A stretch of 64,000 nucleotides of DNA. It comes from a virus. Lineage: Duplodnaviria > Caudoviricetes. This document shows, piece after piece, positions 1-64,000 of this stretch. The stretch's first letter is position 1. Each line of letters starts with the position of its first letter. The translations under genes were made by a program, and so were the position numbers. The DNA is taken from the IMG/VR virus record IMGVR_UViG_2597490183_000004, positions 20,843 through 84,842 of that record. One strand, 5' to 3'. The notes under the pieces are model-generated. The model was not told where the DNA came from. It did not search any database and was given only the letters and a program-made list of their open reading frames with translations.

Positions 1-9
1 GGCGTCGAG

Positions 10-213
10 GTGTCCTGCGACGGACCCATCGAAGGCGACTGCCCCGACAGCGCCGCGATCCTGGCCGGGTACGGGTCCCGCACCGCCCGGCAGGTCCGCG
101 CCGACGGCCGCCGCGACGGGTGGACCACCCGCCGCGCACCCGGACGGCTCCTCGACCTCTGCCCCACCTGCCGCCACACCCGCACCCGAGCGCCCGAGGA
201 GCCCACACGATGA
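10..213 (+). CDS. small CxxC-containing phage hypothetical protein (may be 5'-truncated)
   Basis: ORF ending in DLCPTC motif; stop overlaps next ATG (ATGA coupling at 210-213). Confidence 0.55.
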   Translation: MSCDGPIEGDCPDSAAILAGYGSRTARQVRADGRRDGWTTRRAPGRLLDLCPTCRHTRTRAPEEPTR

Positions 214-473
214 CCACGCGGCCCCTGCTCTGCACCAAGTGCGGCGAACCCGTCGGGGTCACCGAGGAGGTCGTCTGCCGCATCGTCTGGGACGAGGCGG
301 TCATCGATACCGACGGCACTGTCCGCCCCGCCGAGCAGCACATGGAGTTCTGGAAGGGCGACCCGCACCGCACGCTCGCCGTCTGCGACAACCCCACCTG
401 TCGTCATCGGTGGACGCTGCGCAGGACGTTCGAGCCCGAGGCACCGACCACCCCCGCCCCTGCTGCCGGGTGA
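210..473 (+). CDS. zinc-ribbon hypothetical protein
   Basis: GAGGAG RBS, ATG 210; CTKC...CDNPTC pairs. Confidence 0.7.
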   Translation: MTTRPLLCTKCGEPVGVTEEVVCRIVWDEAVIDTDGTVRPAEQHMEFWKGDPHRTLAVCDNPTCRHRWTLRRTFEPEAPTTPAPAAG

Positions 474-499
474 TCCCGGCCCACACCACGGAGACCACC

Positions 500-754
500 A
501 TGACCCAGCTCTCTGCCGCACTGCACCGCGCCGCCGACCTCGCCGAAACCCACTGGACGCCGGACCCCACCGGCCCCGGCATCTGCTCCCTGCTCGGCCA
601 GGCCGCACACGGCGACGGGGCCCGTCCCGACGAGACCGACCTGTGGGACGCCGTCGTCACCCACCTCAACGAGGAGATGACCGTCGGCTGGGAGCAGCAG
701 CCCGGAAGGACCCGAGCCGACGTCGCGGCGATGCTCCGCGCTGCCGCCGCCTGA
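500..754 (+). CDS. hypothetical protein (DUF6197-like)
   Basis: GGAG RBS, ATG 500; LHRAADL...W.QQPGRT.ADVAAMLRAAA pattern. Confidence 0.65.
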   Translation: MTQLSAALHRAADLAETHWTPDPTGPGICSLLGQAAHGDGARPDETDLWDAVVTHLNEEMTVGWEQQPGRTRADVAAMLRAAAA

Positions 755-817
755 CGCCCCTGCTGTGTGGCCGCCCCGGGTGGGGCGGCCACCCCAACCC
801 GGAAGGACCCGACCGCC

Positions 818-1054
818 ATGACCACCTACATCGGCCGCACCGTCACCGTCACCCACCACGACCTGATCGTCCCCGCACCACCACCCTGGGGCGCGGCAGC
901 CGCCGAGATCGGCAAAGCCTGGGCCGCCGCCGAGCGGGCCTACCGCAGCGACCACGGACTCGACGCCGACACCGCCCTCGCGGACAACGCCCTGACCTTC
1001 CACGCCGAGGACGACAACATCGTTATCCGCTGGACCACCGAGGGGGCCCGGTGA
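818..1054 (+). CDS. phage hypothetical protein
   Basis: GGAAGGA RBS, ATG 818, high GC3 codon usage. Confidence 0.7.
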   Translation: MTTYIGRTVTVTHHDLIVPAPPPWGAAAAEIGKAWAAAERAYRSDHGLDADTALADNALTFHAEDDNIVIRWTTEGAR

Positions 1055-1353
1055 CCGGCCAGCCGGAGCGGATCGCGCTCGACGACCTCACCAGCGACGC
1101 CCTCGACGCCCTGTACGACCGGCTCGAAGCCCTACGCGATCGGCGCACCAAGCGCAGCCACCTCCTCCAAGAACTCAAGCGCGACAACTTCGCGCTGCGC
1201 ATGGACATCGTGGCCCTGCTCGAAGGCTTCACCGTGTCTGAAGTCCAGCCCGGAGAGATCAGCCGCGCCGCCCGCGCCGAGGCCCCCATAGATCCGAGTG
1301 GGGGCCTCCGTCAACCTCCGGCTGCTCAGCGTTTCCCGTACCGAATCTGGTAG
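1051..1353 (+). CDS. hypothetical protein (LDDLTSDALDALYDRL N-terminus), 3' end possibly replaced
   Basis: GTG overlapping previous stop; codon bias decays near 3' end, which overlaps a convergent gene. Confidence 0.55.
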   Translation: MTGQPERIALDDLTSDALDALYDRLEALRDRRTKRSHLLQELKRDNFALRMDIVALLEGFTVSEVQPGEISRAARAEAPIDPSGGLRQPPAAQRFPYRIW

Positions 1354-1763
1354 ATCCGAGCGGTCGTCAAGCCGACGTCCGCCGCAATGTCCAATACGGA
1401 GCGGCCAGCCTCGATGTCGGCGCGAATGGCCTGGTCTCTGGCGTTTCTGTTGAGATGGTCGCCAGTGGCCTGGTGCTTTTGGAGGCTGGTCGCCGTAAAC
1501 GATGATCCGTTCGGCGTGTGAGGTTCCTGACCATCAAGTTGCGCACGGAGCGCACCCAGGGCAGCCAGACGCTTCTCAACCGCCGCCAGCGCCCCCAGCG
1601 AAGCTGCGGCGCGACGTGCAGCGTCCACCATCGAAGCGTCGCCATGGTCCGCCAGGGACCCCAGGTCTTCCTCGACCAGCTCACGCAGGCCCTGTTCGGC
1701 TTTCGTGAGGAACGCCAGATGGCCGGGGCTCAAGAAGACATTCACGCAGAGGGCAACGAGCAT
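1326..1763 (-). CDS. C-terminal helix-turn-helix protein
   Basis: RDQAIRADIEAGRSVLDIAADVGLTTARIYQI HTH at C-terminus; start uncertain. Confidence 0.6.
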   Translation of the reverse strand: MLVALCVNVFLSPGHLAFLTKAEQGLRELVEEDLGSLADHGDASMVDAARRAAASLGALAAVEKRLAALGALRAQLDGQEPHTPNGSSFTATSLQKHQATGDHLNRNARDQAIRADIEAGRSVLDIAADVGLTTARIYQIRYGKR

Positions 1764-1922
1764 CGCGGGTACCGCGTAACGGCGAAACGCCAGAGCGTGT
1801 CCGGTCGACCCCGTGGCGGTGCGGAGCGTGGAGTACCGGGCGCCCGCCCGGGCCGAGGCTGAGGAGATCGAGGTCCGGACCGACTGACCGGAGCCCACTG
1901 TGCGGCCTGAATCTGCCACGCT

Positions 1923-1943
1923 TAGACTCGAACACGTGAGCGA
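1923..1943 (+). promoter_or_regulatory. TAGACT -10 element plus LexA (SOS) box overlapping a leaderless start
   Basis: TAGACT 1923-1928; TCGAACACGTGAGCGA 1928-1943 vs actinobacterial consensus TCGAAC-N4-GTTCGA. Confidence 0.6.
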
Positions 1944-2232
1944 AGAAATTCCGGATGCGGTCGAGGAACCACCCTGGAACGAAGGCGACGGGCCAGAACC
2001 CGAAATGCACATCTACCCGCGCCTCCGCCGGCCCGGCCTCTACATCCGCCACAAGGGCAAGTGGCTCCGCGCCACCGTCACCTCCCGCGACACCCACCAC
2101 GACGGCCACGTCACCTACCACGTCGACATCGCCTTCGAAGGCAAGAGCGGCTACGGCCGCGCCTACCGGTGGGGACAACCCGGGGTTCGGTACGCCTACG
2201 GGCCCGACCAAGGGCAACTACCGGACGACTGA
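1936..2232 (+). CDS. hypothetical protein, probably SOS-regulated and leaderless
   Basis: GTG 7 nt after -10; strong GC3 bias; followed by terminator. Confidence 0.7.
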   Translation: MSEEIPDAVEEPPWNEGDGPEPEMHIYPRLRRPGLYIRHKGKWLRATVTSRDTHHDGHVTYHVDIAFEGKSGYGRAYRWGQPGVRYAYGPDQGQLPDD

Positions 2233-2255
2233 ACCCAGACGCACCGCGGAACGTC

Positions 2256-2288
2256 GAGGGCCCCCAAGCGTGCCGCTTGGGGGCCCTC
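2256..2288. terminator. bidirectional terminator hairpin
   Basis: perfect 15-bp IR GAGGGCCCCCAAGCG-tgc-CGCTTGGGGGCCCTC between convergent genes. Confidence 0.8.
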
Positions 2289-2313
2289 TAGACGTGGTTC
2301 AGGGAAGGTAGAT

Positions 2314-3108
2314 CTACAGCTGGGTTGAGACTACGCGCTCACCCTTCGAGGTCAGCTCCAAACCGACGACGACTTCCTCATCGCCAGGCGAATCCTCTGC
2401 GATCGACAGCAAGTTCTTCCTGGCAAGCCCCCGAAGGGCCTCGCCGAGCTCTTCGCTCCTGGCCGGGTAGCGGGCATGAATGTGACCTTCATGGCCCGAC
2501 TCGGATGAACCGGAAAGCGCGGCAAAGCCGAGCTCCCCAGCGCCTCGAATGAGGCCTTCATTGGCATCGACACTCGCCGACAGGACGGCCAGTACGTCGC
2601 GCTCTGCCGGCGTCAGGTCCACAGGCTTCGCAGGCCTGCCACTACGCCTGTCCCATCTCTGCTCGAACGCGGCTACCTGTTCGCGAACGAATACCGGCCC
2701 GGACTTGAGGTGTGCTACGGCCGGCGGGAAGTCGGGTCGCTGAGACAGCTGCGTGGCTCGCTGCCGAACTACGCCGAGCATCTCTGCGATCTCCGAGACG
2801 CCGACGAGGTCCGGGACGGGCGGTTCGGCGAGCCTTCGATCGAGTTCCTCTTCGGTGACCAGGTCAACTCCGACGACGGTCGTCGGGAGTCCGGCCTTTT
2901 TGGCCGCGGCGGTCACTTCCTTGAGTGCGCTGTCGATGGCCTGTCGTGCGGTTCCTGCTTCGATGAAGATCCGTGCCGACAGGTTTCCGTTCGGTGCTGT
3001 GCCGATGGCGGGGCTGTGGTCGATCAGGTGCTCGACCAGCTCCTCGACGAGGTCGTCGCTGACGTCGTTTACGCCCAACTCGACTTCGATACTCCACGCC
3101 TGAGGCAT
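2314..3108 (-). CDS. HicB-like antitoxin with central HTH and an extra C-terminal winged-helix-like region
   Basis: downstream of hicA; LVGVSEIAEMLGVVRQRATQL..RPDFPPAVAHLKSGPVF HTH; C-terminal LRGLARKNLL...LELTSKGE. Confidence 0.7.
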   Translation of the reverse strand: MPQAWSIEVELGVNDVSDDLVEELVEHLIDHSPAIGTAPNGNLSARIFIEAGTARQAIDSALKEVTAAAKKAGLPTTVVGVDLVTEEELDRRLAEPPVPDLVGVSEIAEMLGVVRQRATQLSQRPDFPPAVAHLKSGPVFVREQVAAFEQRWDRRSGRPAKPVDLTPAERDVLAVLSASVDANEGLIRGAGELGFAALSGSSESGHEGHIHARYPARSEELGEALRGLARKNLLSIAEDSPGDEEVVVGLELTSKGERVVSTQL

Positions 3109-3192
3109 TATGTGAACACTCCTTCCAGGTCTTGGCTGGGGGTGTCGGGGGTCCGCCGGGCTGCATCCCGGCGGACCCTGCTGCTGTTCGGG

Positions 3193-3384
3193 CTAGTCGA
3201 TGTATCCGGCCCGCTTGAGCTGGGCCTTCACGTTCTTGAGGCTGCGATGGTCGGAGGCGGTTCCGGGGATCGTCGTGACCCCTACACCGTTCTTCTTCAC
3301 CATCCAGTGCCCCTTCTTTGTGCGGGTGACCTCGAAGCCCTGGGCTTCCACCTTCTTGATGAGGTCTCGCACTTCCTTACTCAA
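3193..3384 (-). CDS. hicA: HicA-family mRNA interferase toxin
   Basis: KEVRDLIKKVEAQGFEVTRTKKGHWMVK...TIPGTASDHRSLKN; RBS AAGGGGAG before TTG. Confidence 0.8.
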   Translation of the reverse strand: MSKEVRDLIKKVEAQGFEVTRTKKGHWMVKKNGVGVTTIPGTASDHRSLKNVKAQLKRAGYID

Positions 3385-3399
3385 TACTACTCCCCTTCC

Positions 3400-3447
3400 C
3401 TTACCACTGTCCACCTTTATTGTAGCACAACCCTAGACGGTGGTAAG
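3400..3447 (-). promoter_or_regulatory. hicAB promoter with operator inverted repeat
   Basis: CTTACCACTGTC (3400-3411) / GACGGTGGTAAG (3436-3447), 11/12 match, flanking minus-strand TACAAT (3424-3419). Confidence 0.65.
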
Positions 3448-3510
3448 AGTTGCAGGTCACAGGCCTTTCGGGTGGCGACCGCCTGGAGGGTTGGCGCCGA
3501 CGGCACAACA

Positions 3511-3540
3511 AAGCCCCCGCCGGCGAACCAAGCGGGGGCT
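3511..3540 (-). terminator. terminator hairpin
   Basis: AGCCCCCGC...GCGGGGGCT followed by T-run on the minus strand. Confidence 0.65.
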
Positions 3541-3562
3541 CTGCTGTGCCACAGGAGCGCCG

Positions 3563-3808
3563 TCAGTGCGTCACCGAGTGCAGGGTGTCCTCGTCATGCT
3601 CGTAGTGCGCCAACGCCAGGCCGAGCCCGAAGAACGTCGGCGCCCACTCGCCAATGAAAATCCCCCACCGGTCAGCACGCGCCACCCCCGACGGTTCAAC
3701 CTTCATCGACCCGCACCACGACGCGATCGACAACCCGATACTGACGAACGCCGCCGTGTATGCGTGCTCAGACTTGAGGCCCTTGTCGTGCAACATCTTG
3801 ACGATCAT
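3563..3808 (-). CDS. conserved small membrane protein
   Basis: two hydrophobic segments; ADRWGIFIGEWAPTFFGLGLAL motif. Confidence 0.75.
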   Translation of the reverse strand: MIVKMLHDKGLKSEHAYTAAFVSIGLSIASWCGSMKVEPSGVARADRWGIFIGEWAPTFFGLGLALAHYEHDEDTLHSVTH

Positions 3809-3954
3809 GACGCTCCAAGCAGTAGAGGAACGAAGCCTCCACCCAGGCTCACCCCAGACCGCGAACCCCGCATCTCGGGCCGCGGACACCCCACCGCGCC
3901 CGGTTCACCGGAACCGGTGGACGCCCCGGCGCGAGCCCGGCATCCTCTTGATCC

Positions 3955-4848
3955 ATGCCGCCCAGTGATCTACCCGACGATGTCGATCAGCCGCCTAGAT
4001 TCCCCCTCGCTCTGAAAATCCTTGTCGTAGTAATCGCCACAGCGTCGGTAGCGGCTGCCGCCCTGGCCTTCTGGCGCTTCTGGCCAGACATAACCGACCT
4101 GGCTGCCCCAGGCTTGGCGGCTCTCTTGGCCCTTGCAACAGTCATGCGGACAAGACGGGCCACCGCCCATCAGGCTGCTGCTGTAGGCGCGAGCCGTCAG
4201 CGCCTCACACGCGCCGAGGGCGCACTCGCAGACGCCATCCGCCGCGAGTACGCCTCCGTAGACGTCGTTGGCGGCGGCACACTCGCGCACAGCAGAGAAC
4301 GGCCAGCCTGGCGAGCCCCGGAAGAAGAACGAGGCCGCGCCCAGCCCACCACCAGTGAAGCCGGGCGACGCGGCGTCCTTGGTCTCCCTGAGCTCTGGGA
4401 AGCCACCCACGCCCGCCTCGACCTGTACCACCAGATCGCCACCGGCCAGGCGAAGACGTCCTTCCGGAACGCTCAGATCGCCATGGGCGCCGGCTTCCTC
4501 CTCCTGGTCCTCTTCGCCGGGATCGCCCTCTGGGCCAGCACCACCGCCGTTGCGATCGTCGCCGGCGGCCTCGGCGCCGTGTCCGCAGCTCTCGCTGGAT
4601 ACGTCGCCAAGACGTTCATCCGATCCCAGGAAGCCGCCGCCACACACCTCCGGTCCTACTTCGACCAACCCCTCGAACTCTCCCGCTACCTCGCCGCGGA
4701 ACGGCTGGTTGCCGACGGAGACCTCACCCAGGAGCAGCGCGGCGAGATCCTGTCCGCGCTCGTGCAGGCCATGGTCGCCGGGCCGCAACCGCCCGCACCG
4801 CCGCAAGCTGTCGCCGTGGTGCCCGTACCGGGACAGCCAGGGGCGTAG
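3955..4848 (+). CDS. TRADD-N-associated membrane-domain protein
   Basis: N-terminal 2 TM; LYHQIATGQAKTSFRNAQIAMGAG...TFIRSQEAAATHLRSYF 2TM domain. Confidence 0.65.
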   Translation: MPPSDLPDDVDQPPRFPLALKILVVVIATASVAAAALAFWRFWPDITDLAAPGLAALLALATVMRTRRATAHQAAAVGASRQRLTRAEGALADAIRREYASVDVVGGGTLAHSRERPAWRAPEEERGRAQPTTSEAGRRGVLGLPELWEATHARLDLYHQIATGQAKTSFRNAQIAMGAGFLLLVLFAGIALWASTTAVAIVAGGLGAVSAALAGYVAKTFIRSQEAAATHLRSYFDQPLELSRYLAAERLVADGDLTQEQRGEILSALVQAMVAGPQPPAPPQAVAVVPVPGQPGA

Positions 4849-4861
4849 AGCGCGGGTGTCG

Positions 4862-5629
4862 CTAGTAGTCCAGGTTCATTGTTGGGATGGTCTGCGACTC
4901 TTCATAGTCGAGAAGGGGACGCCCCAACAGTGATCTCCCGCCGTTGCGCCGGACGGCGAACGGGACGCACTGCAGGGACTTGTAGACCTTGGCTACCTGA
5001 ATGTGGCCCCCGATAGACGGGTGCCTCTCGGAGTCCACCATGTAGGCCAGGGCCCTCATGGGCTCCATGTCGAACGCACCCGGGCGAATCCCGCCCTGCC
5101 TCTGCAAGTACTCCACGACGACTGCGCGCGCTTCTCCGACATCATCACCGATGATCGACAGTACCTTCTCGCCGTTTCCGTCGCCGCCCCAACCGCGCGC
5201 AGGGGCGAAGGTGAACCTGCCGATGCTTGCATCGAAGTGCAGCTTCCAAATCTTGAACTCAGCGCTGGTCCAGTCGTATCCCGCCAGCAGGAAGAAGGCG
5301 GCTGGGGCCTCTTTCAAGTTGGCCGGAACATCCTTGAGCTGGTCGAGCATCAAGTTGATCACGCGGATCAGGTGGCCCTTGAGCTTCGCCAGTGGTTGCC
5401 TTCGGGTGAGCGCACCGTGATAGAAGCTGATGGAATTGGCCACCTGAATCATCATCGGGTAGGCGTAATCCGTCTCGCCTGCGAACGCGATCGCAGCGTC
5501 ACCCCGCGGCAGCGGAAGGATCTTCGGCGCAGCATCCCAGGCGCCCAACGACCTCAGCCGGCTGTCGCTCGCGATGACCATCTCCTCGACCCCGCCGACC
5601 TTCCTCACCCAAGCCATCGTGAGCGTCAC
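4862..5629 (-). CDS. Ntn-hydrolase, proteasome-beta/HslV/Anbu-like protease
   Basis: GGAAGGG RBS, GTG then Thr (M-T-L-T...ASDSR), PKI, AFAG, FLLAGYD, IGG.IQV motifs. Confidence 0.65.
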   Translation of the reverse strand: MTLTMAWVRKVGGVEEMVIASDSRLRSLGAWDAAPKILPLPRGDAAIAFAGETDYAYPMMIQVANSISFYHGALTRRQPLAKLKGHLIRVINLMLDQLKDVPANLKEAPAAFFLLAGYDWTSAEFKIWKLHFDASIGRFTFAPARGWGGDGNGEKVLSIIGDDVGEARAVVVEYLQRQGGIRPGAFDMEPMRALAYMVDSERHPSIGGHIQVAKVYKSLQCVPFAVRRNGGRSLLGRPLLDYEESQTIPTMNLDY

Positions 5630-5786
5630 GCAGCATCCCTTCCGAACATCAAGTGCCAACCAGGCAAACCTAGCCAGCCCAGCGGCAGTTGGGCAGCCCG
5701 ATCGCTGAAGACCCCACGACGCCCGCCCGCCGATCTGGAAACGGCCGGGCAGCACTAGCTGCCCGGCCGAGAGGGAACCGCAGAGA

Positions 5787-6266
5787 TCAGGCGCCCGCCG
5801 AGGACCGAACCCCCGCAAGGGCCTCCTCGATCACACCCAGGAACTCGCCCGCCGCATCCTGCCGCCACGCCGTCGCATACAGGAACGCCTCCGCCAACTC
5901 AGCAAACCCGTTCTTCTCACCCGCGGCCCGCTCCAACGCCCGCGCCACCGCATACACCCGACGCGACACCCGATGCCGCTCCACCACCAGCTCCGCGAAC
6001 GCCAACACCTCCGCCAAGCTGTGATCCGGCGACGCCTCCAACACCAGGCCGCCACGCTTGCCCCGGAAGAACGACAACGTCGACTCCGAGTTCGAGGAAC
6101 TGTTCAGGCGCAGGCTGATGTCGTGCTCCGCAGCGAACGCCCACAGCGTCGCGCCGGCGTCGGAGGGGGAGGTCGGGGCCGGCGGCGGAGGGGGAACCGG
6201 GGCCGACAGGACCGGGGCGGAGGCGGGCGAAGGCACCGACGTGGACGTGGGCGCTACCATGCTCAT
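5787..6266 (-). CDS. hypothetical protein
   Basis: AAAGGAG RBS before ATG 6266; Pro-rich N-terminus. Confidence 0.65.
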   Translation of the reverse strand: MSMVAPTSTSVPSPASAPVLSAPVPPPPPAPTSPSDAGATLWAFAAEHDISLRLNSSSNSESTLSFFRGKRGGLVLEASPDHSLAEVLAFAELVVERHRVSRRVYAVARALERAAGEKNGFAELAEAFLYATAWRQDAAGEFLGVIEEALAGVRSSAGA

Positions 6267-6579
6267 GAGTGCTCCTTTGCTAGGGACAGGACTCGCGACC
6301 AGACGGGTGGTGCCGCTGGTCACAGGCCGGGCGGATGATGACCGCCCGGCCTTTCAACGTCCCGGGGTGGTGAACCCCAGGGCCATGCAGCGCCAGCTGG
6401 TGAGGCCGACGACGTGGAACGAACCTAGATCAGGCCACAAGATCCGTAAGACGGTGGAGATCCTGACCGGCCATCTCAACCTGCAACTTTGACAAGTAAA
6501 ACTTGACCGAACGCGCAGGTCAGGAGGGTTAATTATCCCCCTCGCCGAACCCCTGACCTCCAGCTTTCGAGACCCTCCG

Positions 6580-6608
6580 TTGCCTAATTGGATTTCGGTA
6601 TGTAGCTT
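6580..6608 (+). promoter_or_regulatory. sigma70/HrdB-type promoter
   Basis: TTGCCT-17 nt-TAGCTT with no credible ORF downstream. Confidence 0.6.
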
Positions 6609-6614
6609 CCCGAC

Positions 6615-6920
6615 CCCGCCAAAGCCGACTGGAAAACGACGTCGGCACGCGGCGACAGCCAGGCACCACCCCAACGCCGGACCCCGAAGTTCGGTACGAG
6701 GAAGAGGCTAGACCCGGCCACGGCGAAAGCCGCCCGAGTGGTGCACAAAGCGGCCACCCCCAGAAGGCGAAACAGCCCACGTTAGCGTAAGCCGATGGAC
6801 ACTTTCCGCAGGTCAGAGACCAGGCGAATGATCCTGCACCCAACCGGGAAACATGAGCCGAAGCGGACAAGAGCCGCGAAACGAGGGACGGGATAACGTG
6901 GCTGGAACTAGGGCCTGTCA
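6615..6920 (+). ncRNA. candidate structured non-coding RNA (partial raiA-motif-like resemblance)
   Basis: own promoter; multiple stems with purine-rich/GNRA loops; long-range pairings 6706-6721/6898-6911 and 6777-6784/6894-6901. Confidence 0.5.
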
Positions 6921-6955
6921 GAGGTGTAGGGGTTCACCAACACGCCTCGCCCGGC

Positions 6956-7447
6956 CTACTGGGGGAATGGGGGGTAGATCGAGAGGGGGGCCGGCGTCGC
7001 CGGCGTCGGCGGGGGCTTCGGCAGCAGTTGCTTCGCTCGGCGGTTGTCTTCGCACTGGAGTTGGCGGCGGCGATCGCCGTTGTGGTTCCGGTTGTAGATC
7101 GGCTGCTCTTCTGTGATTTCGATCTTCTCGATGCGCTCGGCGCTCTTCCGGGTTTCGAACCACTCGATCGACTTGTGGGTGACCTCGGGCCACCAGTACT
7201 TGTCGCGGGAGTGGGCGTGCCAGCGCTTCTTGGGGTTTGTGGTGATCCCGACGTACAGCAGGCGGTCGTCAGTGCCGTAGAGGCGGTAGAGCGCGGTGCG
7301 CCCAGATCCTCCGGGAGTCTTCTTTCGATCCGGGAGGGCCCGAGGAGGCGGTTGCTCGGTGCAGCGAGGAGTGCTCAAGACGCACTTTCCTTTCGGCGCG
7401 CATGGTGACCGGCGCGAGTCACACGGTTGCTCCGTGTTGTCGCGCAC
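6956..7447 (-). CDS. GIY-YIG nuclease family protein
   Basis: TALYRLY....LLYVGIT....RW..H...E..EI..EQPIYN; start uncertain. Confidence 0.8.
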   Translation of the reverse strand: MRDNTEQPCDSRRSPCAPKGKCVLSTPRCTEQPPPRALPDRKKTPGGSGRTALYRLYGTDDRLLYVGITTNPKKRWHAHSRDKYWWPEVTHKSIEWFETRKSAERIEKIEITEEQPIYNRNHNGDRRRQLQCEDNRRAKQLLPKPPPTPATPAPLSIYPPFPQ

Positions 7448-7461
7448 CTACCGTGACCTAT

Positions 7462-7475
7462 CTCCTTCGAAGGAG
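7462..7475. promoter_or_regulatory. GntR (KorSA-like) operator CTCCTTCGAAGGAG
   Basis: perfect 14-bp palindrome repeated at 8409 and 8445; core CTTCGAAG also at 7533. Confidence 0.75.
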
Positions 7476-7560
7476 TCAAGGGCTTCGCGGGTTTCGCCCG
7501 CTTCGCGCACCCGATCGGGAGGTGGCTAACATCTTCGAAGGGGTCGATTGAGGAGGAGTT

Positions 7561-8313
7561 TTGGCACCACGCAAGGGAGAGCCCGGAAGGTTCCTGTACA
7601 AGGAGCTCGCGGCGGAGTTTCGGGCCCAGATCCAGTCGGGTGCGCTGGCCCCTGGTGACGCGCTGCCAAGCGAGGCGGCCCTGATGGAGGAGCGCGGTCT
7701 CGCTCGATCCACTGTCCGCCAGGCATACGACCTCCTCAAGGCCGAAGGGCTGGCGACGGCCAAGCAGGGCAAGGGTGTCTTCGCGCTCAACCCCAAGAAG
7801 GTCATCCGAAACGCGCAGAAGCGGCTATCCCGGGAAGTCTGGGAGTCCGGACGGTCGATCTGGAGCGTCGACCTAGAAGGTCGTGACCCGTCCGTCGAGG
7901 TTGAAGTTGATGCGGAGATTGAAGCCCCGGAGTACATCGCCGGAGTGCTTGATGCTCGCCGCGTCTGCCGCCGGCGCCGCGTCTTCTCGCTCGATGACAG
8001 GACTCTCCAGGTTGCAACCTCTTACTTGGACGCCGGTCTTGCGGCGTCGGCAGGTATCGGGCAGGTCGACACTGGCCCCGGCGGGATGTACGCGCGCCTT
8101 GCGGACATCGGGCGCGCGCCCGCCGCCGCAAAGGAGCGCATCAGGAGTCGCGTGGCAATGCCGGACGAGGTGGACGTTCTTGAGCTGGGCGCAGGCTCGT
8201 GCGTCATCGTCATCGAGCGCACGGTCACGGATGCGGAGGGTCGAATCTTGGAGGTCAACGAGATGACGCTCGACGCTGCCCGCTACATCCTGGAGTACGA
8301 CTTCTCTCTCTAG
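7561..8313 (+). CDS. GntR/HutC-family repressor with UTRA domain (KorSA/KorA-like)
   Basis: LYKELA..FR.QI.SG.L.PGD.LPSE..L......RSTVRQA wHTH; UTRA C-terminus with GPGG. Confidence 0.9.
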   Translation: MAPRKGEPGRFLYKELAAEFRAQIQSGALAPGDALPSEAALMEERGLARSTVRQAYDLLKAEGLATAKQGKGVFALNPKKVIRNAQKRLSREVWESGRSIWSVDLEGRDPSVEVEVDAEIEAPEYIAGVLDARRVCRRRRVFSLDDRTLQVATSYLDAGLAASAGIGQVDTGPGGMYARLADIGRAPAAAKERIRSRVAMPDEVDVLELGAGSCVIVIERTVTDAEGRILEVNEMTLDAARYILEYDFSL

Positions 8314-8328
8314 CTTCACGCCCCACCG

Positions 8329-8360
8329 GGCCCCGCAGGCATCGCCTGCGGGGCCTTTCT
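8329..8360 (+). terminator. intrinsic terminator of gntR
   Basis: GGCCCCGCAGGC-atc-GCCTGCGGGGCC-TTT. Confidence 0.8.
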
Positions 8361-8401
8361 GCGTGCCCGAAAACTCTGCGAACTCTGACTGCTGGGCAAG
8401 C

Positions 8402-8463
8402 TTGACAACTCCTTCGAAGGAGGTCATGGTTAACCCATCGCCTCCTCCTTCGAAGGAGTCAAC
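8402..8463 (+). promoter_or_regulatory. transfer-operon promoter with two GntR operators
   Basis: TTGACA 8402, operator 8409-8422 in the spacer, CATGGT -10 at 8425, second operator 8445-8458. Confidence 0.75.
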
Positions 8464-8484
8464 CGGCTAGCTATTGGAGATCGA

Positions 8485-8727
8485 ATGACGACCGACACCA
8501 GGGGCCACGAGCCCACCCCGGGCGATGAGCTGCTGACTGCCAAGCAGATCGCCGAGATCATGAAGGTCCACGTGGCGACCGTCTACCGCCTCGCGGACAG
8601 CGGCGAGCTGCGCGCCATGCGGTTCGGCCGGGGAGAGAGCCGGCGGCGAGGCTTCCGGTGCTGGAAGTCAGTCGTCCTGGACTTCATGCGCGACTCGGAA
8701 TATCCCGCCGAGGAGGTGGCGGCATGA
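8485..8727 (+). CDS. xis: excisionase-like HTH protein
   Basis: LLTAKQIAEIMKVHVATVYRLADSGELRAMR HTH_17 pattern. Confidence 0.75.
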   Translation: MTTDTRGHEPTPGDELLTAKQIAEIMKVHVATVYRLADSGELRAMRFGRGESRRRGFRCWKSVVLDFMRDSEYPAEEVAA

Positions 8728-8891
8728 CTCCGCCGATTACCCCGCCGCCCGCCCCGATGTCTGCTGCGGATGAGGCCGCCCACGAGGCCGGCTCGTATGT
8801 CCGCCGCCCGGCCCAGGTCTCCCAGGACTCCCCGATCCCGCCCGCGGACCCGGCTGCCCGCCGGCGCTTCGTACAGCAGCGGGGGTGGTGA
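8724..8891 (+). CDS. small hypothetical protein
   Basis: GAGGAGG RBS, ATGA coupling. Confidence 0.5.
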   Translation: MTPPITPPPAPMSAADEAAHEAGSYVRRPAQVSQDSPIPPADPAARRRFVQQRGW

Positions 8892-8893
8892 CC

Positions 8894-9085
8894 ATGCTGG
8901 CTCCGGCGTTCGCGTTCGACGAGCAGAACCGGGCGGAGGGCTTGGCCGTCCGCGCCCAGGAGATCACGACGACTCCCGACCACCCGTCGGCCGGCTCCCT
9001 CCACCTGTACCAGGAGTCTGCTCGGGCGGCGTTTGAGGCGGCTGCCGCGCACGCGGTTCAGCCCGATGAGGGTTGGCGGTCGTGA
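8894..9085 (+). CDS. small hypothetical protein
   Basis: coupled ORF with GC3 bias. Confidence 0.5.
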   Translation: MLAPAFAFDEQNRAEGLAVRAQEITTTPDHPSAGSLHLYQESARAAFEAAAAHAVQPDEGWRS

Positions 9086-9272
9086 CCGCCGCCGAGTACG
9101 AGGCGCTGCGCCGGAAGGTCGCTGAGGCGAACGAGCGCAGCCGCAACAACAGCGGCAAGTAGCACCCCCTAGTCCGCCGCTCCTGCCCGGTGTCCGACCC
9201 CCGTCCCGGGCGGGAGCGGCTTCCCACCCCCACCTCTTCTTTCACCCCACCACCCAACCGAAGGGCACCCCC

Positions 9273-9584
9273 ATGTCTCCGTACCTGATGTCCACGTCCA
9301 CCCTGGCCGCTCTTTCCGATGGCGACGACGCCGCCACGGACGAGCTCGCCGCCCGCCGTCGGGCCAATACGACCGTTGCCCAGGCCCAGCTGGCCGCCGT
9401 GGTCGCCGATCCGGACCGTCTGAGCGTGAACCTGCTGACCGAGTTCCGGGCCGCCTGGTCCACCGGCGACCACGACCAGATGTCGGCGGTGATGCTCGCC
9501 GCGATCGACCTGGACCGGGCGGCTCCGGGTGCCCCGCGGCTGATGGACGAGATCCGCGGCCTGTCGACGCCGGCTGCCGCCTGA
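9273..9584 (+). CDS. hypothetical protein (plasmid/AICE accessory type)
   Basis: GAAGGG RBS; GC3 bias. Confidence 0.7.
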   Translation: MSPYLMSTSTLAALSDGDDAATDELAARRRANTTVAQAQLAAVVADPDRLSVNLLTEFRAAWSTGDHDQMSAVMLAAIDLDRAAPGAPRLMDEIRGLSTPAAA

Positions 9585-9678
9585 CCCCCGGGCTGCCCTG
9601 TCGTCCCCAACCCCGTGTTGGTGGCGGCGGAGTGGCCCGGGAACCACCCGGACCCAACACCCCACCAAGGAGAACCGA

Positions 9679-9858
9679 ATGCCGAAGTTCCGCAGCACCC
9701 GCGACTACACCGCCGCCCGCGAGAGCGGTGACACCGAGACGGCCAGCCGGATCGTCAACGACCTCACCGCCCGGGTCGCGTCCGGGCAGGCGACCCCGGC
9801 CGAGCTCCACGAGGTGTACGACGCCAACCAGAGCACCCCGCTCGCCGACCCGAAGTAG
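9679..9858 (+). CDS. small hypothetical protein (59 aa, not in ORF track)
   Basis: AAGGAG RBS, MPKFRSTRDY...LADPK*. Confidence 0.65.
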   Translation: MPKFRSTRDYTAARESGDTETASRIVNDLTARVASGQATPAELHEVYDANQSTPLADPK

Positions 9859-9947
9859 CCACAACAGCCCCGGCATCCAGCCGTGAGGGCGCGGGAATCT
9901 CGCCCGGGGCGCTCCCGCACCATCCCAACCAGTCAGAGGAGAAACCC

Positions 9948-10124
9948 ATGTTCGGACGGAAGAACAGCCCCAGTGCCGCAGAGGTTGCCACCCGCAGCGC
10001 GCAGGTCGTCGGCAGGACCGTCGCCGGTGACAAGGGCGGCAAGGTCGCCAACAAGGTCACCGGGGCCCTGGGGTTGGGCCGGATCGAGCAGTGCTCCGAC
10101 CCGAAGTGCTCCGACTGCAACTGA
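9948..10124 (+). CDS. small hypothetical protein (58 aa, C-terminal CSDPKCSDC)
   Basis: GAGGAG RBS, MFGRK start. Confidence 0.65.
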   Translation: MFGRKNSPSAAEVATRSAQVVGRTVAGDKGGKVANKVTGALGLGRIEQCSDPKCSDCN

Positions 10125-10143
10125 CCGCGTCTAGGAGGTTCCT

Positions 10144-10452
10144 GTGCACCCGTACCTGATTACTGCGAAGCCCGGCTGGTTCCGGCGCACGGCTGCCGGG
10201 GTGCGGGTGTGGACTCTCCGACTCCTGGCCCTGCTGGTGATGACCGTGCTGGGCGCGGTGGTCCTCACCGTCCGCTGCGCCCGGCCGGTCGTCAACTACC
10301 TGGCCACCCGGCTGATCTTCCTCGAACTGTGGGCCGCCCAGCGTTTGGGCCGGCCCCCGGTCAGCGGGTTCATCGGGGCGGGGATCACCGACGAGTTCGT
10401 CCGAGAGTTCCACCGTGCCCGCCAACACGCCACCGCTGGGAGCCCCACATGA
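10144..10452 (+). CDS. membrane protein
   Basis: AGGAGG RBS; hydrophobic segment. Confidence 0.6.
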   Translation: MHPYLITAKPGWFRRTAAGVRVWTLRLLALLVMTVLGAVVLTVRCARPVVNYLATRLIFLELWAAQRLGRPPVSGFIGAGITDEFVREFHRARQHATAGSPT

Positions 10453-10853
10453 ACCGCTTGCCCCGCCCGATTGCCGACCTGGTCTGCCTTACCCGGGACC
10501 TTGTCCGCCACCCGCGGATGGTGTTGCTGAATCGGGGCCACCACCGGTGGATGAGTGCCGGTGTCATCGCCGCCGCAGCCGTCACCTCGACCGGCACCCC
10601 GGCTGGTCACCACATCCTCGCCGCCGCGTTATTCGTCGCCGGACCGTTCTGGGCGCTCGACATGATCGGCGCCCTCGCCCACGGGCTGTGGCAGTCGGGG
10701 CGGATCTGGTCGGACCTGGAGTGCCAGTGCTGCGGCGACGACCCCGACGACGAAGACGACAACCCCGACCCGGACCAGCCGGAAGGCGACGGCGGCTTCA
10801 CCGCCGACGACGAAGCCTGGCTCAAGGGCCACTCCATCACCTGCAACGCCTGA
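10449..10853 (+). CDS. membrane protein with acidic tail
   Basis: ATGA coupling; 2 TM, ECQCC then DE-rich tail. Confidence 0.6.
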   Translation: MNRLPRPIADLVCLTRDLVRHPRMVLLNRGHHRWMSAGVIAAAAVTSTGTPAGHHILAAALFVAGPFWALDMIGALAHGLWQSGRIWSDLECQCCGDDPDDEDDNPDPDQPEGDGGFTADDEAWLKGHSITCNA

Positions 10854-10876
10854 CCCGAAAGGAACGAACCCCCGTG

Positions 10877-12172
10877 ATGACCAGCCCGCCCCAGGTGAAC
10901 GGCCACCCGCGCCCCACCTCCGAGCCCCGGTTCGATCCGGTCGCGCTCGCCGAGGCGGACGCCATCCGCGCCAAGGCGGAGGCCGACGCCGAGGCCGCCC
11001 GGATCAAGGCCAAGGGTGAAGCCGATGCCGCCCGCACCCTCGCCGCCGAGGAGGCCGAGAAGCTGCGCCTCGCCAACGAGCGGGCCAGGCTGGCGCAGGA
11101 ACGCAAGCAGGTCGACCACGACGCCTACGTCGCAAAGAAGGCGGCCGAGACCGCCAAAGCCAACACGGAGAAGGAGAAGGCCGAGAAGGCCGACGCTGAC
11201 CGTGAAGCCGCCGAGGCCAAGCGGGAGGCGGAGCAGGAGCGGTCCGAGCTCTGGTGGAAGTGGGGCGCCCGCGCCATCTACGCCACCGGAATGATCATCG
11301 CCGGGCCGGTGCAGTTCATGCACTTCTGGGACCCCAAGCGCCCCTTCCTCGTCGCAGCCCCCGCCCTCCTGGAAGGCTTCGCTCTCGTTCTCGCGTTCGG
11401 TGCCGCGTGGGCGGTCGCCAACCGGCGGGACGTCGCCCCCTACCGCATCGGGATCATGGCCGGTGCAGTCATTGCCGCAGTCGTCAACCTTCACGGCGGG
11501 ATCTCCGACGATCGCATCGGACTCAACGCCGGCCTCATCGGCGCCATCGCCTCCCTCGGCGGCCCGCTCGTCCTCATGGCCTACGAACACGGCAAGGCCC
11601 AGAAGGCCGACGGGATCCCCTCCTGGAGGGAGCGCCGGGCTGTCGCGCGCGCCCAGTCCGAGGCTGCCGCAGCCCGCAAGAGGGAGCAGCTGGAGCGCCA
11701 GGCCGCGGAGCATGCCGCAGAGGCCGACCGGAAGTTCGCCGAGTCTCGGGCCAGGGAGGAGCAGGAGCGGCGCGACGCCGACCGGAAGAGCGGCCACCCG
11801 AAGGTGTGGGAGGTCGCCGAAGCGATTAGGTCCGCCCGCGGTTCGCAGTACGTCACGGAGCAGATCTGGACCGAGGCGTGGGGGCGTGTCACCGGCTCGA
11901 AGACCGTCGGGATCACCCCAGAAATCGAGGCGCAGTCACGGGGTGCTGAGGCCCGTATGCAGGCCGCTACGAAGACCCCGTTTTTTGGTGAGTTTTCGCT
12001 GATCAATTCCCATCGACCCCCCAAGCCGAAGAGGGACCCGAACGCCCCCGACGGGCGCCGCGGAAACGGGGGCGTGCCGCCTCGTCGCCGGGCCGGTGAC
12101 ACGCCGCCTCCCAGCCCCCTCGCGCGCAACCAGGCACGCATCGAACGGACCTCCACCGAGGAGCAGAAGTGA
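10877..12172 (+). CDS. DUF2637/SpdB-like multi-pass membrane protein with coiled coils (spread/transfer accessory)
   Basis: AEK-rich coiled coil, about 4 TM segments, directly upstream of traB. Confidence 0.7.
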   Translation: MTSPPQVNGHPRPTSEPRFDPVALAEADAIRAKAEADAEAARIKAKGEADAARTLAAEEAEKLRLANERARLAQERKQVDHDAYVAKKAAETAKANTEKEKAEKADADREAAEAKREAEQERSELWWKWGARAIYATGMIIAGPVQFMHFWDPKRPFLVAAPALLEGFALVLAFGAAWAVANRRDVAPYRIGIMAGAVIAAVVNLHGGISDDRIGLNAGLIGAIASLGGPLVLMAYEHGKAQKADGIPSWRERRAVARAQSEAAAARKREQLERQAAEHAAEADRKFAESRAREEQERRDADRKSGHPKVWEVAEAIRSARGSQYVTEQIWTEAWGRVTGSKTVGITPEIEAQSRGAEARMQAATKTPFFGEFSLINSHRPPKPKRDPNAPDGRRGNGGVPPRRRAGDTPPPSPLARNQARIERTSTEEQK

Positions 12173-14265
12173 GCACCGAAGCTGAGCCGCTGACCGTCCC
12201 CGCTGAGTGGGCCGAGCACGTTATCCCCGGGCAGCTCATCCACAACGCGGACGGCACCGTCGACGACATTGCCCCCGGTGTCCTGGTCCCGTTCCCGGAC
12301 CGCACCCCGGTCCTCTCTCGTGCCGGGTCGGCGGCCATGGTTGTCGCCTCCGTCACCGGGCGAGCTGTTGGCCTCACCGCCTACGGATCGTTGGTCGCCG
12401 GCGGATGGTTTTGGGCCGGGCTCAAAGCCGGGACGTACCTCGGGTACCGGTACGTGCGCGCCAAGGACCTTCAGGATGTCCTCGGCGGGATGAACAAGTC
12501 CGCCGACTGGAACAAGGTCGGCCAGGTCCGCCGATCCCGCTGGCGGTTTCTCGGCTACGCCACTGGTGTCACCGCCGCCCTCAACGTCGCCGGATGGATC
12601 GCCCTCGTCGCCGGCGCCGGAATGACCGCCCTCGACTACTCGTGGATGATCCCCCCGGCCATCACCGCGGCCATAGCCGCCACCGCCACCGCCCTCTACG
12701 GGCGGTACCGGCTCAACGCCCCCGGCCTTGAAGCCGGGCAGGTCATCGCCGAGCAGGACGCGGTCGGATCCGACGAGCCGTTCCCTCTGTCGTACTGCGT
12801 CGGCGGCGAGCAGGTCATTGACTGCCTGTCCCGAGCCCTCGCGGCTCACGGGATCGGCACCAGGGCGATCACCATCGTTGGTGCGAGGAACTGGGGTTGG
12901 GAGCTCGACGTCACTCTGCAGGGCTCCACCCCGGGCAAGGTCATGGCCGTGGCCGACGACCTCGAATCCGACCTGGGCCTTCCCGACGGCGGTTTCATGA
13001 TGGAGCCCGACACCACAGACAAGTCCCGCATCACCACCCGCCTCGTCCAGTCCAACCCGTTCGCCGACATGCCCGCCCCGGCCGTTCACGCCCCGCGGTC
13101 CCTGTCGGTTCACGACGTGGTCGTCATGGGGCGCACCATGGACGGGTCACCGTTCGAGCTCACCCTCGACGGGTTCTGCGCCCTGATCATTGGCGCGATG
13201 GGCGCAGGCAAGACCCTCGGGGCGCTGCGGGCGATCAACGAGGCGCTCACCGCCTGCCGGGACGCAACCGTGTGGGACCTCGACCCGATCAAGGGCGGGC
13301 TGTCCGAGTTCGGCGACCTCATGTCCCGCCGGGCCCGGACCCCGGAGGAGTGCGAGGAGGCACTTGAGGAGGCGCTCTCCTACGTGTCCGCCCGCCGTCA
13401 CCTCATGGACAGCCTGAAGATGGGCGACCGGTGGCACGCCACCGAGACGCACCCGAACCTGTACATCAACGTTGACGAGTTCATCCAGCTCAGCCCTCGC
13501 GGCAAGGATCTGCTGGTCAAGATCCTGCGGACCGGTCGCCAGTACGGCATCTACCTGATCATGGCCGGGCAGGAAGCAACCGCCGACGCCCTCGGTGACG
13601 CCGTTGCCATGCTGATTGCGTACCGGCTCCTCATGGCGTGCCGTTTCGAGGACATCAAGATCGCCTTCGGGCCTGGGGCGGGCAAGGAAGGCTGGCGCCC
13701 TGACCGCATGAAGCCCGCAGTTGGCCCCGTCGCCAACGACGCAGGCCAGGCCATGATTATGGGCGGCACGTTCAACCGGGCCATCCGCTACCAGTTCGCC
13801 AAGTACACCCGCGACCAGATCGCAGCAGCCGTGCCCGCGCGCGTCGCCGCCGGCGTCACCGCCATGGACTCCGAAACCCTCCTCAAGGCCGGAGTCGCCC
13901 TCGCCGGCAGCAGCCAGCGGATGAACCTTGCCGACCGGCTCGAAGCCTTCGCCCAGCAGGGTGGCGTGGATGATGCCTACCTCGTGGCAGCGCTGCTGCG
14001 GGCGTTCGACGAGACGGGCCGCGGCTTCCTCCCGACGAACGAGGTGCTGCTCCCCGCCATCACTGGCGCGGGCATCAAGGACATCGACGCGACCAGCCTG
14101 TCGACGAAGCTCCGCAAGCATGCCCCCGGCGTCAAGTCCGACCGCACGGACTGCCCCGAGGGGGCCTACCTCCGAGGGTGGCGCCGAGACGACGTTGAGA
14201 AGGCCGCGGCCGGCCTTCTGGACCCGGTGGAGACCCGGCAGAACCTCGGCAAGAGGGCGGCGTAG
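12169..14265 (+). CDS. traB: TraB-like FtsK/SpoIIIE conjugative DNA translocase
   Basis: N-terminal TMs, Walker A GAMGAGKT, Walker B INVDEF, GRQYGIYLIMAGQ, C-terminal wHTH (GWRR). Confidence 0.8.
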   Translation: MSTEAEPLTVPAEWAEHVIPGQLIHNADGTVDDIAPGVLVPFPDRTPVLSRAGSAAMVVASVTGRAVGLTAYGSLVAGGWFWAGLKAGTYLGYRYVRAKDLQDVLGGMNKSADWNKVGQVRRSRWRFLGYATGVTAALNVAGWIALVAGAGMTALDYSWMIPPAITAAIAATATALYGRYRLNAPGLEAGQVIAEQDAVGSDEPFPLSYCVGGEQVIDCLSRALAAHGIGTRAITIVGARNWGWELDVTLQGSTPGKVMAVADDLESDLGLPDGGFMMEPDTTDKSRITTRLVQSNPFADMPAPAVHAPRSLSVHDVVVMGRTMDGSPFELTLDGFCALIIGAMGAGKTLGALRAINEALTACRDATVWDLDPIKGGLSEFGDLMSRRARTPEECEEALEEALSYVSARRHLMDSLKMGDRWHATETHPNLYINVDEFIQLSPRGKDLLVKILRTGRQYGIYLIMAGQEATADALGDAVAMLIAYRLLMACRFEDIKIAFGPGAGKEGWRPDRMKPAVGPVANDAGQAMIMGGTFNRAIRYQFAKYTRDQIAAAVPARVAAGVTAMDSETLLKAGVALAGSSQRMNLADRLEAFAQQGGVDDAYLVAALLRAFDETGRGFLPTNEVLLPAITGAGIKDIDATSLSTKLRKHAPGVKSDRTDCPEGAYLRGWRRDDVEKAAAGLLDPVETRQNLGKRAA

Positions 14266-14360
14266 ACCCGGCAGACACCCGGCGACACCCGTTGGCATCA
14301 CCGCAGGTCGCCGGGTGTCTGCCGGGCTCGCGCCGGGGTCCCGCCGGGCATCTGCCGCCC
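14221..14360. repeat. clt-like repeat cluster with 20-bp perfect inverted repeat
   Basis: (G/C)ACCCGG direct repeats at 14221, 14232, 14265, 14276; IR 14267-14286/14307-14326. Confidence 0.6.
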
Positions 14361-14404
14361 CATTGATCCACATATGTGAAGTCTGACGAGAGGATCCGCC
14401 GATC

Positions 14405-15190
14405 ATGCCCGCGAAGACCACCACCGCCACCCGGAAGCCAGCCGCCCGCCGCCGGAAGCCCGTCCCGCGCGCCCGCATCGGCAAAGGCCTCAAGGTACCG
14501 AAAACGGTGCCGCTTCACGCCCAGCTCGGCATGCGCATGGCCCTGATCGCCGCCTCCCAGATGGACGCCCACAAGACCACCGTCATGACCCGCAAAGACG
14601 CCGCGATCCTCCGCATGACCCACGAAGGGTGCCCCACCTGCCACGGCAACGGGCAACTCTTCACCAAGGACAAGAAGACCGGGGCCTTCAGCGGATCCAA
14701 GCCCTGCCCCGCCAAACCCACCAAGGCGAAGGCCAGCCGGGTCAAGGTCGCCCTCGCAGCCCGGTTCAGCCCCGACAAACGCACCGGGCTCGTCGGCTGG
14801 ACCTGCCCCTGCGGCAAGAAGGAGAAGCCGAAGTTCCGGGACGCCAAGGAAGCCACGAAGGCACTCCGCGACCACGAGAAGAAGAAGCACGGCGGGAAGT
14901 CCGTCGGCGGCGCCTGGTACGGGCAAGGCGTCGACCAGCCGGCCACCGAACCCAAACCCGTCACGGCGGGGGAGCCGGTCACCAAGACCGACACCAGCAC
15001 GTCCATGACCGACACCGAGTGGGAAGCGCAGAACACCCCACTCTCCCCGGCAGCCGCCGAGAAGAAGGGCCTCTGCTACTGCTGCGGCGGCCAGGGCGCC
15101 CTCTATTCCGCATTCGGCGGCGAGCGCATTACCACCGTCTGCCCCATCTGCCGCGGCACGGGCAAACCCGCCGCCGCCTCGACCAGCTAG
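14405..15190 (+). CDS. Lys-rich zinc-finger protein (DnaJ-like CxxCxGxG motifs)
   Basis: CPTCHGNG, CPC, CYCCGGQG, CPICRGTG. Confidence 0.75.
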   Translation: MPAKTTTATRKPAARRRKPVPRARIGKGLKVPKTVPLHAQLGMRMALIAASQMDAHKTTVMTRKDAAILRMTHEGCPTCHGNGQLFTKDKKTGAFSGSKPCPAKPTKAKASRVKVALAARFSPDKRTGLVGWTCPCGKKEKPKFRDAKEATKALRDHEKKKHGGKSVGGAWYGQGVDQPATEPKPVTAGEPVTKTDTSTSMTDTEWEAQNTPLSPAAAEKKGLCYCCGGQGALYSAFGGERITTVCPICRGTGKPAAASTS

Positions 15191-15199
15191 GAGCCCTTC

Positions 15200-15676
15200 A
15201 TGCAGCTGCCCGAGCAGCCCGTCGCCGGGCAGCCCGACCCCACCATCCGCCGCAACGCTGACCAGCTCATGGCGGCCATCGACGAGATCCAGGCCGAGAA
15301 GGTCACCTCGTACCGCGACACCGCCCCGCTCCCCGCGGTCGGCCCCACCCCGCCCGTACCCCAACCCGGCCCGCCCCCGATGTCGCAGTGGGCGGTCAAC
15401 GCCAGCGGAGTCATCAAGGCCGTGTCCGTCGCCTCGCTGCCGGTCGGTGGCGCCCTGTGGATCGTCGGCCAGGTCGATCCGTGGGCCCTCGGCATCATTC
15501 TCGGCTCGCCGGCCGTCGCCGCACTCGCCGTCGCCCGGCTCGTCGCGAAGGTCAAAGACGCCAACCAGGCGACCCAGCCCGTCGTGCAGAACTACTACGG
15601 CAACGTCCACCACGACGAGCGCACCGTCACCAGCACCACCCGCGGCGTCATCGCCAACACCCGCAACCACCACTGA
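15200..15676 (+). CDS. membrane protein (transfer-region accessory)
   Basis: AGGAG RBS; Pro-rich region plus 2 TM. Confidence 0.7.
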   Translation: MQLPEQPVAGQPDPTIRRNADQLMAAIDEIQAEKVTSYRDTAPLPAVGPTPPVPQPGPPPMSQWAVNASGVIKAVSVASLPVGGALWIVGQVDPWALGIILGSPAVAALAVARLVAKVKDANQATQPVVQNYYGNVHHDERTVTSTTRGVIANTRNHH

Positions 15677-15686
15677 AGGAGACCCC

Positions 15687-16040
15687 ATGGGCAAGTACAC
15701 CGGCCGAATGCCCGTCGACATGCTCAACGACAAGCAGATCCGCCCCACCGAGTACCGCAAGTGGCGGCACGCCCAGGACCGGTTCGCCCGCCGCAACAAG
15801 GACCGGCAGATCATCGACAACCTGCTCGACACCATCCCCAAGCGCGGGCTCCAGGTGCCTATCCAGCTCGGCATCAGCGAGCGCCACCCGACCGACGTGT
15901 ACGTCGCCGACGGACACCACCGGGCCGTCGCGTTGATGGAGCTCGGCGCCGACAACTTCCCGTTCCACTGGTACTGGATCGGCAACCGGGGTGTCCGATG
16001 GGAGACCGAACCGTTCCCGTACCACGTCCTCGGGCTGTAA
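15687..16040 (+). CDS. ParB/Sulfiredoxin N-terminal-like protein
   Basis: I.KRGLQVPI.L......VYVADGHHRAVAL.ELG motif. Confidence 0.7.
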   Translation: MGKYTGRMPVDMLNDKQIRPTEYRKWRHAQDRFARRNKDRQIIDNLLDTIPKRGLQVPIQLGISERHPTDVYVADGHHRAVALMELGADNFPFHWYWIGNRGVRWETEPFPYHVLGL

Positions 16041-16114
16041 CCGGTCAACCAGCATCCCCGGGGGCTGTTGCCAACACCCGGCACGACAACCGCACCTGAG
16101 GAGAGAATGACTCC

Positions 16115-16393
16115 ATGAAGCCGCGACTCACCCACGAAGAGCACATCACCCTGGGGCTGCGCCTCGCCGCCATCCGGAATGAACTGCTGAGCCTGTCCGT
16201 CCAACTCGGCAACGCCTACCCGCGACAAGGTCCCGAAGCCGTTCCGGAGAAGAAGCTGGAGATCGCCTACCGGGCCCTTGACCAGGCGCGCAGTGAGCTG
16301 GAGAACGCCCTCTTCAGGGAGCACCCGAACGTCGCGGAGACGAACGTCTACTACCCGTCACAGGAAGACCGGGAGGCGCACCGGCGGCAGTGA
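16115..16393 (+). CDS. hypothetical protein
   Basis: ORF with RBS, followed by hairpin. Confidence 0.65.
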   Translation: MKPRLTHEEHITLGLRLAAIRNELLSLSVQLGNAYPRQGPEAVPEKKLEIAYRALDQARSELENALFREHPNVAETNVYYPSQEDREAHRRQ

Positions 16394-16403
16394 GACTGTC
16401 CGT

Positions 16404-16586
16404 TCACCGCACGACAAGGCCCCGGACTGTTTGGTCCGGGGCTTTGCGTTTGGCGCGGGCGATCCAGGCCCCGGTGGCGGAGCGGACGGGGCGGAGGGCC
16501 ACGGTCACGGGCATGGCGGCCAGCAGCTCATCCAGGGCGTCCTGGCATTCCTGCTGGGTCTTGCCGTGGACCGTGAACCTCGCCAT
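16404..16586 (-). CDS. small hypothetical protein
   Basis: MARFTVHGKTQQECQDALDEL; 3' end overlaps terminator hairpin at ~16416-16445. Confidence 0.5.
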   Translation of the reverse strand: MARFTVHGKTQQECQDALDELLAAMPVTVALRPVRSATGAWIARAKRKAPDQTVRGLVVR

Positions 16587-16638
16587 GAGGGCATTCTGCC
16601 GGGGGAGCGAGGGTGGCGAGGGCGGAACGGGTGAAGCG

Positions 16639-16905
16639 CTACGGGCAGTCGGGGCGCGTCCGTTCCCTGTCGGCCAGTCGGTCCGCTTCGTCGAGGAGTG
16701 CCCGCGCGGCCTCGTGCTTACCCTCGCCTGCGTACACCTCGGCCCGCTCCCGCAGAATGTCCGCAACCTCGTACAGTGCCGTGCTCGCGGCATGGGTAGC
16801 GGCGATGTCGTAGTGCCGGTCGCCGGTCCAGCCGATCAGCGGGGCCGACGTGAGTGCGTCACGGACCTGCTCGGTCACGTCGTACAAGACAGTCGGGTCA
16901 CTCAT
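16639..16905 (-). CDS. hypothetical protein
   Basis: coupled to upstream DUF6221 gene. Confidence 0.6.
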   Translation of the reverse strand: MSDPTVLYDVTEQVRDALTSAPLIGWTGDRHYDIAATHAASTALYEVADILRERAEVYAGEGKHEAARALLDEADRLADRERTRPDCP

Positions 16906-17309
16906 GACCGCAAAGCCTCCTCGTATCCGGGGTGGTCGCTGTACGGGAGGGCGAGCAGGCGCAGCACCTCGTAAAGGGCGTCCCGCTTGTGGATGGCGGA
17001 AGATTCCTCAAGCTCGGCCATGATCGGATCCCATCCGCTGGTGCGCGCCTTCTGAACAAGACGTGCCGCCTCCTCCCGCGCACTGACAGTTGCGCTGTAT
17101 GCCGCAAGGGCAGCGCGTTTCGCTTCGACTTCCCGCAGGGTGCGGGCCGGGTCATGGCGGGCTGCTTGGGTGCGTACATCGTCCGACAGGTCGGGCGCGT
17201 AGACCTCCAGGTCCTCGACGGTCCACGTCCCATCGCCTGCACAGGCCCGCGCCACCCGCTCATCGTCGTCGAGTCGGGCCTTCAGGAAGGCCAGCAAGGC
17301 GTCAGTCAT
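16902..17309 (-). CDS. DUF6221-family protein
   Basis: LAFLKARLDDDE...RHDPARTLREVEAKR...LRLLALPYSDHPGY. Confidence 0.8.
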   Translation of the reverse strand: MTDALLAFLKARLDDDERVARACAGDGTWTVEDLEVYAPDLSDDVRTQAARHDPARTLREVEAKRAALAAYSATVSAREEAARLVQKARTSGWDPIMAELEESSAIHKRDALYEVLRLLALPYSDHPGYEEALRS

Positions 17310-17578
17310 GAGTCGTCTCCCTCGGGCTTCAGCTTGCCCACGGTCGGCGGGCGGAGGCGCTCGACTCCCTCGGCGCGGGCGATGCGCCGGAAGTACTCCG
17401 GGGTGAGGCCGGTGAGCTTCGCCAGCTGGCTGACGGTCGCCCCGGCCTTGAGGTCGGCTGCCGCTTGCTCCCGGACGGGGTCCTTGAGCTCGGCTTCGGC
17501 TTCGCGGGCGCGCTTGTAGCGGGCGTAGAGCCGGGTGGCTTCTTCGTCGGGGGCGTAGTCGGTGGCCATAGGGGTCAT
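17306..17578 (-). CDS. small HTH repressor
   Basis: DLKAGATVSQLAKLTGLTPEYFRRIAR HTH; divergent from operator cluster. Confidence 0.7.
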   Translation of the reverse strand: MTPMATDYAPDEEATRLYARYKRAREAEAELKDPVREQAAADLKAGATVSQLAKLTGLTPEYFRRIARAEGVERLRPPTVGKLKPEGDDS

Positions 17579-17581
17579 GGT

Positions 17582-17690
17582 CCCACATTTGTTGGCCACC
17601 GATAAGGCCACCCGGTTGCCCTAGCTAAAGAATCATGATGACCAACGAGTTGGCCTCTTGCATGGGCAACGTGTTGGCCTATATGTTGGA
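17582..17690. promoter_or_regulatory. divergent promoter region with CCAAC-N2-GTTGG operator repeats
   Basis: ACCAACGAGTTGGCC 17641, GGCAACGTGTTGGCC 17665, GGCCACCCGGTTGCC 17606; TTGCAT...TATGTT promoter. Confidence 0.6.
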
Positions 17691-17729
17691 GTCATCGCCA
17701 AGCCGCAGTACACCACCCAGGGGGCACTC

Positions 17730-18227
17730 ATGATCGACAACCTCGGCTTCCACACCGACAACGACCTCCACGCCGAACTCGCCGACCTCGACCGCCGCAT
17801 CAGGAACCTCGCCGCCCAGATCGACGGCGGCTACTTCCACAGCCCGGAAGCCGAGTGGAACACCTGGGCCCAGTACCAGAACCTCATGGCCGCCCGCCCC
17901 GAGCTCGCCGCCAAGGTCGCCGAGGCTGACGCCGACACCGACCGGCTCCTCAACGCGATCCGCCTCGTCGGTGACGTCGAGCTCGGGTTCATCGCCTACG
18001 TCATCTACGGGCCCACCGTTCTGTCCGTGCCTCCGCTCCACGAGGTTCGCCTCATCGAGCGCGACGGCGGCTACACCGTCCCCGGAACTATCCGCCGCCG
18101 CGTGCCGGCCGACCAGGTCGCCGAGGTGGAGCGGGAGCTGCTGACCGCGGTCGCGGCCCCGAACGGGCACGCCCGCCTGTGGGGTCGCACGGTCCGCTCC
18201 TACCGCACCCAGGTCACCGCGTACTGA
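17730..18227 (+). CDS. hypothetical protein
   Basis: AGGGGG RBS, strong GC3 bias. Confidence 0.7.
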   Translation: MIDNLGFHTDNDLHAELADLDRRIRNLAAQIDGGYFHSPEAEWNTWAQYQNLMAARPELAAKVAEADADTDRLLNAIRLVGDVELGFIAYVIYGPTVLSVPPLHEVRLIERDGGYTVPGTIRRRVPADQVAEVERELLTAVAAPNGHARLWGRTVRSYRTQVTAY

Positions 18228-18293
18228 ACGGCCGCCCGGCCCCACGGGGCCGGGCCCCACCGCCACCCGCGCAGCGCCACCCGAGGGGGACTC

Positions 18294-18632
18294 GTGATCG
18301 CCAGCAACCGCACCCGCCGCGCCACCTTGAAGGCCCGCCAGACCGCCAACCGGGCCGCCGCACGCATCCGCCGGCGCGGCACCGGCACCCTCGCCGCACA
18401 CGCCATGGCCCAGGGCTTGTCCCACCGCGACGCCACCTCCGTCGCCGGCACCCTCCGGAAGCTCGCCGTCAAGCTCGGGATCATCGGAACCGCAGGACGT
18501 GCCCACGCCGGCCGCCACATGCGGAACTGCTCCCGCTACACCCGCACCCAGGTCGCGGTCATCGCCGCCAACTACAAGGCGCGCAAGCCCGCTTACCGGC
18601 TCGTCGCCGCCAAGCTTGCCCTCGCAGCCTGA
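18294..18632 (+). CDS. basic hypothetical protein
   Basis: GAGGGGG RBS; Arg/Ala-rich. Confidence 0.7.
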   Translation: MIASNRTRRATLKARQTANRAAARIRRRGTGTLAAHAMAQGLSHRDATSVAGTLRKLAVKLGIIGTAGRAHAGRHMRNCSRYTRTQVAVIAANYKARKPAYRLVAAKLALAA

Positions 18633-18734
18633 CCCCCAAGCCGCCCGCCCGTAAGGGCCGGTGTTCGCCCGGAACCCGCCCCCACCCCCAGTGGGGGCGG
18701 GCCCGGTGCCCAACTTCTTCCACGGGAGGCCCTG

Positions 18735-18962
18735 ATGCTGAACCCGATGATCCGCTGGGAGCCCGGCGTCTTGGTCCGCTACCACGGGTCCCTGACCGCA
18801 CTCCACGGCGTGTACGCAGCCCACCGGTGCGACTGCTACCAGCACGACGACCAGACCGGCACCGTCCGCTTCACCTTGAAAGACCAGGACGGCACGGTCG
18901 TGGCGCACTGCGTCCGACCCCGGTCCATCACCCCTGCCCTGTCTCCGGAAGGACCCCGATGA
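18735..18962 (+). CDS. hypothetical protein
   Basis: GGAGG RBS; V.YHGSL...HG pattern. Confidence 0.65.
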   Translation: MLNPMIRWEPGVLVRYHGSLTALHGVYAAHRCDCYQHDDQTGTVRFTLKDQDGTVVAHCVRPRSITPALSPEGPR

Positions 18963-19570
18963 CCCGCCAGACTCCCGCCCCGCTTGTTCACCTCAGCCTG
19001 TCGTCCAGCGACCGGCAGGTCCGCGAGCTGGCCCGCAGCTTCCGTGAGACGTTCGGCCTCGACCTCCAGCCCCCGTACCAGCGCGGCCGGGTCTGGTCGG
19101 ACGACCAGAAGGTCGCCCTGATCCGGTCGTGGCTCACCGGCACCCCCACCGGCGTTGTGATCTTCAACGACCGGGCCACCACCGAGTGGCAGGCGGCCAA
19201 CGGCTACGACCCCACCGAACGCGGCGAGCCGATCTACGCGTGCATCGACGGGCAGCAGCGCATCAGCGCCGCGATCGACTGGTTCGAGGATCAGGTCGCC
19301 GTTCCCGCCTCGTGGTTCGACGCCGACGACGTGATCGCCACCGAGGACACCAACGACGGCCCCTACGTCCGCTGGAGCGGTCTGACCCTGCCCCGGCAGC
19401 GGCACTTCGCGAACCGCGCCCTGCTCACCGTGGCTACCGCCCACGTCGCCACGCTCCAGGAGGAGGCGGCCATCTACCTCCTCGTCAACGGTGGCGGCAC
19501 CCCGCAGACGGACGCAAACATGGGCAACGCCGCCCGGATCGCCGGCCACCGGCCCGAGTCCACCCCGTGA
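18959..19570 (+). CDS. DUF262 (ParB-fold, GmrS-like) protein, stand-alone
   Basis: PPYQRGRVWS, LIRSWL.G.P, IDGQQR, VN.GG motifs. Confidence 0.85.
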   Translation: MTRQTPAPLVHLSLSSSDRQVRELARSFRETFGLDLQPPYQRGRVWSDDQKVALIRSWLTGTPTGVVIFNDRATTEWQAANGYDPTERGEPIYACIDGQQRISAAIDWFEDQVAVPASWFDADDVIATEDTNDGPYVRWSGLTLPRQRHFANRALLTVATAHVATLQEEAAIYLLVNGGGTPQTDANMGNAARIAGHRPESTP

Positions 19571-19683
19571 CCGCGCCGCCTGCCCCGGCCCCGTTGCCGC
19601 CGTGGGAGGACACCGCACGCGAAGTAGCCCGCCGCGACCGCGAATGGTTCGAGCGGGACTATGACAACGACAACGAGGAGTAG
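19567..19683 (+). CDS. very small hypothetical protein
   Basis: GTG coupled to previous stop; ends in GAGGAGTAG junction. Confidence 0.4.
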   Translation: MTAPPAPAPLPPWEDTAREVARRDREWFERDYDNDNEE

Positions 19684-19687
19684 ACCG

Positions 19688-19987
19688 ATGAGCATCCGAC
19701 TCGCAGACCTGGACATCCACTGGACCGGGACCGACGACACCACCCCCGACGGGCACGTCCTCGCCCTCGGCATCGACACCCTCGGGCTCCTCCGGCTCTG
19801 CCTGTACGCAGGAGACACCCCGGCCGACGCCCAGTTCCGGGGCTCGCTCCTGATCCCGCCGGACGGCCACCAGCAGACGTTCCTGCCGACCCGGACGACC
19901 GCCTACGGGCCGGGCGGCGCATGGGTCACCAGCAGCGGTGACCAGACCAGCATGCTTGCCCGACTTGCCAACCTCGACCAGGAGTAG
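19688..19987 (+). CDS. hypothetical protein
   Basis: preceded by GGAGTAGACCG-ATG junction. Confidence 0.7.
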   Translation: MSIRLADLDIHWTGTDDTTPDGHVLALGIDTLGLLRLCLYAGDTPADAQFRGSLLIPPDGHQQTFLPTRTTAYGPGGAWVTSSGDQTSMLARLANLDQE

Positions 19988-19991
19988 ACCG

Positions 19992-20204
19992 ATGGCCACC
20001 AGGAAGCCCCGGAAGCCGTGGCGCGTCATCATCACCGGCCCGGACGTGAAGGCCACCTCCGACCACACCAGCGAAGCCAAGGCCTACGAACTGGTGCGCG
20101 CCGCGCTTGGCGGTGACAGCCCCGCCGAACAGGCCCGCGTCGAGTTCTGGGCGAGCGGTGAGTGGCGGTGGTTCGAGACCGTCAACGCCGACGAAATCCC
20201 CTGA
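19992..20204 (+). CDS. hypothetical protein
   Basis: preceded by GGAGTAGACCG-ATG junction. Confidence 0.7.
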   Translation: MATRKPRKPWRVIITGPDVKATSDHTSEAKAYELVRAALGGDSPAEQARVEFWASGEWRWFETVNADEIP

Positions 20205-20229
20205 CTGCCCCAACGACGAGGAGTAGACC

Positions 20230-20463
20230 ATGCGGACTGCAGACTTCTTTGCCCGGCAGATCACCCAGGAAGAGGAGATCTTCGCCAGCGACGCACGAAG
20301 CGCCGCCGACCTCATGAACCGCATCGCCGACGAACCGAACTCGACAGTGGTCAGCGGCGACATCGCCCGCCTGATCCAGCAGGCCGCTGAACTCCACCGA
20401 CGCGCCGCCAAGATCGCGGCCTGGCGCGAGGCGCACAGTCTCATGAACGCCCCCGCCACCTGA
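20230..20463 (+). CDS. hypothetical protein
   Basis: preceded by GGAGTAGACC-ATG junction. Confidence 0.7.
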   Translation: MRTADFFARQITQEEEIFASDARSAADLMNRIADEPNSTVVSGDIARLIQQAAELHRRAAKIAAWREAHSLMNAPAT

Positions 20464-20516
20464 CCGCTCCTGGGCTGCTGTGTACGGCACGGCGGCCCAC
20501 AACCCGAAGGAGAACC

Positions 20517-20768
20517 ATGCTCGCCGTCTCGGAACGCGTCACCGGCCTCAACGGCGCCCCCGACCAGACCATCTGGCACAAGCCCGTCGGTCGCATCGTC
20601 GACGAGTGGCAGAACATCGCCTGCAGTGCCGAGGAGGGAATCCTCAGCCCCAGGGCCAAGGAAGACGTACCGATCCGCCTGGACCGGGAGAACGAGGCGT
20701 GGTGCCCCGACTGCCTCAACCTCCACCGGCAGCAGCGGCGGGCCACCACCCAGGAGCCCCCGCGATGA
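20517..20768 (+). CDS. hypothetical protein (WCPDC)
   Basis: AAGGAG RBS. Confidence 0.65.
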   Translation: MLAVSERVTGLNGAPDQTIWHKPVGRIVDEWQNIACSAEEGILSPRAKEDVPIRLDRENEAWCPDCLNLHRQQRRATTQEPPR

Positions 20769-20947
20769 TCCAGCCCGGACAGACCCCCGACCCGTGGGGC
20801 CTCAAGTGCACCTGCGAGGCAGGCAACCGCTTCGCCACCCTCCACAACGGGCAGTGCGACCTCTTCCAGAAGTTCCCGCCGCCCAAGGCGCCCACCACCC
20901 GCGACGGGGCACCCCGCCGCACCGGATACGTCCTGGAGGACACGTGA
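20765..20947 (+). CDS. small Cys/His protein
   Basis: ATGA coupling; CTC...H..C. Confidence 0.5.
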   Translation: MIQPGQTPDPWGLKCTCEAGNRFATLHNGQCDLFQKFPPPKAPTTRDGAPRRTGYVLEDT

Positions 20948-21096
20948 GCGAGACCCGCTACGCCACCACGATCACCGTCACCGCCGTCAACCTCACCGAG
21001 TATGAGCTCGACCTCCTGCGCCAGCACATCGAGGACGCAGCCGCCGCCTACAAGGGCGACGTCACCGTCGACAGCCGGGATTACCCCGTCGACTAG
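20944..21096 (+). CDS. small hypothetical protein
   Basis: GGAGG RBS, GTG coupling. Confidence 0.55.
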   Translation: MSETRYATTITVTAVNLTEYELDLLRQHIEDAAAAYKGDVTVDSRDYPVD

Positions 21097-21111
21097 CACC
21101 ACCCCCACCCT

Positions 21112-21140
21112 GGGCCCGCCCTGAACCATCAGGCGGGCCC
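21112..21140. terminator. terminator hairpin
   Basis: GGGCCCGCC-CTGA...TCA-GGCGGGCCC. Confidence 0.65.
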
Positions 21141-21197
21141 GAGGCGTTGTGCCACAGCGGTCGGCGGGAACACTGCAGGAAGACCACGGAGGTGACC

Positions 21198-21362
21198 ATG
21201 CCAGGCCGACGACACACCGGATTCCGCAGCCGAGCTCAGTGGCGCTACTTCTTCGCCAATCCACGGCTCCGCCGATACGCCCGCCAGAAAGCCCACGCCA
21301 CCAAGGGTGGAAAGATCACCCGCTACCGGCGGCTCCCCGCCCGCAAAGGCCGCCGCCGCTAA
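21198..21362 (+). CDS. small highly basic protein
   Basis: GGAGGTG RBS; MPGRRHTGFRSRAQWRYFFA...; Arg/Lys-rich with no acidic residues. Confidence 0.65.
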   Translation: MPGRRHTGFRSRAQWRYFFANPRLRRYARQKAHATKGGKITRYRRLPARKGRRR

Positions 21363-23050
21363 GCCGCCAACGTCGGCCGCGAGCCCCCGCCCACCGGCTC
21401 CTCGTCGAGCTCCTCGCCCTGGCCCTCATCGAAGCCCGGCTCAACATCGTCGTCCGGCTGCTCCTCGTTCGGATCTACGTCGCGAGTGTTGAACGGATCC
21501 CCGGCCGGCGTCTCCTGCGTCTTGTCGTCCCGGATACGCCGCACCTCCTCCATCACCTCGGCGTGATCCCAGGCCGGCTCCCGCATCTTCACCTTCATGT
21601 ACGTGCTGATCGCCCCAGCCGACTCCAGCAGCGACAGGGTGCGCGCGGTGGCCTCCGGGTCCGGCTGTACCGCCTGCGGCCACGACGCCGTCAACTCCGC
21701 CGCCGGGTCCACGCCCTTCGCCCCGCAGTGCTTCACGTCGACCCACATCATCGTCGTCAGCACCTCCAGCAACGCCGGGCGCTGGTAGAGGATCTTCAAG
21801 CCGCGGGTCGTCAGCGACTCCTCCTTGCGGGCCGCGACCTCCGTAGCGGTCACCGCGACCGTGCCCTGCTCGCCGAACGACTGAGCCGAGTAGCCGGCCG
21901 AGGAGAGGATCTGCCGACGCAGCTCCTTCGTCGTCCGCTCGTGCTCCTCGACTCGGATCTTGAACTGGATGTCGGTGATCGAGTCCTTCATCGTCTCCGC
22001 ACCCAGCAACCCGGACAGGGCCACAATCAGTTCCCTGTCCAGGTCGAACGTGCCGCCCGTTCCTGGCCCGTCGGTGTCCAGCATGGACTGCGGCACCACG
22101 ACCTTCGCCTTGCCGAGTCGCAGGTCCCGCATCCACGACGACCACGACTCGTCCAGGGCGTCCATCATCGGCTCGATGCCTGCATAGTCGGAGCGCCCCA
22201 GCGGTGCCGTGTCCGGCACTCCGTCCCAGATTCTGTTGGGCAACACGTTCGGCATGTGCGTGATCAGCAGGCGGTCGACGCCCGTTGCCTGCCGGCCGTG
22301 GTCGTCGGTGCGCTTCACCAAGAACTCGGTCTCGTGATGATCGTCGAACCCCATGAGCATGCCCAGGGTGCTGTTGTCGCCTCGGTACACCCCGTACTCG
22401 ATGGACCCCGGGGTGTGGTACTCCAGCAGCCGCCACACATCCCCGCCCTCCGTGAGCGGCTCCAGCTCCCGCCACACCGTCGCCGCAGCGAGCATGCCCC
22501 ACCGCCACTCCGGCACCACCCCCGTTGCCGGGATGACGTCCAGCCACGGGCGCGTCCGGAGCGACTTGTCCCACACCACCCGCAGGTACACGTTCGACAA
22601 CCCGGCGGCCAGCTCGGCGGCCTCCCGGAACTTTGCGTGTCCCCGGTCATCGAGGTACCGGCCGATCTGCGCCTGCGTCGACTCCGCCGTCGCCTTGTCC
22701 GTGGAGTCCACGTCGACCGTCACCTGCGGCACCTCAGCCCACAGCAGGTTCGCGGACATCTCCGCAATGTCCCCTCCGATCGGCACATGCAACTTCGCCG
22801 CCTGCTGTCCCGGCGACGGATCCTGACCCCAGAACATCCGCAGCTCATCACCGCCCACCGCCCGCCGCCGGTCCAGGTCGAAGAAAGCGCGCGCCACACC
22901 GTTCCGCGTGTACGCGGCCGGCCCGCCGTACACCTGAGCCAAATGCCCGGTGTCACCCGCGTACCAGGCCCGCCACATGTCCATGTCGGCATGCGGAATC
23001 TCCAAGCGAGGCGGCGGCCACGAGGTGTTCCCAGACGGAGGCAGCGGCAT
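21359..23050 (-). CDS. phage portal protein (A118/SPP1 Gp6-like)
   Basis: LHVPIGGDIA, LGRSDY, ALDESWSSWMRDLRLGK, IRVEEH, TATEV; follows TerL. Confidence 0.9.
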   Translation of the reverse strand: MPLPPSGNTSWPPPRLEIPHADMDMWRAWYAGDTGHLAQVYGGPAAYTRNGVARAFFDLDRRRAVGGDELRMFWGQDPSPGQQAAKLHVPIGGDIAEMSANLLWAEVPQVTVDVDSTDKATAESTQAQIGRYLDDRGHAKFREAAELAAGLSNVYLRVVWDKSLRTRPWLDVIPATGVVPEWRWGMLAAATVWRELEPLTEGGDVWRLLEYHTPGSIEYGVYRGDNSTLGMLMGFDDHHETEFLVKRTDDHGRQATGVDRLLITHMPNVLPNRIWDGVPDTAPLGRSDYAGIEPMMDALDESWSSWMRDLRLGKAKVVVPQSMLDTDGPGTGGTFDLDRELIVALSGLLGAETMKDSITDIQFKIRVEEHERTTKELRRQILSSAGYSAQSFGEQGTVAVTATEVAARKEESLTTRGLKILYQRPALLEVLTTMMWVDVKHCGAKGVDPAAELTASWPQAVQPDPEATARTLSLLESAGAISTYMKVKMREPAWDHAEVMEEVRRIRDDKTQETPAGDPFNTRDVDPNEEQPDDDVEPGFDEGQGEELDEEPVGGGSRPTLAA

Positions 23051-23065
23051 GACGAGTCCTTTCGG

Positions 23066-24316
23066 TCAGGCGGCCAGGGCGAGCTGGCGCTGCCACAGGG
23101 CACGAGTAGTGAAGATCGCGTAGCGGAGGGCGTCGACGCCATGGTCGGCAACCTTGATGGGGCGCTCCTCGCCGCGGAGGGCGGCCTTGTCGTCCCAGGA
23201 GTAGCCGCCGATCTCGGTGATGAGGTCCTTGCAGGAGGCGTGCACGAGCAGCCGGTTGGCGGCAAGCAGGGAGGAGACGGTGCGAATGCCGTCCATGACG
23301 TCGTTCTTCGCCGCGGTCGGCGTCATCCGGTCCCGGCGCAACTGGGCGCTGAAGCTTGCCGCGGACGGGTCGACGGTCACGAACTGCGGGCGCACCGGGC
23401 CGATCCCCGGCACGTCCATGAGCCACGCCCGCATCCGCTGCGAGTATTCGGCGTCGGTGAGCTGCTTCTTCGTCTGCCGCGCCTCATACCGCCACTCCGC
23501 GGCGGCGTAGAGCCGGCGGTCCCGGCCGAGGCCGAGGAGCACAGCGTGGAACGGGTTGCTCGTTCCGTAGTCCACACCCAGGCTGATCCACCGGTGGATG
23601 CCCTCGCGGGGCAGGGCGGTGACGATGTGGCGTTGACGGTCCCACGAGTCGTAGATGGCGCCCTCGGCGGCCACCCACTCGCCGAGGATGAACCGGCGGT
23701 AGAACAGACCCTCGTGAGAGGCCTTCATGTCGGCGACGTACTCGGGATCCAAGAAGGGGTTGTCGTCGATCGTGAACGAGAACCGCCTCACCGGCTTCGT
23801 TCCGACGTGGGCCAGCCAGTCCCGCATGAACCAGTGCGCCGGGTTGTCGGGGTTCGTCGTGCAGAACAGCTGGGCGCCGTGCACGGACATGCGGCCGTAG
23901 AGCTGCTCGAAGAAGATCTGCGGCACCAGCGTCACTTCGTCGACGTAGGCCCCGCACACCGTCATACCGCGGATCTTCGGCTCCGACTTGGCATCGTTGG
24001 CGCCGATGACGTGTACAACTCGGCCAAGGATCCTGGCTGTCGGCGCGCCTGGGGTGTAGTGGATGTGGTGGGCGATCTCCCCGAACAGGGCAGGGTCCTG
24101 CATGGGCAGGAACAGGTTCCTATGGATCGTCTGCGACGTCTTGCCGATCATGACGAGTTCACCCGTCGACGGCGCATTCGCCACGAATATCAACCACTTC
24201 AGCAGCGAAGCGATCGTCTTCCCCGACCGAATGGCACCCTCCCAGCACGAGATCTTCGTCGTCGACTCAGCGACCGACCTGATCTGCTTCCGCGACAACG
24301 GGAGGGTGTCCAACAT
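23066..24316 (-). CDS. terL: terminase large subunit (PBSX family)
   Basis: WEGAIRSGKT, AYVDEV, TTNPD, GVDYGTSNP, DPSA, DHGVDALRY. Confidence 0.95.
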   Translation of the reverse strand: MLDTLPLSRKQIRSVAESTTKISCWEGAIRSGKTIASLLKWLIFVANAPSTGELVMIGKTSQTIHRNLFLPMQDPALFGEIAHHIHYTPGAPTARILGRVVHVIGANDAKSEPKIRGMTVCGAYVDEVTLVPQIFFEQLYGRMSVHGAQLFCTTNPDNPAHWFMRDWLAHVGTKPVRRFSFTIDDNPFLDPEYVADMKASHEGLFYRRFILGEWVAAEGAIYDSWDRQRHIVTALPREGIHRWISLGVDYGTSNPFHAVLLGLGRDRRLYAAAEWRYEARQTKKQLTDAEYSQRMRAWLMDVPGIGPVRPQFVTVDPSAASFSAQLRRDRMTPTAAKNDVMDGIRTVSSLLAANRLLVHASCKDLITEIGGYSWDDKAALRGEERPIKVADHGVDALRYAIFTTRALWQRQLALAA

Positions 24317-24319
24317 CGG

Positions 24320-24856
24320 CTACGCCCGGTCCGTGGACTCGGCCTCAGCCTCGGCGTCCTGCTCGTCCATCTCCTGCGAGTACGCAGACAGCAGGGTCCC
24401 CAGATTCCCCAGCATCGACTTCGCCCCGTCCAGGTTCGACGCAGCCTCAGCCGGCGCCAGCTTCAATGACCGGTCCGTCGCCGCACCCGCAGCGGCAACC
24501 AGAGCCCGCCGCTCCGCGGCCGGCGCCTCGTCGAAGGTGTGCTCGGCGAAGGTGTTCATCGACCCGCCGAACGCGTACACCGTCGTCGGCTTGTGAATCC
24601 GGTCCAGGGAATCTTCGGCAACCTCGGTGAACTGGACGGCGAGAAGGCTGCGCCGCTCAGCTAGGTCAGCGAGACGCGCAGTGGTGGCAGCCTGAATTCT
24701 CGACCGGTCGAAGGACACGCCGAGATGCTCTGCGGTACGCGACACGACCGCCGCGGTGAGCCCCATCTTGCGGCAGATCGCGTTGCGGCCGAGCCCTTGC
24801 GTGTGGAGTTCGAGGAACTCCTCGAACTTGTCCTCGCCCATGGTCCCGTGAGGCAT
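24320..24856 (-). CDS. terS: terminase small subunit / HTH protein
   Basis: N-terminal HTH (LHTQGLGRNAICRKMG); immediately upstream of TerL. Confidence 0.7.
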   Translation of the reverse strand: MPHGTMGEDKFEEFLELHTQGLGRNAICRKMGLTAAVVSRTAEHLGVSFDRSRIQAATTARLADLAERRSLLAVQFTEVAEDSLDRIHKPTTVYAFGGSMNTFAEHTFDEAPAAERRALVAAAGAATDRSLKLAPAEAASNLDGAKSMLGNLGTLLSAYSQEMDEQDAEAEAESTDRA

Positions 24857-25725
24857 CAGGCCCTCCGTTCGGTTCGTGCGGCCCGGCGCAGCAGGGCGGG
24901 TAGTGGTGTGCCGTCGACGGGCCAGGTGGGGGAGTAGGGGATGGTCCAGCACCGGCAGTGCGGGTGCAGCGGGGGCCCCAGCGGGGCAGTGGCGAACACG
25001 GTGCGCCGCGGGTCGAGGCTGAGTGCGGCGGGGAACCGTCGGCCGGCGACGACGCTGCGCCCTGCGTAGGCGGCGCAGGCCGGGCATGCCCCGGGTTCGG
25101 CGACCCACAGGAGTCGGGTGGTCGGCCAGATGGTGCGGGCGACCGCGGTGGCGGCGTGTGCGGCGGCGCTGGTGACGGCGACGGCCGCGTGACGGGCGAT
25201 GCGGGTGACGGCACGCCGGGCCCGGTTGAACACCCCGGTGACACCGGCGAATCCGAGGGCGGTGACGCTCGCCGCAGTGAGGAGCGCCAGGGCCCGGTGG
25301 TGCTCTTCCTCAACCGCGGCGGGTACGGCGTCCGCCGTGGCGGCAGCTTCTGGCCCGATGACGGGCTGCACCGGTGGGACGGGTTCCCCGCTCATCGCCG
25401 CGGCGAGCGCGGAGGCCTGCCTGGCGCTGAGCTGGGCCGAGTTGAACGCGGCGATCCGGATGCTGTCTGCGGCGAGCTTGCCTTTGCCGCGGAACGCGTC
25501 GGCGAGCAGCTGCTTGATGGCTGCGATGAGTCGGTCGAGGGCGCCGGGCGCCGGGGAGGCCTGTCGGTCGGTGGCGTGGAGCCACTGCCGGGTCGCTGTT
25601 CGCTGGGCGTCGGCGAGGGCTTGGGCGAGGGGTTGGGCGGCGTCGTGGGCGGCTTGCTGCTCGATGCGGCGGAGTGCGGCGGGGAGTTGCCGTGCCGCGT
25701 CGGCTATCCGGTTGCTACTGACCAC
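24856..25725 (-). CDS. MuF-like minor capsid/head morphogenesis protein
   Basis: WVAEPGACPAC...PPLHPHCRC; start approximate. Confidence 0.75.
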   Translation of the reverse strand: MVSSNRIADAARQLPAALRRIEQQAAHDAAQPLAQALADAQRTATRQWLHATDRQASPAPGALDRLIAAIKQLLADAFRGKGKLAADSIRIAAFNSAQLSARQASALAAAMSGEPVPPVQPVIGPEAAATADAVPAAVEEEHHRALALLTAASVTALGFAGVTGVFNRARRAVTRIARHAAVAVTSAAAHAATAVARTIWPTTRLLWVAEPGACPACAAYAGRSVVAGRRFPAALSLDPRRTVFATAPLGPPLHPHCRCWTIPYSPTWPVDGTPLPALLRRAARTERRA

Positions 25726-25741
25726 CCTCACCACCCCCTTG

Positions 25742-25808
25742 ATCCTTGAATTCAAAGGATATCTTGCGCTATGACCTTTGATTGTGCAGCATTGTGGTGG
25801 GTTCAGGG
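25742..25808. promoter_or_regulatory. divergent late control region with ATTCAAAGG/TGACCTTTGA motifs
   Basis: AT-rich; near-palindrome ATCCTTGAATTCAAAGGAT; same motifs at 46197-46253. Confidence 0.55.
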
Positions 25809-25880
25809 TTAACATCTGGGCTAACACGCAAGCGAACAAGGTGTCGCACCAGCGTGCAGGCCGCCCAAGGAGGCACCGAG

Positions 25881-26678
25881 ATGACGACCCCCGCCCCCGC
25901 AGCACCCGAGGGAACCACGGCAGACCCCGGCACCCAGCCGGCCAACCCGCCCACACCCCCGGCCGCACCAACTGCACCGGCCCAGCCAGAGCCGGCCGCA
26001 CCCACCACCCCCTCCGAGCCGGTCACCGAGCCGAAGCCCAACGAACCCAAGGCCAAGGCGCCCAAGTTCGAAGGTGACTTCGACCCCGAGCGCGCGATGA
26101 AGGCGATCGAGAACCTCCGAACGGAGGTCGACGATCAGAAGAAGAAGCGCGCGGAGGACAAGCAGAAGGCTGCCGACGAGCAGGCCAACTTCATGAAGAG
26201 GCTGGCCGGACTCTTCGGTGTCCAGACCGACGAGGAGAAGCCGCCCACCCCCGAAGAGCTCGCCAAGCAGCTGGCCGAGGAGCAGACCCGGACCAAGGCG
26301 TCCGACGATCGCGCCCGCCAGCGAGAGGTCGAACTCGCCGTCTACAAGATGGCCGGGAAGCACGGCGGCGACCCCGACGCACTGCTCGACTCACGCAACT
26401 TCGCCAAGGCCATCGAGAAGCTCGACCCCACCGCAGACGGGTTCGACGAAGCAGTAGCCAAGGCGGTGAAGACGGCAGTCGACAGCAACTCCAAGCTCGC
26501 GGCCAAGGCGCCGAAGCAGGAGCCGGAGCCCACCCCCGCAGGTGGCGCACCGATGGACAGGGCCGGTGGGAGCAAGAAGCAGCTGGGTGAGGCGGATGTA
26601 TCTCGCATGACTCCCAAGCAGATCAACGAGGCCATGGCCGAAGGGCGGCTCGACCGCTACCTGGGCAGGGCCGGATAA
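25881..26678 (+). CDS. capsid scaffolding protein
   Basis: AAGGAGG RBS; Pro-rich N-terminus, coiled coil, DPDALLDSR.F; upstream of capsid gene. Confidence 0.85.
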   Translation: MTTPAPAAPEGTTADPGTQPANPPTPPAAPTAPAQPEPAAPTTPSEPVTEPKPNEPKAKAPKFEGDFDPERAMKAIENLRTEVDDQKKKRAEDKQKAADEQANFMKRLAGLFGVQTDEEKPPTPEELAKQLAEEQTRTKASDDRARQREVELAVYKMAGKHGGDPDALLDSRNFAKAIEKLDPTADGFDEAVAKAVKTAVDSNSKLAAKAPKQEPEPTPAGGAPMDRAGGSKKQLGEADVSRMTPKQINEAMAEGRLDRYLGRAG

Positions 26679-26687
26679 GGACCCACC

Positions 26688-27548
26688 ATGTCCGTCGCGC
26701 TGTTCAAGCCCCAGATCTGGTCCGCCCAGATCCTGGCCGGTCTGGACGAGGCACTCGTCTACGCGCAGCCCCAGATCGTCAACCGCGACTACGAGGGTGA
26801 GATCACCTCGCAGGGCCAGTCGGTGCGGATCGTCACCATCGGCGACCCGAGCATCTTCCCCTACAAGTCCGGCGACACGATCAACTACGAAGACATCGAC
26901 ACCGCCGGGCTGGACCTGCCCATCGACCAGGGCGACGCGTTCGCGTTCAAGCTCGACGACGTCGACAAGGCGCAGGTCGCCCTCAACCCGATGGCGAAGA
27001 CCACCCAGCGCGCCGCCCGGAAGCTCGCCGCCCAGGCCGACCGGTACGTCGCGTCCCTGTACACCGGGGTCGCCCCGTCCAACGTCGTCGGCTCCTCCGG
27101 CTCCCCGGTCAACATCGCGACGAACCCCAAGGACGCCTGGGACAAGGTCCTCATCCCGCTCCGCACCAAGCTCAACCGGGCCAACGTCCCCGGCATGGAC
27201 CGGTACGTCGTCGTGTCCCCCGAGTTCACCGGGGCGCTCCTCCAGGACGACCGGTTCGTCCGCGTCGACGCCTCCGGCAACGAGCAGGGCCTCCGCAACG
27301 GCATCGTCGGCCGCGCCGCCGGCTTCGACGTCCTGGAGTCCAACGTCACCCCGAACCCCTCCTCCGATACCCAGGTCATCCAGGCCGGCTACCCCGGGGC
27401 GCTCACCTTCGTGGACCAGATCCTGGAGACCGAGGCGCTCCGCCTGGAGTCGACGATCGCCGACGCCGTCCGAGGCCTCCACGTGTACGGCGCGAAGCTG
27501 ATCCGCCCCGAGGGCATCGCCGTCGCCTACGTCGACCCGTCCGCCTGA
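26688..27548 (+). CDS. major capsid protein
   Basis: FKPQIWSA, NRDYEGEI, F.LDDVD..Q, G...GFDV.ESN, D.VRGLHVYG. Confidence 0.9.
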   Translation: MSVALFKPQIWSAQILAGLDEALVYAQPQIVNRDYEGEITSQGQSVRIVTIGDPSIFPYKSGDTINYEDIDTAGLDLPIDQGDAFAFKLDDVDKAQVALNPMAKTTQRAARKLAAQADRYVASLYTGVAPSNVVGSSGSPVNIATNPKDAWDKVLIPLRTKLNRANVPGMDRYVVVSPEFTGALLQDDRFVRVDASGNEQGLRNGIVGRAAGFDVLESNVTPNPSSDTQVIQAGYPGALTFVDQILETEALRLESTIADAVRGLHVYGAKLIRPEGIAVAYVDPSA

Positions 27549-27588
27549 TCCCTCCCACCACCTCGTCGGCGTTCTCTCTGGAGGAATC

Positions 27589-27963
27589 ATGCCGCGCACT
27601 GCTCTCACCCCGACCAACCTCGGCGCCACCGACGTCGCCGACCCGACCGGCACCACGGTCGACTCGACGCTCGTCACGAACGGCGTCGTCATCAACACCG
27701 CCGACCCGTCCCGCACCGTGCTGCGCGTCACGAACTCGGCCGGCTCCACCAAGAAGGTCACCGTCCGCGCCGGCGGCAAGGACGGCCCGGCCTGGATGCG
27801 CACCCAGGGCGACACCGAGGTGTCCGTCGCCGCATCCGGCACCCGGTGGATCGGCCCGTTCTCCGAGGCCCGCTACCTGCAGCACGGCGGGAAGCTGAAC
27901 ATCGACTTCGAGTCCGGTTTCACCGGAACCGTCACCGCGTTCAAGCTCGCCCGGAGCCTGTGA
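27589..27963 (+). CDS. putative capsid decoration/structural protein
   Basis: beta-rich 124 aa directly after capsid gene. Confidence 0.65.
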   Translation: MPRTALTPTNLGATDVADPTGTTVDSTLVTNGVVINTADPSRTVLRVTNSAGSTKKVTVRAGGKDGPAWMRTQGDTEVSVAASGTRWIGPFSEARYLQHGGKLNIDFESGFTGTVTAFKLARSL

Positions 27964-28640
27964 TGGCAGCCCGCGAGTATGTCGGCGCGGGTGGCATGCG
28001 GGTCCTGCTCGACGAGCCCCTCGACCCGATGATGGCCGCCCAGGTCCACCGGGGTGAGCTGCGCCTGGTAGGGGACGGCGACCCGCTGCTGGACCCGGGC
28101 CAGAAGGTGCTGCCGCAGGTCATCCAGCACGGTGCGGACGCCCCCGCAGCAACCCGCGTCGGGAAGAACGTACACGGGGCTGCGGAGAAGCCCGCACCCG
28201 GTGACCACACTGGGGCGTGGGCCACCTACGCGGTGCGCCTCGGGCTGCTCGCCACGAAGGCGTCCACCATGTCCCACCAGCAGCTCCTGGAGTGGGTCGA
28301 CGCCGTCGAGGACACCAACACCGGTGTCGTCGGTGACGCAGGCGAGGGCACCCGAGGCCCGGAGCACGCGAGCGTCGACGGCCGCCCCAGCGAAGCGCGC
28401 GGCGACGTGCACCCGAAGTCGGAGCCCCGGACCTCCCAGGCGCCAGCCGAAGACGGTGACGACGAACCTGCGGCCGATCTACCGAAGAAGCCTGCGGCGA
28501 ACGCCAAGGTTGACACGTGGCGGGAGTACGCCGTCGCCCTGGGCATGGACCCGGACGAGGCGAAGGACGCCACCAAGCAGGAGTGCCAGGACTACGCCCA
28601 GGTCGTCGAGGACGCCCGCGACCCTGAGGGCCAGGAGTAG
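27963..28640 (+). CDS. hypothetical head-region protein with two W..YAV.LG helical repeats
   Basis: WATYAVRLG and WREYAVALG repeats. Confidence 0.65.
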   Translation: MAAREYVGAGGMRVLLDEPLDPMMAAQVHRGELRLVGDGDPLLDPGQKVLPQVIQHGADAPAATRVGKNVHGAAEKPAPGDHTGAWATYAVRLGLLATKASTMSHQQLLEWVDAVEDTNTGVVGDAGEGTRGPEHASVDGRPSEARGDVHPKSEPRTSQAPAEDGDDEPAADLPKKPAANAKVDTWREYAVALGMDPDEAKDATKQECQDYAQVVEDARDPEGQE

Positions 28641-28643
28641 CCG

Positions 28644-29015
28644 GTGCCCTACGCGACTGTCCCCGATCTCGCCGCGTGGCTGGCCCCCGAGCCGGCCCCG
28701 CCGAACGCTGTGCGCCTGCTGACGCTGGCATCGCAGCGGATCGACCGCGCCCTGCTGGGGGCGTGGTACGACCGCTATGACGCCGAGGTTGTGGAGGTGC
28801 TGCGGCAAGCGACGGTCCAGCAGGTGCATTGGATGCTGGACCGCGGCGACGAGACCGAGGCCCAGTCGGACCTGCAGTCGATGTCGACGGGGATCAGGTC
28901 GTTCTCGAAGCGCCCGCTGCGGGACGGGGAGCAGCCGCAGCGGCTGGCCTCGTCCGTCGGGGACCTGTTGCGCACGTGCGGCCTGTTCCGTTTCGATCCG
29001 CTGGTGGTGGGCTGA
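28644..29015 (+). CDS. head-tail adaptor
   Basis: YATVPDL...LL..AS..ID...AT..QV; synteny. Confidence 0.75.
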   Translation: MPYATVPDLAAWLAPEPAPPNAVRLLTLASQRIDRALLGAWYDRYDAEVVEVLRQATVQQVHWMLDRGDETEAQSDLQSMSTGIRSFSKRPLRDGEQPQRLASSVGDLLRTCGLFRFDPLVVG

Positions 29016-29353
29016 TGCCGGGCCACATCGGACGCCAGACCGTGGTGCTCGTTGACGCACCGCTGATCGCCGGGGACTACAACACCGTGGTCCGGGACTG
29101 GGCGCATGCCACCCGAACCCCGGTGTACGGGTGCACCGTCGATTACGTCTCGTCGACGGAGTCCCGTGATGCGAAAGACCAAACGGTCACCGCAGCCCAG
29201 TTGGACATGCCGCGCCGCGCCCCCTGGGTCTCGGAGTGGCAGCGCGTCGAATGGGACGGGCGCACCTGGGAGGTCGACGGGGTGCCGCGCGATGTTCAGG
29301 AGGCCGGCCCGCTGTCGGGGCAGACGGTGCGGCTGCTGGAGGTAGCGGGATGA
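29015..29353 (+). CDS. head-tail stopper/closure protein
   Basis: RVEWDGRTWEVDG.P; synteny. Confidence 0.75.
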   Translation: MPGHIGRQTVVLVDAPLIAGDYNTVVRDWAHATRTPVYGCTVDYVSSTESRDAKDQTVTAAQLDMPRRAPWVSEWQRVEWDGRTWEVDGVPRDVQEAGPLSGQTVRLLEVAG

Positions 29354-29685
29354 CCACCATCCGCATCGACCTCGACGAGGACGCCATCGCCGGGCTGGCC
29401 CTGCACCCCGATGTGCAGGCCGACATGGCGGCCCGCGCGGACGCCGTGGTCGGGGTGGCAAAGCTGACCGCCCCGGTCGACACGGGCCTGTACCGGGACA
29501 CCATCCACCGCGTCGAACGCCCCGACCCGGACACGGGTGCGGTCCACGTGGACGCCCCGGTCCACTACGCGATCTACGTGGAGTACGGCACCCGGCAGAC
29601 CGACCGGAACGGCCGCCGAATCCATCTGCCCCGGCACGTGCTGGGCAACGCTCTCGACGCCGCAGGAGGCGACCACCATGTCTGA
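29350..29685 (+). CDS. HK97 gp10-like neck protein
   Basis: APVDTG.YR..I, YA.YVEYGT. Confidence 0.8.
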   Translation: MTTIRIDLDEDAIAGLALHPDVQADMAARADAVVGVAKLTAPVDTGLYRDTIHRVERPDPDTGAVHVDAPVHYAIYVEYGTRQTDRNGRRIHLPRHVLGNALDAAGGDHHV

Positions 29686-29890
29686 CCCCAGCACCGTGAA
29701 GATGCGCCTGACCTTCTGGCGTGGCGACAAGAAGCCCGGCGACACCGTCGACGTCCCCGCCGACGAGGTCCACCGCTGGAAGGGCTTCGCCGAAGTCGTC
29801 GACCACAAGAAGGCCGACGACGCCGCCAAGACCGCCGGGGAGAAGAACCCGACCACCGGCAGCCAGCCGCAGAAGGCCGCAGGCAAGTAG
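29678..29890 (+). CDS. small structural-region protein
   Basis: AGGAGG RBS; KPGDTVDV. Confidence 0.6.
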   Translation: MSDPSTVKMRLTFWRGDKKPGDTVDVPADEVHRWKGFAEVVDHKKADDAAKTAGEKNPTTGSQPQKAAGK

Positions 29891-29892
29891 CC

Positions 29893-30324
29893 ATGGCCGA
29901 GCTGCTGGTCCTCCCTGACGGCAAGAAGGTCGCCATTGACCTTCTCGACCTTGACATGCCCGATGCCTACGTGGCGTCAAAGCTCCCCGAGGGCAAGGCG
30001 CTCAACGCCAAGCTTCCGGCGGTCAGGGTCCTGCGCCTCGGCGGCACCAGCACCATGCGCGGCTGGTCCGACCCGGCCACCACCGACCGGCCCCGGCTCT
30101 CCATCGACTGCTACGCCGCCGACGAGGGTGCGGCCATGCGCCTCGCCCTCCGGGTCTGCGCCCTGTGGGAGCTGTTCCCCGGCCGGTCCACCGAGGACGG
30201 CATCGTCAGCGCCATCTCGCAGGAGACCGGCCCGCAAGACCGACCCGAAGAGGCCAACACCGGCATAGCCCGTGTCGGCATGATCCTGGGGATGAGCGTC
30301 CGCCCACCCCTCCCGAACAGCTAG
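29893..30324 (+). CDS. tail terminator protein
   Basis: V.V.RLGG...DRPRLSIDCYA; precedes tail tube gene. Confidence 0.75.
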   Translation: MAELLVLPDGKKVAIDLLDLDMPDAYVASKLPEGKALNAKLPAVRVLRLGGTSTMRGWSDPATTDRPRLSIDCYAADEGAAMRLALRVCALWELFPGRSTEDGIVSAISQETGPQDRPEEANTGIARVGMILGMSVRPPLPNS

Positions 30325-30334
30325 GAGGCCCGTC

Positions 30335-30925
30335 GTGGGCGACTCGTCAGAAATCATCGTCGGCACAGCGGGCAAGGCCTACGCAGCCGAAGTCGGCGCA
30401 ACGTTCCCCCTTGGCCCCGAGCTGGCCTGGGGCGTGGACTTCACCGACATGGGGTTCATCACCCCGGACGGCCTGGAGGAGGCCCTGGCCGAGGAGCGCA
30501 CCCAGCTCGACGCCTGGGGCGAGGACGCCCCCGTGGTGGACCTCGCGAAGAAGAGGCCGCAGACGTTCAAGCTCACGTTCCGGCAGACCAACGCCCGACT
30601 GCTGTCCCTGTACTACCAGGTGCGGATGGCGAACATGACCAGCACCCCGGCAGTGACCGGGCCGCCCGCGAAGAAGCAGTTCATCAGCTTCGGATCCGGC
30701 TCGGTCACCGACACGGTCGAGATCGCCCTGGGCCTGGACGTCATCTACGGCGGGAAAAGGCACCGCATCATGATCGCCCGATGCGGTGTCACCGACCGGG
30801 GCGCCCGCAAGCACTCGGCGGACGACAGCTCGAACTTCGAGCTCACCTTCACCGCCCTCGCCGCCCCGGGTGGCGCCCAGGCTGTCCAGCACATGATCAC
30901 CGACGTGGCGCTGCCCGAGGACTAA
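30335..30925 (+). CDS. major tail tube protein
   Basis: F.DMGFITPDG, AWG, FELTFTA. Confidence 0.85.
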   Translation: MGDSSEIIVGTAGKAYAAEVGATFPLGPELAWGVDFTDMGFITPDGLEEALAEERTQLDAWGEDAPVVDLAKKRPQTFKLTFRQTNARLLSLYYQVRMANMTSTPAVTGPPAKKQFISFGSGSVTDTVEIALGLDVIYGGKRHRIMIARCGVTDRGARKHSADDSSNFELTFTALAAPGGAQAVQHMITDVALPED

Positions 30926-31027
30926 CCCCCGACTGGTGGTCCGTCGCGCTCAATCCCTGGGCGGGGGCGGCACGACGGGCCACCTGCAAGCCCCCGCCTG
31001 CCCCTGCCCAAGTAAGGAACCCACACC

Positions 31028-31441
31028 ATGTCCAAGCCCAACCGCAAGGTCATCCGCCTCCAGCAGATGCGCGCCCAGCGCGCCTCCGCTCAGAAGCTCC
31101 AGTTCCTCGACGTCGTCTTCGAGAACGCCGAAGGGGTCGAAGAGACCTGCACCTTCCCCGTGCAGGACAACTGGCCCCTTGAGGTCATCGAGGAGGTCGA
31201 GGAGAAGGGCGGCAACGCCAACCTCAACGTCCTCCGCGAGATCGCCCGGCCGAAGGAGGCCTTCGACCGGCTGGTGTCCGGCGCCAAGCTCACCGTCGGC
31301 GAACTGAAGGACATCCTCGACGAGATGGGCGAGGAGGCGGGCACTACCCAGGGGGAAGGCTCTGGCTCCTCCAGCTCCTCCGAGAGCATCCAGGAGCCGT
31401 CCGCGCCGACATCCAGCGCTACTACCCCGGCCGCCGCCTAG
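31028..31441 (+). CDS. tail assembly chaperone G
   Basis: between tail tube and tape measure genes; contains slippery site. Confidence 0.8.
   Translation: MSKPNRKVIRLQQMRAQRASAQKLQFLDVVFENAEGVEETCTFPVQDNWPLEVIEEVEEKGGNANLNVLREIARPKEAFDRLVSGAKLTVGELKDILDEMGEEAGTTQGEGSGSSSSSESIQEPSAPTSSATTPAAA
31351..31357 (+). other. -1 programmed ribosomal frameshift site GGGGGAA
   Basis: -1 frame open from 31351 (GGRLWLLQLLREHPGAVRADIQRYY...) to stop 31848. Confidence 0.85.
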
Positions 31442-31848
31442 AGGAGTTCTGGGCCATGTCCTGGGGCGAAGGGTCCATGAACTGGGCCGAACTCCGCGAC
31501 CTGGTCCAACACCTGCCCGAGGACTCCGCGACGAAGGCGGCCACCTCTGGGGACGTGGAGGGCCGTCGCTGGACGCAGAGCACCTACCTGCAAGCCGCCC
31601 AGTACAACGCTCTCCTCCTCATGATCCGGGTCCTGTGGGCCGCCCACCTCAAGGGCGACCCGCCGGACATGCCACCTGTCGAGTCGCCAGCCACGGAGGT
31701 CGATGAGCGGCAGGCCGAACTTGAAGCCGCCGGAATCGCCTACTCCGAGGCAGTCCTCAACCAGTTCTCACCCGGCACCCAGACCGATCAAGCGGAGATC
31801 GACCACTGGGCCAGCAAGCTCCGCGAACTCGAAGCAGCAGCACCGTAG
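31351..31848 (+). CDS. tail assembly chaperone GT frameshift extension
   Basis: ADIQRYY...W.EL..LV.HLP.DSA motif. Confidence 0.8.
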   Translation, partial: GGRLWLLQLLREHPGAVRADIQRYYPGRRLEEFWAMSWGEGSMNWAELRDLVQHLPEDSATKAATSGDVEGRRWTQSTYLQAAQYNALLLMIRVLWAAHLKGDPPDMPPVESPATEVDERQAELEAAGIAYSEAVLNQFSPGTQTDQAEIDHWASKLRELEAAAP

Positions 31849-31862
31849 GAGGGGAGGGCAGC

Positions 31863-34800
31863 ATGGCCGAGCCGACACTCGTCGGATCCACCCGGGTCTC
31901 ACTCATTCCGGACACATCCAGCTTCGGCGACCGGCTCCGCATCGAGCTGCCCTCCGCGATCCGCCAGCCCGCCAAGCTCGCCGGAGAAGTCGCCGGAGAC
32001 CAGATCCTCGACGGGATCCGCCGGAAGCTCGCGGCTGCTACCCCCACTGTGCGGGTCGGTGTCGACCTCCTCACCACGGTGGCTGAGGCCAAGCTCACCA
32101 AGCTGACCAAGACGCGCACGGTCAAAATCACCGCCGAGCTGGACGACAAGGCCGCCACAACGGCGCTGACCCGCCTCACCCGAGACCGCACGGTGAAGGT
32201 CCGAGCCGAGCTCGATGACACCGCGGCGCGCGCCGGGCTGGGCAGGCTCACGGACCAGCGCACCGTGAAGGTCACTGCCCAACTCGACGACACGGCGGCG
32301 AAGGCGGCGCTCGGGAAGCTGAACGCCGACCGCACCGTGAAGATCACAGCGCAGGTCGACGACACCGCCGCCAAAGCGAAGCTCGCCGGGTTCGGGCAGA
32401 CCACCGTCGACATCGTCGCCAAGATCAACGATGCGGCGTACAAGCGAGTCGAGAAAGCCCTCGCCAAACTCACCGCCGACCGCTTTGTGCAAATCCGCGC
32501 CACCCTCGACACCCGGGTCGCCGCCAACGAACTCCGCGGCCTCACCCAGCGGCAGCGGGTCCGTATCGGTGTCGACGTCGACACCCGGGTAGCCGCGGAC
32601 GACATCGCCAACCTCACCCGCCGCCGCACCGCACGCATTACCGCCCGCGCCGACACCGCCAGCGCCGCCACCGCGCTCACCACCCTCACCCGCGACCGGG
32701 TCACTAACGTCCGTGTCCGCACTGTCGGACTGTCCGCGCTCACCGGCTCTCTCGCATCCCTGGGGTCCGCGAGCGGAAGCGGCGGTGGCCTCGGCCGGCT
32801 CTCCGGCGGCATCGGGTCACTGGCCGCCGCAGCAGTTCTTGCCCTGCCGCAGATCGCCTCCCTCGGGTCAGCTGTCGCTCAGCTCGGGCCGCTGGCTGCC
32901 GTGGCTGCCCCTGGCGTGCTGACCCTGGCCACCGCGTTCGGCGCGATCAAGCTGGGCACGTCCGGGGTCGGCGACGCCATCAAGGCGGCGTTCAGCCCCG
33001 CGCCGGCCGAAGCGAAGGCCGCGGTCACTGCGACCCGGCAGGTCGAAACCGCTCAGCGCTCCCTCGCCAACGCGCAGCGCGGTGTCGCCGACGCCGAACG
33101 CAACCTGTCCCAAGCCCAACGCACCGCCCGGCAGGCCCAACAGGAACTGTCCGCTGCCCGCAGGCAAGCCGCCCGCGACCTGGAGGACATGAACCAGCGC
33201 CTCCGCCAAGGCGCACTCGACCAGAAGCAGGCCGCACTCGACATCGAGCAGGCCGAACTCGACCTCGCGAAAACCCGCTCCGACCCCACCGCCACCCAGC
33301 TGCAGATCCAGCAGGCCAACCTTTCCCTGGAGCGGGCGCGGGCCGCGGCTGAGGAGCAGTCCCGGCAGCAGAAGCGCCTTCAGGTAGACACCGCCGCCGC
33401 GAACAAGGCCGGGGTCGCTGGCTCCGACGCGGTGGTGCAGGCGCAGGAACGAATCCGGTCGGCCAACGAGCAGGTAGCGGACCAGCAGCGTGGTCTGGTC
33501 GACGCCCACCGCGCTGTCGCCGACGCCACCCGGGCCGTTGCGGACGCCCAGCAGAACGCCGCCACGCAAACCACGAAGCTCGACGACGCCATCTCGAAGC
33601 TCAGCCCCAACGCCCGCGGGTTCGTGAACACCCTCCAGGCCATGGCGCCGGCGTGGCGGGCCATGAAACTCGACGTGCAGGACGCCCTCTTCGCAGGACT
33701 CGGCAGTCGGCTCCAGGCCGTCGGCGGGCGGATTCTGCCTACCGTCCGGGCCGGGTTCGTCGGCGCCGCAGGCGAGCTCAGCGATATGGCGAAGAACGCC
33801 CTTACCGCTGTCGCCACCCTGGAACGCACCGGGCAGCTCAAAGGCACGTTCGACGTCATCCGCAACGGGCTCGGGAACCTCAACCGCATCCCCGGCCAAG
33901 TCCTCACCGGTCTGTCGCAGCTCACTATCGCCGCTGGCCCCGCCTGGGACCGGATCACTGCCGGTGCGGGCGAGGCCATGGACCGGGTCATGGGCAAGCT
34001 CGCCAAGGGCTTGGAGAACGGCAAGCTTGAGGAGGCCATCAACACCGCCCTCGACATCGCCGTCCAGTTCGGCGGGGTGCTGGCGGACCTCGGCGGCATC
34101 ATCAGGAACGTCTTCGGCGCCGCCGCTGATGGGGGCGGCGACTTCTTCGCCATCATCGGATCCGCCCTGGCAGAGATCCGCCGGGTTACCGCCCTGCCCG
34201 AAGTGCAAGATTCACTAAAGGCGATCTTCTCCGCCGTTCAGGCAGTGGCCGGGCTCCTCGCCGGGGCGCTCGGCGACGCCATCCAAGCAGTCCTGCCGGT
34301 CCTCGCCGCCCTGGCGCCCTCGGTGACGCAGGTCGCGAAACTCCTCGGCCCCGCCGTCTCCGACCTGTTCGCGACGCTGGGGGAGGCGCTTCTTCCTGTC
34401 GCCGAGGCCCTGGGTCCGGTTCTGGTGGTGGCCGCCCAGGCGGTCATCGCTCTGGTCAAGGCGGTGTCGCCGCTGCTCCCTGTCCTCGGGAAGTTGATCG
34501 GGGACCTGCTGCCGCTGGTCACTCCGATCTTCGACATGCTGGTGACCGTCTTCAACGCCCTGGCACCGGTCATTGCGCAGATCGCCGCCCAACTCGGCCC
34601 GATCCTCACACCCATCATTGAGGGCCTGGCCGCGGTCATATCCGAGCTGGCGCAGCAGTTCGCCGCCCAGTTCCTGAACCTCCTCCAGCAGCTGCTGCCG
34701 GTTCTGCCGATGCTGATCCCGGCGTTCATCCAGCTCGGCCAGGCCATCGGGCAGATCCTGTTCGCCCTGGCCCCGTTGCTGCCGCAGTTGCTGCTGCTCA

Positions 34801-37727
34801 GCACGATGTTCATCGTTGAGCTGTTGCCTGCACTGCTGCCGCTGCTTCCGCCGGTGATCCAGTTCTCGACGCTGCTGACTCAGCTCGCCGTCATGGTGAT
34901 CACCGGGATTGTCGTTCCGGCGATGACGAAGTTCATCGAGCACATGACCGCACTGCGGGAGAAGCTGCGCCCTGCCGTCGACGCAATCAAGTGGGTCACG
35001 GAGAAGATCGCGGGGGCCTTCGAGTGGCTCTACGACTTCCTCCTCGGCCACTCCGTCATCCCCGACATCGTCAACGGGGCGATCAGGTGGTTCACGGACC
35101 TGCGCAACGGGGCCATCCGGATCTTCAACTGGCTCCGCGAGAAGGTCGCCGGGGTCTGGTCCGGGCTGTGGAACAACATCAAGACCACCGCTTCCGACGC
35201 CTGGGGCAGCGTCCGCCGCGGCTTCGACAACTTCGCCGAGAAGCTGTCTGGGGCGTTCAACACCCTGAAGAAGGGCCTCGGGAAGATCTGGGATGGGCTG
35301 AAGGAGCTCGTCAAGAACCCCATCAAGTTCTGGATCGACGTCGTCTACAACAAGGGCATCGTCTCCGTCTGGAACAAGACCGCGGCGAAGATCCCCGGCG
35401 TCCCCGACCTCAAGCCCATGGGCCTCCCCAAGGGCTTCGCGCGCGGCGGGATCCTCCCCGGGCAGTCCTCCTGGCGGCAGGGTGACGACCAGCTTGTACC
35501 GATGCGCCGCGGCGAGGGCGTGTACGTCTCCGAGGCGATGCGCGACCCCTACGAGCGGGCCCGGCTCCACGCCGTCAACCAGGCGGCCATGCGCGGTCAA
35601 TCCCTGCGAGCCTTCCGCGGGTTCGCAGAGGGCGGCATCTTCGACGGCATTACCAACGCCGTCGGCAGCGTCCTCTCCAAGGGCGCCGACGTCGCCCGCG
35701 GCGGCCTCGCCGACCTCGCCGAGTCCGCGTTCTCCCCGGTCAAGAAGGGCATCACCAAGGCCCTCGGGAAGAACAAGAGCACCTGGCCCGGCATGATCGG
35801 ACAGGCCCCGATCGGGCTCATCAACAAGGCCATCGACTACATCCGCGGCAAGGACATCGTCGAAGGCACCGGCCAGTGGCTCAAGCCCGTCTCCGCCCCC
35901 TACGGCACCCCGTTCGGGAAGCCGGGGCTGATGTGGTCCAGTGGCCGACACACCGGGTTGGACTTTCCGGCGAAGACCGGTACGCCGATCCGGGCGGTCG
36001 ACTCAGGGGTCGTCCGGCAGGCCGTCGACTCGGGGCCCTACGGCAAGCACATCGAGATCAACCACGGCAGCGGTCTGTCGTCCCTCTACGCCCACATGTC
36101 CGCCATGCTCGCCAAAGCCTCCGACACCGTGAAGCGCGGCCAGCAGATCGGACGGGTCGGCGCCACCGGCAACACCACCGGCCCCCACCTCCACCTCGAA
36201 GCCCGCATCAACGGCAAGACCGTCGACCCCATGCGCTACCTCGAAGGCGGAGGTGACGGTGGCAGCGGCGGTTCCGGGGTGGAGCGGTTCCGTGGCGTCG
36301 TCACCCAGGCGCTGGGGCAGGTCGGTCAGTCCCTGTCGCTGGTGAACACGACGCTGCGCCGCATGAACCAGGAGTCGGGCGGCAACCCCAAGGCGGTCAA
36401 CCGCAACGACATCAACTGGATCAACGGCACCCCATCCGTCGGTCTGATGCAGGTCATCCGCCCCACGTTCGACGCCTACGCCGGGAAGTACCGCAAGACC
36501 GGGCCCAAGCTGTACGGGGTCTCGATCGACCCGATGGCGAACATCTACGCCTCCATGCGCTACGCCCTGTCCCGTTACGGCAGCCTGTCGTCCGCCTACA
36601 ACAGGCCCGGTGGTTACGCCCTCGGCGGCATCGTCGGCGGCGGGGTACAGATCAGCACCGGGTTCCGGCGGGGCTCCGGCTATGCCACGGGCGGCGTCAT
36701 CCGGGTCGGCGGGAAGAGCATCGACACCGGGCCCATCGCGGCGTCGGTCGGCGCGAACTTCCTCAAGGCCCTGGCCGGTACGGCGTCCGCGATCGACAAG
36801 GCCATGACCCAGGTCGCCACCGCCGTGAAAAACGCGTTCAAGGGCGTGAAGACCACCCTCGACGACAAGCTGGTCCGGCAGCTCACCACCCAGAACAAGG
36901 CACTCCAGACCCTGGCGAAGCAACGCGACACCATCGCCGCAAAGATCAGCCAAGCCAAGGCATTCGCCGCCGAGACGACTACCAACGCGGCCAACTTCGC
37001 ATCCCTGACCAGCCTCCCGAACAGCGGTCTGCCGTTCGGCGCGGACGGCATCCTCAACGGTCTGCAGGTGCGCCTCGGTCAGCTCAACGCGTTCTCGAAG
37101 AACCTGGAAATCCTGGGCAAGCGCGGCCTGTCCAAGGCCCTGATCGGGCAGATTATCGCCGCCGGCCCCGACCAGGGCGCCCCGTATGCCGCGGCGTTGG
37201 TGAAGGCGACCGACGCCCAACTGAAATCGATCAACGCAACCCAGGTCCAGATCGGGAAGGCCACGTCGGCTTACGGCAACGCCGCTGCGGACGCCATGTA
37301 CGACGCCGGATCCATGGCGGGGAAGGGTTTCCTGACGGGGCTGGTGGCGCAAGAGAAGGCGATCGTGAAGGCGATGGCCGACCTGGCGAAGAAGATCCAG
37401 AAGACCATCAAGGTCGAACTGAAGATCAAGTCTCCTTCGCAGGTCCTCGCCGGCCTCGGCCGGTTCACCGGTCTCGGGTTCGTCCGCGGGGTCCGCGACA
37501 CCATCCCGCAGGCCGCCGCTGCGGCAGCATCCATGGCCCGCGTCGTTCGGTCGACCGCCGCAGCCACCGTCGCCCGCACCGAGGTCAGCACGGTCAACAA
37601 CACCAGTGGCGACCGGGTCCTGAACTACAACGCCCGGGTCACCGAGGTCGCCTCGAAGCGCAGCATCCTCGATGCCCTGGCGCAGGACGACATGCTCCAC
37701 CGTCCGGTCATGAGCGGAGCCAACTGA
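31863..37727 (+). CDS. tape measure protein with M23 peptidase and lytic transglycosylase domains
   Basis: 1954 aa; HTGLDF...YAHMS...TGPHLHLE (M23); QESGGNP.A.N...GLMQ (SLT). Confidence 0.95.
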   Translation: MAEPTLVGSTRVSLIPDTSSFGDRLRIELPSAIRQPAKLAGEVAGDQILDGIRRKLAAATPTVRVGVDLLTTVAEAKLTKLTKTRTVKITAELDDKAATTALTRLTRDRTVKVRAELDDTAARAGLGRLTDQRTVKVTAQLDDTAAKAALGKLNADRTVKITAQVDDTAAKAKLAGFGQTTVDIVAKINDAAYKRVEKALAKLTADRFVQIRATLDTRVAANELRGLTQRQRVRIGVDVDTRVAADDIANLTRRRTARITARADTASAATALTTLTRDRVTNVRVRTVGLSALTGSLASLGSASGSGGGLGRLSGGIGSLAAAAVLALPQIASLGSAVAQLGPLAAVAAPGVLTLATAFGAIKLGTSGVGDAIKAAFSPAPAEAKAAVTATRQVETAQRSLANAQRGVADAERNLSQAQRTARQAQQELSAARRQAARDLEDMNQRLRQGALDQKQAALDIEQAELDLAKTRSDPTATQLQIQQANLSLERARAAAEEQSRQQKRLQVDTAAANKAGVAGSDAVVQAQERIRSANEQVADQQRGLVDAHRAVADATRAVADAQQNAATQTTKLDDAISKLSPNARGFVNTLQAMAPAWRAMKLDVQDALFAGLGSRLQAVGGRILPTVRAGFVGAAGELSDMAKNALTAVATLERTGQLKGTFDVIRNGLGNLNRIPGQVLTGLSQLTIAAGPAWDRITAGAGEAMDRVMGKLAKGLENGKLEEAINTALDIAVQFGGVLADLGGIIRNVFGAAADGGGDFFAIIGSALAEIRRVTALPEVQDSLKAIFSAVQAVAGLLAGALGDAIQAVLPVLAALAPSVTQVAKLLGPAVSDLFATLGEALLPVAEALGPVLVVAAQAVIALVKAVSPLLPVLGKLIGDLLPLVTPIFDMLVTVFNALAPVIAQIAAQLGPILTPIIEGLAAVISELAQQFAAQFLNLLQQLLPVLPMLIPAFIQLGQAIGQILFALAPLLPQLLLLSTMFIVELLPALLPLLPPVIQFSTLLTQLAVMVITGIVVPAMTKFIEHMTALREKLRPAVDAIKWVTEKIAGAFEWLYDFLLGHSVIPDIVNGAIRWFTDLRNGAIRIFNWLREKVAGVWSGLWNNIKTTASDAWGSVRRGFDNFAEKLSGAFNTLKKGLGKIWDGLKELVKNPIKFWIDVVYNKGIVSVWNKTAAKIPGVPDLKPMGLPKGFARGGILPGQSSWRQGDDQLVPMRRGEGVYVSEAMRDPYERARLHAVNQAAMRGQSLRAFRGFAEGGIFDGITNAVGSVLSKGADVARGGLADLAESAFSPVKKGITKALGKNKSTWPGMIGQAPIGLINKAIDYIRGKDIVEGTGQWLKPVSAPYGTPFGKPGLMWSSGRHTGLDFPAKTGTPIRAVDSGVVRQAVDSGPYGKHIEINHGSGLSSLYAHMSAMLAKASDTVKRGQQIGRVGATGNTTGPHLHLEARINGKTVDPMRYLEGGGDGGSGGSGVERFRGVVTQALGQVGQSLSLVNTTLRRMNQESGGNPKAVNRNDINWINGTPSVGLMQVIRPTFDAYAGKYRKTGPKLYGVSIDPMANIYASMRYALSRYGSLSSAYNRPGGYALGGIVGGGVQISTGFRRGSGYATGGVIRVGGKSIDTGPIAASVGANFLKALAGTASAIDKAMTQVATAVKNAFKGVKTTLDDKLVRQLTTQNKALQTLAKQRDTIAAKISQAKAFAAETTTNAANFASLTSLPNSGLPFGADGILNGLQVRLGQLNAFSKNLEILGKRGLSKALIGQIIAAGPDQGAPYAAALVKATDAQLKSINATQVQIGKATSAYGNAAADAMYDAGSMAGKGFLTGLVAQEKAIVKAMADLAKKIQKTIKVELKIKSPSQVLAGLGRFTGLGFVRGVRDTIPQAAAAAASMARVVRSTAAATVARTEVSTVNNTSGDRVLNYNARVTEVASKRSILDALAQDDMLHRPVMSGAN
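32115..32400 (+). repeat. ~72-bp (24-aa) tandem repeats in tape measure N-terminus
   Basis: RTVK(I/V)xA(E/Q)(L/V)DD(K/T)AA x4 plus degenerate copies. Confidence 0.8.
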
Positions 37728-38668
37728 TGCCGATCCTGGTCGCCTCATCGATCCCGCCCGAGGAGCAGCAGCCGCCGTGGGAGTGGCCGCAGCGCGTCGT
37801 CGAGATGCCCCTGGTGTCCTTCACCGACCCCGGCGGTGCAACAACGCTCCTCACGGACTGGGAACGCGGCTGGGTCGTCCAGCCCGGCATCAAGGGCCTC
37901 GACATGCCTGACTACGCCATGGCCACGGACGAGTCACCCGGCATCGACGGCTACGAAGTACGCCAAGTCCGCGCCCAGGGCAAAACGATCAGCATCCCGA
38001 TCGCGTTCTGGGCCAACGACAGCAGAGCCGCCTACCTGGCCCGCCGGCGCACGTTCATTCGTGCCCTCAATCCGAAGCGCGGGCAGGGAACCCTGACCCT
38101 CACCCAGCCCGACGGGGACGTCCGCAGTATCGGGGTCCGCTACCAGGACGGCATGGAAGGCGACGAGTCCCTAGACGCCGCGGGACGGCGATGGTGCATC
38201 GGCGTGGTCACCTTCGCTGCCCCGTCTCCGTATTGGACTGGGGGAGAGGTCACCACCGAGTGGAAGAACAGCGCGGGCGGGGACTTCTTCCCGTTCCTCC
38301 CACTCGTGGTGGGCGACTCGCAGGTCCTCGGCTCGGTGACCGTCGAAAACGACGGCGACGACGACGCCTTCCCCGTGTGGACCATCAAGGGCCCAGCCAC
38401 GTCGGTCACCCTCACCAACACCACGACCGGGCAGACCCTCGTCCTCACCCGCACGATCACCGGCGCGGACACGATCGTCATCGACAGCAGGGAACGCCGC
38501 CAGACCGCGCTCCTCAACGGGGTCACGAACCTGTGGCCGAACCTGTCCAACGCCTCGGCTCTGTGGCCTCTGGAGACCGGTGTCAACAAGCTCACCCTCA
38601 CCGTGGCCGGCTCCACGTCCGCCACCTCTGTCCGCATGACGTACCAGCCCCGCTACCTGGCCGCCTGA
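37727..38668 (+). CDS. distal tail protein (Dit-like)
   Basis: GLDMP, A.SPYW, N.GD..A.PVWTI.GP, W.L..G.N. Confidence 0.85.
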   Translation: MPILVASSIPPEEQQPPWEWPQRVVEMPLVSFTDPGGATTLLTDWERGWVVQPGIKGLDMPDYAMATDESPGIDGYEVRQVRAQGKTISIPIAFWANDSRAAYLARRRTFIRALNPKRGQGTLTLTQPDGDVRSIGVRYQDGMEGDESLDAAGRRWCIGVVTFAAPSPYWTGGEVTTEWKNSAGGDFFPFLPLVVGDSQVLGSVTVENDGDDDAFPVWTIKGPATSVTLTNTTTGQTLVLTRTITGADTIVIDSRERRQTALLNGVTNLWPNLSNASALWPLETGVNKLTLTVAGSTSATSVRMTYQPRYLAA

Positions 38669-38681
38669 GAGGAGGACCACC

Positions 38682-39854
38682 GTGCCTAGCACCGCACTTC
38701 GCGTCTACGTCCGTAACTCTGCCCTGGAGCGCATCGGGCAGATCGACGACTACACCAGCCTCACCGTCATTCCCCGCTACAACGCCATCGGGTCCTTCGT
38801 CCTGGAGATCTCCGCCGACTCCGGCAAGGCCAACCTGCTGGCGGAGGGTAACGGGCTCATCATCCGAACCGCGGACGGCACCCTGGTCGACTCAGGGCCG
38901 ATCCGCACCGTCGACTGGTCCCGCTCCAAGGATGACTCCGGCGAGGGAAAGCTGACCGTCGGTGGGGTGTCCGACACGGAGGTGCTGGCCCGCTATACCT
39001 GCTGGCCTGCCCCCGGCAACGCCATCGGGTCCCAGGCCGATACCGTCTACAAGGTCAGCGCCGTGGTGGCTGAGACGGCCATGCGCACGCTCGTCAACCT
39101 GAATGCCGGGCCCGGCGCCCTGGCCGCCCGCAAGAACCCGCTCCTCACTCTCGCAACCAACGGCAACCGTGGGCCGACGATCACCCGGCAGCTCAACCAG
39201 TTCGACGGCCTCCTCGCCGTCCTCACCGACATTGCGAACGCCGCCGGGCTCGGGTTCCGCGTTGTCCAGGTTGGGTCCGGGTTGCAGTTCCAGGTGTACG
39301 AACCCACCGACCGGTCTGGCACCGCCCGGTTCGCGTTCCGGCTGGGAAACCTCACCGACGCCAACTACTCGACGACACCACCCACCTGCACCCGCGCCGT
39401 GGTGGTCGCCGGCGGCCAGACCTCACCCCGCCAGTGCAAAACCTACGACCGAGCCGACCCACTGTTCCCTGGGCTCACCATCGAGCAGTTCGTCGACCTC
39501 ACCTCCGTGGACACCGCATCCGTCGACCTCGTGGCACAGATGGACCAGGCCGCCGAAGAAGCCCTCACCTCGGGTGCCGGGCAAGGGTCGTTGGCCATCA
39601 GCCCGATCGACATCCCGCACCTCCAGTACGGGCGGGACTACCAGGTCGGGGACACCGTGTCCGCGATGGTCCGCGACTCGTGGATGACCGACGTGGTCCG
39701 CGAAGTCACCCTCACCTGCACTGCCGGAGAAGGCACCACGGTGAAGGCCGCCGTCGGCTCCAGCAGCGGCGACGGCACGGTCGCCCGCATCTACAAGTTC
39801 CTCGCCCAGGTCAAGAAGGACGTCGGGCGCCTCAAGACCAGGAGGTCCGCCTGA
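38682..39854 (+). CDS. minor tail protein (ReqiPepy6 Gp37-like)
   Basis: RYNAIGSF.L, EQFVD, YGRDY.VGD.V. Confidence 0.85.
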   Translation: MPSTALRVYVRNSALERIGQIDDYTSLTVIPRYNAIGSFVLEISADSGKANLLAEGNGLIIRTADGTLVDSGPIRTVDWSRSKDDSGEGKLTVGGVSDTEVLARYTCWPAPGNAIGSQADTVYKVSAVVAETAMRTLVNLNAGPGALAARKNPLLTLATNGNRGPTITRQLNQFDGLLAVLTDIANAAGLGFRVVQVGSGLQFQVYEPTDRSGTARFAFRLGNLTDANYSTTPPTCTRAVVVAGGQTSPRQCKTYDRADPLFPGLTIEQFVDLTSVDTASVDLVAQMDQAAEEALTSGAGQGSLAISPIDIPHLQYGRDYQVGDTVSAMVRDSWMTDVVREVTLTCTAGEGTTVKAAVGSSSGDGTVARIYKFLAQVKKDVGRLKTRRSA

Positions 39855-40858
39855 TGGCCGAGTTCAGTGCGCCGTTCGATGACGCTCCGATCGCAACGCA
39901 GTCCCAGTGGTCCCGCATGGCACGGCGATGGGGCCTCGACGGGGTGCACGCCTCCGACCCTGCCAGCACAGCATTGAAGATCACCGGGAACGGTACCGGG
40001 AACGTCGTCCTCCAGCCAGGGGAGGCGTTCGTCAACGGGTTCTACTACCTCAACGACGCCGTGAAGAACATTGCGGTGACGGCCAACGCTGGATCCACCA
40101 CGCGCGTCGACACCGTGATCCTCCGTGCCTCTATGAGCGCCAAGTCGGTTGTTGCCGTCTACAAAACCGGGGGCAGCACCGCCCCGACCCTCACCTCGGA
40201 CGAGAACGGCATCTACGAAATCCCGCTCGCCCAGTGCACCGTCGCCGCAGGGTCCTCCGTCGTCACCGCCGTCAACGTTCTCGACCGCCGCTGGTTCACC
40301 GACCGCGGTGTCATGCCCAGCATCCCGGGGGCACGCCGGCCCAGCATTCGCGGGCAGCTCCTCGTCGAGGGCACCACCCTGTACGTCGGCGACGGGGCCA
40401 CGTGGCTGTGGCTCGGGTCCGCGGGCCAGGACGACACCACGTACACCCCGGCGTGGACCGCAGGGTCCACCACCATCAGCTGGGGTGCCGGGTCACAGAA
40501 TGTCGGCCGTTTCCAGGTGCGTGGGAAGCGCGTCGACGTGACGATCCAGCTGGCACCAACGGGGAACCCGGGGAACATCAACTCGCCGCTGATGGTGACG
40601 CTCCCGCCCGGGTACCCGGCGACCCCCGCCATGCGGTCGGTCTTCACCTGGACGTACACGTCAACAAACTCACAAGGATCCGGGCTCGGCTCCGGAATTG
40701 TGTTCCCGGACCAGTCGGCCACAAAGATCGGCGCCCTGCGGTACGCGCTGCCTAGCGGGTCCGCGTCGTCCACCACCCACACGATCACCAACGGCATCCC
40801 GTGGGACATCCAGGACGGCTCCATCCTCACCATCGACGGCTCCTACTGGCTCGCCTGA
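39854..40858 (+). CDS. minor tail/baseplate protein
   Basis: V.LQPG.AFVNG, RVD.V.LR, YEIPLA; beta-rich C-terminus. Confidence 0.8.
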   Translation: MAEFSAPFDDAPIATQSQWSRMARRWGLDGVHASDPASTALKITGNGTGNVVLQPGEAFVNGFYYLNDAVKNIAVTANAGSTTRVDTVILRASMSAKSVVAVYKTGGSTAPTLTSDENGIYEIPLAQCTVAAGSSVVTAVNVLDRRWFTDRGVMPSIPGARRPSIRGQLLVEGTTLYVGDGATWLWLGSAGQDDTTYTPAWTAGSTTISWGAGSQNVGRFQVRGKRVDVTIQLAPTGNPGNINSPLMVTLPPGYPATPAMRSVFTWTYTSTNSQGSGLGSGIVFPDQSATKIGALRYALPSGSASSTTHTITNGIPWDIQDGSILTIDGSYWLA

Positions 40859-40877
40859 CCCCCGAAAGGACACCACC

Positions 40878-42653
40878 ATGCGGCACCTCTTCGGGGGCAC
40901 CACCTCGGACTACGCCATGCAGCAGGTCGGCAACCAGCTCCTGCTCCGCCCCGGAGCGACCGGCCAGGTATGGAACGCGATCGTCGGCGGCACGCAGCTC
41001 ACTGACCTGACCGACACAGCCGGGGTTCCGATCACCAGCGTGATCGCCGCCTCCGACGGGGCGGTGGCCTTCTACGGCCCGGAGGATGTCACCGAGTGCT
41101 TCATAGACTTTGGGTTCGGTCGCCGGTACACCCTCATCGCCTCCGACATCGCGAGCACCGTCTCCGCACGCCTCGACGGGCTGGTAGCGGCGGCTGCCGA
41201 CGATGCGACAACGAAGGCCAACAACGCCCAGGCCGGGGCTGTTTCGACAGCGGCAACCTCCGCCGCGGCGCTGTACCTTCCGAACGCCATCACCACCGTG
41301 GACAGCATCATCACCCCTGCGACTCCGGCGGCACCTGTGTACTTCGCACACCGTGGTGGGGGCATGGTCCGCCCCGAGCACACGTTGGTCGGCTACCGGG
41401 CGTCGGCTGCGATGCGGTACCCGTTGGAAATCTCCGTCAATGTCGACGCCAGCGGTGAGTTGTGGTGCCTGCACGACGCGACCGTGGATCGGACGACGAA
41501 CCGGACGGGGCTGCTGAGCTCGTACACGACGGAGGAGGTTGCCCAGCAGATCCAGACGAACAACCGTGGTCTGCTTGGTGCCGGTTGGGCGGAGCAGCGG
41601 CTGGTGCCGTTGCGGCAGGTGCTGGATGAGTTCCTGGGCAAGGTGCCGATCTTGCTGGAGCCGAAGGCGAATGACGCGGTGGTGCCGACGCAGCAGTTGC
41701 TGGACGCCTCGTACCCGCACGCTCCGCGCAGCGTGATCTGGAAGGCGCACATCGGGACGCTCAGCTTGCCCTGGGCGAAATCGAGGGGGTACCGGACGTG
41801 GGTGTACCTGGACTCGGGCACCAGTGACGCCACGATGGATGGCAAGGACGCCAACGTTGACTACTGGGGTGTGAACACGACGTTCACGGACACCCGGATC
41901 TCCCAGGTGGTGGCCCGGGGGAAGCCGGTCTTCGCGTGGGCGGTGTACAGGCGCTCCCAGGTCGCACGGCTCACCGGCCTGGGTGTCGTCGGCATGATGT
42001 CGTCCGACCCGCGGTACGTGTCGACGTCGGCCCCTCAGCGGACCGCGTCCCGCTGGGATCTTCAGATCAAGGAGCCGGGGTGCACGCCCACGATCGACTA
42101 CGACGAGACCTACGCTCTCCAGTTCGCCCCGTCACCGGACGTCGGCTGGGTGAGTGTGCCAGCTGTGCCGTTCCAGTCGGTGGGGTTGGGCACGTACTGC
42201 CCGATCGCGGTGGGGGCGGGCGGGTACCGGATCAGCTTTGACATGAAGTTCAAGGTGCTGCCAGCGTCCACGTTGCACGGTGGCATCTATTTCGGGAAGC
42301 AGAGCGACGACCCGTACCGGTTCAGCCAGTCGAACGCGACGGGCGGCTATCACCTGGTGATGCGGGCGAACGGGCAGATGCAGCTCAACAAGCACACAGC
42401 TGGGGTGACGTCGGGGACGACGATGGGTTCGGTGATCGCGACGACGGCCCCGGTGGCGGATGCGGCGATGAGTTTCCAGGTGGATGTGACGCCGACGACG
42501 GTGGAGGTTCGGCGGACGGACGGTACGGGGTGGACGACGGGTGCTCTGGCGGACACGACGTACCGGGGAGGCTATTTCGGCCTGTCGAACGGGTCGATCA
42601 CGGATGTGGCGACGCGGCCGTACTGGCGGAACCTGGTGGTGACCCAGTTGTGA
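40878..42653 (+). CDS. tail-associated glycerophosphodiester phosphodiesterase (GDPD) protein 1
   Basis: MRHLFGG tail-type N-terminus; AHRGGG...PEHT, E.SV, HD.T.DRTT, LEPK, G.MS.DP. Confidence 0.85.
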   Translation: MRHLFGGTTSDYAMQQVGNQLLLRPGATGQVWNAIVGGTQLTDLTDTAGVPITSVIAASDGAVAFYGPEDVTECFIDFGFGRRYTLIASDIASTVSARLDGLVAAAADDATTKANNAQAGAVSTAATSAAALYLPNAITTVDSIITPATPAAPVYFAHRGGGMVRPEHTLVGYRASAAMRYPLEISVNVDASGELWCLHDATVDRTTNRTGLLSSYTTEEVAQQIQTNNRGLLGAGWAEQRLVPLRQVLDEFLGKVPILLEPKANDAVVPTQQLLDASYPHAPRSVIWKAHIGTLSLPWAKSRGYRTWVYLDSGTSDATMDGKDANVDYWGVNTTFTDTRISQVVARGKPVFAWAVYRRSQVARLTGLGVVGMMSSDPRYVSTSAPQRTASRWDLQIKEPGCTPTIDYDETYALQFAPSPDVGWVSVPAVPFQSVGLGTYCPIAVGAGGYRISFDMKFKVLPASTLHGGIYFGKQSDDPYRFSQSNATGGYHLVMRANGQMQLNKHTAGVTSGTTMGSVIATTAPVADAAMSFQVDVTPTTVEVRRTDGTGWTTGALADTTYRGGYFGLSNGSITDVATRPYWRNLVVTQL

Positions 42654-42910
42654 TGCCGGGCGCGGTGGCTGGGATGGTTCCGGCGTTTCCCGGGCTGCGG
42701 GCGGACGTGACGGCGCCGCCGGGCTCGGACACGGCGGCGGTGCCGGGTGGGGGAGTGGTGGTGGGCTGGGTACTGGTCGCCGACGAGCAGGCGGTGGGTG
42801 GCGCCCGGGTCGATCCGGTGTTCCTCGCAGCCGGCCAAGCGTGGACACCGGACCAGCTCCGGCAGGAGCACGGGCAGCACCTGGGCGTGACGGTGGGATG
42901 GGTCGGCTAG
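42653..42910 (+). CDS. small hypothetical protein
   Basis: TGATG coupling after GDPD1. Confidence 0.55.
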   Translation: MPGAVAGMVPAFPGLRADVTAPPGSDTAAVPGGGVVVGWVLVADEQAVGGARVDPVFLAAGQAWTPDQLRQEHGQHLGVTVGWVG

Positions 42911-43018
42911 TCAGCGTCGGGAGCTGCGCCCGCTGTACCAAGGGAGGGCGAGTCCGTCGCTCTCGGCACGGGGCGACACAGACCATAGCTTTCTCGTTTT
43001 GATAATAGACTGTGTTGC

Positions 43019-43801
43019 ATGGATGAGAACTGTCCCGCTTGCGGGCAACCCCGGATTCGTCGACATGGTCGAGCTCTTCTCACCTGCGGCGACACCGCGT
43101 GTGGGTACAAACTGCGAGCCCAGAGGCTACGAGGCCGGGTCTACGGAAACCGAGGGGGCGGCCCGCCGAGGAAGGCCGACCCCACATACAACGCCGTCCA
43201 CGTCCGCGCTCGTCGCGCATTCGCAGGCGCGCCCTGTGAACTGGCCGATGAGACCTGCCAGGGAAGGATCGAGATGGCCCTGCGAGTGGACGTGCCGCCG
43301 CAGTTGCTGAAGTTCTCCCCCGAAGGGGCCCCGTACTACGCCGGGTTCAACACGGAAGACGCGTACCGTCCTCTGTGCCGATCGCACCATGGACGGGAAG
43401 GCGCCTTGCGAGCTGCCGCCCACCGGTCGCCCGCCATTGCCGCGGGCGTAATCCGCGACAGGCTTCAGGCGGAGCATGAATGCACCGGTGAGGGCTGCCA
43501 AGTGTGCTGTCTTCTGGCGGAGTTCGACTCCCTGGCCGAGGCGCTCGTCTCCGCGGAGGCTGCGTCGATAGAGCGGCGCGCTGCGCTCCCGGCGTCCGAC
43601 CCCACGCAGGTGCGCGACCGGGTCGATGTGTGCGAGCGCGGCCACAGGCTGATTGCCCCGAACCTCGTGCCATCGGACCTGCGGCGCGGCGGAAAGACGT
43701 GCCTGTCCTGCAAGCGTGCATACGACCGCGCCCGAGGAAAGCCGGGCTTTCCGATCGCGGAGGTCGCAGATCGCATCTATGCGCAGGTCAGGGCTTCGTA
43801 G
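43019..43801 (+). CDS. HNH-like zinc-binding endonuclease
   Basis: CPAC, YNAVH.R, YRPLCRSHH, CERGH...C.SCKR; TAGACT -10 seven nt before ATG (leaderless); atypical codon usage. Confidence 0.6.
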   Translation: MDENCPACGQPRIRRHGRALLTCGDTACGYKLRAQRLRGRVYGNRGGGPPRKADPTYNAVHVRARRAFAGAPCELADETCQGRIEMALRVDVPPQLLKFSPEGAPYYAGFNTEDAYRPLCRSHHGREGALRAAAHRSPAIAAGVIRDRLQAEHECTGEGCQVCCLLAEFDSLAEALVSAEAASIERRAALPASDPTQVRDRVDVCERGHRLIAPNLVPSDLRRGGKTCLSCKRAYDRARGKPGFPIAEVADRIYAQVRAS

Positions 43802-43815
43802 GCCCCACCTGGTGG

Positions 43816-44180
43816 TCATCCCTCGGTGCGTGCAGGGCCCTCGCCTCGCGGATCCCACGGGAGTGCGAGGGCGTCCCCATCGCGACGAGGAACTAGGTGC
43901 AGATGAAGATGCATCACGGACTGGGTGGCTTCCCGGCCCGGCTGGTGATGAGGTTCATGGGCCGGTCCATCTGCTCCATGAGCTGGGCCGCACGCCGCAT
44001 CGTGGCGGCGGAGACGGTCGGGTCGGTCGCGAAGTCGGTGACGTGGGTCTTCGGGATGACGAGGGTGTGGCCTTCGACGACGGGGTTGAGCGGCACGATC
44101 GCTATGGCGTCGGACCACTCGTGCACGAACTCGGCGGGCGCGCGGCCCTCGTTGATCTCGCAGAACGGGCAGGCGGTCAC
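43816..44180 (-). pseudogene. HIT-family protein, frameshifted
   Basis: CPFC...PLNPV.EGHTLVIPK.H in one frame, ATQSVMHLHLHLVPR in another; shift near 43940. Confidence 0.75.
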
Positions 44181-44431
44181 GACGCCTCCTGATTGCCGAG
44201 CGCCTGGATGGTGGCGCATGGGTGTTCGGTGGGTGGGTTGTCGGTGCTGCCGTCGGCCCAGCCGGAGCACTCGACGCAGATGGTGCGGCCACGGTGCTCA
44301 ACCGGGCGGTGAAGGGTGCGGACCTTCCCGGTCAGCTCGCGGGCGAACGCGTCGATAGCCTCGTCCACCTCGCTGCCCGCAACGGGCATGTCCTGGGCGG
44401 CGATGTTGAAGAGGTCTTCACGAGCGGTCAC
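44177..44431 (-). CDS. hypothetical protein (H.P...CVEC...PC.T)
   Basis: coupled operon gene. Confidence 0.65.
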   Translation of the reverse strand: MTAREDLFNIAAQDMPVAGSEVDEAIDAFARELTGKVRTLHRPVEHRGRTICVECSGWADGSTDNPPTEHPCATIQALGNQEAS

Positions 44432-44817
44432 GGTGTCTCCCTGAGTTGAAGGTCGAGTTCATCCCGCAGCCGCAGGAGCCGCTCCCACGGCCAGCACATG
44501 GTGTGCGCCTTCTTCACGGCCGCTTCGACGAGCGGGTCCGTGGTCTGGTAGCCGGCGGCGAGGACCCGCAGCCAGTCCCGGTCGACCCAGCTTGTACCGC
44601 CGTGGCAGCACGGGAGCTTGGCTGGTTGGTGACGGGTGGCGGGGCAGCCGATCTCGACGAGGGGATAGGAGAAAGCGCCGATGATGAGGTCACAGTGGGG
44701 GTGTCCGTCGATTCCGGCGGCGACGGCTTCTTCGGCGCCTTCGCGGCGGTGCCAGTCTCGTTCGATGACGATGGCCGGGTCGTGGGACAGGCACAGGACA
44801 CGGTAAGTGCTACTCAT
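44428..44817 (-). CDS. hypothetical protein
   Basis: MSSTYRVLCLSHDPA; coupled. Confidence 0.65.
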   Translation of the reverse strand: MSSTYRVLCLSHDPAIVIERDWHRREGAEEAVAAGIDGHPHCDLIIGAFSYPLVEIGCPATRHQPAKLPCCHGGTSWVDRDWLRVLAAGYQTTDPLVEAAVKKAHTMCWPWERLLRLRDELDLQLRETP

Positions 44818-45083
44818 TCGCCGTCCTCCGTGATGCGTCGTTGGGCGAGGTAGGCGCCGTGGTCCATGCGGACGTATTCCAGCAGGCCGACGGTTTCCCA
44901 CTGGCGCTGGTCGGGGCTGGTCCAGCAGGAGAGCTGCTTCTCGCCGTTGTTGTTGACGGTGACTCCGATGACGACGCTGGCGACGAGCATGTCGCCCCGC
45001 AGGTCTCGGAGCGCCCCGGAGATGGCGTCGTGGATGCGGTCGCGTTCCTGCTCCCACTCGTCACCGTCCCACTCCGCGCTCAT
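44814..45083 (-). CDS. hypothetical protein
   Basis: coupled; Q..W...GLLEY motif. Confidence 0.65.
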   Translation of the reverse strand: MSAEWDGDEWEQERDRIHDAISGALRDLRGDMLVASVVIGVTVNNNGEKQLSCWTSPDQRQWETVGLLEYVRMDHGAYLAQRRITEDGE

Positions 45084-45235
45084 GTCCCGCCTCCGATGCT
45101 GGCGACGATGACGGCCTTCACGAGTTCGAGGGCTTGCTGCTCGGTGAACCCGGCTGCGACGTATGCCTGGTGCATCTCGTGGAGTTGCACGGCTGCGGCG
45201 GCGAGTTCGGTCATGGGGTCGGTCGGCTCAGGCAT
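45080..45235 (-). CDS. small phage hypothetical protein
   Basis: LHEM.QAYVAAGFTEQQALEL motif. Confidence 0.65.
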   Translation of the reverse strand: MPEPTDPMTELAAAAVQLHEMHQAYVAAGFTEQQALELVKAVIVASIGGGT

Positions 45236-45629
45236 CGGGGGCCTCCTCCGTGATCAGCCGTATGCCGAGGATGCGGGCGGTCGGGGCGAGGAACACCCGG
45301 GTGTCCCGCAGGGGGAACGACGTCCACGTCTCGCCCGGGTCGACGATGTCGGCGGCGAACGACTGGGTGTGCCCGCCGTCCACGGTCACCTCGTACAGCT
45401 GGTGGCCGCCTGCGTCCGGATCGTCGGACATCATCTGCTCAGGCGTCACGCCGAAGGCCTTGGCGAAGTCGACCAAGTCATCCACGGTGATGCGTCGCTT
45501 GCCGCCCTCGGTGGTCGCCACGACCTGCGAGAACTTGTGCCCCATCTCGGCGGCCAGCTGGATCTGCGTCCAGCCGCGTCGGGTGCGGAGCAGCTTCACG
45601 TTCGCAGCCACCCGCTCCACGGGAGTCAC
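45228..45629 (-). CDS. XRE-family HTH protein
   Basis: VAANVKLLRTRRGWTQ.QLA..MG......E.GKRRITVDDL. Confidence 0.8.
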   Translation of the reverse strand: MTPVERVAANVKLLRTRRGWTQIQLAAEMGHKFSQVVATTEGGKRRITVDDLVDFAKAFGVTPEQMMSDDPDAGGHQLYEVTVDGGHTQSFAADIVDPGETWTSFPLRDTRVFLAPTARILGIRLITEEAPDA

Positions 45630-46086
45630 GACGCACCCCTCCACGTCTGCCGGGCGAGCCAGCGACGCACGGTCTGATTGTGGCGGGCGTCGGCCCCCAG
45701 AGCTGGGCGAGCGCCACGTGGTCGTAGGCGCCGTAGTTCGCCCACAGCTCCACGTCCGGCCCGGCGGCCCGAATGAACTCGGCAACCTCGCGGGCGATGC
45801 GAGGGCGAGACTTCACGGCCGGGTCCCGGTAGTTGAAGAGCCACCGTTCGGGCATGTGGAGTCGCCAGTCGCCGTGCGGCTGCGGCAGGTTGGGCACGAC
45901 GTTCTCCATGAGCCAGGTGTGCTGGCGCACCTTCCGTCGGAAGACCCGGCCTCGCCATGAAGGGTCTGCCAGCTTCAGAGCAACGGCGTAATACTCGCGG
46001 CCGTCGTCGCTCACCATCCCGATGGAGATCAGCTCGATGGTCCGGCCGTCCTCCAGGAACTCAAGGTCGTAGTCGATAGCGGTCAT
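45626..46086 (-). pseudogene. 3'-5' exoribonuclease (Rv2179c/RNase AS-like DEDD), internally deleted
   Basis: YDLEFLEDGRTIELISIG...AYDHVALAQLWG then jumps out of frame to ADARHNQ. Confidence 0.7.
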
Positions 46087-46196
46087 GTCCGCCTCCGGGT
46101 GCGGGTGGGTGCGGGTTGGGGTGGCTGGCCCAGACCCGCACGGCCAGGCCAGCCACCAGAGGTCGCCTCGCGGCAACGACCTAGGTGCACCATAAC

Positions 46197-46253
46197 CCCT
46201 GAACCTTGGAATCGTAGGCATATGCGATTCAAAAGCCTATGATTCAAAGGTCA
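46197..46253. promoter_or_regulatory. divergent control region upstream of endolysin with inverted repeat
   Basis: CCTTGGAATCGTAGGC (46204)/GCCTATGATTCAAAGG (46235), 14/16 match; motifs shared with 25742-25808. Confidence 0.6.
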
Positions 46254-46297
46254 ACGGTCGATGCGGGCCAGTACCCCGCCACCCCGCAGGAGACACC

Positions 46298-47236
46298 ATG
46301 GCCACACCACTCACAGCAGACCGACTCCTCAAAGCCCTCCGCGACGAAGGCCTCACCGTCATCGAGCACCGGAGCTGGCGCACCAACAACCGCAACCACA
46401 AAGGGCCCTGGGGGCCCATGCACGGCGTGATGATCCACCACACCGTCACCAGCGGAACCGCCAACAGCGTCGAGCTCTGCTACAACGGCCACAGCGCACT
46501 CCCCGGACCCCTCTGCCACGGCGTCATCGACAAGGACGGCACCGTGCACCTCGTCGGGAACGGGCGCACCAACCACGCCGGACTCGGCGACGACGACGTC
46601 CTCCGCGCCGTCGCCGCCGAGGCGAAGAGCCTTCCGCCGGACAACGAGGCCAACACCGACGGCAACCGGCACTTCTACGGGTTCGAGTGCGTCAACCTCG
46701 GCAACGGGCAGGATCCCTGGCCCGCGGCCCAGCTGCTGGCGATCGAACGCGCCGCCGCCGCACTGTGCCGAGCACACGGCTGGTCCGAGCGATCCGTCAT
46801 CGGCCACCTCGAATGGCAGCCCGGCAAGATCGACCCGCGCGGCTTCACCATGGCGTCCATGCGCGACCGGATCAGCAACCGGCTCGACACGAAGACACCC
46901 ACCAAGCCGACGACACCCAGCCTGCCCAACCCGCCCAAGGCCCCCGTCGTCGACCTGTCCAAGCTCATCGCCGCCGCCCGCCACAACCCGGCCGCCAAGG
47001 GCACCCCCGTCACCTACGCCGGGGTCCGCATCGTCGAAACCGCCCTCGTCGACGCCGGACTCCTCGCCAAGACCTACTCCGACGGCCACTTCGGCACCAC
47101 CACCGTCGCCGCCTACTCCCGCTGGCAGAAGTCCAAGGCCGGCGGCGGCTACATCGGGAAGGCCGCCGACGGCATCCCCGGCAAGGACTCCCTCACCCGG
47201 CTCGGCAAGAAGTACGGGTTCACGGTGACGGCATGA
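46298..47236 (+). CDS. endolysin, N-acetylmuramoyl-L-alanine amidase with C-terminal PG-binding domain
   Basis: VMIHHT, NHAG.G, YGFEC.N, VIGHLEW..GK.DP; DGHFG..T, ADGIPG. Confidence 0.9.
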   Translation: MATPLTADRLLKALRDEGLTVIEHRSWRTNNRNHKGPWGPMHGVMIHHTVTSGTANSVELCYNGHSALPGPLCHGVIDKDGTVHLVGNGRTNHAGLGDDDVLRAVAAEAKSLPPDNEANTDGNRHFYGFECVNLGNGQDPWPAAQLLAIERAAAALCRAHGWSERSVIGHLEWQPGKIDPRGFTMASMRDRISNRLDTKTPTKPTTPSLPNPPKAPVVDLSKLIAAARHNPAAKGTPVTYAGVRIVETALVDAGLLAKTYSDGHFGTTTVAAYSRWQKSKAGGGYIGKAADGIPGKDSLTRLGKKYGFTVTA

Positions 47237-47574
47237 TCCTCAACCTGACCCCGCACCCCGTCCGCCTGTACTGGAGTGAGCGCGAGGACGGTAACGACGA
47301 CCTCGACGCGCACCTCATGAAGGTCTACGAGCCCGAGCCCACACCGGCCAGGCTCGCAACGAACGAAGTGAGCAGCGGCATGTGGCCCGTGCTCGTCGAG
47401 TTCGGGCACGCGCAGAACCTGCCGCCCAAGCAGGACGGCTACCAGTACATCGTGTCCCTCGTCGTCGCCCTCGCCCTGGCCGACCGACGCGGCGACCTCC
47501 TCGTCCCCTACCGCGAGGTCCGCAACGCCTCCGGAACCGTCATCGGCTGCCGTGCCCTCGCGCAGCCCGTCTGA
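47233..47574 (+). CDS. hypothetical protein
   Basis: NLTPHPV...LPP..DG..YIVS..VA...R.DLLVP...G..IGC..L. Confidence 0.7.
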   Translation: MILNLTPHPVRLYWSEREDGNDDLDAHLMKVYEPEPTPARLATNEVSSGMWPVLVEFGHAQNLPPKQDGYQYIVSLVVALALADRRGDLLVPYREVRNASGTVIGCRALAQPV

Positions 47575-47588
47575 GAAACGAGACCACC

Positions 47589-47960
47589 ATGCGCATATTC
47601 GGCCGCGAGCCCGTCGTCATCCTCGGAGCTATCGCCGTCCTCCTCAAGCTCCTCGCCGGCTACGGCATCCAGGTGTCCGAGACACAGCAGACCCTCATCA
47701 ACGCGTTCCTCGCCTGCGCCGTCGCCGTCGCGTCCGCCGTCGTCCTCAAGAACGGCGCTCTCTACGCCGCGCTCCTCCAGCTGGCCTCCGCCGGCCTGGC
47801 CCTCTTCGCCGGCTTCGGCCTCGAAATGACCGTGGAGCAGCAAGCCGGATGGATGGCGTTCGTATCCGCCGTCCTCATCGTCATCGAACGACCCGCCGTC
47901 GAAGCTCCTCTACCGACCACCCGCGTCGAGCAGACCAGCCCCGTCAAGCAGCAGGCCTAA
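47589..47960 (+). CDS. putative holin
   Basis: MRIFGREP start, about 4 TM, downstream of endolysin. Confidence 0.7.
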   Translation: MRIFGREPVVILGAIAVLLKLLAGYGIQVSETQQTLINAFLACAVAVASAVVLKNGALYAALLQLASAGLALFAGFGLEMTVEQQAGWMAFVSAVLIVIERPAVEAPLPTTRVEQTSPVKQQA

Positions 47961-47996
47961 CCCAGGTCATGCACAACACAACCCGGGAGGCAGCGG

Positions 47997-48287
47997 ATGG
48001 CTGAACTGTTCGGATTCAAGCCCGCCGACATCGGGGCCGCCGCCCTCCTCGTGGTCGTCGTGCTCATGGTCCTCACCGGCCGCCTCGTACCGAGACGCAC
48101 CTACGACGACCTCAAAGAGGACCGCAACGACTGGCGCACCGCACACAACAAGGTCGCCGACGCCCTCGCCGAAGCGGTCCGTCAGAACGGCGAGCTCACC
48201 GAACTGTCCCGGACCGGCGTGCACCTCCTCGACTCCCTGCCGCGCGGGGAGGTGACAGCCGATGGTGATCAAACTGTGGCGCCGTAA
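47997..48287 (+). CDS. single-TM lysis-cassette protein
   Basis: TM followed by GRLVPRRT and coiled coil. Confidence 0.7.
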   Translation: MAELFGFKPADIGAAALLVVVVLMVLTGRLVPRRTYDDLKEDRNDWRTAHNKVADALAEAVRQNGELTELSRTGVHLLDSLPRGEVTADGDQTVAP

Positions 48288-48462
48288 GAAGACCAAGCCG
48301 ACAGCCGCCAAGGCGGCCATCGAACGGGCCGAGAAGACCAGCAGCGAGCTCGAACGGCGACGCCCGGAGGCCAGCCAGCTCAGCGCTCGCCTCCGGGCCC
48401 TCCGCCACGAGAACCACTTCGAACCAAAGATCAGAGCAGCAATGGAAGGCGGCCACCAATGA
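48262..48462 (+). CDS. small lysis-cassette protein
   Basis: LR..NHF...I C-terminal motif. Confidence 0.65.
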   Translation: MVIKLWRRKKTKPTAAKAAIERAEKTSSELERRRPEASQLSARLRALRHENHFEPKIRAAMEGGHQ

Positions 48463-48761
48463 TCGGCACCTGGGACCGGCTGCTGAACGTCACCACCTCG
48501 GCGGTCATGGCCGCCACCGGTCTCACGTTCATGGCCACCTACCACCTCCTCGCCCCCTGGTGGCGATCCGAGACCGGCCGGCACCTCATGGCCTTCGGGG
48601 CCGCCGTCACCGCCCTCGGCGCCTACACCGTCGCCATCACCTTCTGGCCCGACTTCTGGCCCCTCCGCGTCTTCCGCACCGGAGTCAGCCTCGCCATCGC
48701 CGCCCTGTTCATCCAGCGCACCGTCATGGTCATCCGCGCCCAACGCCACCAGGAGCACTGA
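48459..48761 (+). CDS. 3-TM membrane protein (holin-like)
   Basis: Y...APWWRS..GR.LM. Confidence 0.7.
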   Translation: MIGTWDRLLNVTTSAVMAATGLTFMATYHLLAPWWRSETGRHLMAFGAAVTALGAYTVAITFWPDFWPLRVFRTGVSLAIAALFIQRTVMVIRAQRHQEH

Positions 48762-50875
48762 TGCCGTTCCCCGAGGGCGTTCCGTCCGTCCCTGTCCGCT
48801 ACAGCATTACGTCTCCGGCTGACGGCGGTCCGGGGGAGGGAACCCTCCAGTTGATGCCGACCGTGCCCGCGATCCGCATCCCCGGGCACGAGGGTGTGTT
48901 CACAGGTGGCGGCACCTACCGGTTCGTCGACGGGCGGCTCGACAACGGGACCGGCGACCAGGTGCGCCTGCTCCCCACCAACGTCGACGGCGCCAACCCC
49001 ACGGTGTGGGCGTGGCTCGGCATCGAGCAGGTCGACGGTCGGCAACCGCGGTACTTCTACTTCGCCGTGGACGCCGACGCGGATGGGGTCGACCTCGGCG
49101 CCGTTCAGCAGCTCGCCCCCGACCTCGCCCAGTACCTTGCTGTTCCGGGGGAGTCCGCCTACGACGCATGGCGGCGGGCAGGAAACGACGGCGACGAAGC
49201 CGAATTCCTCGCCAGCCTTGTCGGCCCACCCGGCGACATCGCCGCGGCTAACGAGTACACCGACGAAACCGTCAGCGAGGGGCTCGCCGCCGAGGTGCAG
49301 CGGGCCAACGCCGCCTACGACCCGGCCGGTTCAGCAGGAGCCGTGTATACCGCGGCGGTCAACGCCGCATCTTCCGACGCCGCCACCAAGGCCGCTACCG
49401 CCCGAGACGCTGCGATCGTCTCGGCAGCACAGGACGCGGCCACGAAGGCGGGCAACGCGCAGTCGGCAGCCGTTTCGGCCGCAGCGTTGGCAGCTGCTGG
49501 CCTCTACCTCCCCAAGGCCATCCTCACGGTCGACGCGTTCATGGCCCAGTCCGGGACGAAAATCTTCGGGCACCGCGGGGCGGGCATGGTCGCGCCGGAG
49601 CACACCGAGGCCGCCTACGACTACGCGATCGCCCACGGCATCCAGGCCATGGAGCTCAGCGTCAACGTCGACAGTGAGGGGCAGCTGTGGTGCCTCCACG
49701 ACCTCACGCTCGACCGGACGACATACAGCACTGGGGCGCTCAACACCTATCCGTCGACCGGACTCGCCAACAGGGTCCTCACCAACGGGCGGGTGATGCT
49801 CGGGCAGGGCTGGACGGACCAGCTGATGGTGCCCTTGCGGAAGATGCTCGACAAGTACCTCGGCCGCGTCGTCCTCTTCCTGGAGCCCAAGGGCAACGAT
49901 GCCGTCGTACCCCTTCAGGCCTTGCTGGCGACGTCGTACCCCCATGCCAACCAGTCAGTGATCTGGAAGGCACACGTCGGCACGAGCTTCGTCTGGCCGA
50001 AGAACAACGGATTCCGGACCTGGTGCTACGTCGATGACGGGTCAGCGAACTCGGTGCTCGACGGCAAGGACAGCCTGGTGGACTACTGGGGCGTCTCCAC
50101 GTCCATGTCGTCCACCCGACGCAAGGAGATCGTCGCCCGCGGCAAGCCCGTCTTCAGCTGGCCGGTGTACAGGAGGTCGCAGCGGGCCGCCCTGGAGGCC
50201 GACGGCATCGTCGGGCTCATGTCGTCGGACCCGGTGTACGTGCGCGGCACCACCGCACAAGCCACCGCGTCCCGGTGGGACCAGCAGGTCAAGGAGTCCG
50301 GCGGCACCCCGCAGACCGACTACAACGTCGACGCCGCGCTGAAGTTCTCCGAGACCGGTGGGTGGGTCAGCGTCAACCGGGCCCGCGGAACCTACGGGCT
50401 CGGCCGCTACTGCCCCATCGTTCCGGGCGCCGGCGGCTACCGCATCCAGGTCGAGATGAAGTACGACCAGATCAACTCGGCGGACCTTGCTGTCCACGGC
50501 GGCCTCTACCTAGGGAAAGTCAGCGACGACCCCTACGAGTTCAACACCATCAACCCGAGCAACGGCTACCACCTCATCCTCCGCCACAACGGAGTCCTCA
50601 GGCTCTACCGGCACGTCACCACACAGACCGGCGGGATCCAGCTCGGCGCCGCCGACATCCTCACCGATGCTCCCGTCGCCGGCCAGTCCATGACCATCCA
50701 GATCGACGTCACCCCGACGACAGTCGAGGCTCGCCGGCTCGGCAACGCCGCCTGGACCACCGGACCCATCGCCGACACCACCAACCGCGGCGGGTACTTC
50801 GGGCTCAGCAACGGCAGCATCACTGACGTGGCGTCCAGGCCGTTCTGGCGGAACCTCGTCATCACCCAGCTCTGA
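48761..50875 (+). CDS. GDPD-domain protein 2 (paralog of 40878..42653) with different N-terminal adaptor
   Basis: PGESAYDAW...G..G.EAEFLASLVG linker; GHRGAG...PEHT; C-terminus GGYFGLSNGSITDVA.RP.WRNLV.TQL shared with GDPD1. Confidence 0.85.
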   Translation: MPFPEGVPSVPVRYSITSPADGGPGEGTLQLMPTVPAIRIPGHEGVFTGGGTYRFVDGRLDNGTGDQVRLLPTNVDGANPTVWAWLGIEQVDGRQPRYFYFAVDADADGVDLGAVQQLAPDLAQYLAVPGESAYDAWRRAGNDGDEAEFLASLVGPPGDIAAANEYTDETVSEGLAAEVQRANAAYDPAGSAGAVYTAAVNAASSDAATKAATARDAAIVSAAQDAATKAGNAQSAAVSAAALAAAGLYLPKAILTVDAFMAQSGTKIFGHRGAGMVAPEHTEAAYDYAIAHGIQAMELSVNVDSEGQLWCLHDLTLDRTTYSTGALNTYPSTGLANRVLTNGRVMLGQGWTDQLMVPLRKMLDKYLGRVVLFLEPKGNDAVVPLQALLATSYPHANQSVIWKAHVGTSFVWPKNNGFRTWCYVDDGSANSVLDGKDSLVDYWGVSTSMSSTRRKEIVARGKPVFSWPVYRRSQRAALEADGIVGLMSSDPVYVRGTTAQATASRWDQQVKESGGTPQTDYNVDAALKFSETGGWVSVNRARGTYGLGRYCPIVPGAGGYRIQVEMKYDQINSADLAVHGGLYLGKVSDDPYEFNTINPSNGYHLILRHNGVLRLYRHVTTQTGGIQLGAADILTDAPVAGQSMTIQIDVTPTTVEARRLGNAAWTTGPIADTTNRGGYFGLSNGSITDVASRPFWRNLVITQL

Positions 50876-50894
50876 CCAGGTCCCGCCGCGCGGT

Positions 50895-51509
50895 CTACTT
50901 GATCGTGCCGGTGAACTCCGGGAAGGCGAGGGCATCATCAACGGCGGTGGAGCGTTGAACCGTCACCACGATGTCCTTGCCATACCGCTTCTCCAAGGAG
51001 TGGTCGCTGGTCTTCACCGCCGACACCCCCTTCGCCAAGCGCCCTTCGAGCGGAGCACTATTCTTCGAGAAGATCGTCAGGTCGGCGGTGCCACCATTCG
51101 TCGCACCGTCCACCGACACCGACACCTGATCCAGGTCGATGGCCTGCCCACTCTTGTTGTCGAGCTTCACCCGCACCCGGAACTCATACGCCTTCGGGTC
51201 GGGCTCCTCGAACTCGTCCCAATCCGAGAACACCTTCGCGTCCACGACCGTCACCTCCAGGCCGTCCGGCCACGCGAACGGCCTCCCAAACGCCAGGTCC
51301 GTGGCCGGCGCCTCCGACTCGGCAGGAGTCTCGGTGTTGCAGTGCTCCATCCAGTCCGACTGGTTCAGCGACGTATCCGAGCAGTCCACCTCATGCTCCG
51401 GCGCGGACGCCTTCACCGTGGACTTCGGCGCGGCTGCCTCGTCGCTGCCGCAGGCAGTAAGGGAGCAGGCGAGAAGAAGAGCTGCCGCAGCAGCGGTACG
51501 GGTGCGCAT
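50895..51509 (-). CDS. lipoprotein (DUF4352-like Ig fold)
   Basis: lipobox LTAC; L.FG..F.W.DG..VTV. Confidence 0.75.
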   Translation of the reverse strand: MRTRTAAAAALLLACSLTACGSDEAAAPKSTVKASAPEHEVDCSDTSLNQSDWMEHCNTETPAESEAPATDLAFGRPFAWPDGLEVTVVDAKVFSDWDEFEEPDPKAYEFRVRVKLDNKSGQAIDLDQVSVSVDGATNGGTADLTIFSKNSAPLEGRLAKGVSAVKTSDHSLEKRYGKDIVVTVQRSTAVDDALAFPEFTGTIK

Positions 51510-52282
51510 CAGCAGTCCTCCTCGAACTTCACCGCGGTGAACTCAACCGGTTGCCCGTTCAGCGACTTGCCGGGGGAGGGCGACTGGGTGCACACCTTCC
51601 AGTTGGACTCCATCAGCACCATGCGGTCCTCGGCCGCATCGGTCACCGTGATCGACGTGCCGGAGGCCAGAGCGCCTCGAGCTGCGTTCACGGACTCGCC
51701 GACCAGGTTGGGCATCTTCCCGCCGGCCGGCTCGGGGGCCTTCTTGTCGCTGGCCGGGCAGGTTTCCTCCAGCTTCACTGCACCGAAGTCCAGGGTGGTG
51801 TCGGTCGACGCCGTCTTCCCGGCCTTGATGTTCTGCGAGCACACCTTCCAGTTCCGGTCGAACGCCTGGAACCTGTCCCGCCCGGCACTGTCGTGGGACT
51901 TCAGCGAGTAGAAGCCCTTCTCCTGGGCGGCGTCCTGGGCGGACTGGAGGCCCATGCCGATGAAGTCGGGCACCTTCACCTCGTCGCCGTCGTCCTTCTT
52001 CGACTCCTCGGTCTCCTCGACCTTCGCCGGCTTGGCGTCAGCCTTGTCCTCCGACGGCTCGACGGGCTTGGCGGTCACCGTCTTCGTCACCGTCGGCGCG
52101 GGCTTGCTGCTCGCCGCGGTCTCAGTGCCACCACTACCAGCGGCACCGAGCATGATGCCGACGACGAACAGCCCGGCCCCGGCGGGAATCACCACCCGCT
52201 TCTTCGCCCAGGCCGGACCACCAGTCTTCGGCGGCTCGGGTGTGAACGGCTGCTGCCCCCAACCAGGGTGCTGGTACGTCAT
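51509..52282 (-). CDS. membrane-anchored protein with two PASTA-like domains
   Basis: TM; VPDFIG..LQ.AQD...NWKVC.Q and MPNLVG...NWKVCTQ.P. Confidence 0.8.
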   Translation of the reverse strand: MTYQHPGWGQQPFTPEPPKTGGPAWAKKRVVIPAGAGLFVVGIMLGAAGSGGTETAASSKPAPTVTKTVTAKPVEPSEDKADAKPAKVEETEESKKDDGDEVKVPDFIGMGLQSAQDAAQEKGFYSLKSHDSAGRDRFQAFDRNWKVCSQNIKAGKTASTDTTLDFGAVKLEETCPASDKKAPEPAGGKMPNLVGESVNAARGALASGTSITVTDAAEDRMVLMESNWKVCTQSPSPGKSLNGQPVEFTAVKFEEDC

Positions 52283-52404
52283 GTGTCCCCCTACGTGCGG
52301 TTCGTGGAGGCCCGACCGTAACCACCCGACCACACTCCGGGGAGCCGGATGTTCCGGTGGTGACGGAGTTGTGACCAAACAGCGGGGGAGGGGTGGCGGG
52401 GCTG

Positions 52405-53013
52405 TCAGGTGCCAGCATCAAGCAGCGGGTTCTCCAGCCGTCGGGCCAGGGTCCACTCCATGCCCCCGCGCCGGCACGTCAGGACCAGCCGGATGGGCTT
52501 GCCCACGTACTCGCCCTGCCACATGCCTTGAGTCTTCCCCTCCATCCAGGGACCGGGGTAGGTCCGCTGCATGGCGAAGCGGGAACCCGTACCCACGGCA
52601 AGGGGGAACGGGGCGGGGCCGCGGCCGTGCTCATCCGTCCCGTTGGCGCCGTGGGTGAACTTGAACGGACCCCACACGAAGTTGTCGAGATCAGCCCGGG
52701 TGAACCCAGGGGCCGGCGTCACGCCGGAAAGGTCCCTGTCGTCGTCGCCGACCTTGATGGTGATGCTGTCGAGGCGCTCCAGGGAGTCGGGGCCGGTGAG
52801 GTGCAGCTGGAGGAGAGCTTGCCCGTTTCCGGTCTCGATCAGTTCGAGGTCGAACTGTGGGGTGCGGTCAGCCTTCCACCGTTCGTCTTCGATGCGGGTC
52901 AGGGCTTTCGCCGCTGCCGCCGACCGCGTTGCCGCCCACCAGGCTCCGCCGGCTGCGATGGCGCTGAGTGCGGCAGCTCCCGCGCTGATGGTGTCGGTCC
53001 ACTCGATGCTCAT
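52405..53013 (-). CDS. N-terminal TM hypothetical protein
   Basis: hydrophobic N-terminus followed by soluble domain. Confidence 0.65.
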   Translation of the reverse strand: MSIEWTDTISAGAAALSAIAAGGAWWAATRSAAAAKALTRIEDERWKADRTPQFDLELIETGNGQALLQLHLTGPDSLERLDSITIKVGDDDRDLSGVTPAPGFTRADLDNFVWGPFKFTHGANGTDEHGRGPAPFPLAVGTGSRFAMQRTYPGPWMEGKTQGMWQGEYVGKPIRLVLTCRRGGMEWTLARRLENPLLDAGT

Positions 53014-53099
53014 GCGCCGGGACTCTAGCCGCGGACACCGACAATGGGACCGACGCGCCTGCGCCCCGCTCTCATCCGAGGGCGGGGCGCAGTGCTGTG

Positions 53100-53288
53100 T
53101 CATCGGCGCTGCTGTACCGCTTGGGCCAGCTCCCGCAGTGCTGCTCCGATGGAGAGGAGGGCATGGGTCTGCGCGTCCGTGCTCAGCCGTTGCGCCACAT
53201 CGGGCTTGTTGGCGCTGGCGGCTGACTGTGCCATCTCCATCCGGTCGAGCGATCGCGCCTGCAGTGATTCGAAGTCCGGCAGCGGCAC
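53100..53288 (-). CDS. small hypothetical protein
   Basis: GAGGGGG RBS; AQ.HALL.I..AL pattern. Confidence 0.55.
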   Translation of the reverse strand: MPLPDFESLQARSLDRMEMAQSAASANKPDVAQRLSTDAQTHALLSIGAALRELAQAVQQRR

Positions 53289-53459
53289 TTGTGCCCCCTC
53301 GGGTCGTCTGACTTGTCCGGAGGAGTCTCCCCGGCTGCGGACGCGCTGTCAGTAGCGCCTTCGAGTGCTAGGTAGCGCATAACGTTCCCTGGTGTACTGC
53401 TCCTTGGGGCGCCCAGCCACGCAAAAGCCACATCCTGTGAGTGGTGCCAGGATGGCCTC

Positions 53460-53984
53460 ATGCGGATCGAAATCGCGGTGGGGTTGATCGGTCTTGGCGG
53501 CGCTGTCGTGGGTGCACTGGCGGCATTCCTCGGCGTGGTCTACCAGCAGAGGCACCAGGCTCGACTCCTGGAGAGGGAGCGCCGTGCCGCGCTGTCACAG
53601 GTCGCTGTCGACGCCCTGCTGACAGACTTGGAGGAGCTTCGACGGCATGCCTGGGTCAGGCCCGACGAAGAGCGGTTGGACCCGGCGTGGACGGATTGGT
53701 CAGCCGAGACAGGCCTCATCCTCGCGCGGCTGAGTCTCGCGACCCTTCGCCTGCCTCATCCAGAGCTGCGCGAGATGATTCAAGCCGCTGGCGTGTACGG
53801 ATTCGGCAACGAGGATGCCCTGCAGGAGGCGGTTGGCCTGCGAGCTGGCCGACCTCTCATGGCGGCAGTGTGCGGAGAGGCACAGAAGTGTCTGGGCTAC
53901 TACCTTCGCGGCGAGCCCATCCCCGCCACAATCTTCCTCTCCGCCGCCCGTGCCCTTTACCAGGAGTCCATCACTCCGCGCTGA
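53460..53984 (+). CDS. N-terminal TM hypothetical protein
   Basis: GLIGLGGAVVGALAAFLG TM. Confidence 0.65.
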   Translation: MRIEIAVGLIGLGGAVVGALAAFLGVVYQQRHQARLLERERRAALSQVAVDALLTDLEELRRHAWVRPDEERLDPAWTDWSAETGLILARLSLATLRLPHPELREMIQAAGVYGFGNEDALQEAVGLRAGRPLMAAVCGEAQKCLGYYLRGEPIPATIFLSAARALYQESITPR

Positions 53985-53987
53985 CAG

Positions 53988-54130
53988 GATCAGCCGTTCA
54001 TCAATCGGTCGAGACGTGAATCTGAAGCCGATCAAGATACGGAGCGCGTTCTACGAGAAGCCATCGTTCAGAAACCTGTTCATCTACCCCCTTCGTTCAG
54101 ATACTCTGAGGACCCGTTAGCTGAACCAAG
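53988..54130. other. putative res site
   Basis: AT-richer spacer with repeated (C)GTTCA half-sites and GTTCAG...CTGAAC inverted pair. Confidence 0.5.
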
Positions 54131-54140
54131 GAGGCGGTCT

Positions 54141-54749
54141 ATGGCCCTAGTTGGGCTCGTTCGAGTCAGCACCGACAAGCAGAACACCGAGCGGCAGCAC
54201 GACGCCCTCGACCCGATCTGCATCAAGGTCTTCGAGGAGAAGGTCAGCGGCAAGCTCTTGGCCGAGGAGCGGCCGGCGCTGATGGAAGCCATCGACTACA
54301 TGCGTGATGGCGACATGCTCTGCGTGCAGGAGGTGGACCGCTTCGGCAGGAACCTCCTCGAAGGGCTCATCGTCCTCAACGACCTCTTCGAGCGAAGCAT
54401 CCCCGTGAAGGTGCTGGACGGCATTGCGGCCGGGGAGCACACGGAGCGCTCCCTCATCCTCGACATCGCCCTGGCTCTGGCCGAGGACCGCAGGCGCGAC
54501 ATCGTCAGGAAGACGAAGGACGGACTCGCCGCAGCACGCAAGCGCGGTCGGGTCGGAGGCCGGCGCCCTGTCATGACCGAGCCCCTCGTCGTCCAGGCCG
54601 TCGCCCTGCGGGACAAGGGCTACAGCCTCAAGCAGATTCAGCCCCACCTCCGCATCGGCGAAGGCAAGAACAAGGGGAAGAACCCCAGCATCGGCGCCAT
54701 CTCCCAGGCGCTCCAGGCCCACGACGCCGCAAAGGGGGGAGCAGAGTGA
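54141..54749 (+). CDS. serine recombinase (resolvase/invertase)
   Basis: RVSTDKQ...RQ, E.VSG, RPAL, DRFGR, GL.AAR.RGR.GGR, C-terminal HTH. Confidence 0.9.
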   Translation: MALVGLVRVSTDKQNTERQHDALDPICIKVFEEKVSGKLLAEERPALMEAIDYMRDGDMLCVQEVDRFGRNLLEGLIVLNDLFERSIPVKVLDGIAAGEHTERSLILDIALALAEDRRRDIVRKTKDGLAAARKRGRVGGRRPVMTEPLVVQAVALRDKGYSLKQIQPHLRIGEGKNKGKNPSIGAISQALQAHDAAKGGAE

Positions 54750-56062
54750 CGGATCGAATGAGCGGACAGCCGAAGCCCTGGGACATCAGCTCGAAGGCCG
54801 CCGTTCACATCGCTGCGCTGATGGATCTGTTTCGCCTGGCATGCCAGCGCCAGAAGTTGGTACTGCAGGTGGAGCGAGGGCTGGCTGGTTGGACCGATGT
54901 CAGGTGCAAGGAGGGGCACGAGTTCAGCCTCAGTGCGCTGGACGTTGTGTCGACCTCTAGGCCCTTTGGCTTGGAGCCGGACGAGCCGTGGTGCAAGAAG
55001 TGCAGTAGCGCAGAGTGGGTCGCGGAGTGCATGGCCGCTCTCAAGATTGTGGCGATGAGCCAGGGGGTTGAGCTTACGGCCACAGATGAGCAGGACGAGT
55101 CCGGGGAAGGTCACGTCGTGTTCTCCGCGCGATGCTCAGAGGGGCACTCCTTCCAGACGACTGGCAGGCGGGCGAGAGGCCGACATGGTGATCCAGTTAG
55201 GCATCTGTGCCCCGATTGCCGCAGGGGCGCCCTTCTTGCGGAAGGATTCGCCAAAGCGGAGGAGGTCGTCCGCGGGACCCGATCCACGATCACAAAGAGG
55301 TACCGAAACGCTGTAGAGATCAGGTGCCGCCGTGGCCACCCGCACACGTTCTACACGGACAGCCCGGATGGGCGACAGGGCATACGCCCGAACTTCTGCG
55401 GGCCCTGCGCCAAGCTGGTCACGTTCCAGGAGTTTTCGGAGGCGGCTAAGGATCTCGGCATCACGGTGCTTGAGTCGCAGTGGATAGCCAAGTCGCGCTC
55501 CCACCGGGCGGTCTGCTTCGCCGGACACGAGTTCGGCCTCGTCCCGAACAAGATGAAGCGCGGATGCCCCGAGTGCCCACGAGGGATGTACGGCGGCGCT
55601 ATCCCTCCTCACGACGTGTACTACGTCGTGAGCGGGCTAGACGCCACGACAGGCAAGGAGACAGTGAAGCCGGGCATCAGCTCCGGGGTTGGCTTCAACC
55701 GGCTTCGGCAGCACGCTGAGGATGGGCTGACCGTCCAGCATCTCCGAATCTGCGGGCTGCCCCTCGGTATGGCGCGAGCGCTGGAAAGCTTTGTCCTGCG
55801 TGGACTGGACGGTGAAGGCTGGCTGTCCACCCGCGGTGTCGAGTACTTCCCTGCAGAAGCACTGCAGGACGTCCTGGACTTGGTGGGTGAGTGGTTCACG
55901 GATCAGCCAGGGCTGACCATCCGCTCCGTGGTCGTTGACGTCGACGAGTTGCACGGCGTCGCTGAGACGGCAGCGGTGCGCGAGGTCGTCGACCTCGATG
56001 TTGACGCAGCCGTGGTGTTCGACTCCGGAGACCTGACACCTGTTGCGGCATTGACGCGCTGA
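54746..56062 (+). CDS. multi-zinc-ribbon protein with C-terminal GIY-YIG/T5orf172-like nuclease domain
   Basis: four C..GH.(F/H)...C..C units; VYYV...VKPGIS....RL.QH...A..LE...EYF. Confidence 0.65.
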   Translation: MTDRMSGQPKPWDISSKAAVHIAALMDLFRLACQRQKLVLQVERGLAGWTDVRCKEGHEFSLSALDVVSTSRPFGLEPDEPWCKKCSSAEWVAECMAALKIVAMSQGVELTATDEQDESGEGHVVFSARCSEGHSFQTTGRRARGRHGDPVRHLCPDCRRGALLAEGFAKAEEVVRGTRSTITKRYRNAVEIRCRRGHPHTFYTDSPDGRQGIRPNFCGPCAKLVTFQEFSEAAKDLGITVLESQWIAKSRSHRAVCFAGHEFGLVPNKMKRGCPECPRGMYGGAIPPHDVYYVVSGLDATTGKETVKPGISSGVGFNRLRQHAEDGLTVQHLRICGLPLGMARALESFVLRGLDGEGWLSTRGVEYFPAEALQDVLDLVGEWFTDQPGLTIRSVVVDVDELHGVAETAAVREVVDLDVDAAVVFDSGDLTPVAALTR

Positions 56063-56252
56063 ACGCACCCTGATCGACCGTTTCCGGTCACACCTCTACC
56101 CTTGTGGCCGGATCGGGTGCATCGTGGTTCTCGCAGCTCCCCATCCCGAGGGTGTGGGACTGCTCAGGCCCCCGCCTGCGTCTACCCCCGTCGCGGGCAG
56201 GGGCCTGCCGCTCCTCCCGGCTCCCCACGGGAGGCCAAGCGGCTGCCCGCGT

Positions 56253-56432
56253 TCAGGGCTGGGGGAGTTCCCCGGGCCGGATCGGGATGACTTTCACGTC
56301 GGTGTTGCCGCCCTCTTCGAGCTCGGCTTTGCGGCTGGTGGCGCTGCCCTTGTCGTAGGCGACGGAGGACGCGCGGGCTTTCCCGGTGGTGTCGGTCCAG
56401 GTGAGGGCGTAGTTCTGCATGGTGATCGGCAT
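56253..56432 (-). CDS. small hypothetical protein
   Basis: WTD..G..RAS.VAYDK.SA..RKAELE..G. Confidence 0.6.
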   Translation of the reverse strand: MPITMQNYALTWTDTTGKARASSVAYDKGSATSRKAELEEGGNTDVKVIPIRPGELPQP

Positions 56433-56556
56433 GGGGCCATCTTCGCTGGTAGGTCTGACAGTGGCGTGTTGACGCCCGGTACGACTTCCCACCCGGCAGG
56501 GTGAAGCGGTCGCGGTTCGGTACCGACTGGTGTTGGCCGGCCGGTACGAAGGCTGC

Positions 56557-57210
56557 ATGATCAAGAAGACTGCGCGGGGCCTCGCCGCTGCCGCTCTCAC
56601 CGTCCTGCCCCTGTTCTCGGCCGCGCCGGCCCAGGCCGCCGAGCCCCTGTCCCTGGCTGATGCTGTTCAGCAGCTGCCGCTGGCCGACGAGTCCCGCGAG
56701 GGCTACGAGCGCACGTCGTTCAAGCACTGGGTGGATGCCGACAAGGACCGGTGCAACACCCGCATGGAGGTGCTGATCGCCGAATCCCGTGTGGAGCCGA
56801 CGATCGAAGGGGCCTGCAAGGTCGTGGCGGGGGAGTGGTACTCGTACTACGACGGGTTCACGCTGACAGAGCCGGGCGGCCTGGACATCGACCACATGGT
56901 CCCCCTCGCCGAAGCCTGGGACTCGGGCGCCTCCGGCTGGACGGCGGCTCGGCGTGAGGCCTACGCCAACGACCTGGACGCCGACCGGTCGCTCGTCGCG
57001 GTGACCGCGAGGTCGAACCGCAGCAAGTCCGACCAGGACCCGGGCACGTGGCTGCCGCCGCTGGCCGACGCCCGCTGCACCTACGCCACGGACTGGGTGT
57101 CGACGAAGCTCCGCTGGGGCCTGACCGTCGACCAGCCGGAAGCCGACGCCCTGGCCGAGCTGGCTGAGGGTTGCGGCCAGGAGACCGTGGAGTACGAGCC
57201 GGCCAACTGA
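56557..57210 (+). CDS. secreted HNH nuclease (DUF1524-type)
   Basis: signal peptide AQA; GY.R..F.HW, LDIDHMVPL.EAW.SGA, NRSKSDQDP..W. Confidence 0.85.
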   Translation: MIKKTARGLAAAALTVLPLFSAAPAQAAEPLSLADAVQQLPLADESREGYERTSFKHWVDADKDRCNTRMEVLIAESRVEPTIEGACKVVAGEWYSYYDGFTLTEPGGLDIDHMVPLAEAWDSGASGWTAARREAYANDLDADRSLVAVTARSNRSKSDQDPGTWLPPLADARCTYATDWVSTKLRWGLTVDQPEADALAELAEGCGQETVEYEPAN

Positions 57211-57299
57211 CCGATCTGCGCTACGAAATCTGACGACGTAGCATCCAAGTACCGTCCCGTCGGGGGATAGCGCTCCACCTAGTCCTGTCGGAGGACACC

Positions 57300-57653
57300 A
57301 TGGCCTTGAGCCACATCGCACGTCTCCATGCTGACGAAATCAGAAACCATGACTGGTCTGATGCCCCTTTCCGGATCGACCGGGCGGGGCACGACCGCGC
57401 CGATGACGGTGGTCGGGGAGAGCAACTCACGGAGACGCAGACTGATCGCATCCGCATGAACGTCATGTGGGTAACAGCCCAGGTGCTGGGGTTCCAGGAC
57501 CCGAATTTTGACGTCTACGAGTTCGCCGAGGCCTGCGGGGTCGAGACACGGACCCGGACGGGACGCGTGGACGGCGGCATCCAGGCCGGAGTCCGGCTTC
57601 TGAACGGCAGGTATGCACGTCCCGGCACCCGGGACTACGACGATCGGTACTGA
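57300..57653 (+). CDS. hypothetical protein
   Basis: GGAGG RBS; DPNFD...FA.ACG. Confidence 0.7.
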   Translation: MALSHIARLHADEIRNHDWSDAPFRIDRAGHDRADDGGRGEQLTETQTDRIRMNVMWVTAQVLGFQDPNFDVYEFAEACGVETRTRTGRVDGGIQAGVRLLNGRYARPGTRDYDDRY

Positions 57654-57725
57654 CCAGCCTTGGTCTGTGCAGCGGCGTCCTTCCTGCGGGAGGGGCGCCG
57701 CTTCTTTGACTCGGCAAGCCAGCCG

Positions 57726-58595
57726 CTACCGCATGCGGGTGACGGTGAACGTTCCGTGCCTACCGGAGCCGGCGAGCACTTCCACCGTCAGGTCGGCGTC
57801 GGCACGGGTGTACGTCTCCCCGTCGGCCCGCCGTTCCCCGACGACCTCGGCCGCGGTGAGCGCCTCGCCGATCCGCCCGGCGAGTACGGGGTCGAGCCGC
57901 GCGGACAGCCGGATGGGCCCGCCTTCGTCTCCGATGGCGAGTGCGAGCCGGTGGGGCCGGCGCCGGGGTCCGAGGTAGCCGACGACGAGCGCGTCTTCGG
58001 TGTCGGCGTGCCGGACCTTCAGCCACCCGCGGCGGCCGGCGGGGTAGCTGGCCGTCCCCTTCTTGCAGACGACCCCTTCGATGCCTTGCTCTTGGAGTCC
58101 TTCGTACCAGGCGATGGCGACGTTCCGGTCGTCGGTGGTTGGCACGGCCTGGATCGGCGGCGGGATGTCGTGGAGCAGGTCGACGAGGAGTTGCCGCCGT
58201 TCTGTGTAGGGGAGCGCCGTGGTCTGCCCGTGCTGGGGGTGTTCGAGGATGTCCCAGGTGGCGTAGCTGGCGGGGTGTTGTGCGGCGAGTGCCCGCGCCC
58301 GGGTGATGGACGACGCGGCCCGGGACTGCGCTGCGGCGAAGTCAATGCGCCCGTCGCGCCAGATGACGGCTTCCCCGTCGAGCGTGGTCCCGGGTGGTAG
58401 CTGCATGGCCGCGACGGCGAGGTCCATCCAGTGGCTGGTGACGACCCTGCCGGAGCGGGCGTACAGGATGACGGTGTCGTCGGTGCGCCGGAGGATGGTC
58501 CTGTGCCCGTCGAATTTCGGCTCGTACCACCAGCCGGGCCCGTCGGGGATGGCGGGTGCGGCTTGGGCGAGGGCGGGCCGGACGGGGTGTTCCAC
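57726..58595 (-). CDS. ATP-dependent DNA ligase (LigC/LigD-like)
   Basis: YEPKFDGHR, LDGE, EGVVCK, Y.AGRRGWLKVR. Confidence 0.9.
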   Translation of the reverse strand: MEHPVRPALAQAAPAIPDGPGWWYEPKFDGHRTILRRTDDTVILYARSGRVVTSHWMDLAVAAMQLPPGTTLDGEAVIWRDGRIDFAAAQSRAASSITRARALAAQHPASYATWDILEHPQHGQTTALPYTERRQLLVDLLHDIPPPIQAVPTTDDRNVAIAWYEGLQEQGIEGVVCKKGTASYPAGRRGWLKVRHADTEDALVVGYLGPRRRPHRLALAIGDEGGPIRLSARLDPVLAGRIGEALTAAEVVGERRADGETYTRADADLTVEVLAGSGRHGTFTVTRMR

Positions 58596-58609
58596 ATGGT
58601 CAGGGTGCG

Positions 58610-58954
58610 TCAGGGTTGTGGTGGTGGCATGCCGAGTGGCCTGTCTGGGCGGCATGCGTCGCAGGGTTTCGCTCCGTCGCCGAGTTCTGCGCGGGCCCGT
58701 TCGGTGCTGATGGGTTGGAGGGTTTTTCCTGCTGCCCAGCAGTCGCCTCGGTGGATTTCGGTGGTGGGTGTGCCGATGCCTGCTTGGACGATGCCCCAGT
58801 CGGGGGTGCGTGGTCGCGGTGCCGGGGCGGGCGGTGGTGCGGGCTGCTGCCGTTGTTCGACCTCTTTGATCTGCTGCCGGACTCGGTCGAGGGTGAGGGT
58901 GAGCCACGTTTCCAGGGTGCGGAGGCGGTCAAGGTCGGGCGGCAGGTCGTACAT
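58610..58954 (-). CDS. DUF6233-family protein
   Basis: DLPPDLDRLRTLETWL...IHRGDC...CDACRPD. Confidence 0.8.
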   Translation of the reverse strand: MYDLPPDLDRLRTLETWLTLTLDRVRQQIKEVEQRQQPAPPPAPAPRPRTPDWGIVQAGIGTPTTEIHRGDCWAAGKTLQPISTERARAELGDGAKPCDACRPDRPLGMPPPQP

Positions 58955-58967
58955 GTGTTCGAGTCTA
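58947..58967 (-). promoter_or_regulatory. LexA box plus TAGACT -10 over leaderless start
   Basis: minus strand TAGAC-TCGAACACATGTACGA; 1 mismatch to TCGAAC-N4-GTTCGA. Confidence 0.75.
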
Positions 58968-59035
58968 GCTCCCTCGGTCCCGTTGCACCTCGCGTGAAGC
59001 CTTGACTGGAAGTCTTGACTTGCTATCTTGAATGC

Positions 59036-59350
59036 ATGCCAAGCAACGACAAGCCCCGCCTCCTCCCCACAGGGTTCTGCTGGTGCGGGTGCGGCAAGGA
59101 AATCGGGCTCGGGAAGTTCTTCGCCCAGGGCCACGACAAGATCGCAGAAGCGGCGTACATGGCCGTTCACCACGAGGCATCAGTCGCCCGCCTCCTGTCC
59201 GACGCCGGGTTCGCCCCGGGGAACCGCGAGACCATCCGTGAGGCCGCGCTCGACCGTGGCGGCTGGGAAGTCTGCCCCCGGGGCTGCGGGTACGCCGGGG
59301 CCCCGGCCAGCATCAACAACCACATCAACCGACATCACAAGGAGAAGTGA
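59036..59350 (+). CDS. Cys/His zinc-binding hypothetical protein
   Basis: CWCGCG...F..GHD; CPRGCGY...NH. Confidence 0.7.
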   Translation: MPSNDKPRLLPTGFCWCGCGKEIGLGKFFAQGHDKIAEAAYMAVHHEASVARLLSDAGFAPGNRETIREAALDRGGWEVCPRGCGYAGAPASINNHINRHHKEK

Positions 59351-59616
59351 CCATGGCGAACCCGCAGCTGACTGCCGCGAGCTTTCTGTCTCGCTCCGTC
59401 GAGGACGAACAGCGTCGCTTCGCCCAGGAAGCCGAGCGCCTGGCCGAGCAGGCTGCGCGCATCGCCGCAAACCCGCCGGCCATTGGGCGCGCGGCATCCG
59501 GCGACCTGACCCGCCTCATCGCGGAAGCCACCTACCTCCTCAAGCGGGCCGTCACCATCGAAGCCGGGATCGAAGCCGTCGGACTGATGAGCGCCGAGAC
59601 CGCCACCACCGAGTGA
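59347..59616 (+). CDS. hypothetical protein
   Basis: coupled ORF; resembles 20230..20463 (SGD..RLI..A). Confidence 0.65.
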   Translation: MTMANPQLTAASFLSRSVEDEQRRFAQEAERLAEQAARIAANPPAIGRAASGDLTRLIAEATYLLKRAVTIEAGIEAVGLMSAETATTE

Positions 59617-59627
59617 GGGCCACGACC

Positions 59628-59876
59628 ATGCGGGTGAAGCAGATCAACTTGGATGACGACGGTCAGCCTGAGGCGATTATTGTGCGGCTGACGTGCGACG
59701 AGGCCGCCTACCTGGCCCGGCTGACCGGCAAGCAAAACTGGACGACCAGCGAAGAGATCATGCCGGGAGGGGGTGCCCACAACACCGAGGTCTACGACAC
59801 CCTCACTGGGGAGTTCTTCAATCGGTATTACGAGGACGGCGTGGACGACGCAGTCCGTGGAGCCGAGACCTCATGA
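59628..59876 (+). CDS. hypothetical protein
   Basis: ATG after GAGGG; FFNRYYEDGV. Confidence 0.65.
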   Translation: MRVKQINLDDDGQPEAIIVRLTCDEAAYLARLTGKQNWTTSEEIMPGGGAHNTEVYDTLTGEFFNRYYEDGVDDAVRGAETS

Positions 59877-59891
59877 CGTAGCCCGCACAGC

Positions 59892-59930
59892 GCGACGCCC
59901 CGGCCAAGGTTCAGTTGGCCGGGGCGTCGC
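59892..59930. terminator. terminator hairpin
   Basis: perfect 16-bp IR GCGACGCCCCGGCCAA/TTGGCCGGGGCGTCGC. Confidence 0.75.
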
Positions 59931-60029
59931 CGTGTCAGCGTATCGCCCACCCTGCCCGCCCCTGCCCTGCCACACTGGCATTGCCCCCGTCGCCTCCCCC
60001 GTCGACGGGGGCATCCCGAGGAGGACACC

Positions 60030-60263
60030 GTGACGCACCGCCCGTACCCGAACGCCGACCGCGCCCTGCGCCAGATCGACCGGCATGTCCACCCGGTGGA
60101 GGTTCCGGAGTGGCGGGTGAAGCTCGCCGCCGACGCCCGCCGCGCGCTCGCGGGTGCCGCCGAGGCCCTGGAGCCCATGGCCCGAACGAGCCGCCTCACG
60201 GGCCGCGAGTGGGATCAGGCCGCAGGCAGCCCCTTCTGGCAGGAGGGGTTGAAGGCGGGCTGA
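60030..60263 (+). CDS. small hypothetical protein
   Basis: GAGGAGG RBS; HRPYPNADRALRQ. Confidence 0.6.
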   Translation: MTHRPYPNADRALRQIDRHVHPVEVPEWRVKLAADARRALAGAAEALEPMARTSRLTGREWDQAAGSPFWQEGLKAG

Positions 60264-60477
60264 CTCGCCACGCCGGGGCTGATCGAGCCCGGGTTGTCAG
60301 TGCCCGCCGATACGCTTGTCACATCAACCCCCAGGGCCCACGGCCCGCGAACAAGGGGATTGCTTACCGCCCCCATCCTGGCTGCTCCCGGGACGGGGGC
60401 GGGGCTGCGTCCGGAGGTATTCACGGACCACCGTGAAAACGCAGCTCACGACCATGTTGTGCAGATGCGTAACATGG

Positions 60478-60705
60478 TCAGGCGTCCGGCTCGGGGTGCA
60501 GCACGGCCTTCTTCGCCGCCTGCTCCAGCGCGTACCGGCCCTCCCCGGTGGCCTCGGCTTCGGCTGTCACCGCAGCCTGGAACGTTTCCGCAGCTTCCAT
60601 CCACGGCTTCCAGCGCTCGGGGGTGTACGGCTGGGCCGTCACGGTCTGGTGCGCCTCGACAGCAGCACGGCACAGGTTGATCAGGTTCTCACTCGGATTC
60701 GCCAC
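60478..60705 (-). CDS. small hypothetical protein
   Basis: W.EAA..FQAAVT...RY.LE.A.KKAV.HPE. Confidence 0.6.
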   Translation of the reverse strand: MANPSENLINLCRAAVEAHQTVTAQPYTPERWKPWMEAAETFQAAVTAEAEATGEGRYALEQAAKKAVLHPEPDA

Positions 60706-61046
60706 GGCCGGAAGCCTAAACGGCAGCACTGACAACCGGCCGTCTGCCATGCTGGTGTCATGGGCCGCTTCGGCGGTAGGAGGTTCTGCGGTACGCCTCC
60801 CGGATCATCCCCGGAGAAACACCGCCCCCAATCCACGGCCGTCCGACTGGGCGGCCGTTGGCTATCCTGGTGGTGGCCCGCTCGTCTGCTTCTGGGAAAC
60901 CGTGGCACCCGAGAACCTGTCGGCTCATAGCCGGGCGGGCCGCGTCTGCCGGACAAGGCCGGGTCTGCTGCCAGACCCACCCGCAAGGTGCCCCAACAGC
61001 GGGACATCCACCGAACGGGACAGAGGCCCCGGAGACGTCCAGCCTT

Positions 61047-61075
61047 ACGCCCGCCCTCCCTGTGGGGGCGGGCGT
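61047..61075 (+). terminator. terminator hairpin
   Basis: ACGCCCGCCC...GGGCGGGCGT. Confidence 0.65.
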
Positions 61076-61136
61076 TCGTGCGTCACGGAACTACTAGTCG
61101 GGCGACTTCTAGTAGATCAACTGGTAGCAGTAGTAG

Positions 61137-61313
61137 TTACGCCGCTTCGGCGACATCCCCGCGCACCGCCGCAGCCCACTCCACCAACAGCTCCTCATAC
61201 CGCAGGCGGCCCTCCGGTGACAGCAGCCCGCCGTCCACCTGCAGGCCCCGGATCTCCTCGTTCACTACAGCCAGCGGGCGGGCACGCGGCGGCACGGTGG
61301 GAGGAGTGGGCAT
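61137..61313 (-). CDS. small hypothetical protein (58 aa, not in ORF track)
   Basis: R.LA.VNEEIR.L...G.L....R..YE.LL.EWAAA. Confidence 0.6.
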   Translation of the reverse strand: MPTPPTVPPRARPLAVVNEEIRGLQVDGGLLSPEGRLRYEELLVEWAAAVRGDVAEAA

Positions 61314-61366
61314 GCCCGAAGTCTACGGGCGGGGTGTGACAATCAGCCCTGCCGTAGGGTCGAAAC

Positions 61367-62008
61367 GTGATTGAGACCATCGTCCTCGACATCGGCGAAA
61401 CGTTGACCCGCGACGACCGCTACTGGGCAACCTGGGCCGACTGGCTCGACATCCCCCGCCACACCATCAGCGCCCTCGTCGGAGCCGCCGTCACCCAAGG
61501 CCACGACAACTCCCACGCCCTCCACCTCGTCCGCCCCGGCATCAACATCGACGCCGAATACGAGGCACGAGAAGCAGCCGGCCGAGGCGAGAAACTCGAC
61601 GAAACGGACCTGTACCCCGACGTCCGGCCCACCCTCGCCGGGCTCCAAGCCCTCGGTATCCGCGTCGTCATCGCAGGCAACCAGACTGAGAAGGTCGGCC
61701 GCATGCTGCGGGCCCTTGACCTGCCAGCCGATCACATCGCCATGTCCGCCGACTGGGGTGTCGCCAAGCCGAACCCCGAGTTCTTCACCCGGGTCCTGGA
61801 CGTCGCCCAAGCCGCACCCGTCAACACCCTGTACGTCGGCGACCACCCCGCCAACGACATCTTCCCCGCCGCCGCAGCCGGCCTCCGCACGGCACACCTT
61901 CGCCGCGGGCCACTGGGGCACTGGTGGGCCGAAGACCCCCAAGTACGGGCCGCAGCAGACTGGTCGATCGACTCCCTCACCGACCTGCTCACCATCGTCG
62001 CCCGCTGA
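61367..62008 (+). CDS. HAD-superfamily hydrolase
   Basis: LDIGETL, LYPD, AKP.P.FF, YVGD..ANDI. Confidence 0.9.
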   Translation: MIETIVLDIGETLTRDDRYWATWADWLDIPRHTISALVGAAVTQGHDNSHALHLVRPGINIDAEYEAREAAGRGEKLDETDLYPDVRPTLAGLQALGIRVVIAGNQTEKVGRMLRALDLPADHIAMSADWGVAKPNPEFFTRVLDVAQAAPVNTLYVGDHPANDIFPAAAAGLRTAHLRRGPLGHWWAEDPQVRAAADWSIDSLTDLLTIVAR

Positions 62009-62089
62009 CCGAACGGCCCCACCCCAGAGCGCGTGTCAGGGTGGGGCCGTTCGCGCACCAACAGCACATAGCCGCCGGTACGGTTCGGA

Positions 62090-63301
62090 GTGGACGCCCC
62101 GAACGGAGCCAGCATGCCACCCACCACCGCAGCCCAGGTAGGCCAACGCATCGCCTACTACCGCCGCGTCGCCCGCCCCCGCATGACACAACAGCAGCTG
62201 GCTACCGCATCATTCGTGTCGCTCGGCACGATCCGGAAGATCGAACGAGGGGAGCGCGGCGTCAGCGACGAGACCCTCGACAGCATCGCCGCCGCCCTCG
62301 GCATCGACCCCTCCCGGCTGGTCGCCGACCGCGAGCACGTCTCCACCCGCATCCGGGACGCCCTGCCTGCTCTGTCTGCGGCGATCGCCACCTACGATCT
62401 CCCGGACGACGGCCCCGTCCGCCCACTGCCCGAGCTCGCCGCCGCGGTCGCGCAAACCACCGCGTGGCGGCTGTCCGCCCAGTACCTGCAGATCGCCCGC
62501 ACCATCCCCGACCTCCTCGGGGAACTCGCACGCGCCACCGCCGCCGCCCCACCCGGCGACGCCCAGGAAGTCGCCCAACTCCTTGTCACCGCCTGCCGGT
62601 CCGCCGACGCCGTCGCCTACAAGTACGGGGCCCGCGACCTGTCCGCCCGGCTCATCGAGCTGATGCGGTGGGCGGCACCAGGCGCCCACGACCCGCTGGT
62701 CACGGCCACCGTCGGATACGTCCGCACCGAGACGTTCTTCGCCGCCCACGCCCACGCGGCCGGGCTCCGCGCCCTGGAACAGACCCTCGACACCTGCCCC
62801 GCCCCCACCTGCCCGCAGACCGTCGCCGCCCGGGGCGCCCTCCACATGCGGGCTGCGGTCATCGCCGGACGCGCCGGCCAAGGGGATGCGGCTGACGAGC
62901 ACCTCGACGAAGCCCGGATCCTCGGCGACCTCGTCCGGGAGGACATCTACCAGGGCACTGCGTTCGGCCCGGATTCCGTCCGCATCCACGAAGTGTCCGT
63001 CGCGGTCAGCCTCGGCGACGACCACGTGAGCCGGGCCTTCGACGTCGCCCGCGAATGGGCGCCACCCGTTGGCATGCCCGCGGAACGCCGCTCCGGGTTC
63101 TACGTGGAGCTCGCCCGCGCCCAGCTGTGGGGCGGCATGGCGGACGACGCGTTCGAGTCGTTGAAGGTGGCACGCAGGATCGCCCCGCAGCACACCCGCG
63201 AACACCCGTGGGTGAGGGAGGACGCGGCGACGCTGCGCCGGCTGAAGCGGGCGGACGCTGAGAGCCTGACGAACTTCGCCGAGTGGTGCCACGCCGACTA
63301 G
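62090..63301 (+). CDS. XRE-family regulator with long helical C-terminal domain
   Basis: MTQQQLA....VS..TIRKIERGER; T.FGP..V..H.V..A; R.APQ..R.HP.VR. Confidence 0.85.
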   Translation: MDAPNGASMPPTTAAQVGQRIAYYRRVARPRMTQQQLATASFVSLGTIRKIERGERGVSDETLDSIAAALGIDPSRLVADREHVSTRIRDALPALSAAIATYDLPDDGPVRPLPELAAAVAQTTAWRLSAQYLQIARTIPDLLGELARATAAAPPGDAQEVAQLLVTACRSADAVAYKYGARDLSARLIELMRWAAPGAHDPLVTATVGYVRTETFFAAHAHAAGLRALEQTLDTCPAPTCPQTVAARGALHMRAAVIAGRAGQGDAADEHLDEARILGDLVREDIYQGTAFGPDSVRIHEVSVAVSLGDDHVSRAFDVAREWAPPVGMPAERRSGFYVELARAQLWGGMADDAFESLKVARRIAPQHTREHPWVREDAATLRRLKRADAESLTNFAEWCHAD

Positions 63302-63312
63302 GCACCCCTGCG

Positions 63313-63331
63313 GTACCCCTCACGGGGGTAC
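63313..63331. promoter_or_regulatory. palindromic putative operator
   Basis: GTACCCC-TCACG-GGGGTAC between XRE gene and downstream zinc-finger genes. Confidence 0.45.
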
Positions 63332-63383
63332 TTGTGGCCCTTGCGGCACCTGATGATCTGTCCTGTCAGCAGCAAACGGGCAG

Positions 63384-63590
63384 ATGGGAACCGCCATGAG
63401 ACCGCAAGCCCCCGCACCCGCCGACGTCGCCGCCCAGCCGCCGTTCGCACGATTACACGGCCTCGCGTGCTGGCACTGCGGCGCCGTCACCACGCCCCTT
63501 ACACCGGCCGGCGAGGTCACCCTCGACGACGACGGCAAGGTCTGGTCGGTCGTCGCCTGCGAGGTGCATGAGGGGAGGCCGCTGTTGTGA
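63384..63590 (+). CDS. small zinc-finger protein
   Basis: RL.G.ACWHCG...AC..H. Confidence 0.65.
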   Translation: MGTAMRPQAPAPADVAAQPPFARLHGLACWHCGAVTTPLTPAGEVTLDDDGKVWSVVACEVHEGRPLL

Positions 63591-64000
63591 CTGCCAGAGC
63601 GTTACCAGCGGTCACTACCCTGACCGAGGCCCAGCAGCGCGGCTGGGAATGCGTCTGGTGCCATGCCGCCCTCGGTATCGGACTCGGCGACGACCTCGGC
63701 GAGCAGCGCGCGCGACCACTACGCGGCGCGGCCTACAGCTGGTTCCCGAGGCAGTGCGCTGGCGTAGGGGCGTGCCAGACCCGGCAGGCCGAGGCGATGG
63801 TTGCCGACCACCCCGAACGCCAGCTGCCGACCCTGGCCGAGCTGACGTGGGACCAGGCTGCGGGCCGGGCCTGTGTGTGGTGCAAGAAGCTCCTCGACCG
63901 CGGTGCCGTGTCGGCCGGGGTGATCCGGGAGCGGGACGGGGCGCACGTGCTGGACACCGAGGTGTGGGCCGGGCCGTGCTGCACCGGAGCCGAGGCGTGA
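63587..64000 (+). CDS. tandem zinc-finger protein
   Basis: two L..LT..Q..G..CVWC repeats. Confidence 0.7.
   Translation: MTARALPAVTTLTEAQQRGWECVWCHAALGIGLGDDLGEQRARPLRGAAYSWFPRQCAGVGACQTRQAEAMVADHPERQLPTLAELTWDQAAGRACVWCKKLLDRGAVSAGVIRERDGAHVLDTEVWAGPCCTGAEA

What the first reader, a model, noticed from the sequence alone, without database searches (positions are those of the whole stretch)
6580..6925. Promoter-driven, ORF-free, highly structured ~300-nt RNA candidate convergent on a GIY-YIG nuclease
Seen in sequence: a well-spaced promoter (TTGCCT-17-TAGCTT, 6580-6608) fires into ~340 nt with no credible CDS but dense pairing. Local stems: GCCGAC/GTCGGC (6624/6641), CCGGAC/GTTCGG (6677/6689), CGGC-GAAA-GCCG (6721-6732), GTGGT../..GGCCAC (6738-6757), GGTC-AGA-GACC (6811-6821), GCAGG/CCTGC (6808/6833). 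There are several GAAA/GTAA loops and two competing long-range helices: CTAGACCCGGCCAC with GTGGCTGGAACTAG, and CCACGTTA with TAACGTGG. From memory, the segments GAAAGCCG...CCAG.AGGCGAAAC..CCACGTTAG and GGTCAGAGACCAGG resemble conserved blocks of the raiA-motif RNA, but in a different arrangement; I could not verify this. Inference: a phage/plasmid-borne raiA-like or new large ncRNA, possibly partnered with the adjacent GIY-YIG protein or acting as a ribozyme or antisense regulator.
Basis: partly seen in the sequence, partly recalled or inferred. Interest (0 to 1): 0.8.

Follow-up and report, generated by a model that had tools for sequence, protein, structure and literature searches.

The report
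Mosaic non-coding spacer, not a structured RNA
The proposed 300-nt structured RNA is better read as part of a patchwork, gene-free insert in the control region of a Streptomyces-type prophage, holding a few conserved DNA motifs and a possible promoter but no conserved RNA fold.

Summary
The pairing is not more than chance: MFE z = -1.13, and 9 of 100 shuffles fold as well. No Rfam family matches, raiA included.

The 603 nt between the GIY-YIG stop codon (6956) and a GC hairpin (6324-6352) is an insert. In 6 related loci that hairpin follows the stop by 7-20 nt. In 6 others, this window among them, 220-899 nt of mosaic sequence lie between.

Only islands are conserved:
- the promoter-like box 6580-6608, kept in 2 relatives;
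- a 10-mer, CGCAGGTCAG, present twice;
- an AGGTCA/TGACCT inverted repeat;
- a 135-nt block at 6778-6912.

The "transcripts" would be 341, 193 and 626 nt long, with ordinary folding energy and no supporting covariation.

Best reading: a regulatory spacer, possibly giving an antisense transcript against the GIY-YIG gene. The covarying structure lies next door, in two tandem hairpins at 6297-6352 on the minus strand, found in 19 loci. No expression data were available.

The parts
5787..6269 (-). Downstream gene of unknown function. The likely start is the ATG at 6269, behind AAGGAG; the listed ORF runs to 6323.
   Evidence: ORF list and codon-position GC. No Pfam, PHROG or NCBIfam hit. The N-terminal stretch and leader are shared with L004.
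6297..6321 (-). Hairpin 2 (GACCAG...CTGGTC), in the leader of the downstream gene.
   Evidence: A 7-9 bp hairpin is predicted at this position in 19 of 19 aligned loci, with different stem sequences: CAGCGG/CCGCUG, CAGCGAG/CUCGCUG, GGCGAGU/ACUCGCC, CGCGAGU/ACUCGCG.
6324..6352 (-). Hairpin 1, a GC-rich 10-11 bp stem with a 7-nt loop. It is terminator-like for the GIY-YIG gene.
   Evidence: 100% complementary arms (I4). In RNAalifold, 9 pairs are predicted and 3 have compensatory changes across 19 loci. The three hairpins 6290-6385 (-) give z = -5.19, with 0 of 200 shuffles as stable. It follows the GIY-YIG stop by 7-20 nt in 6 loci that lack the insert.
6353..6437 (.). Left end of the insert ('block A, right part'), including a third hairpin at 6361-6382.
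   Evidence: About 90% identical to L004/L013/L031 and L037, and also present in L035 and L066. Single-base indels between relatives argue against coding.
6491..6507 (.). Imperfect palindrome GACAAGT-AAA-ACTTGAC, overlapping the -35-like TTGACA and TTGACC.
   Evidence: Read. At the aligned position L035 has the perfect 16-bp palindrome CTATCAACGTTGATAG and L066 has CCAACATGTTGG, both without a loop.
6514..6559 (+). First copy of CGCAGGTCAG (6514-6523) and the inverted repeat AGGTCA...TGACCT (6517-6559).
   Evidence: The inverted repeat occurs once in the window against 0.01 expected. It is conserved in L035, L066 and L004. The fold of 6505-6570 gives z = -2.68 on + and -2.15 on -.
6580..6608 (+). 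Promoter-like box TTGCCT-17-TAGCTT.
   Evidence: 7 of 12 consensus positions, and not listed by the scan. Conserved with the same spacing in L035 and L066. A pattern scan found no further true copy in IMG/VR. In run X2 a contig replaces 6599-6656 with 71 other letters.
6609..6777 (+).
   Evidence: Not alignable to L004. 6646-6778 is replaced by 232 letters in X3. L035 similarity stops at 6623 and L066 similarity at 6721. The consensus fold of three homologs is -6.09 kcal/mol with a covariation term of +2.11.
6778..6912 (.). 'Block B', a discrete conserved 135-nt module. It holds the second CGCAGGTCAG (6807-6816), the palindrome GGTCAGAGACC (6811-6821) and complementary ends at 6778-6785 / 6894-6901.
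   Evidence: 81% identical to L004. Contigs of X1, X2 and X3 cover it and break at 6778 and 6912. nhmmer finds no other copy in the loci held. Folding z is -0.94 (+) and +0.42 (-). 0 of 23 (+) and 0 of 29 (-) predicted pairs show compensatory change.
6908..6910 (-). CTA, which is the TAG stop of the longer GIY-YIG-wHTH gene in L004. It marks the right edge of block B.
   Evidence: The L004 ORF 3213..3941 ends at the aligned CTA.
6956..7447 (-). GIY-YIG nuclease gene (163 aa), a short form of a GIY-YIG-GntR fusion.
   Evidence: Pfam GIY-YIG at 5.2e-06 and PHROG endonuclease at 1.1e-20. The alignment with L004 (242 aa) and L005 (324 aa) shows the missing C-terminal domains.

Best explanation
Region 6580-6925 is not one conserved, highly structured RNA. 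It is the right-hand two thirds of a 603-nt gene-free insert (6353-6955). The insert lies between the stop codon of the GIY-YIG gene and that gene's conserved terminator-like hairpin, in the early or control region of a Streptomyces-type prophage.

The insert is a mosaic of exchangeable segments. What is kept between relatives are short DNA-level islands:
- a palindrome whose sequence differs from element to element;
- the 10-mer CGCAGGTCAG, twice on the same strand, with an AGGTCA/TGACCT inverted repeat;
- a promoter-like box with fixed 17-nt spacing;
- the 135-nt block B, which abuts the convergent gene's stop codon.

I read this as an operator-promoter cassette.

Inferred, not shown: the box fires rightwards from about 6614. 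The resulting transcript matters through being antisense to the GIY-YIG mRNA, both its 3' untranslated part and its 3' end, or through convergent transcription. It does not matter through a fold of its own.
For: Insert status:
- Hairpin 1 follows the GIY-YIG stop by 7-20 nt in 6 loci: L036, L047, L048, L058, L065 and L067 (L047 and L048 are alike there).
- It is 220-899 nt away in the window, L031 (= L004), L035, L037, L059 (= L005) and L066.

Mosaic:
- L004 keeps 6297-6437 (90%) and 6778-6910 (81%) but not the middle.
- L035 keeps 6297-6623 (73%) and L066 keeps 6297-6721 (68%).
- An X3 contig replaces 6646-6778 and an X2 contig replaces 6599-6656.

Conserved islands:
- The promoter box is kept in 3 of the 3 loci that hold this segment.
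- CGCAGGTCAG occurs 7 times in 3362 nt of six gaps against 0.05 expected, all on one strand.
- The inverted repeat occurs once in the window against 0.01 expected.
- Loop-less perfect palindromes of different sequence sit at one aligned position in L035 and L066. An RNA hairpin does not need this form, whereas a dimeric DNA-binding protein does.

No RNA-fold signal:
- z = -1.13, +0.08 and -1.32 for the three downstream stretches.
- The consensus fold is -6.09 kcal/mol with a positive covariation term.
- No Rfam match.

Positive control: in the same loci, real covariation is seen in hairpins 1 and 2.

Non-coding: similarity appears in all six frames.
Against: - No expression data. No RNA run was listed for this sequence, so neither the promoter nor the direction of transcription is shown.
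- The box is a weak consensus match (7 of 12). Its spacer is conserved as well as its hexamers, so it may be a protein site and not a promoter.
- One relative (X2) has other sequence across the -10 position.
- No + strand terminator was identified for such a transcript, apart from two consensus hits inside the GIY-YIG gene at 7062-7105.
- The inverted-repeat arms are 1 to 38 nt apart in different copies. That spacing fits hairpins better than a fixed dimer site.
- Block B has sharp, repeated boundaries, and its substitutions avoid the predicted stems. A small structured RNA would also give this pattern.
- Only 2 to 3 full homologs of each segment were available, so the covariation tests have almost no power.
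Confidence: 0.5

Rival explanations
1. Functionless debris. The insert is a recombination scar or decayed remnant, for example of the lost C-terminal wHTH/UTRA domains of the GIY-YIG-GntR fusion or of a small convergent gene. The conserved islands only reflect recent common descent.
For: - The insert is absent from 6 related loci, so it is dispensable.
- Its length (603 nt) is close to the coding length missing from the 163-aa protein relative to the 324-aa form.
- There is a weak rise of GC in the GIY-YIG codon phase across 6545-6900 (0.65-0.75).
- L066 carries a 47-aa ORF behind a strong ribosome-binding site inside its insert.
Against: - tblastn of 43 GIY-YIG-family proteins against the gaps gave only hits with E >= 0.017.
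- L005 has the full-length fusion and still has a 505-nt insert.
- The islands (box, 10-mer, inverted repeat) are much better kept than their surroundings at 68-73% overall identity.
- The 10-mer recurs within each gap, which descent alone does not explain.
Confidence: 0.2
2. A real small structured RNA limited to block B (6778-6912, about 125-135 nt), closed by the CACGTT/AACGTG helix. The rest of the reader's candidate would be a variable leader.
For: - Sharp module boundaries at 6778 and 6912 recur in L004, X1 and X3.
- The terminal helix is kept as 6 of 8 pairs in L004.
- None of the differences between the window and L004 falls in a predicted pair.
- L005 holds a distant version sharing ACACTTTC, TGAGCCGAAGC and TGGCTGGAAC in the same order.
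Against: - Folding energy is ordinary: z = -0.94 (+) and +0.42 (-) in the window, -1.10 and -2.00 in L004. The two MFE structures differ.
- 0 compensatory pairs of 23 (+) and of 29 (-).
- X1 and X3 carry G6836>T inside the GCAGG/CCTGC stem, and no partner change appears among the rows shown (122 rows were not shown).
- The central element is a near-loopless palindrome in L004 (CAGGTCA-G-TGACCTG).
- There is no Rfam match.
Confidence: 0.1
3. An RNA-primed or iteron-type replication origin of a phage-plasmid. It would be analogous to the ~600-bp ORF-free, transcribed origins of extrachromosomal cluster A mycobacteriophage prophages.
For: - An ORF-free stretch of about 600 nt with a promoter-like box, repeated 10-mers and palindromes.
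- One strand is A-rich and T-poor in 6 of 6 gaps (A 0.21-0.25, T 0.14-0.19).
- Low sequence conservation between relatives, similar to the 41-71% reported for those origins (PMC7157519; sections read).
- The terminase is 85-86% identical to those of two circular 88-91 kb Streptomyces plasmids.
- No RepSA match in the record.
Against: - The record has an integrase and no ParB_N or AAA_31 (ParA-type) match.
- The insert is missing from related loci.
- The two closest plasmids have a different early-region gene order.
- No plasmid record matched the gap DNA.
- Only one Rep family was tested, and that search had no positive control.
Confidence: 0.1
4. One reading: a ~300-nt highly structured, raiA-like or ribozyme-type RNA that works through its tertiary fold, perhaps together with the GIY-YIG protein.
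For: Many local stems, GAAA/GNRA-like loops and an A-rich composition. The promoter-like box is conserved.
Against: - z = -1.13.
- No Rfam hit.
- Most of the stems lie in segments that relatives replace.
- Transcript length is not conserved, at 341, 193 and 626 nt.
- The consensus fold has no support.
- The GIY-YIG gene occurs without the insert in 6 loci.
Confidence: 0.05

Closest known systems
Cis-antisense RNAs of temperate phages, such as lambda OOP (recalled from general knowledge; no paper read here)
   Same: A short, ORF-free unit with its own promoter, placed convergent to and directly behind a regulatory-region gene. Any transcript would be complementary to that gene's mRNA 3' part.
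   Different: No transcript, terminator or overlap has been shown here. The candidate would be several hundred nt long and is not conserved in length. There is no sequence relation.
RNA-based (non-RepA) replication origins of extrachromosomal cluster A mycobacteriophage prophages (Wetzel et al. 2020, PMC7157519; outline and sections 7, 10, 11 and 15 read; supplements not seen)
   Same: A ~600-bp ORF-free region in an actinobacterial temperate phage, thought to be transcribed, with little sequence conservation between related phages.
   Different: Those origins lie next to parABS in phages without an integrase. This record has an integrase and no ParA/ParB match. The insert is absent from relatives. 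Replication function was not tested.
raiA motif RNA
   Same: Only scattered short strings such as GAAA loops and GGTC..GACC.
   Different: No match to any Rfam covariance model, even at E <= 10.
Phage morons and mosaic intergenic modules (general knowledge)
   Same: An optional cassette inserted between a gene and its terminator, with its own promoter-like element. It is present in some relatives and absent in others, with sharp module boundaries.
   Different: Classical morons carry a protein-coding gene and a terminator of their own. This cassette has no conserved ORF.
U-tail-less ('I-shaped') GC-rich intrinsic terminators of actinobacteria (general knowledge)
   Same: Hairpin 1 (6324-6352, minus strand) is a 10-11 bp GC stem directly behind a stop codon in relatives, and it covaries.
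   Different: It is followed by a second conserved hairpin and then the next gene's ribosome-binding site. It may therefore act as an attenuator or leader element and not as a full stop.

Membership tests
raiA motif RNA / any Rfam family | Match to the family's covariance model at or above its gathering score | tested here: not met
   0 matches in the whole window at gathering score. There were 5 matches at E <= 10 in 6250-7050, none of them raiA and none inside 6580-6925. No gap match in 5 related loci.
Structured non-coding RNA (generic criteria) | Folding energy clearly below that of shuffled sequence | tested here: not met
   z = -1.13 (window +), -0.59 (window -), +0.08 (L035) and -1.32 (L066).
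Structured non-coding RNA (generic criteria) | Same architecture and similar length in homologs | tested here: not met
   Segments are replaced in L004, X2 and X3. The distance from the box to the stop codon is 341, 193 and 626 nt.
Structured non-coding RNA (generic criteria) | Compensatory base-pair changes | tested here: inconclusive
   0 of 23 and 0 of 29 pairs for block B, with 2 sequences. For the 5' part, 3 of 15 pairs changed on both sides, but the covariation term is +2.11 and many pairs are broken. There are too few homologs for a real test.
Cis-antisense RNA (OOP-like) | Promoter facing the 3' end of the target gene | tested here: inconclusive
   The promoter-like box is conserved with 17-nt spacing in 3 of 3 loci that hold the segment. 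It is only 7 of 12 to consensus and was not listed by the scan. Its activity is unknown.
Cis-antisense RNA (OOP-like) | A transcript that overlaps the target mRNA | not testable with these tools
   No RNA run was listed for this sequence. Overlap is inferred from the position of the gene's terminator-like hairpin beyond the insert.
RNA-based prophage origin (Wetzel 2020 type) | ORF-free region of about 600 bp | tested here: met
   603 nt with no conserved ORF.
RNA-based prophage origin (Wetzel 2020 type) | Extrachromosomal prophage with parABS next to the origin and no integrase | tested here: not met
   Integrase match at G000 1559-2092. No ParB_N or AAA_31 match.
RNA-based prophage origin (Wetzel 2020 type) | The region is sufficient for autonomous replication | not testable with these tools
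   Needs cloning into a non-replicating vector.
Intrinsic terminator / leader hairpins (for 6297-6352, minus strand) | Conserved position behind a stop codon, with stems kept through compensatory changes | tested here: met
   Hairpin 1: 3 of 9 pairs have compensatory changes across 19 loci. Hairpin 2 is predicted in 19 of 19 loci with at least 5 different stem sequences. z = -5.19.

The most novel reading that the evidence does not exclude
The gene-free insert is a transcribed, self-contained non-coding cassette that moves between Streptomyces phage-plasmid-type elements. It would act either as an RNA-primed or iteron-type replication origin, or as an incompatibility or immunity determinant. 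That would be a Streptomyces counterpart of the RNA-based origins known so far only from cluster A mycobacteriophages. Block B would be its conserved functional RNA or DNA core.
Probability: 0.12. Interest if true: 0.65.

Novelty: new member of a known kind. Interest (0 to 1): 0.3.

Why it matters
If the cassette is a regulated promoter that makes an antisense transcript, it adds one more example of convergent-transcription control to a little-studied family of ~80-90 kb Streptomyces prophages and phage-plasmids. That is useful to people annotating these elements but not surprising.

The practical lesson is wider. In 60-70% GC DNA, a dense list of stems and GNRA-like loops is what chance gives, so comparative evidence has to decide. 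In the same loci, that evidence does pick out a covarying element, the tandem hairpins next door.

Only the minority reading, a new RNA-based origin or incompatibility module, would be of wider interest. It could give new Streptomyces vectors.

Tried and rejected
- Rfam at gathering score and at E <= 10: nothing relevant.
- tRNA/tmRNA scan of the window: 0 genes. Tandem repeats: none in the gap.
- DNA search of the gap against plasmid and phage records: no match.
- Single-protein scans of IMG/VR with the GIY-YIG protein and with the 178-aa protein: no relatives.
- Genome-contig scan with the GIY-YIG protein: one irrelevant Pseudomonadota locus.
- Block-B pattern scans. IMG/VR gave 8 stretches, of which 1 was true (the contig of L004) and 7 were chance. 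Three of the chance hits proved to be one unrelated coding sequence. Metagenome contigs gave 14 stretches, with 0 true.
- Promoter-box pattern: 3 stretches, 2 on contigs already known and 1 low-GC chance hit. Block-A pattern: only known contigs.
- Sequencing runs: no RNA holder listed.
- Contigs of 4 DNA runs were laid on the region. Only 40 of 162 variant rows were shown, so pair-by-pair covariation could not be read from them.
- Remnant-of-GIY-YIG-C-terminus idea: no significant tblastn hit.
- Conserved small ORFs: rejected because of frame-breaking indels and all-frame similarity.
- The 47-aa ORF in L066 has no Pfam hit.
- Window-wide enrichment of CGCAGGTCAG with 1 mismatch, or of GGTCANNGACC: none.
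- KorSA/SCO3932 operator motif from PMC8584621 (passages read): no likeness to the motifs here.
- Ideas considered only by eye and left untested: a TraB clt-type 8-mer repeat, an RCR single-strand origin (the CS-6-like TAGCGT in block B), and transposon ends or target duplications.
Relatives could not be drawn for a virus record, so no Streptomyces genomes could be searched.

Full report
**Context**

The window is bases 20843-84842 of an 84.8-kb IMG/VR provirus record of 68% GC. It carries:
- a terminase and a portal (23066-24316 and 21359-23050);
- an ORF of about 1950 aa at 31863-37727, called by codon-position GC and not searched;
- an FtsK/TraB-like gene at 12169-14265;
- a GntR/UTRA regulator at 7561-8313 and an HTH_17 protein at 8485-8727;
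- an integrase, in the part of the record to the left of the window.

Its terminase is 85-86% identical to those of two circular 88-91 kb Streptomyces plasmids. The element therefore belongs to a Streptomyces prophage/phage-plasmid lineage.

The finding lies in the 686-nt gap between two minus-strand genes. These are a GIY-YIG nuclease gene (6956-7447) and an unknown gene (5787-6269).

**Observation**

The stretch has no credible ORF. The codon-position GC signal of the neighbouring genes is missing, and similarity to relatives appears in all six frames with frame-breaking indels.

The pairing is not unusual. The + strand 6610-6925 folds with z = -1.13, and 9 of 100 shuffles fold as well. The minus strand gives z = -0.59.

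The promoter is a 7-of-12 match that the consensus scan did not list.

Rfam gives nothing at gathering score for the whole window. At E <= 10 it gives only unrelated weak hits to the left of the finding, so the recalled likeness to raiA is refuted.

**Relatives**

Single-protein scans with the GIY-YIG and 178-aa proteins found nothing. The neighbouring GntR gene led to 5 loci, and a three-sequence GIY-YIG alignment led to 43 loci. Contigs of four DNA sequencing runs were also laid on the region.

The key result is positional. In 6 loci (L036, L047, L048, L058, L065, L067) a GC-rich hairpin, GGCCGGGCG...CGCCCGGCC, follows the GIY-YIG stop codon by 7-20 nt. In the window, L031 (= L004), L035, L037, L059 (= L005) and L066, 220 to 899 nt lie between the stop and that hairpin. 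I did not measure the gap in the remaining 32 of the 43 loci, which lack an exact match to my hairpin expression.

**The insert is a mosaic**

- L004 shares 6297-6437 (90%) and 6778-6910 (81%), but its 423-nt middle does not align with 6438-6777.
- L035 shares 6297-6623 (73%), L066 shares 6297-6721 (68%) and L037 shares only up to 6438.
- An X3 contig is 92% alike over 5800-6646. It then has 232 other letters in place of 6646-6778 and resumes for 6778-6912.
- An X2 contig replaces 6599-6656 with 71 letters.
- X1 and X3 contigs both leave the window's sequence at 6912.
- In L004 the aligned CTA at 6908-6910 is the TAG stop of a longer GIY-YIG-wHTH gene.

**What is conserved**

(a) The promoter-like box. 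It reads TTGCCTAATTGGATTTCGGTATGTAGCTT in the window, TTGTGTAACTGGATTTCGGTATGTACCTT in L035 and TTGTGTAATTGGATTTCGCTATGTAGCTT in L066. A pattern scan found no other true copy in IMG/VR.

(b) The 10-mer CGCAGGTCAG. It occurs twice on the + strand in the window (6514, 6807), in L004 and in L066, and once plus a variant in L035. That is 7 copies in 3362 nt of gaps against 0.05 expected from the rest of the window.

(c) The inverted repeat AGGTCA...TGACCT at 6517-6559. It occurs once in the window against 0.01 expected and is kept in L004, L035 and L066. The spacer varies from 1 to 38 nt among copies.

(d) A palindrome about 10-25 nt upstream of the first 10-mer, with a different sequence in each element. 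It is GACAAGT-AAA-ACTTGAC in the window, the perfect CTATCAACGTTGATAG in L035 and CCAACATGTTGG in L066. Loop-less perfect palindromes are what dimeric DNA-binding proteins use. RNA folding does not select for them.

(e) Block B, 6778-6912.

**Tests for a conserved RNA fold**

Downstream of the box, the distance to the convergent stop codon is 341 nt in the window, 193 nt in L035 and 626 nt in L066. The folding z-scores are -1.13, +0.08 and -1.32.

The consensus fold of the aligned 5' parts is -6.09 kcal/mol, with a covariation term of +2.11 and many broken pairs.

Block B folds with z = -0.94 (+) and +0.42 (-) in the window, and -1.10 and -2.00 in L004. The minimum-energy structures differ between the two. 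None of 23 (+) or 29 (-) consensus pairs shows a compensatory change.

With only two full sequences this cannot exclude a fold. The differences between the window and L004 do avoid the predicted stems. Against that, X1 and X3 carry G6836>T inside one stem. nhmmer found no further block-B copy in the loci held at that point. L005 has only a distant version.

**A positive control next door**

The same set of loci does reveal structure where it exists. On the minus strand, 6290-6385 forms three hairpins with z = -5.19.

Hairpin 1 (6324-6352) has compensatory changes in 3 of its 9 consensus pairs across 19 loci, for example C-G to U-A in 4 of them.

Hairpin 2 (6297-6321) is predicted in 19 of 19 loci with at least five different stem sequences.

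These lie outside the finding's coordinates. I read them as the GIY-YIG gene's terminator-like hairpin plus a leader hairpin of the next gene.

**Interpretation**

The best-supported reading is an optional, fast-evolving control cassette. It comprises an operator-like palindrome, a repeated 10-mer with an inverted repeat, a promoter-like box and block B, and it sits inside what would be the 3' untranslated region of the GIY-YIG mRNA.

If the box is an active promoter, its product is antisense to that mRNA. It would work through complementarity or through convergent transcription, in the manner of phage antisense RNAs such as lambda OOP (recalled, not read here). This step is inference, because no RNA run was listed for the sequence.

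The rivals are:
- functionless debris;
- a small structured RNA confined to block B;
- a replication origin of the RNA-based kind described for mycobacteriophage prophages (PMC7157519). The integrase, the missing ParA/ParB matches and the dispensability of the insert speak against this one.

**Limits**

No Streptomyces genomes were searched.
- Only 40 of 162 variant rows of the laid contigs were shown.
- The supplementary files of PMC7157519 (RNA-seq figures, phage table) were not seen.
- E-values and enrichment counts over homologous gaps are not independent observations.

Noticed in passing
window 6297-6352 (minus strand); also L031, L035-L037, L041, L047, L052, L058, L059, L061, L063, L065-L067, L032, L006-L008: Two tandem hairpins between the GIY-YIG gene and the next gene are conserved in 19 loci with compensatory stem changes. 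They are the only element with real covariation support in this neighbourhood, and are probably a U-tail-less terminator plus a leader or attenuator hairpin.
   Followed up: partly
window 6956-7447 (-); L004 3213-3941 (-); L005 2917-3891 (-): The window's 163-aa GIY-YIG protein is the shortest of a series. L004 has GIY-YIG plus a winged-helix domain (242 aa) and L005 has a full GIY-YIG-GntR-like fusion (324 aa). A nuclease fused to a GntR-type DNA-binding and effector domain is an unusual architecture.
   Followed up: partly
window 7452-7465 and 7533-7541: A perfect 14-bp palindrome CTCCTTCGAAGGAG and a second CTTCGAAGG copy lie in the divergent GntR / GIY-YIG intergenic region. They are also present in L004 and are a likely operator of the GntR regulator.
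   Followed up: no
window 3955-4848 (+): A 297-aa protein with a weak hit to the TRADD-N-associated two-transmembrane domain (E 6.9e-05, just below cut-off), next to two genes without any family match. This may be defence-type cargo.
   Followed up: no
window 23066-24316 (-) and plasmids NZ_CP109440.1, NZ_CP046906.1: The terminase is 85-86% identical to those of two circular 88-91 kb Streptomyces plasmids, so this provirus has close kin that live as plasmids (phage-plasmids). Their early regions are arranged differently.
   Followed up: partly
L066 3686-3829 (-): In one relative the insert holds a 47-aa ORF behind a strong GGAGGAGG ribosome-binding site, on the same strand as the promoter-like box. 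It has no Pfam hit and no counterpart in the window.
   Followed up: partly
window 6545-6900: There is a weak rise of GC (0.65-0.75) in the codon phase used by the GIY-YIG gene, continuing past its stop codon. It could be a trace of lost coding sequence, but no protein similarity was found.
   Followed up: partly
L035 3640-3690 and L037 3640-3690 (shown as reverse complement): These two relatives share a different conserved block next to the GIY-YIG stop (GGTGACATATTCTCAATT..GCAGGTCGCTGACCTGGGACATGTACCTGAGGT) in the place of block B. It again contains a CAGGTC/GACCTG palindrome.
   Followed up: no
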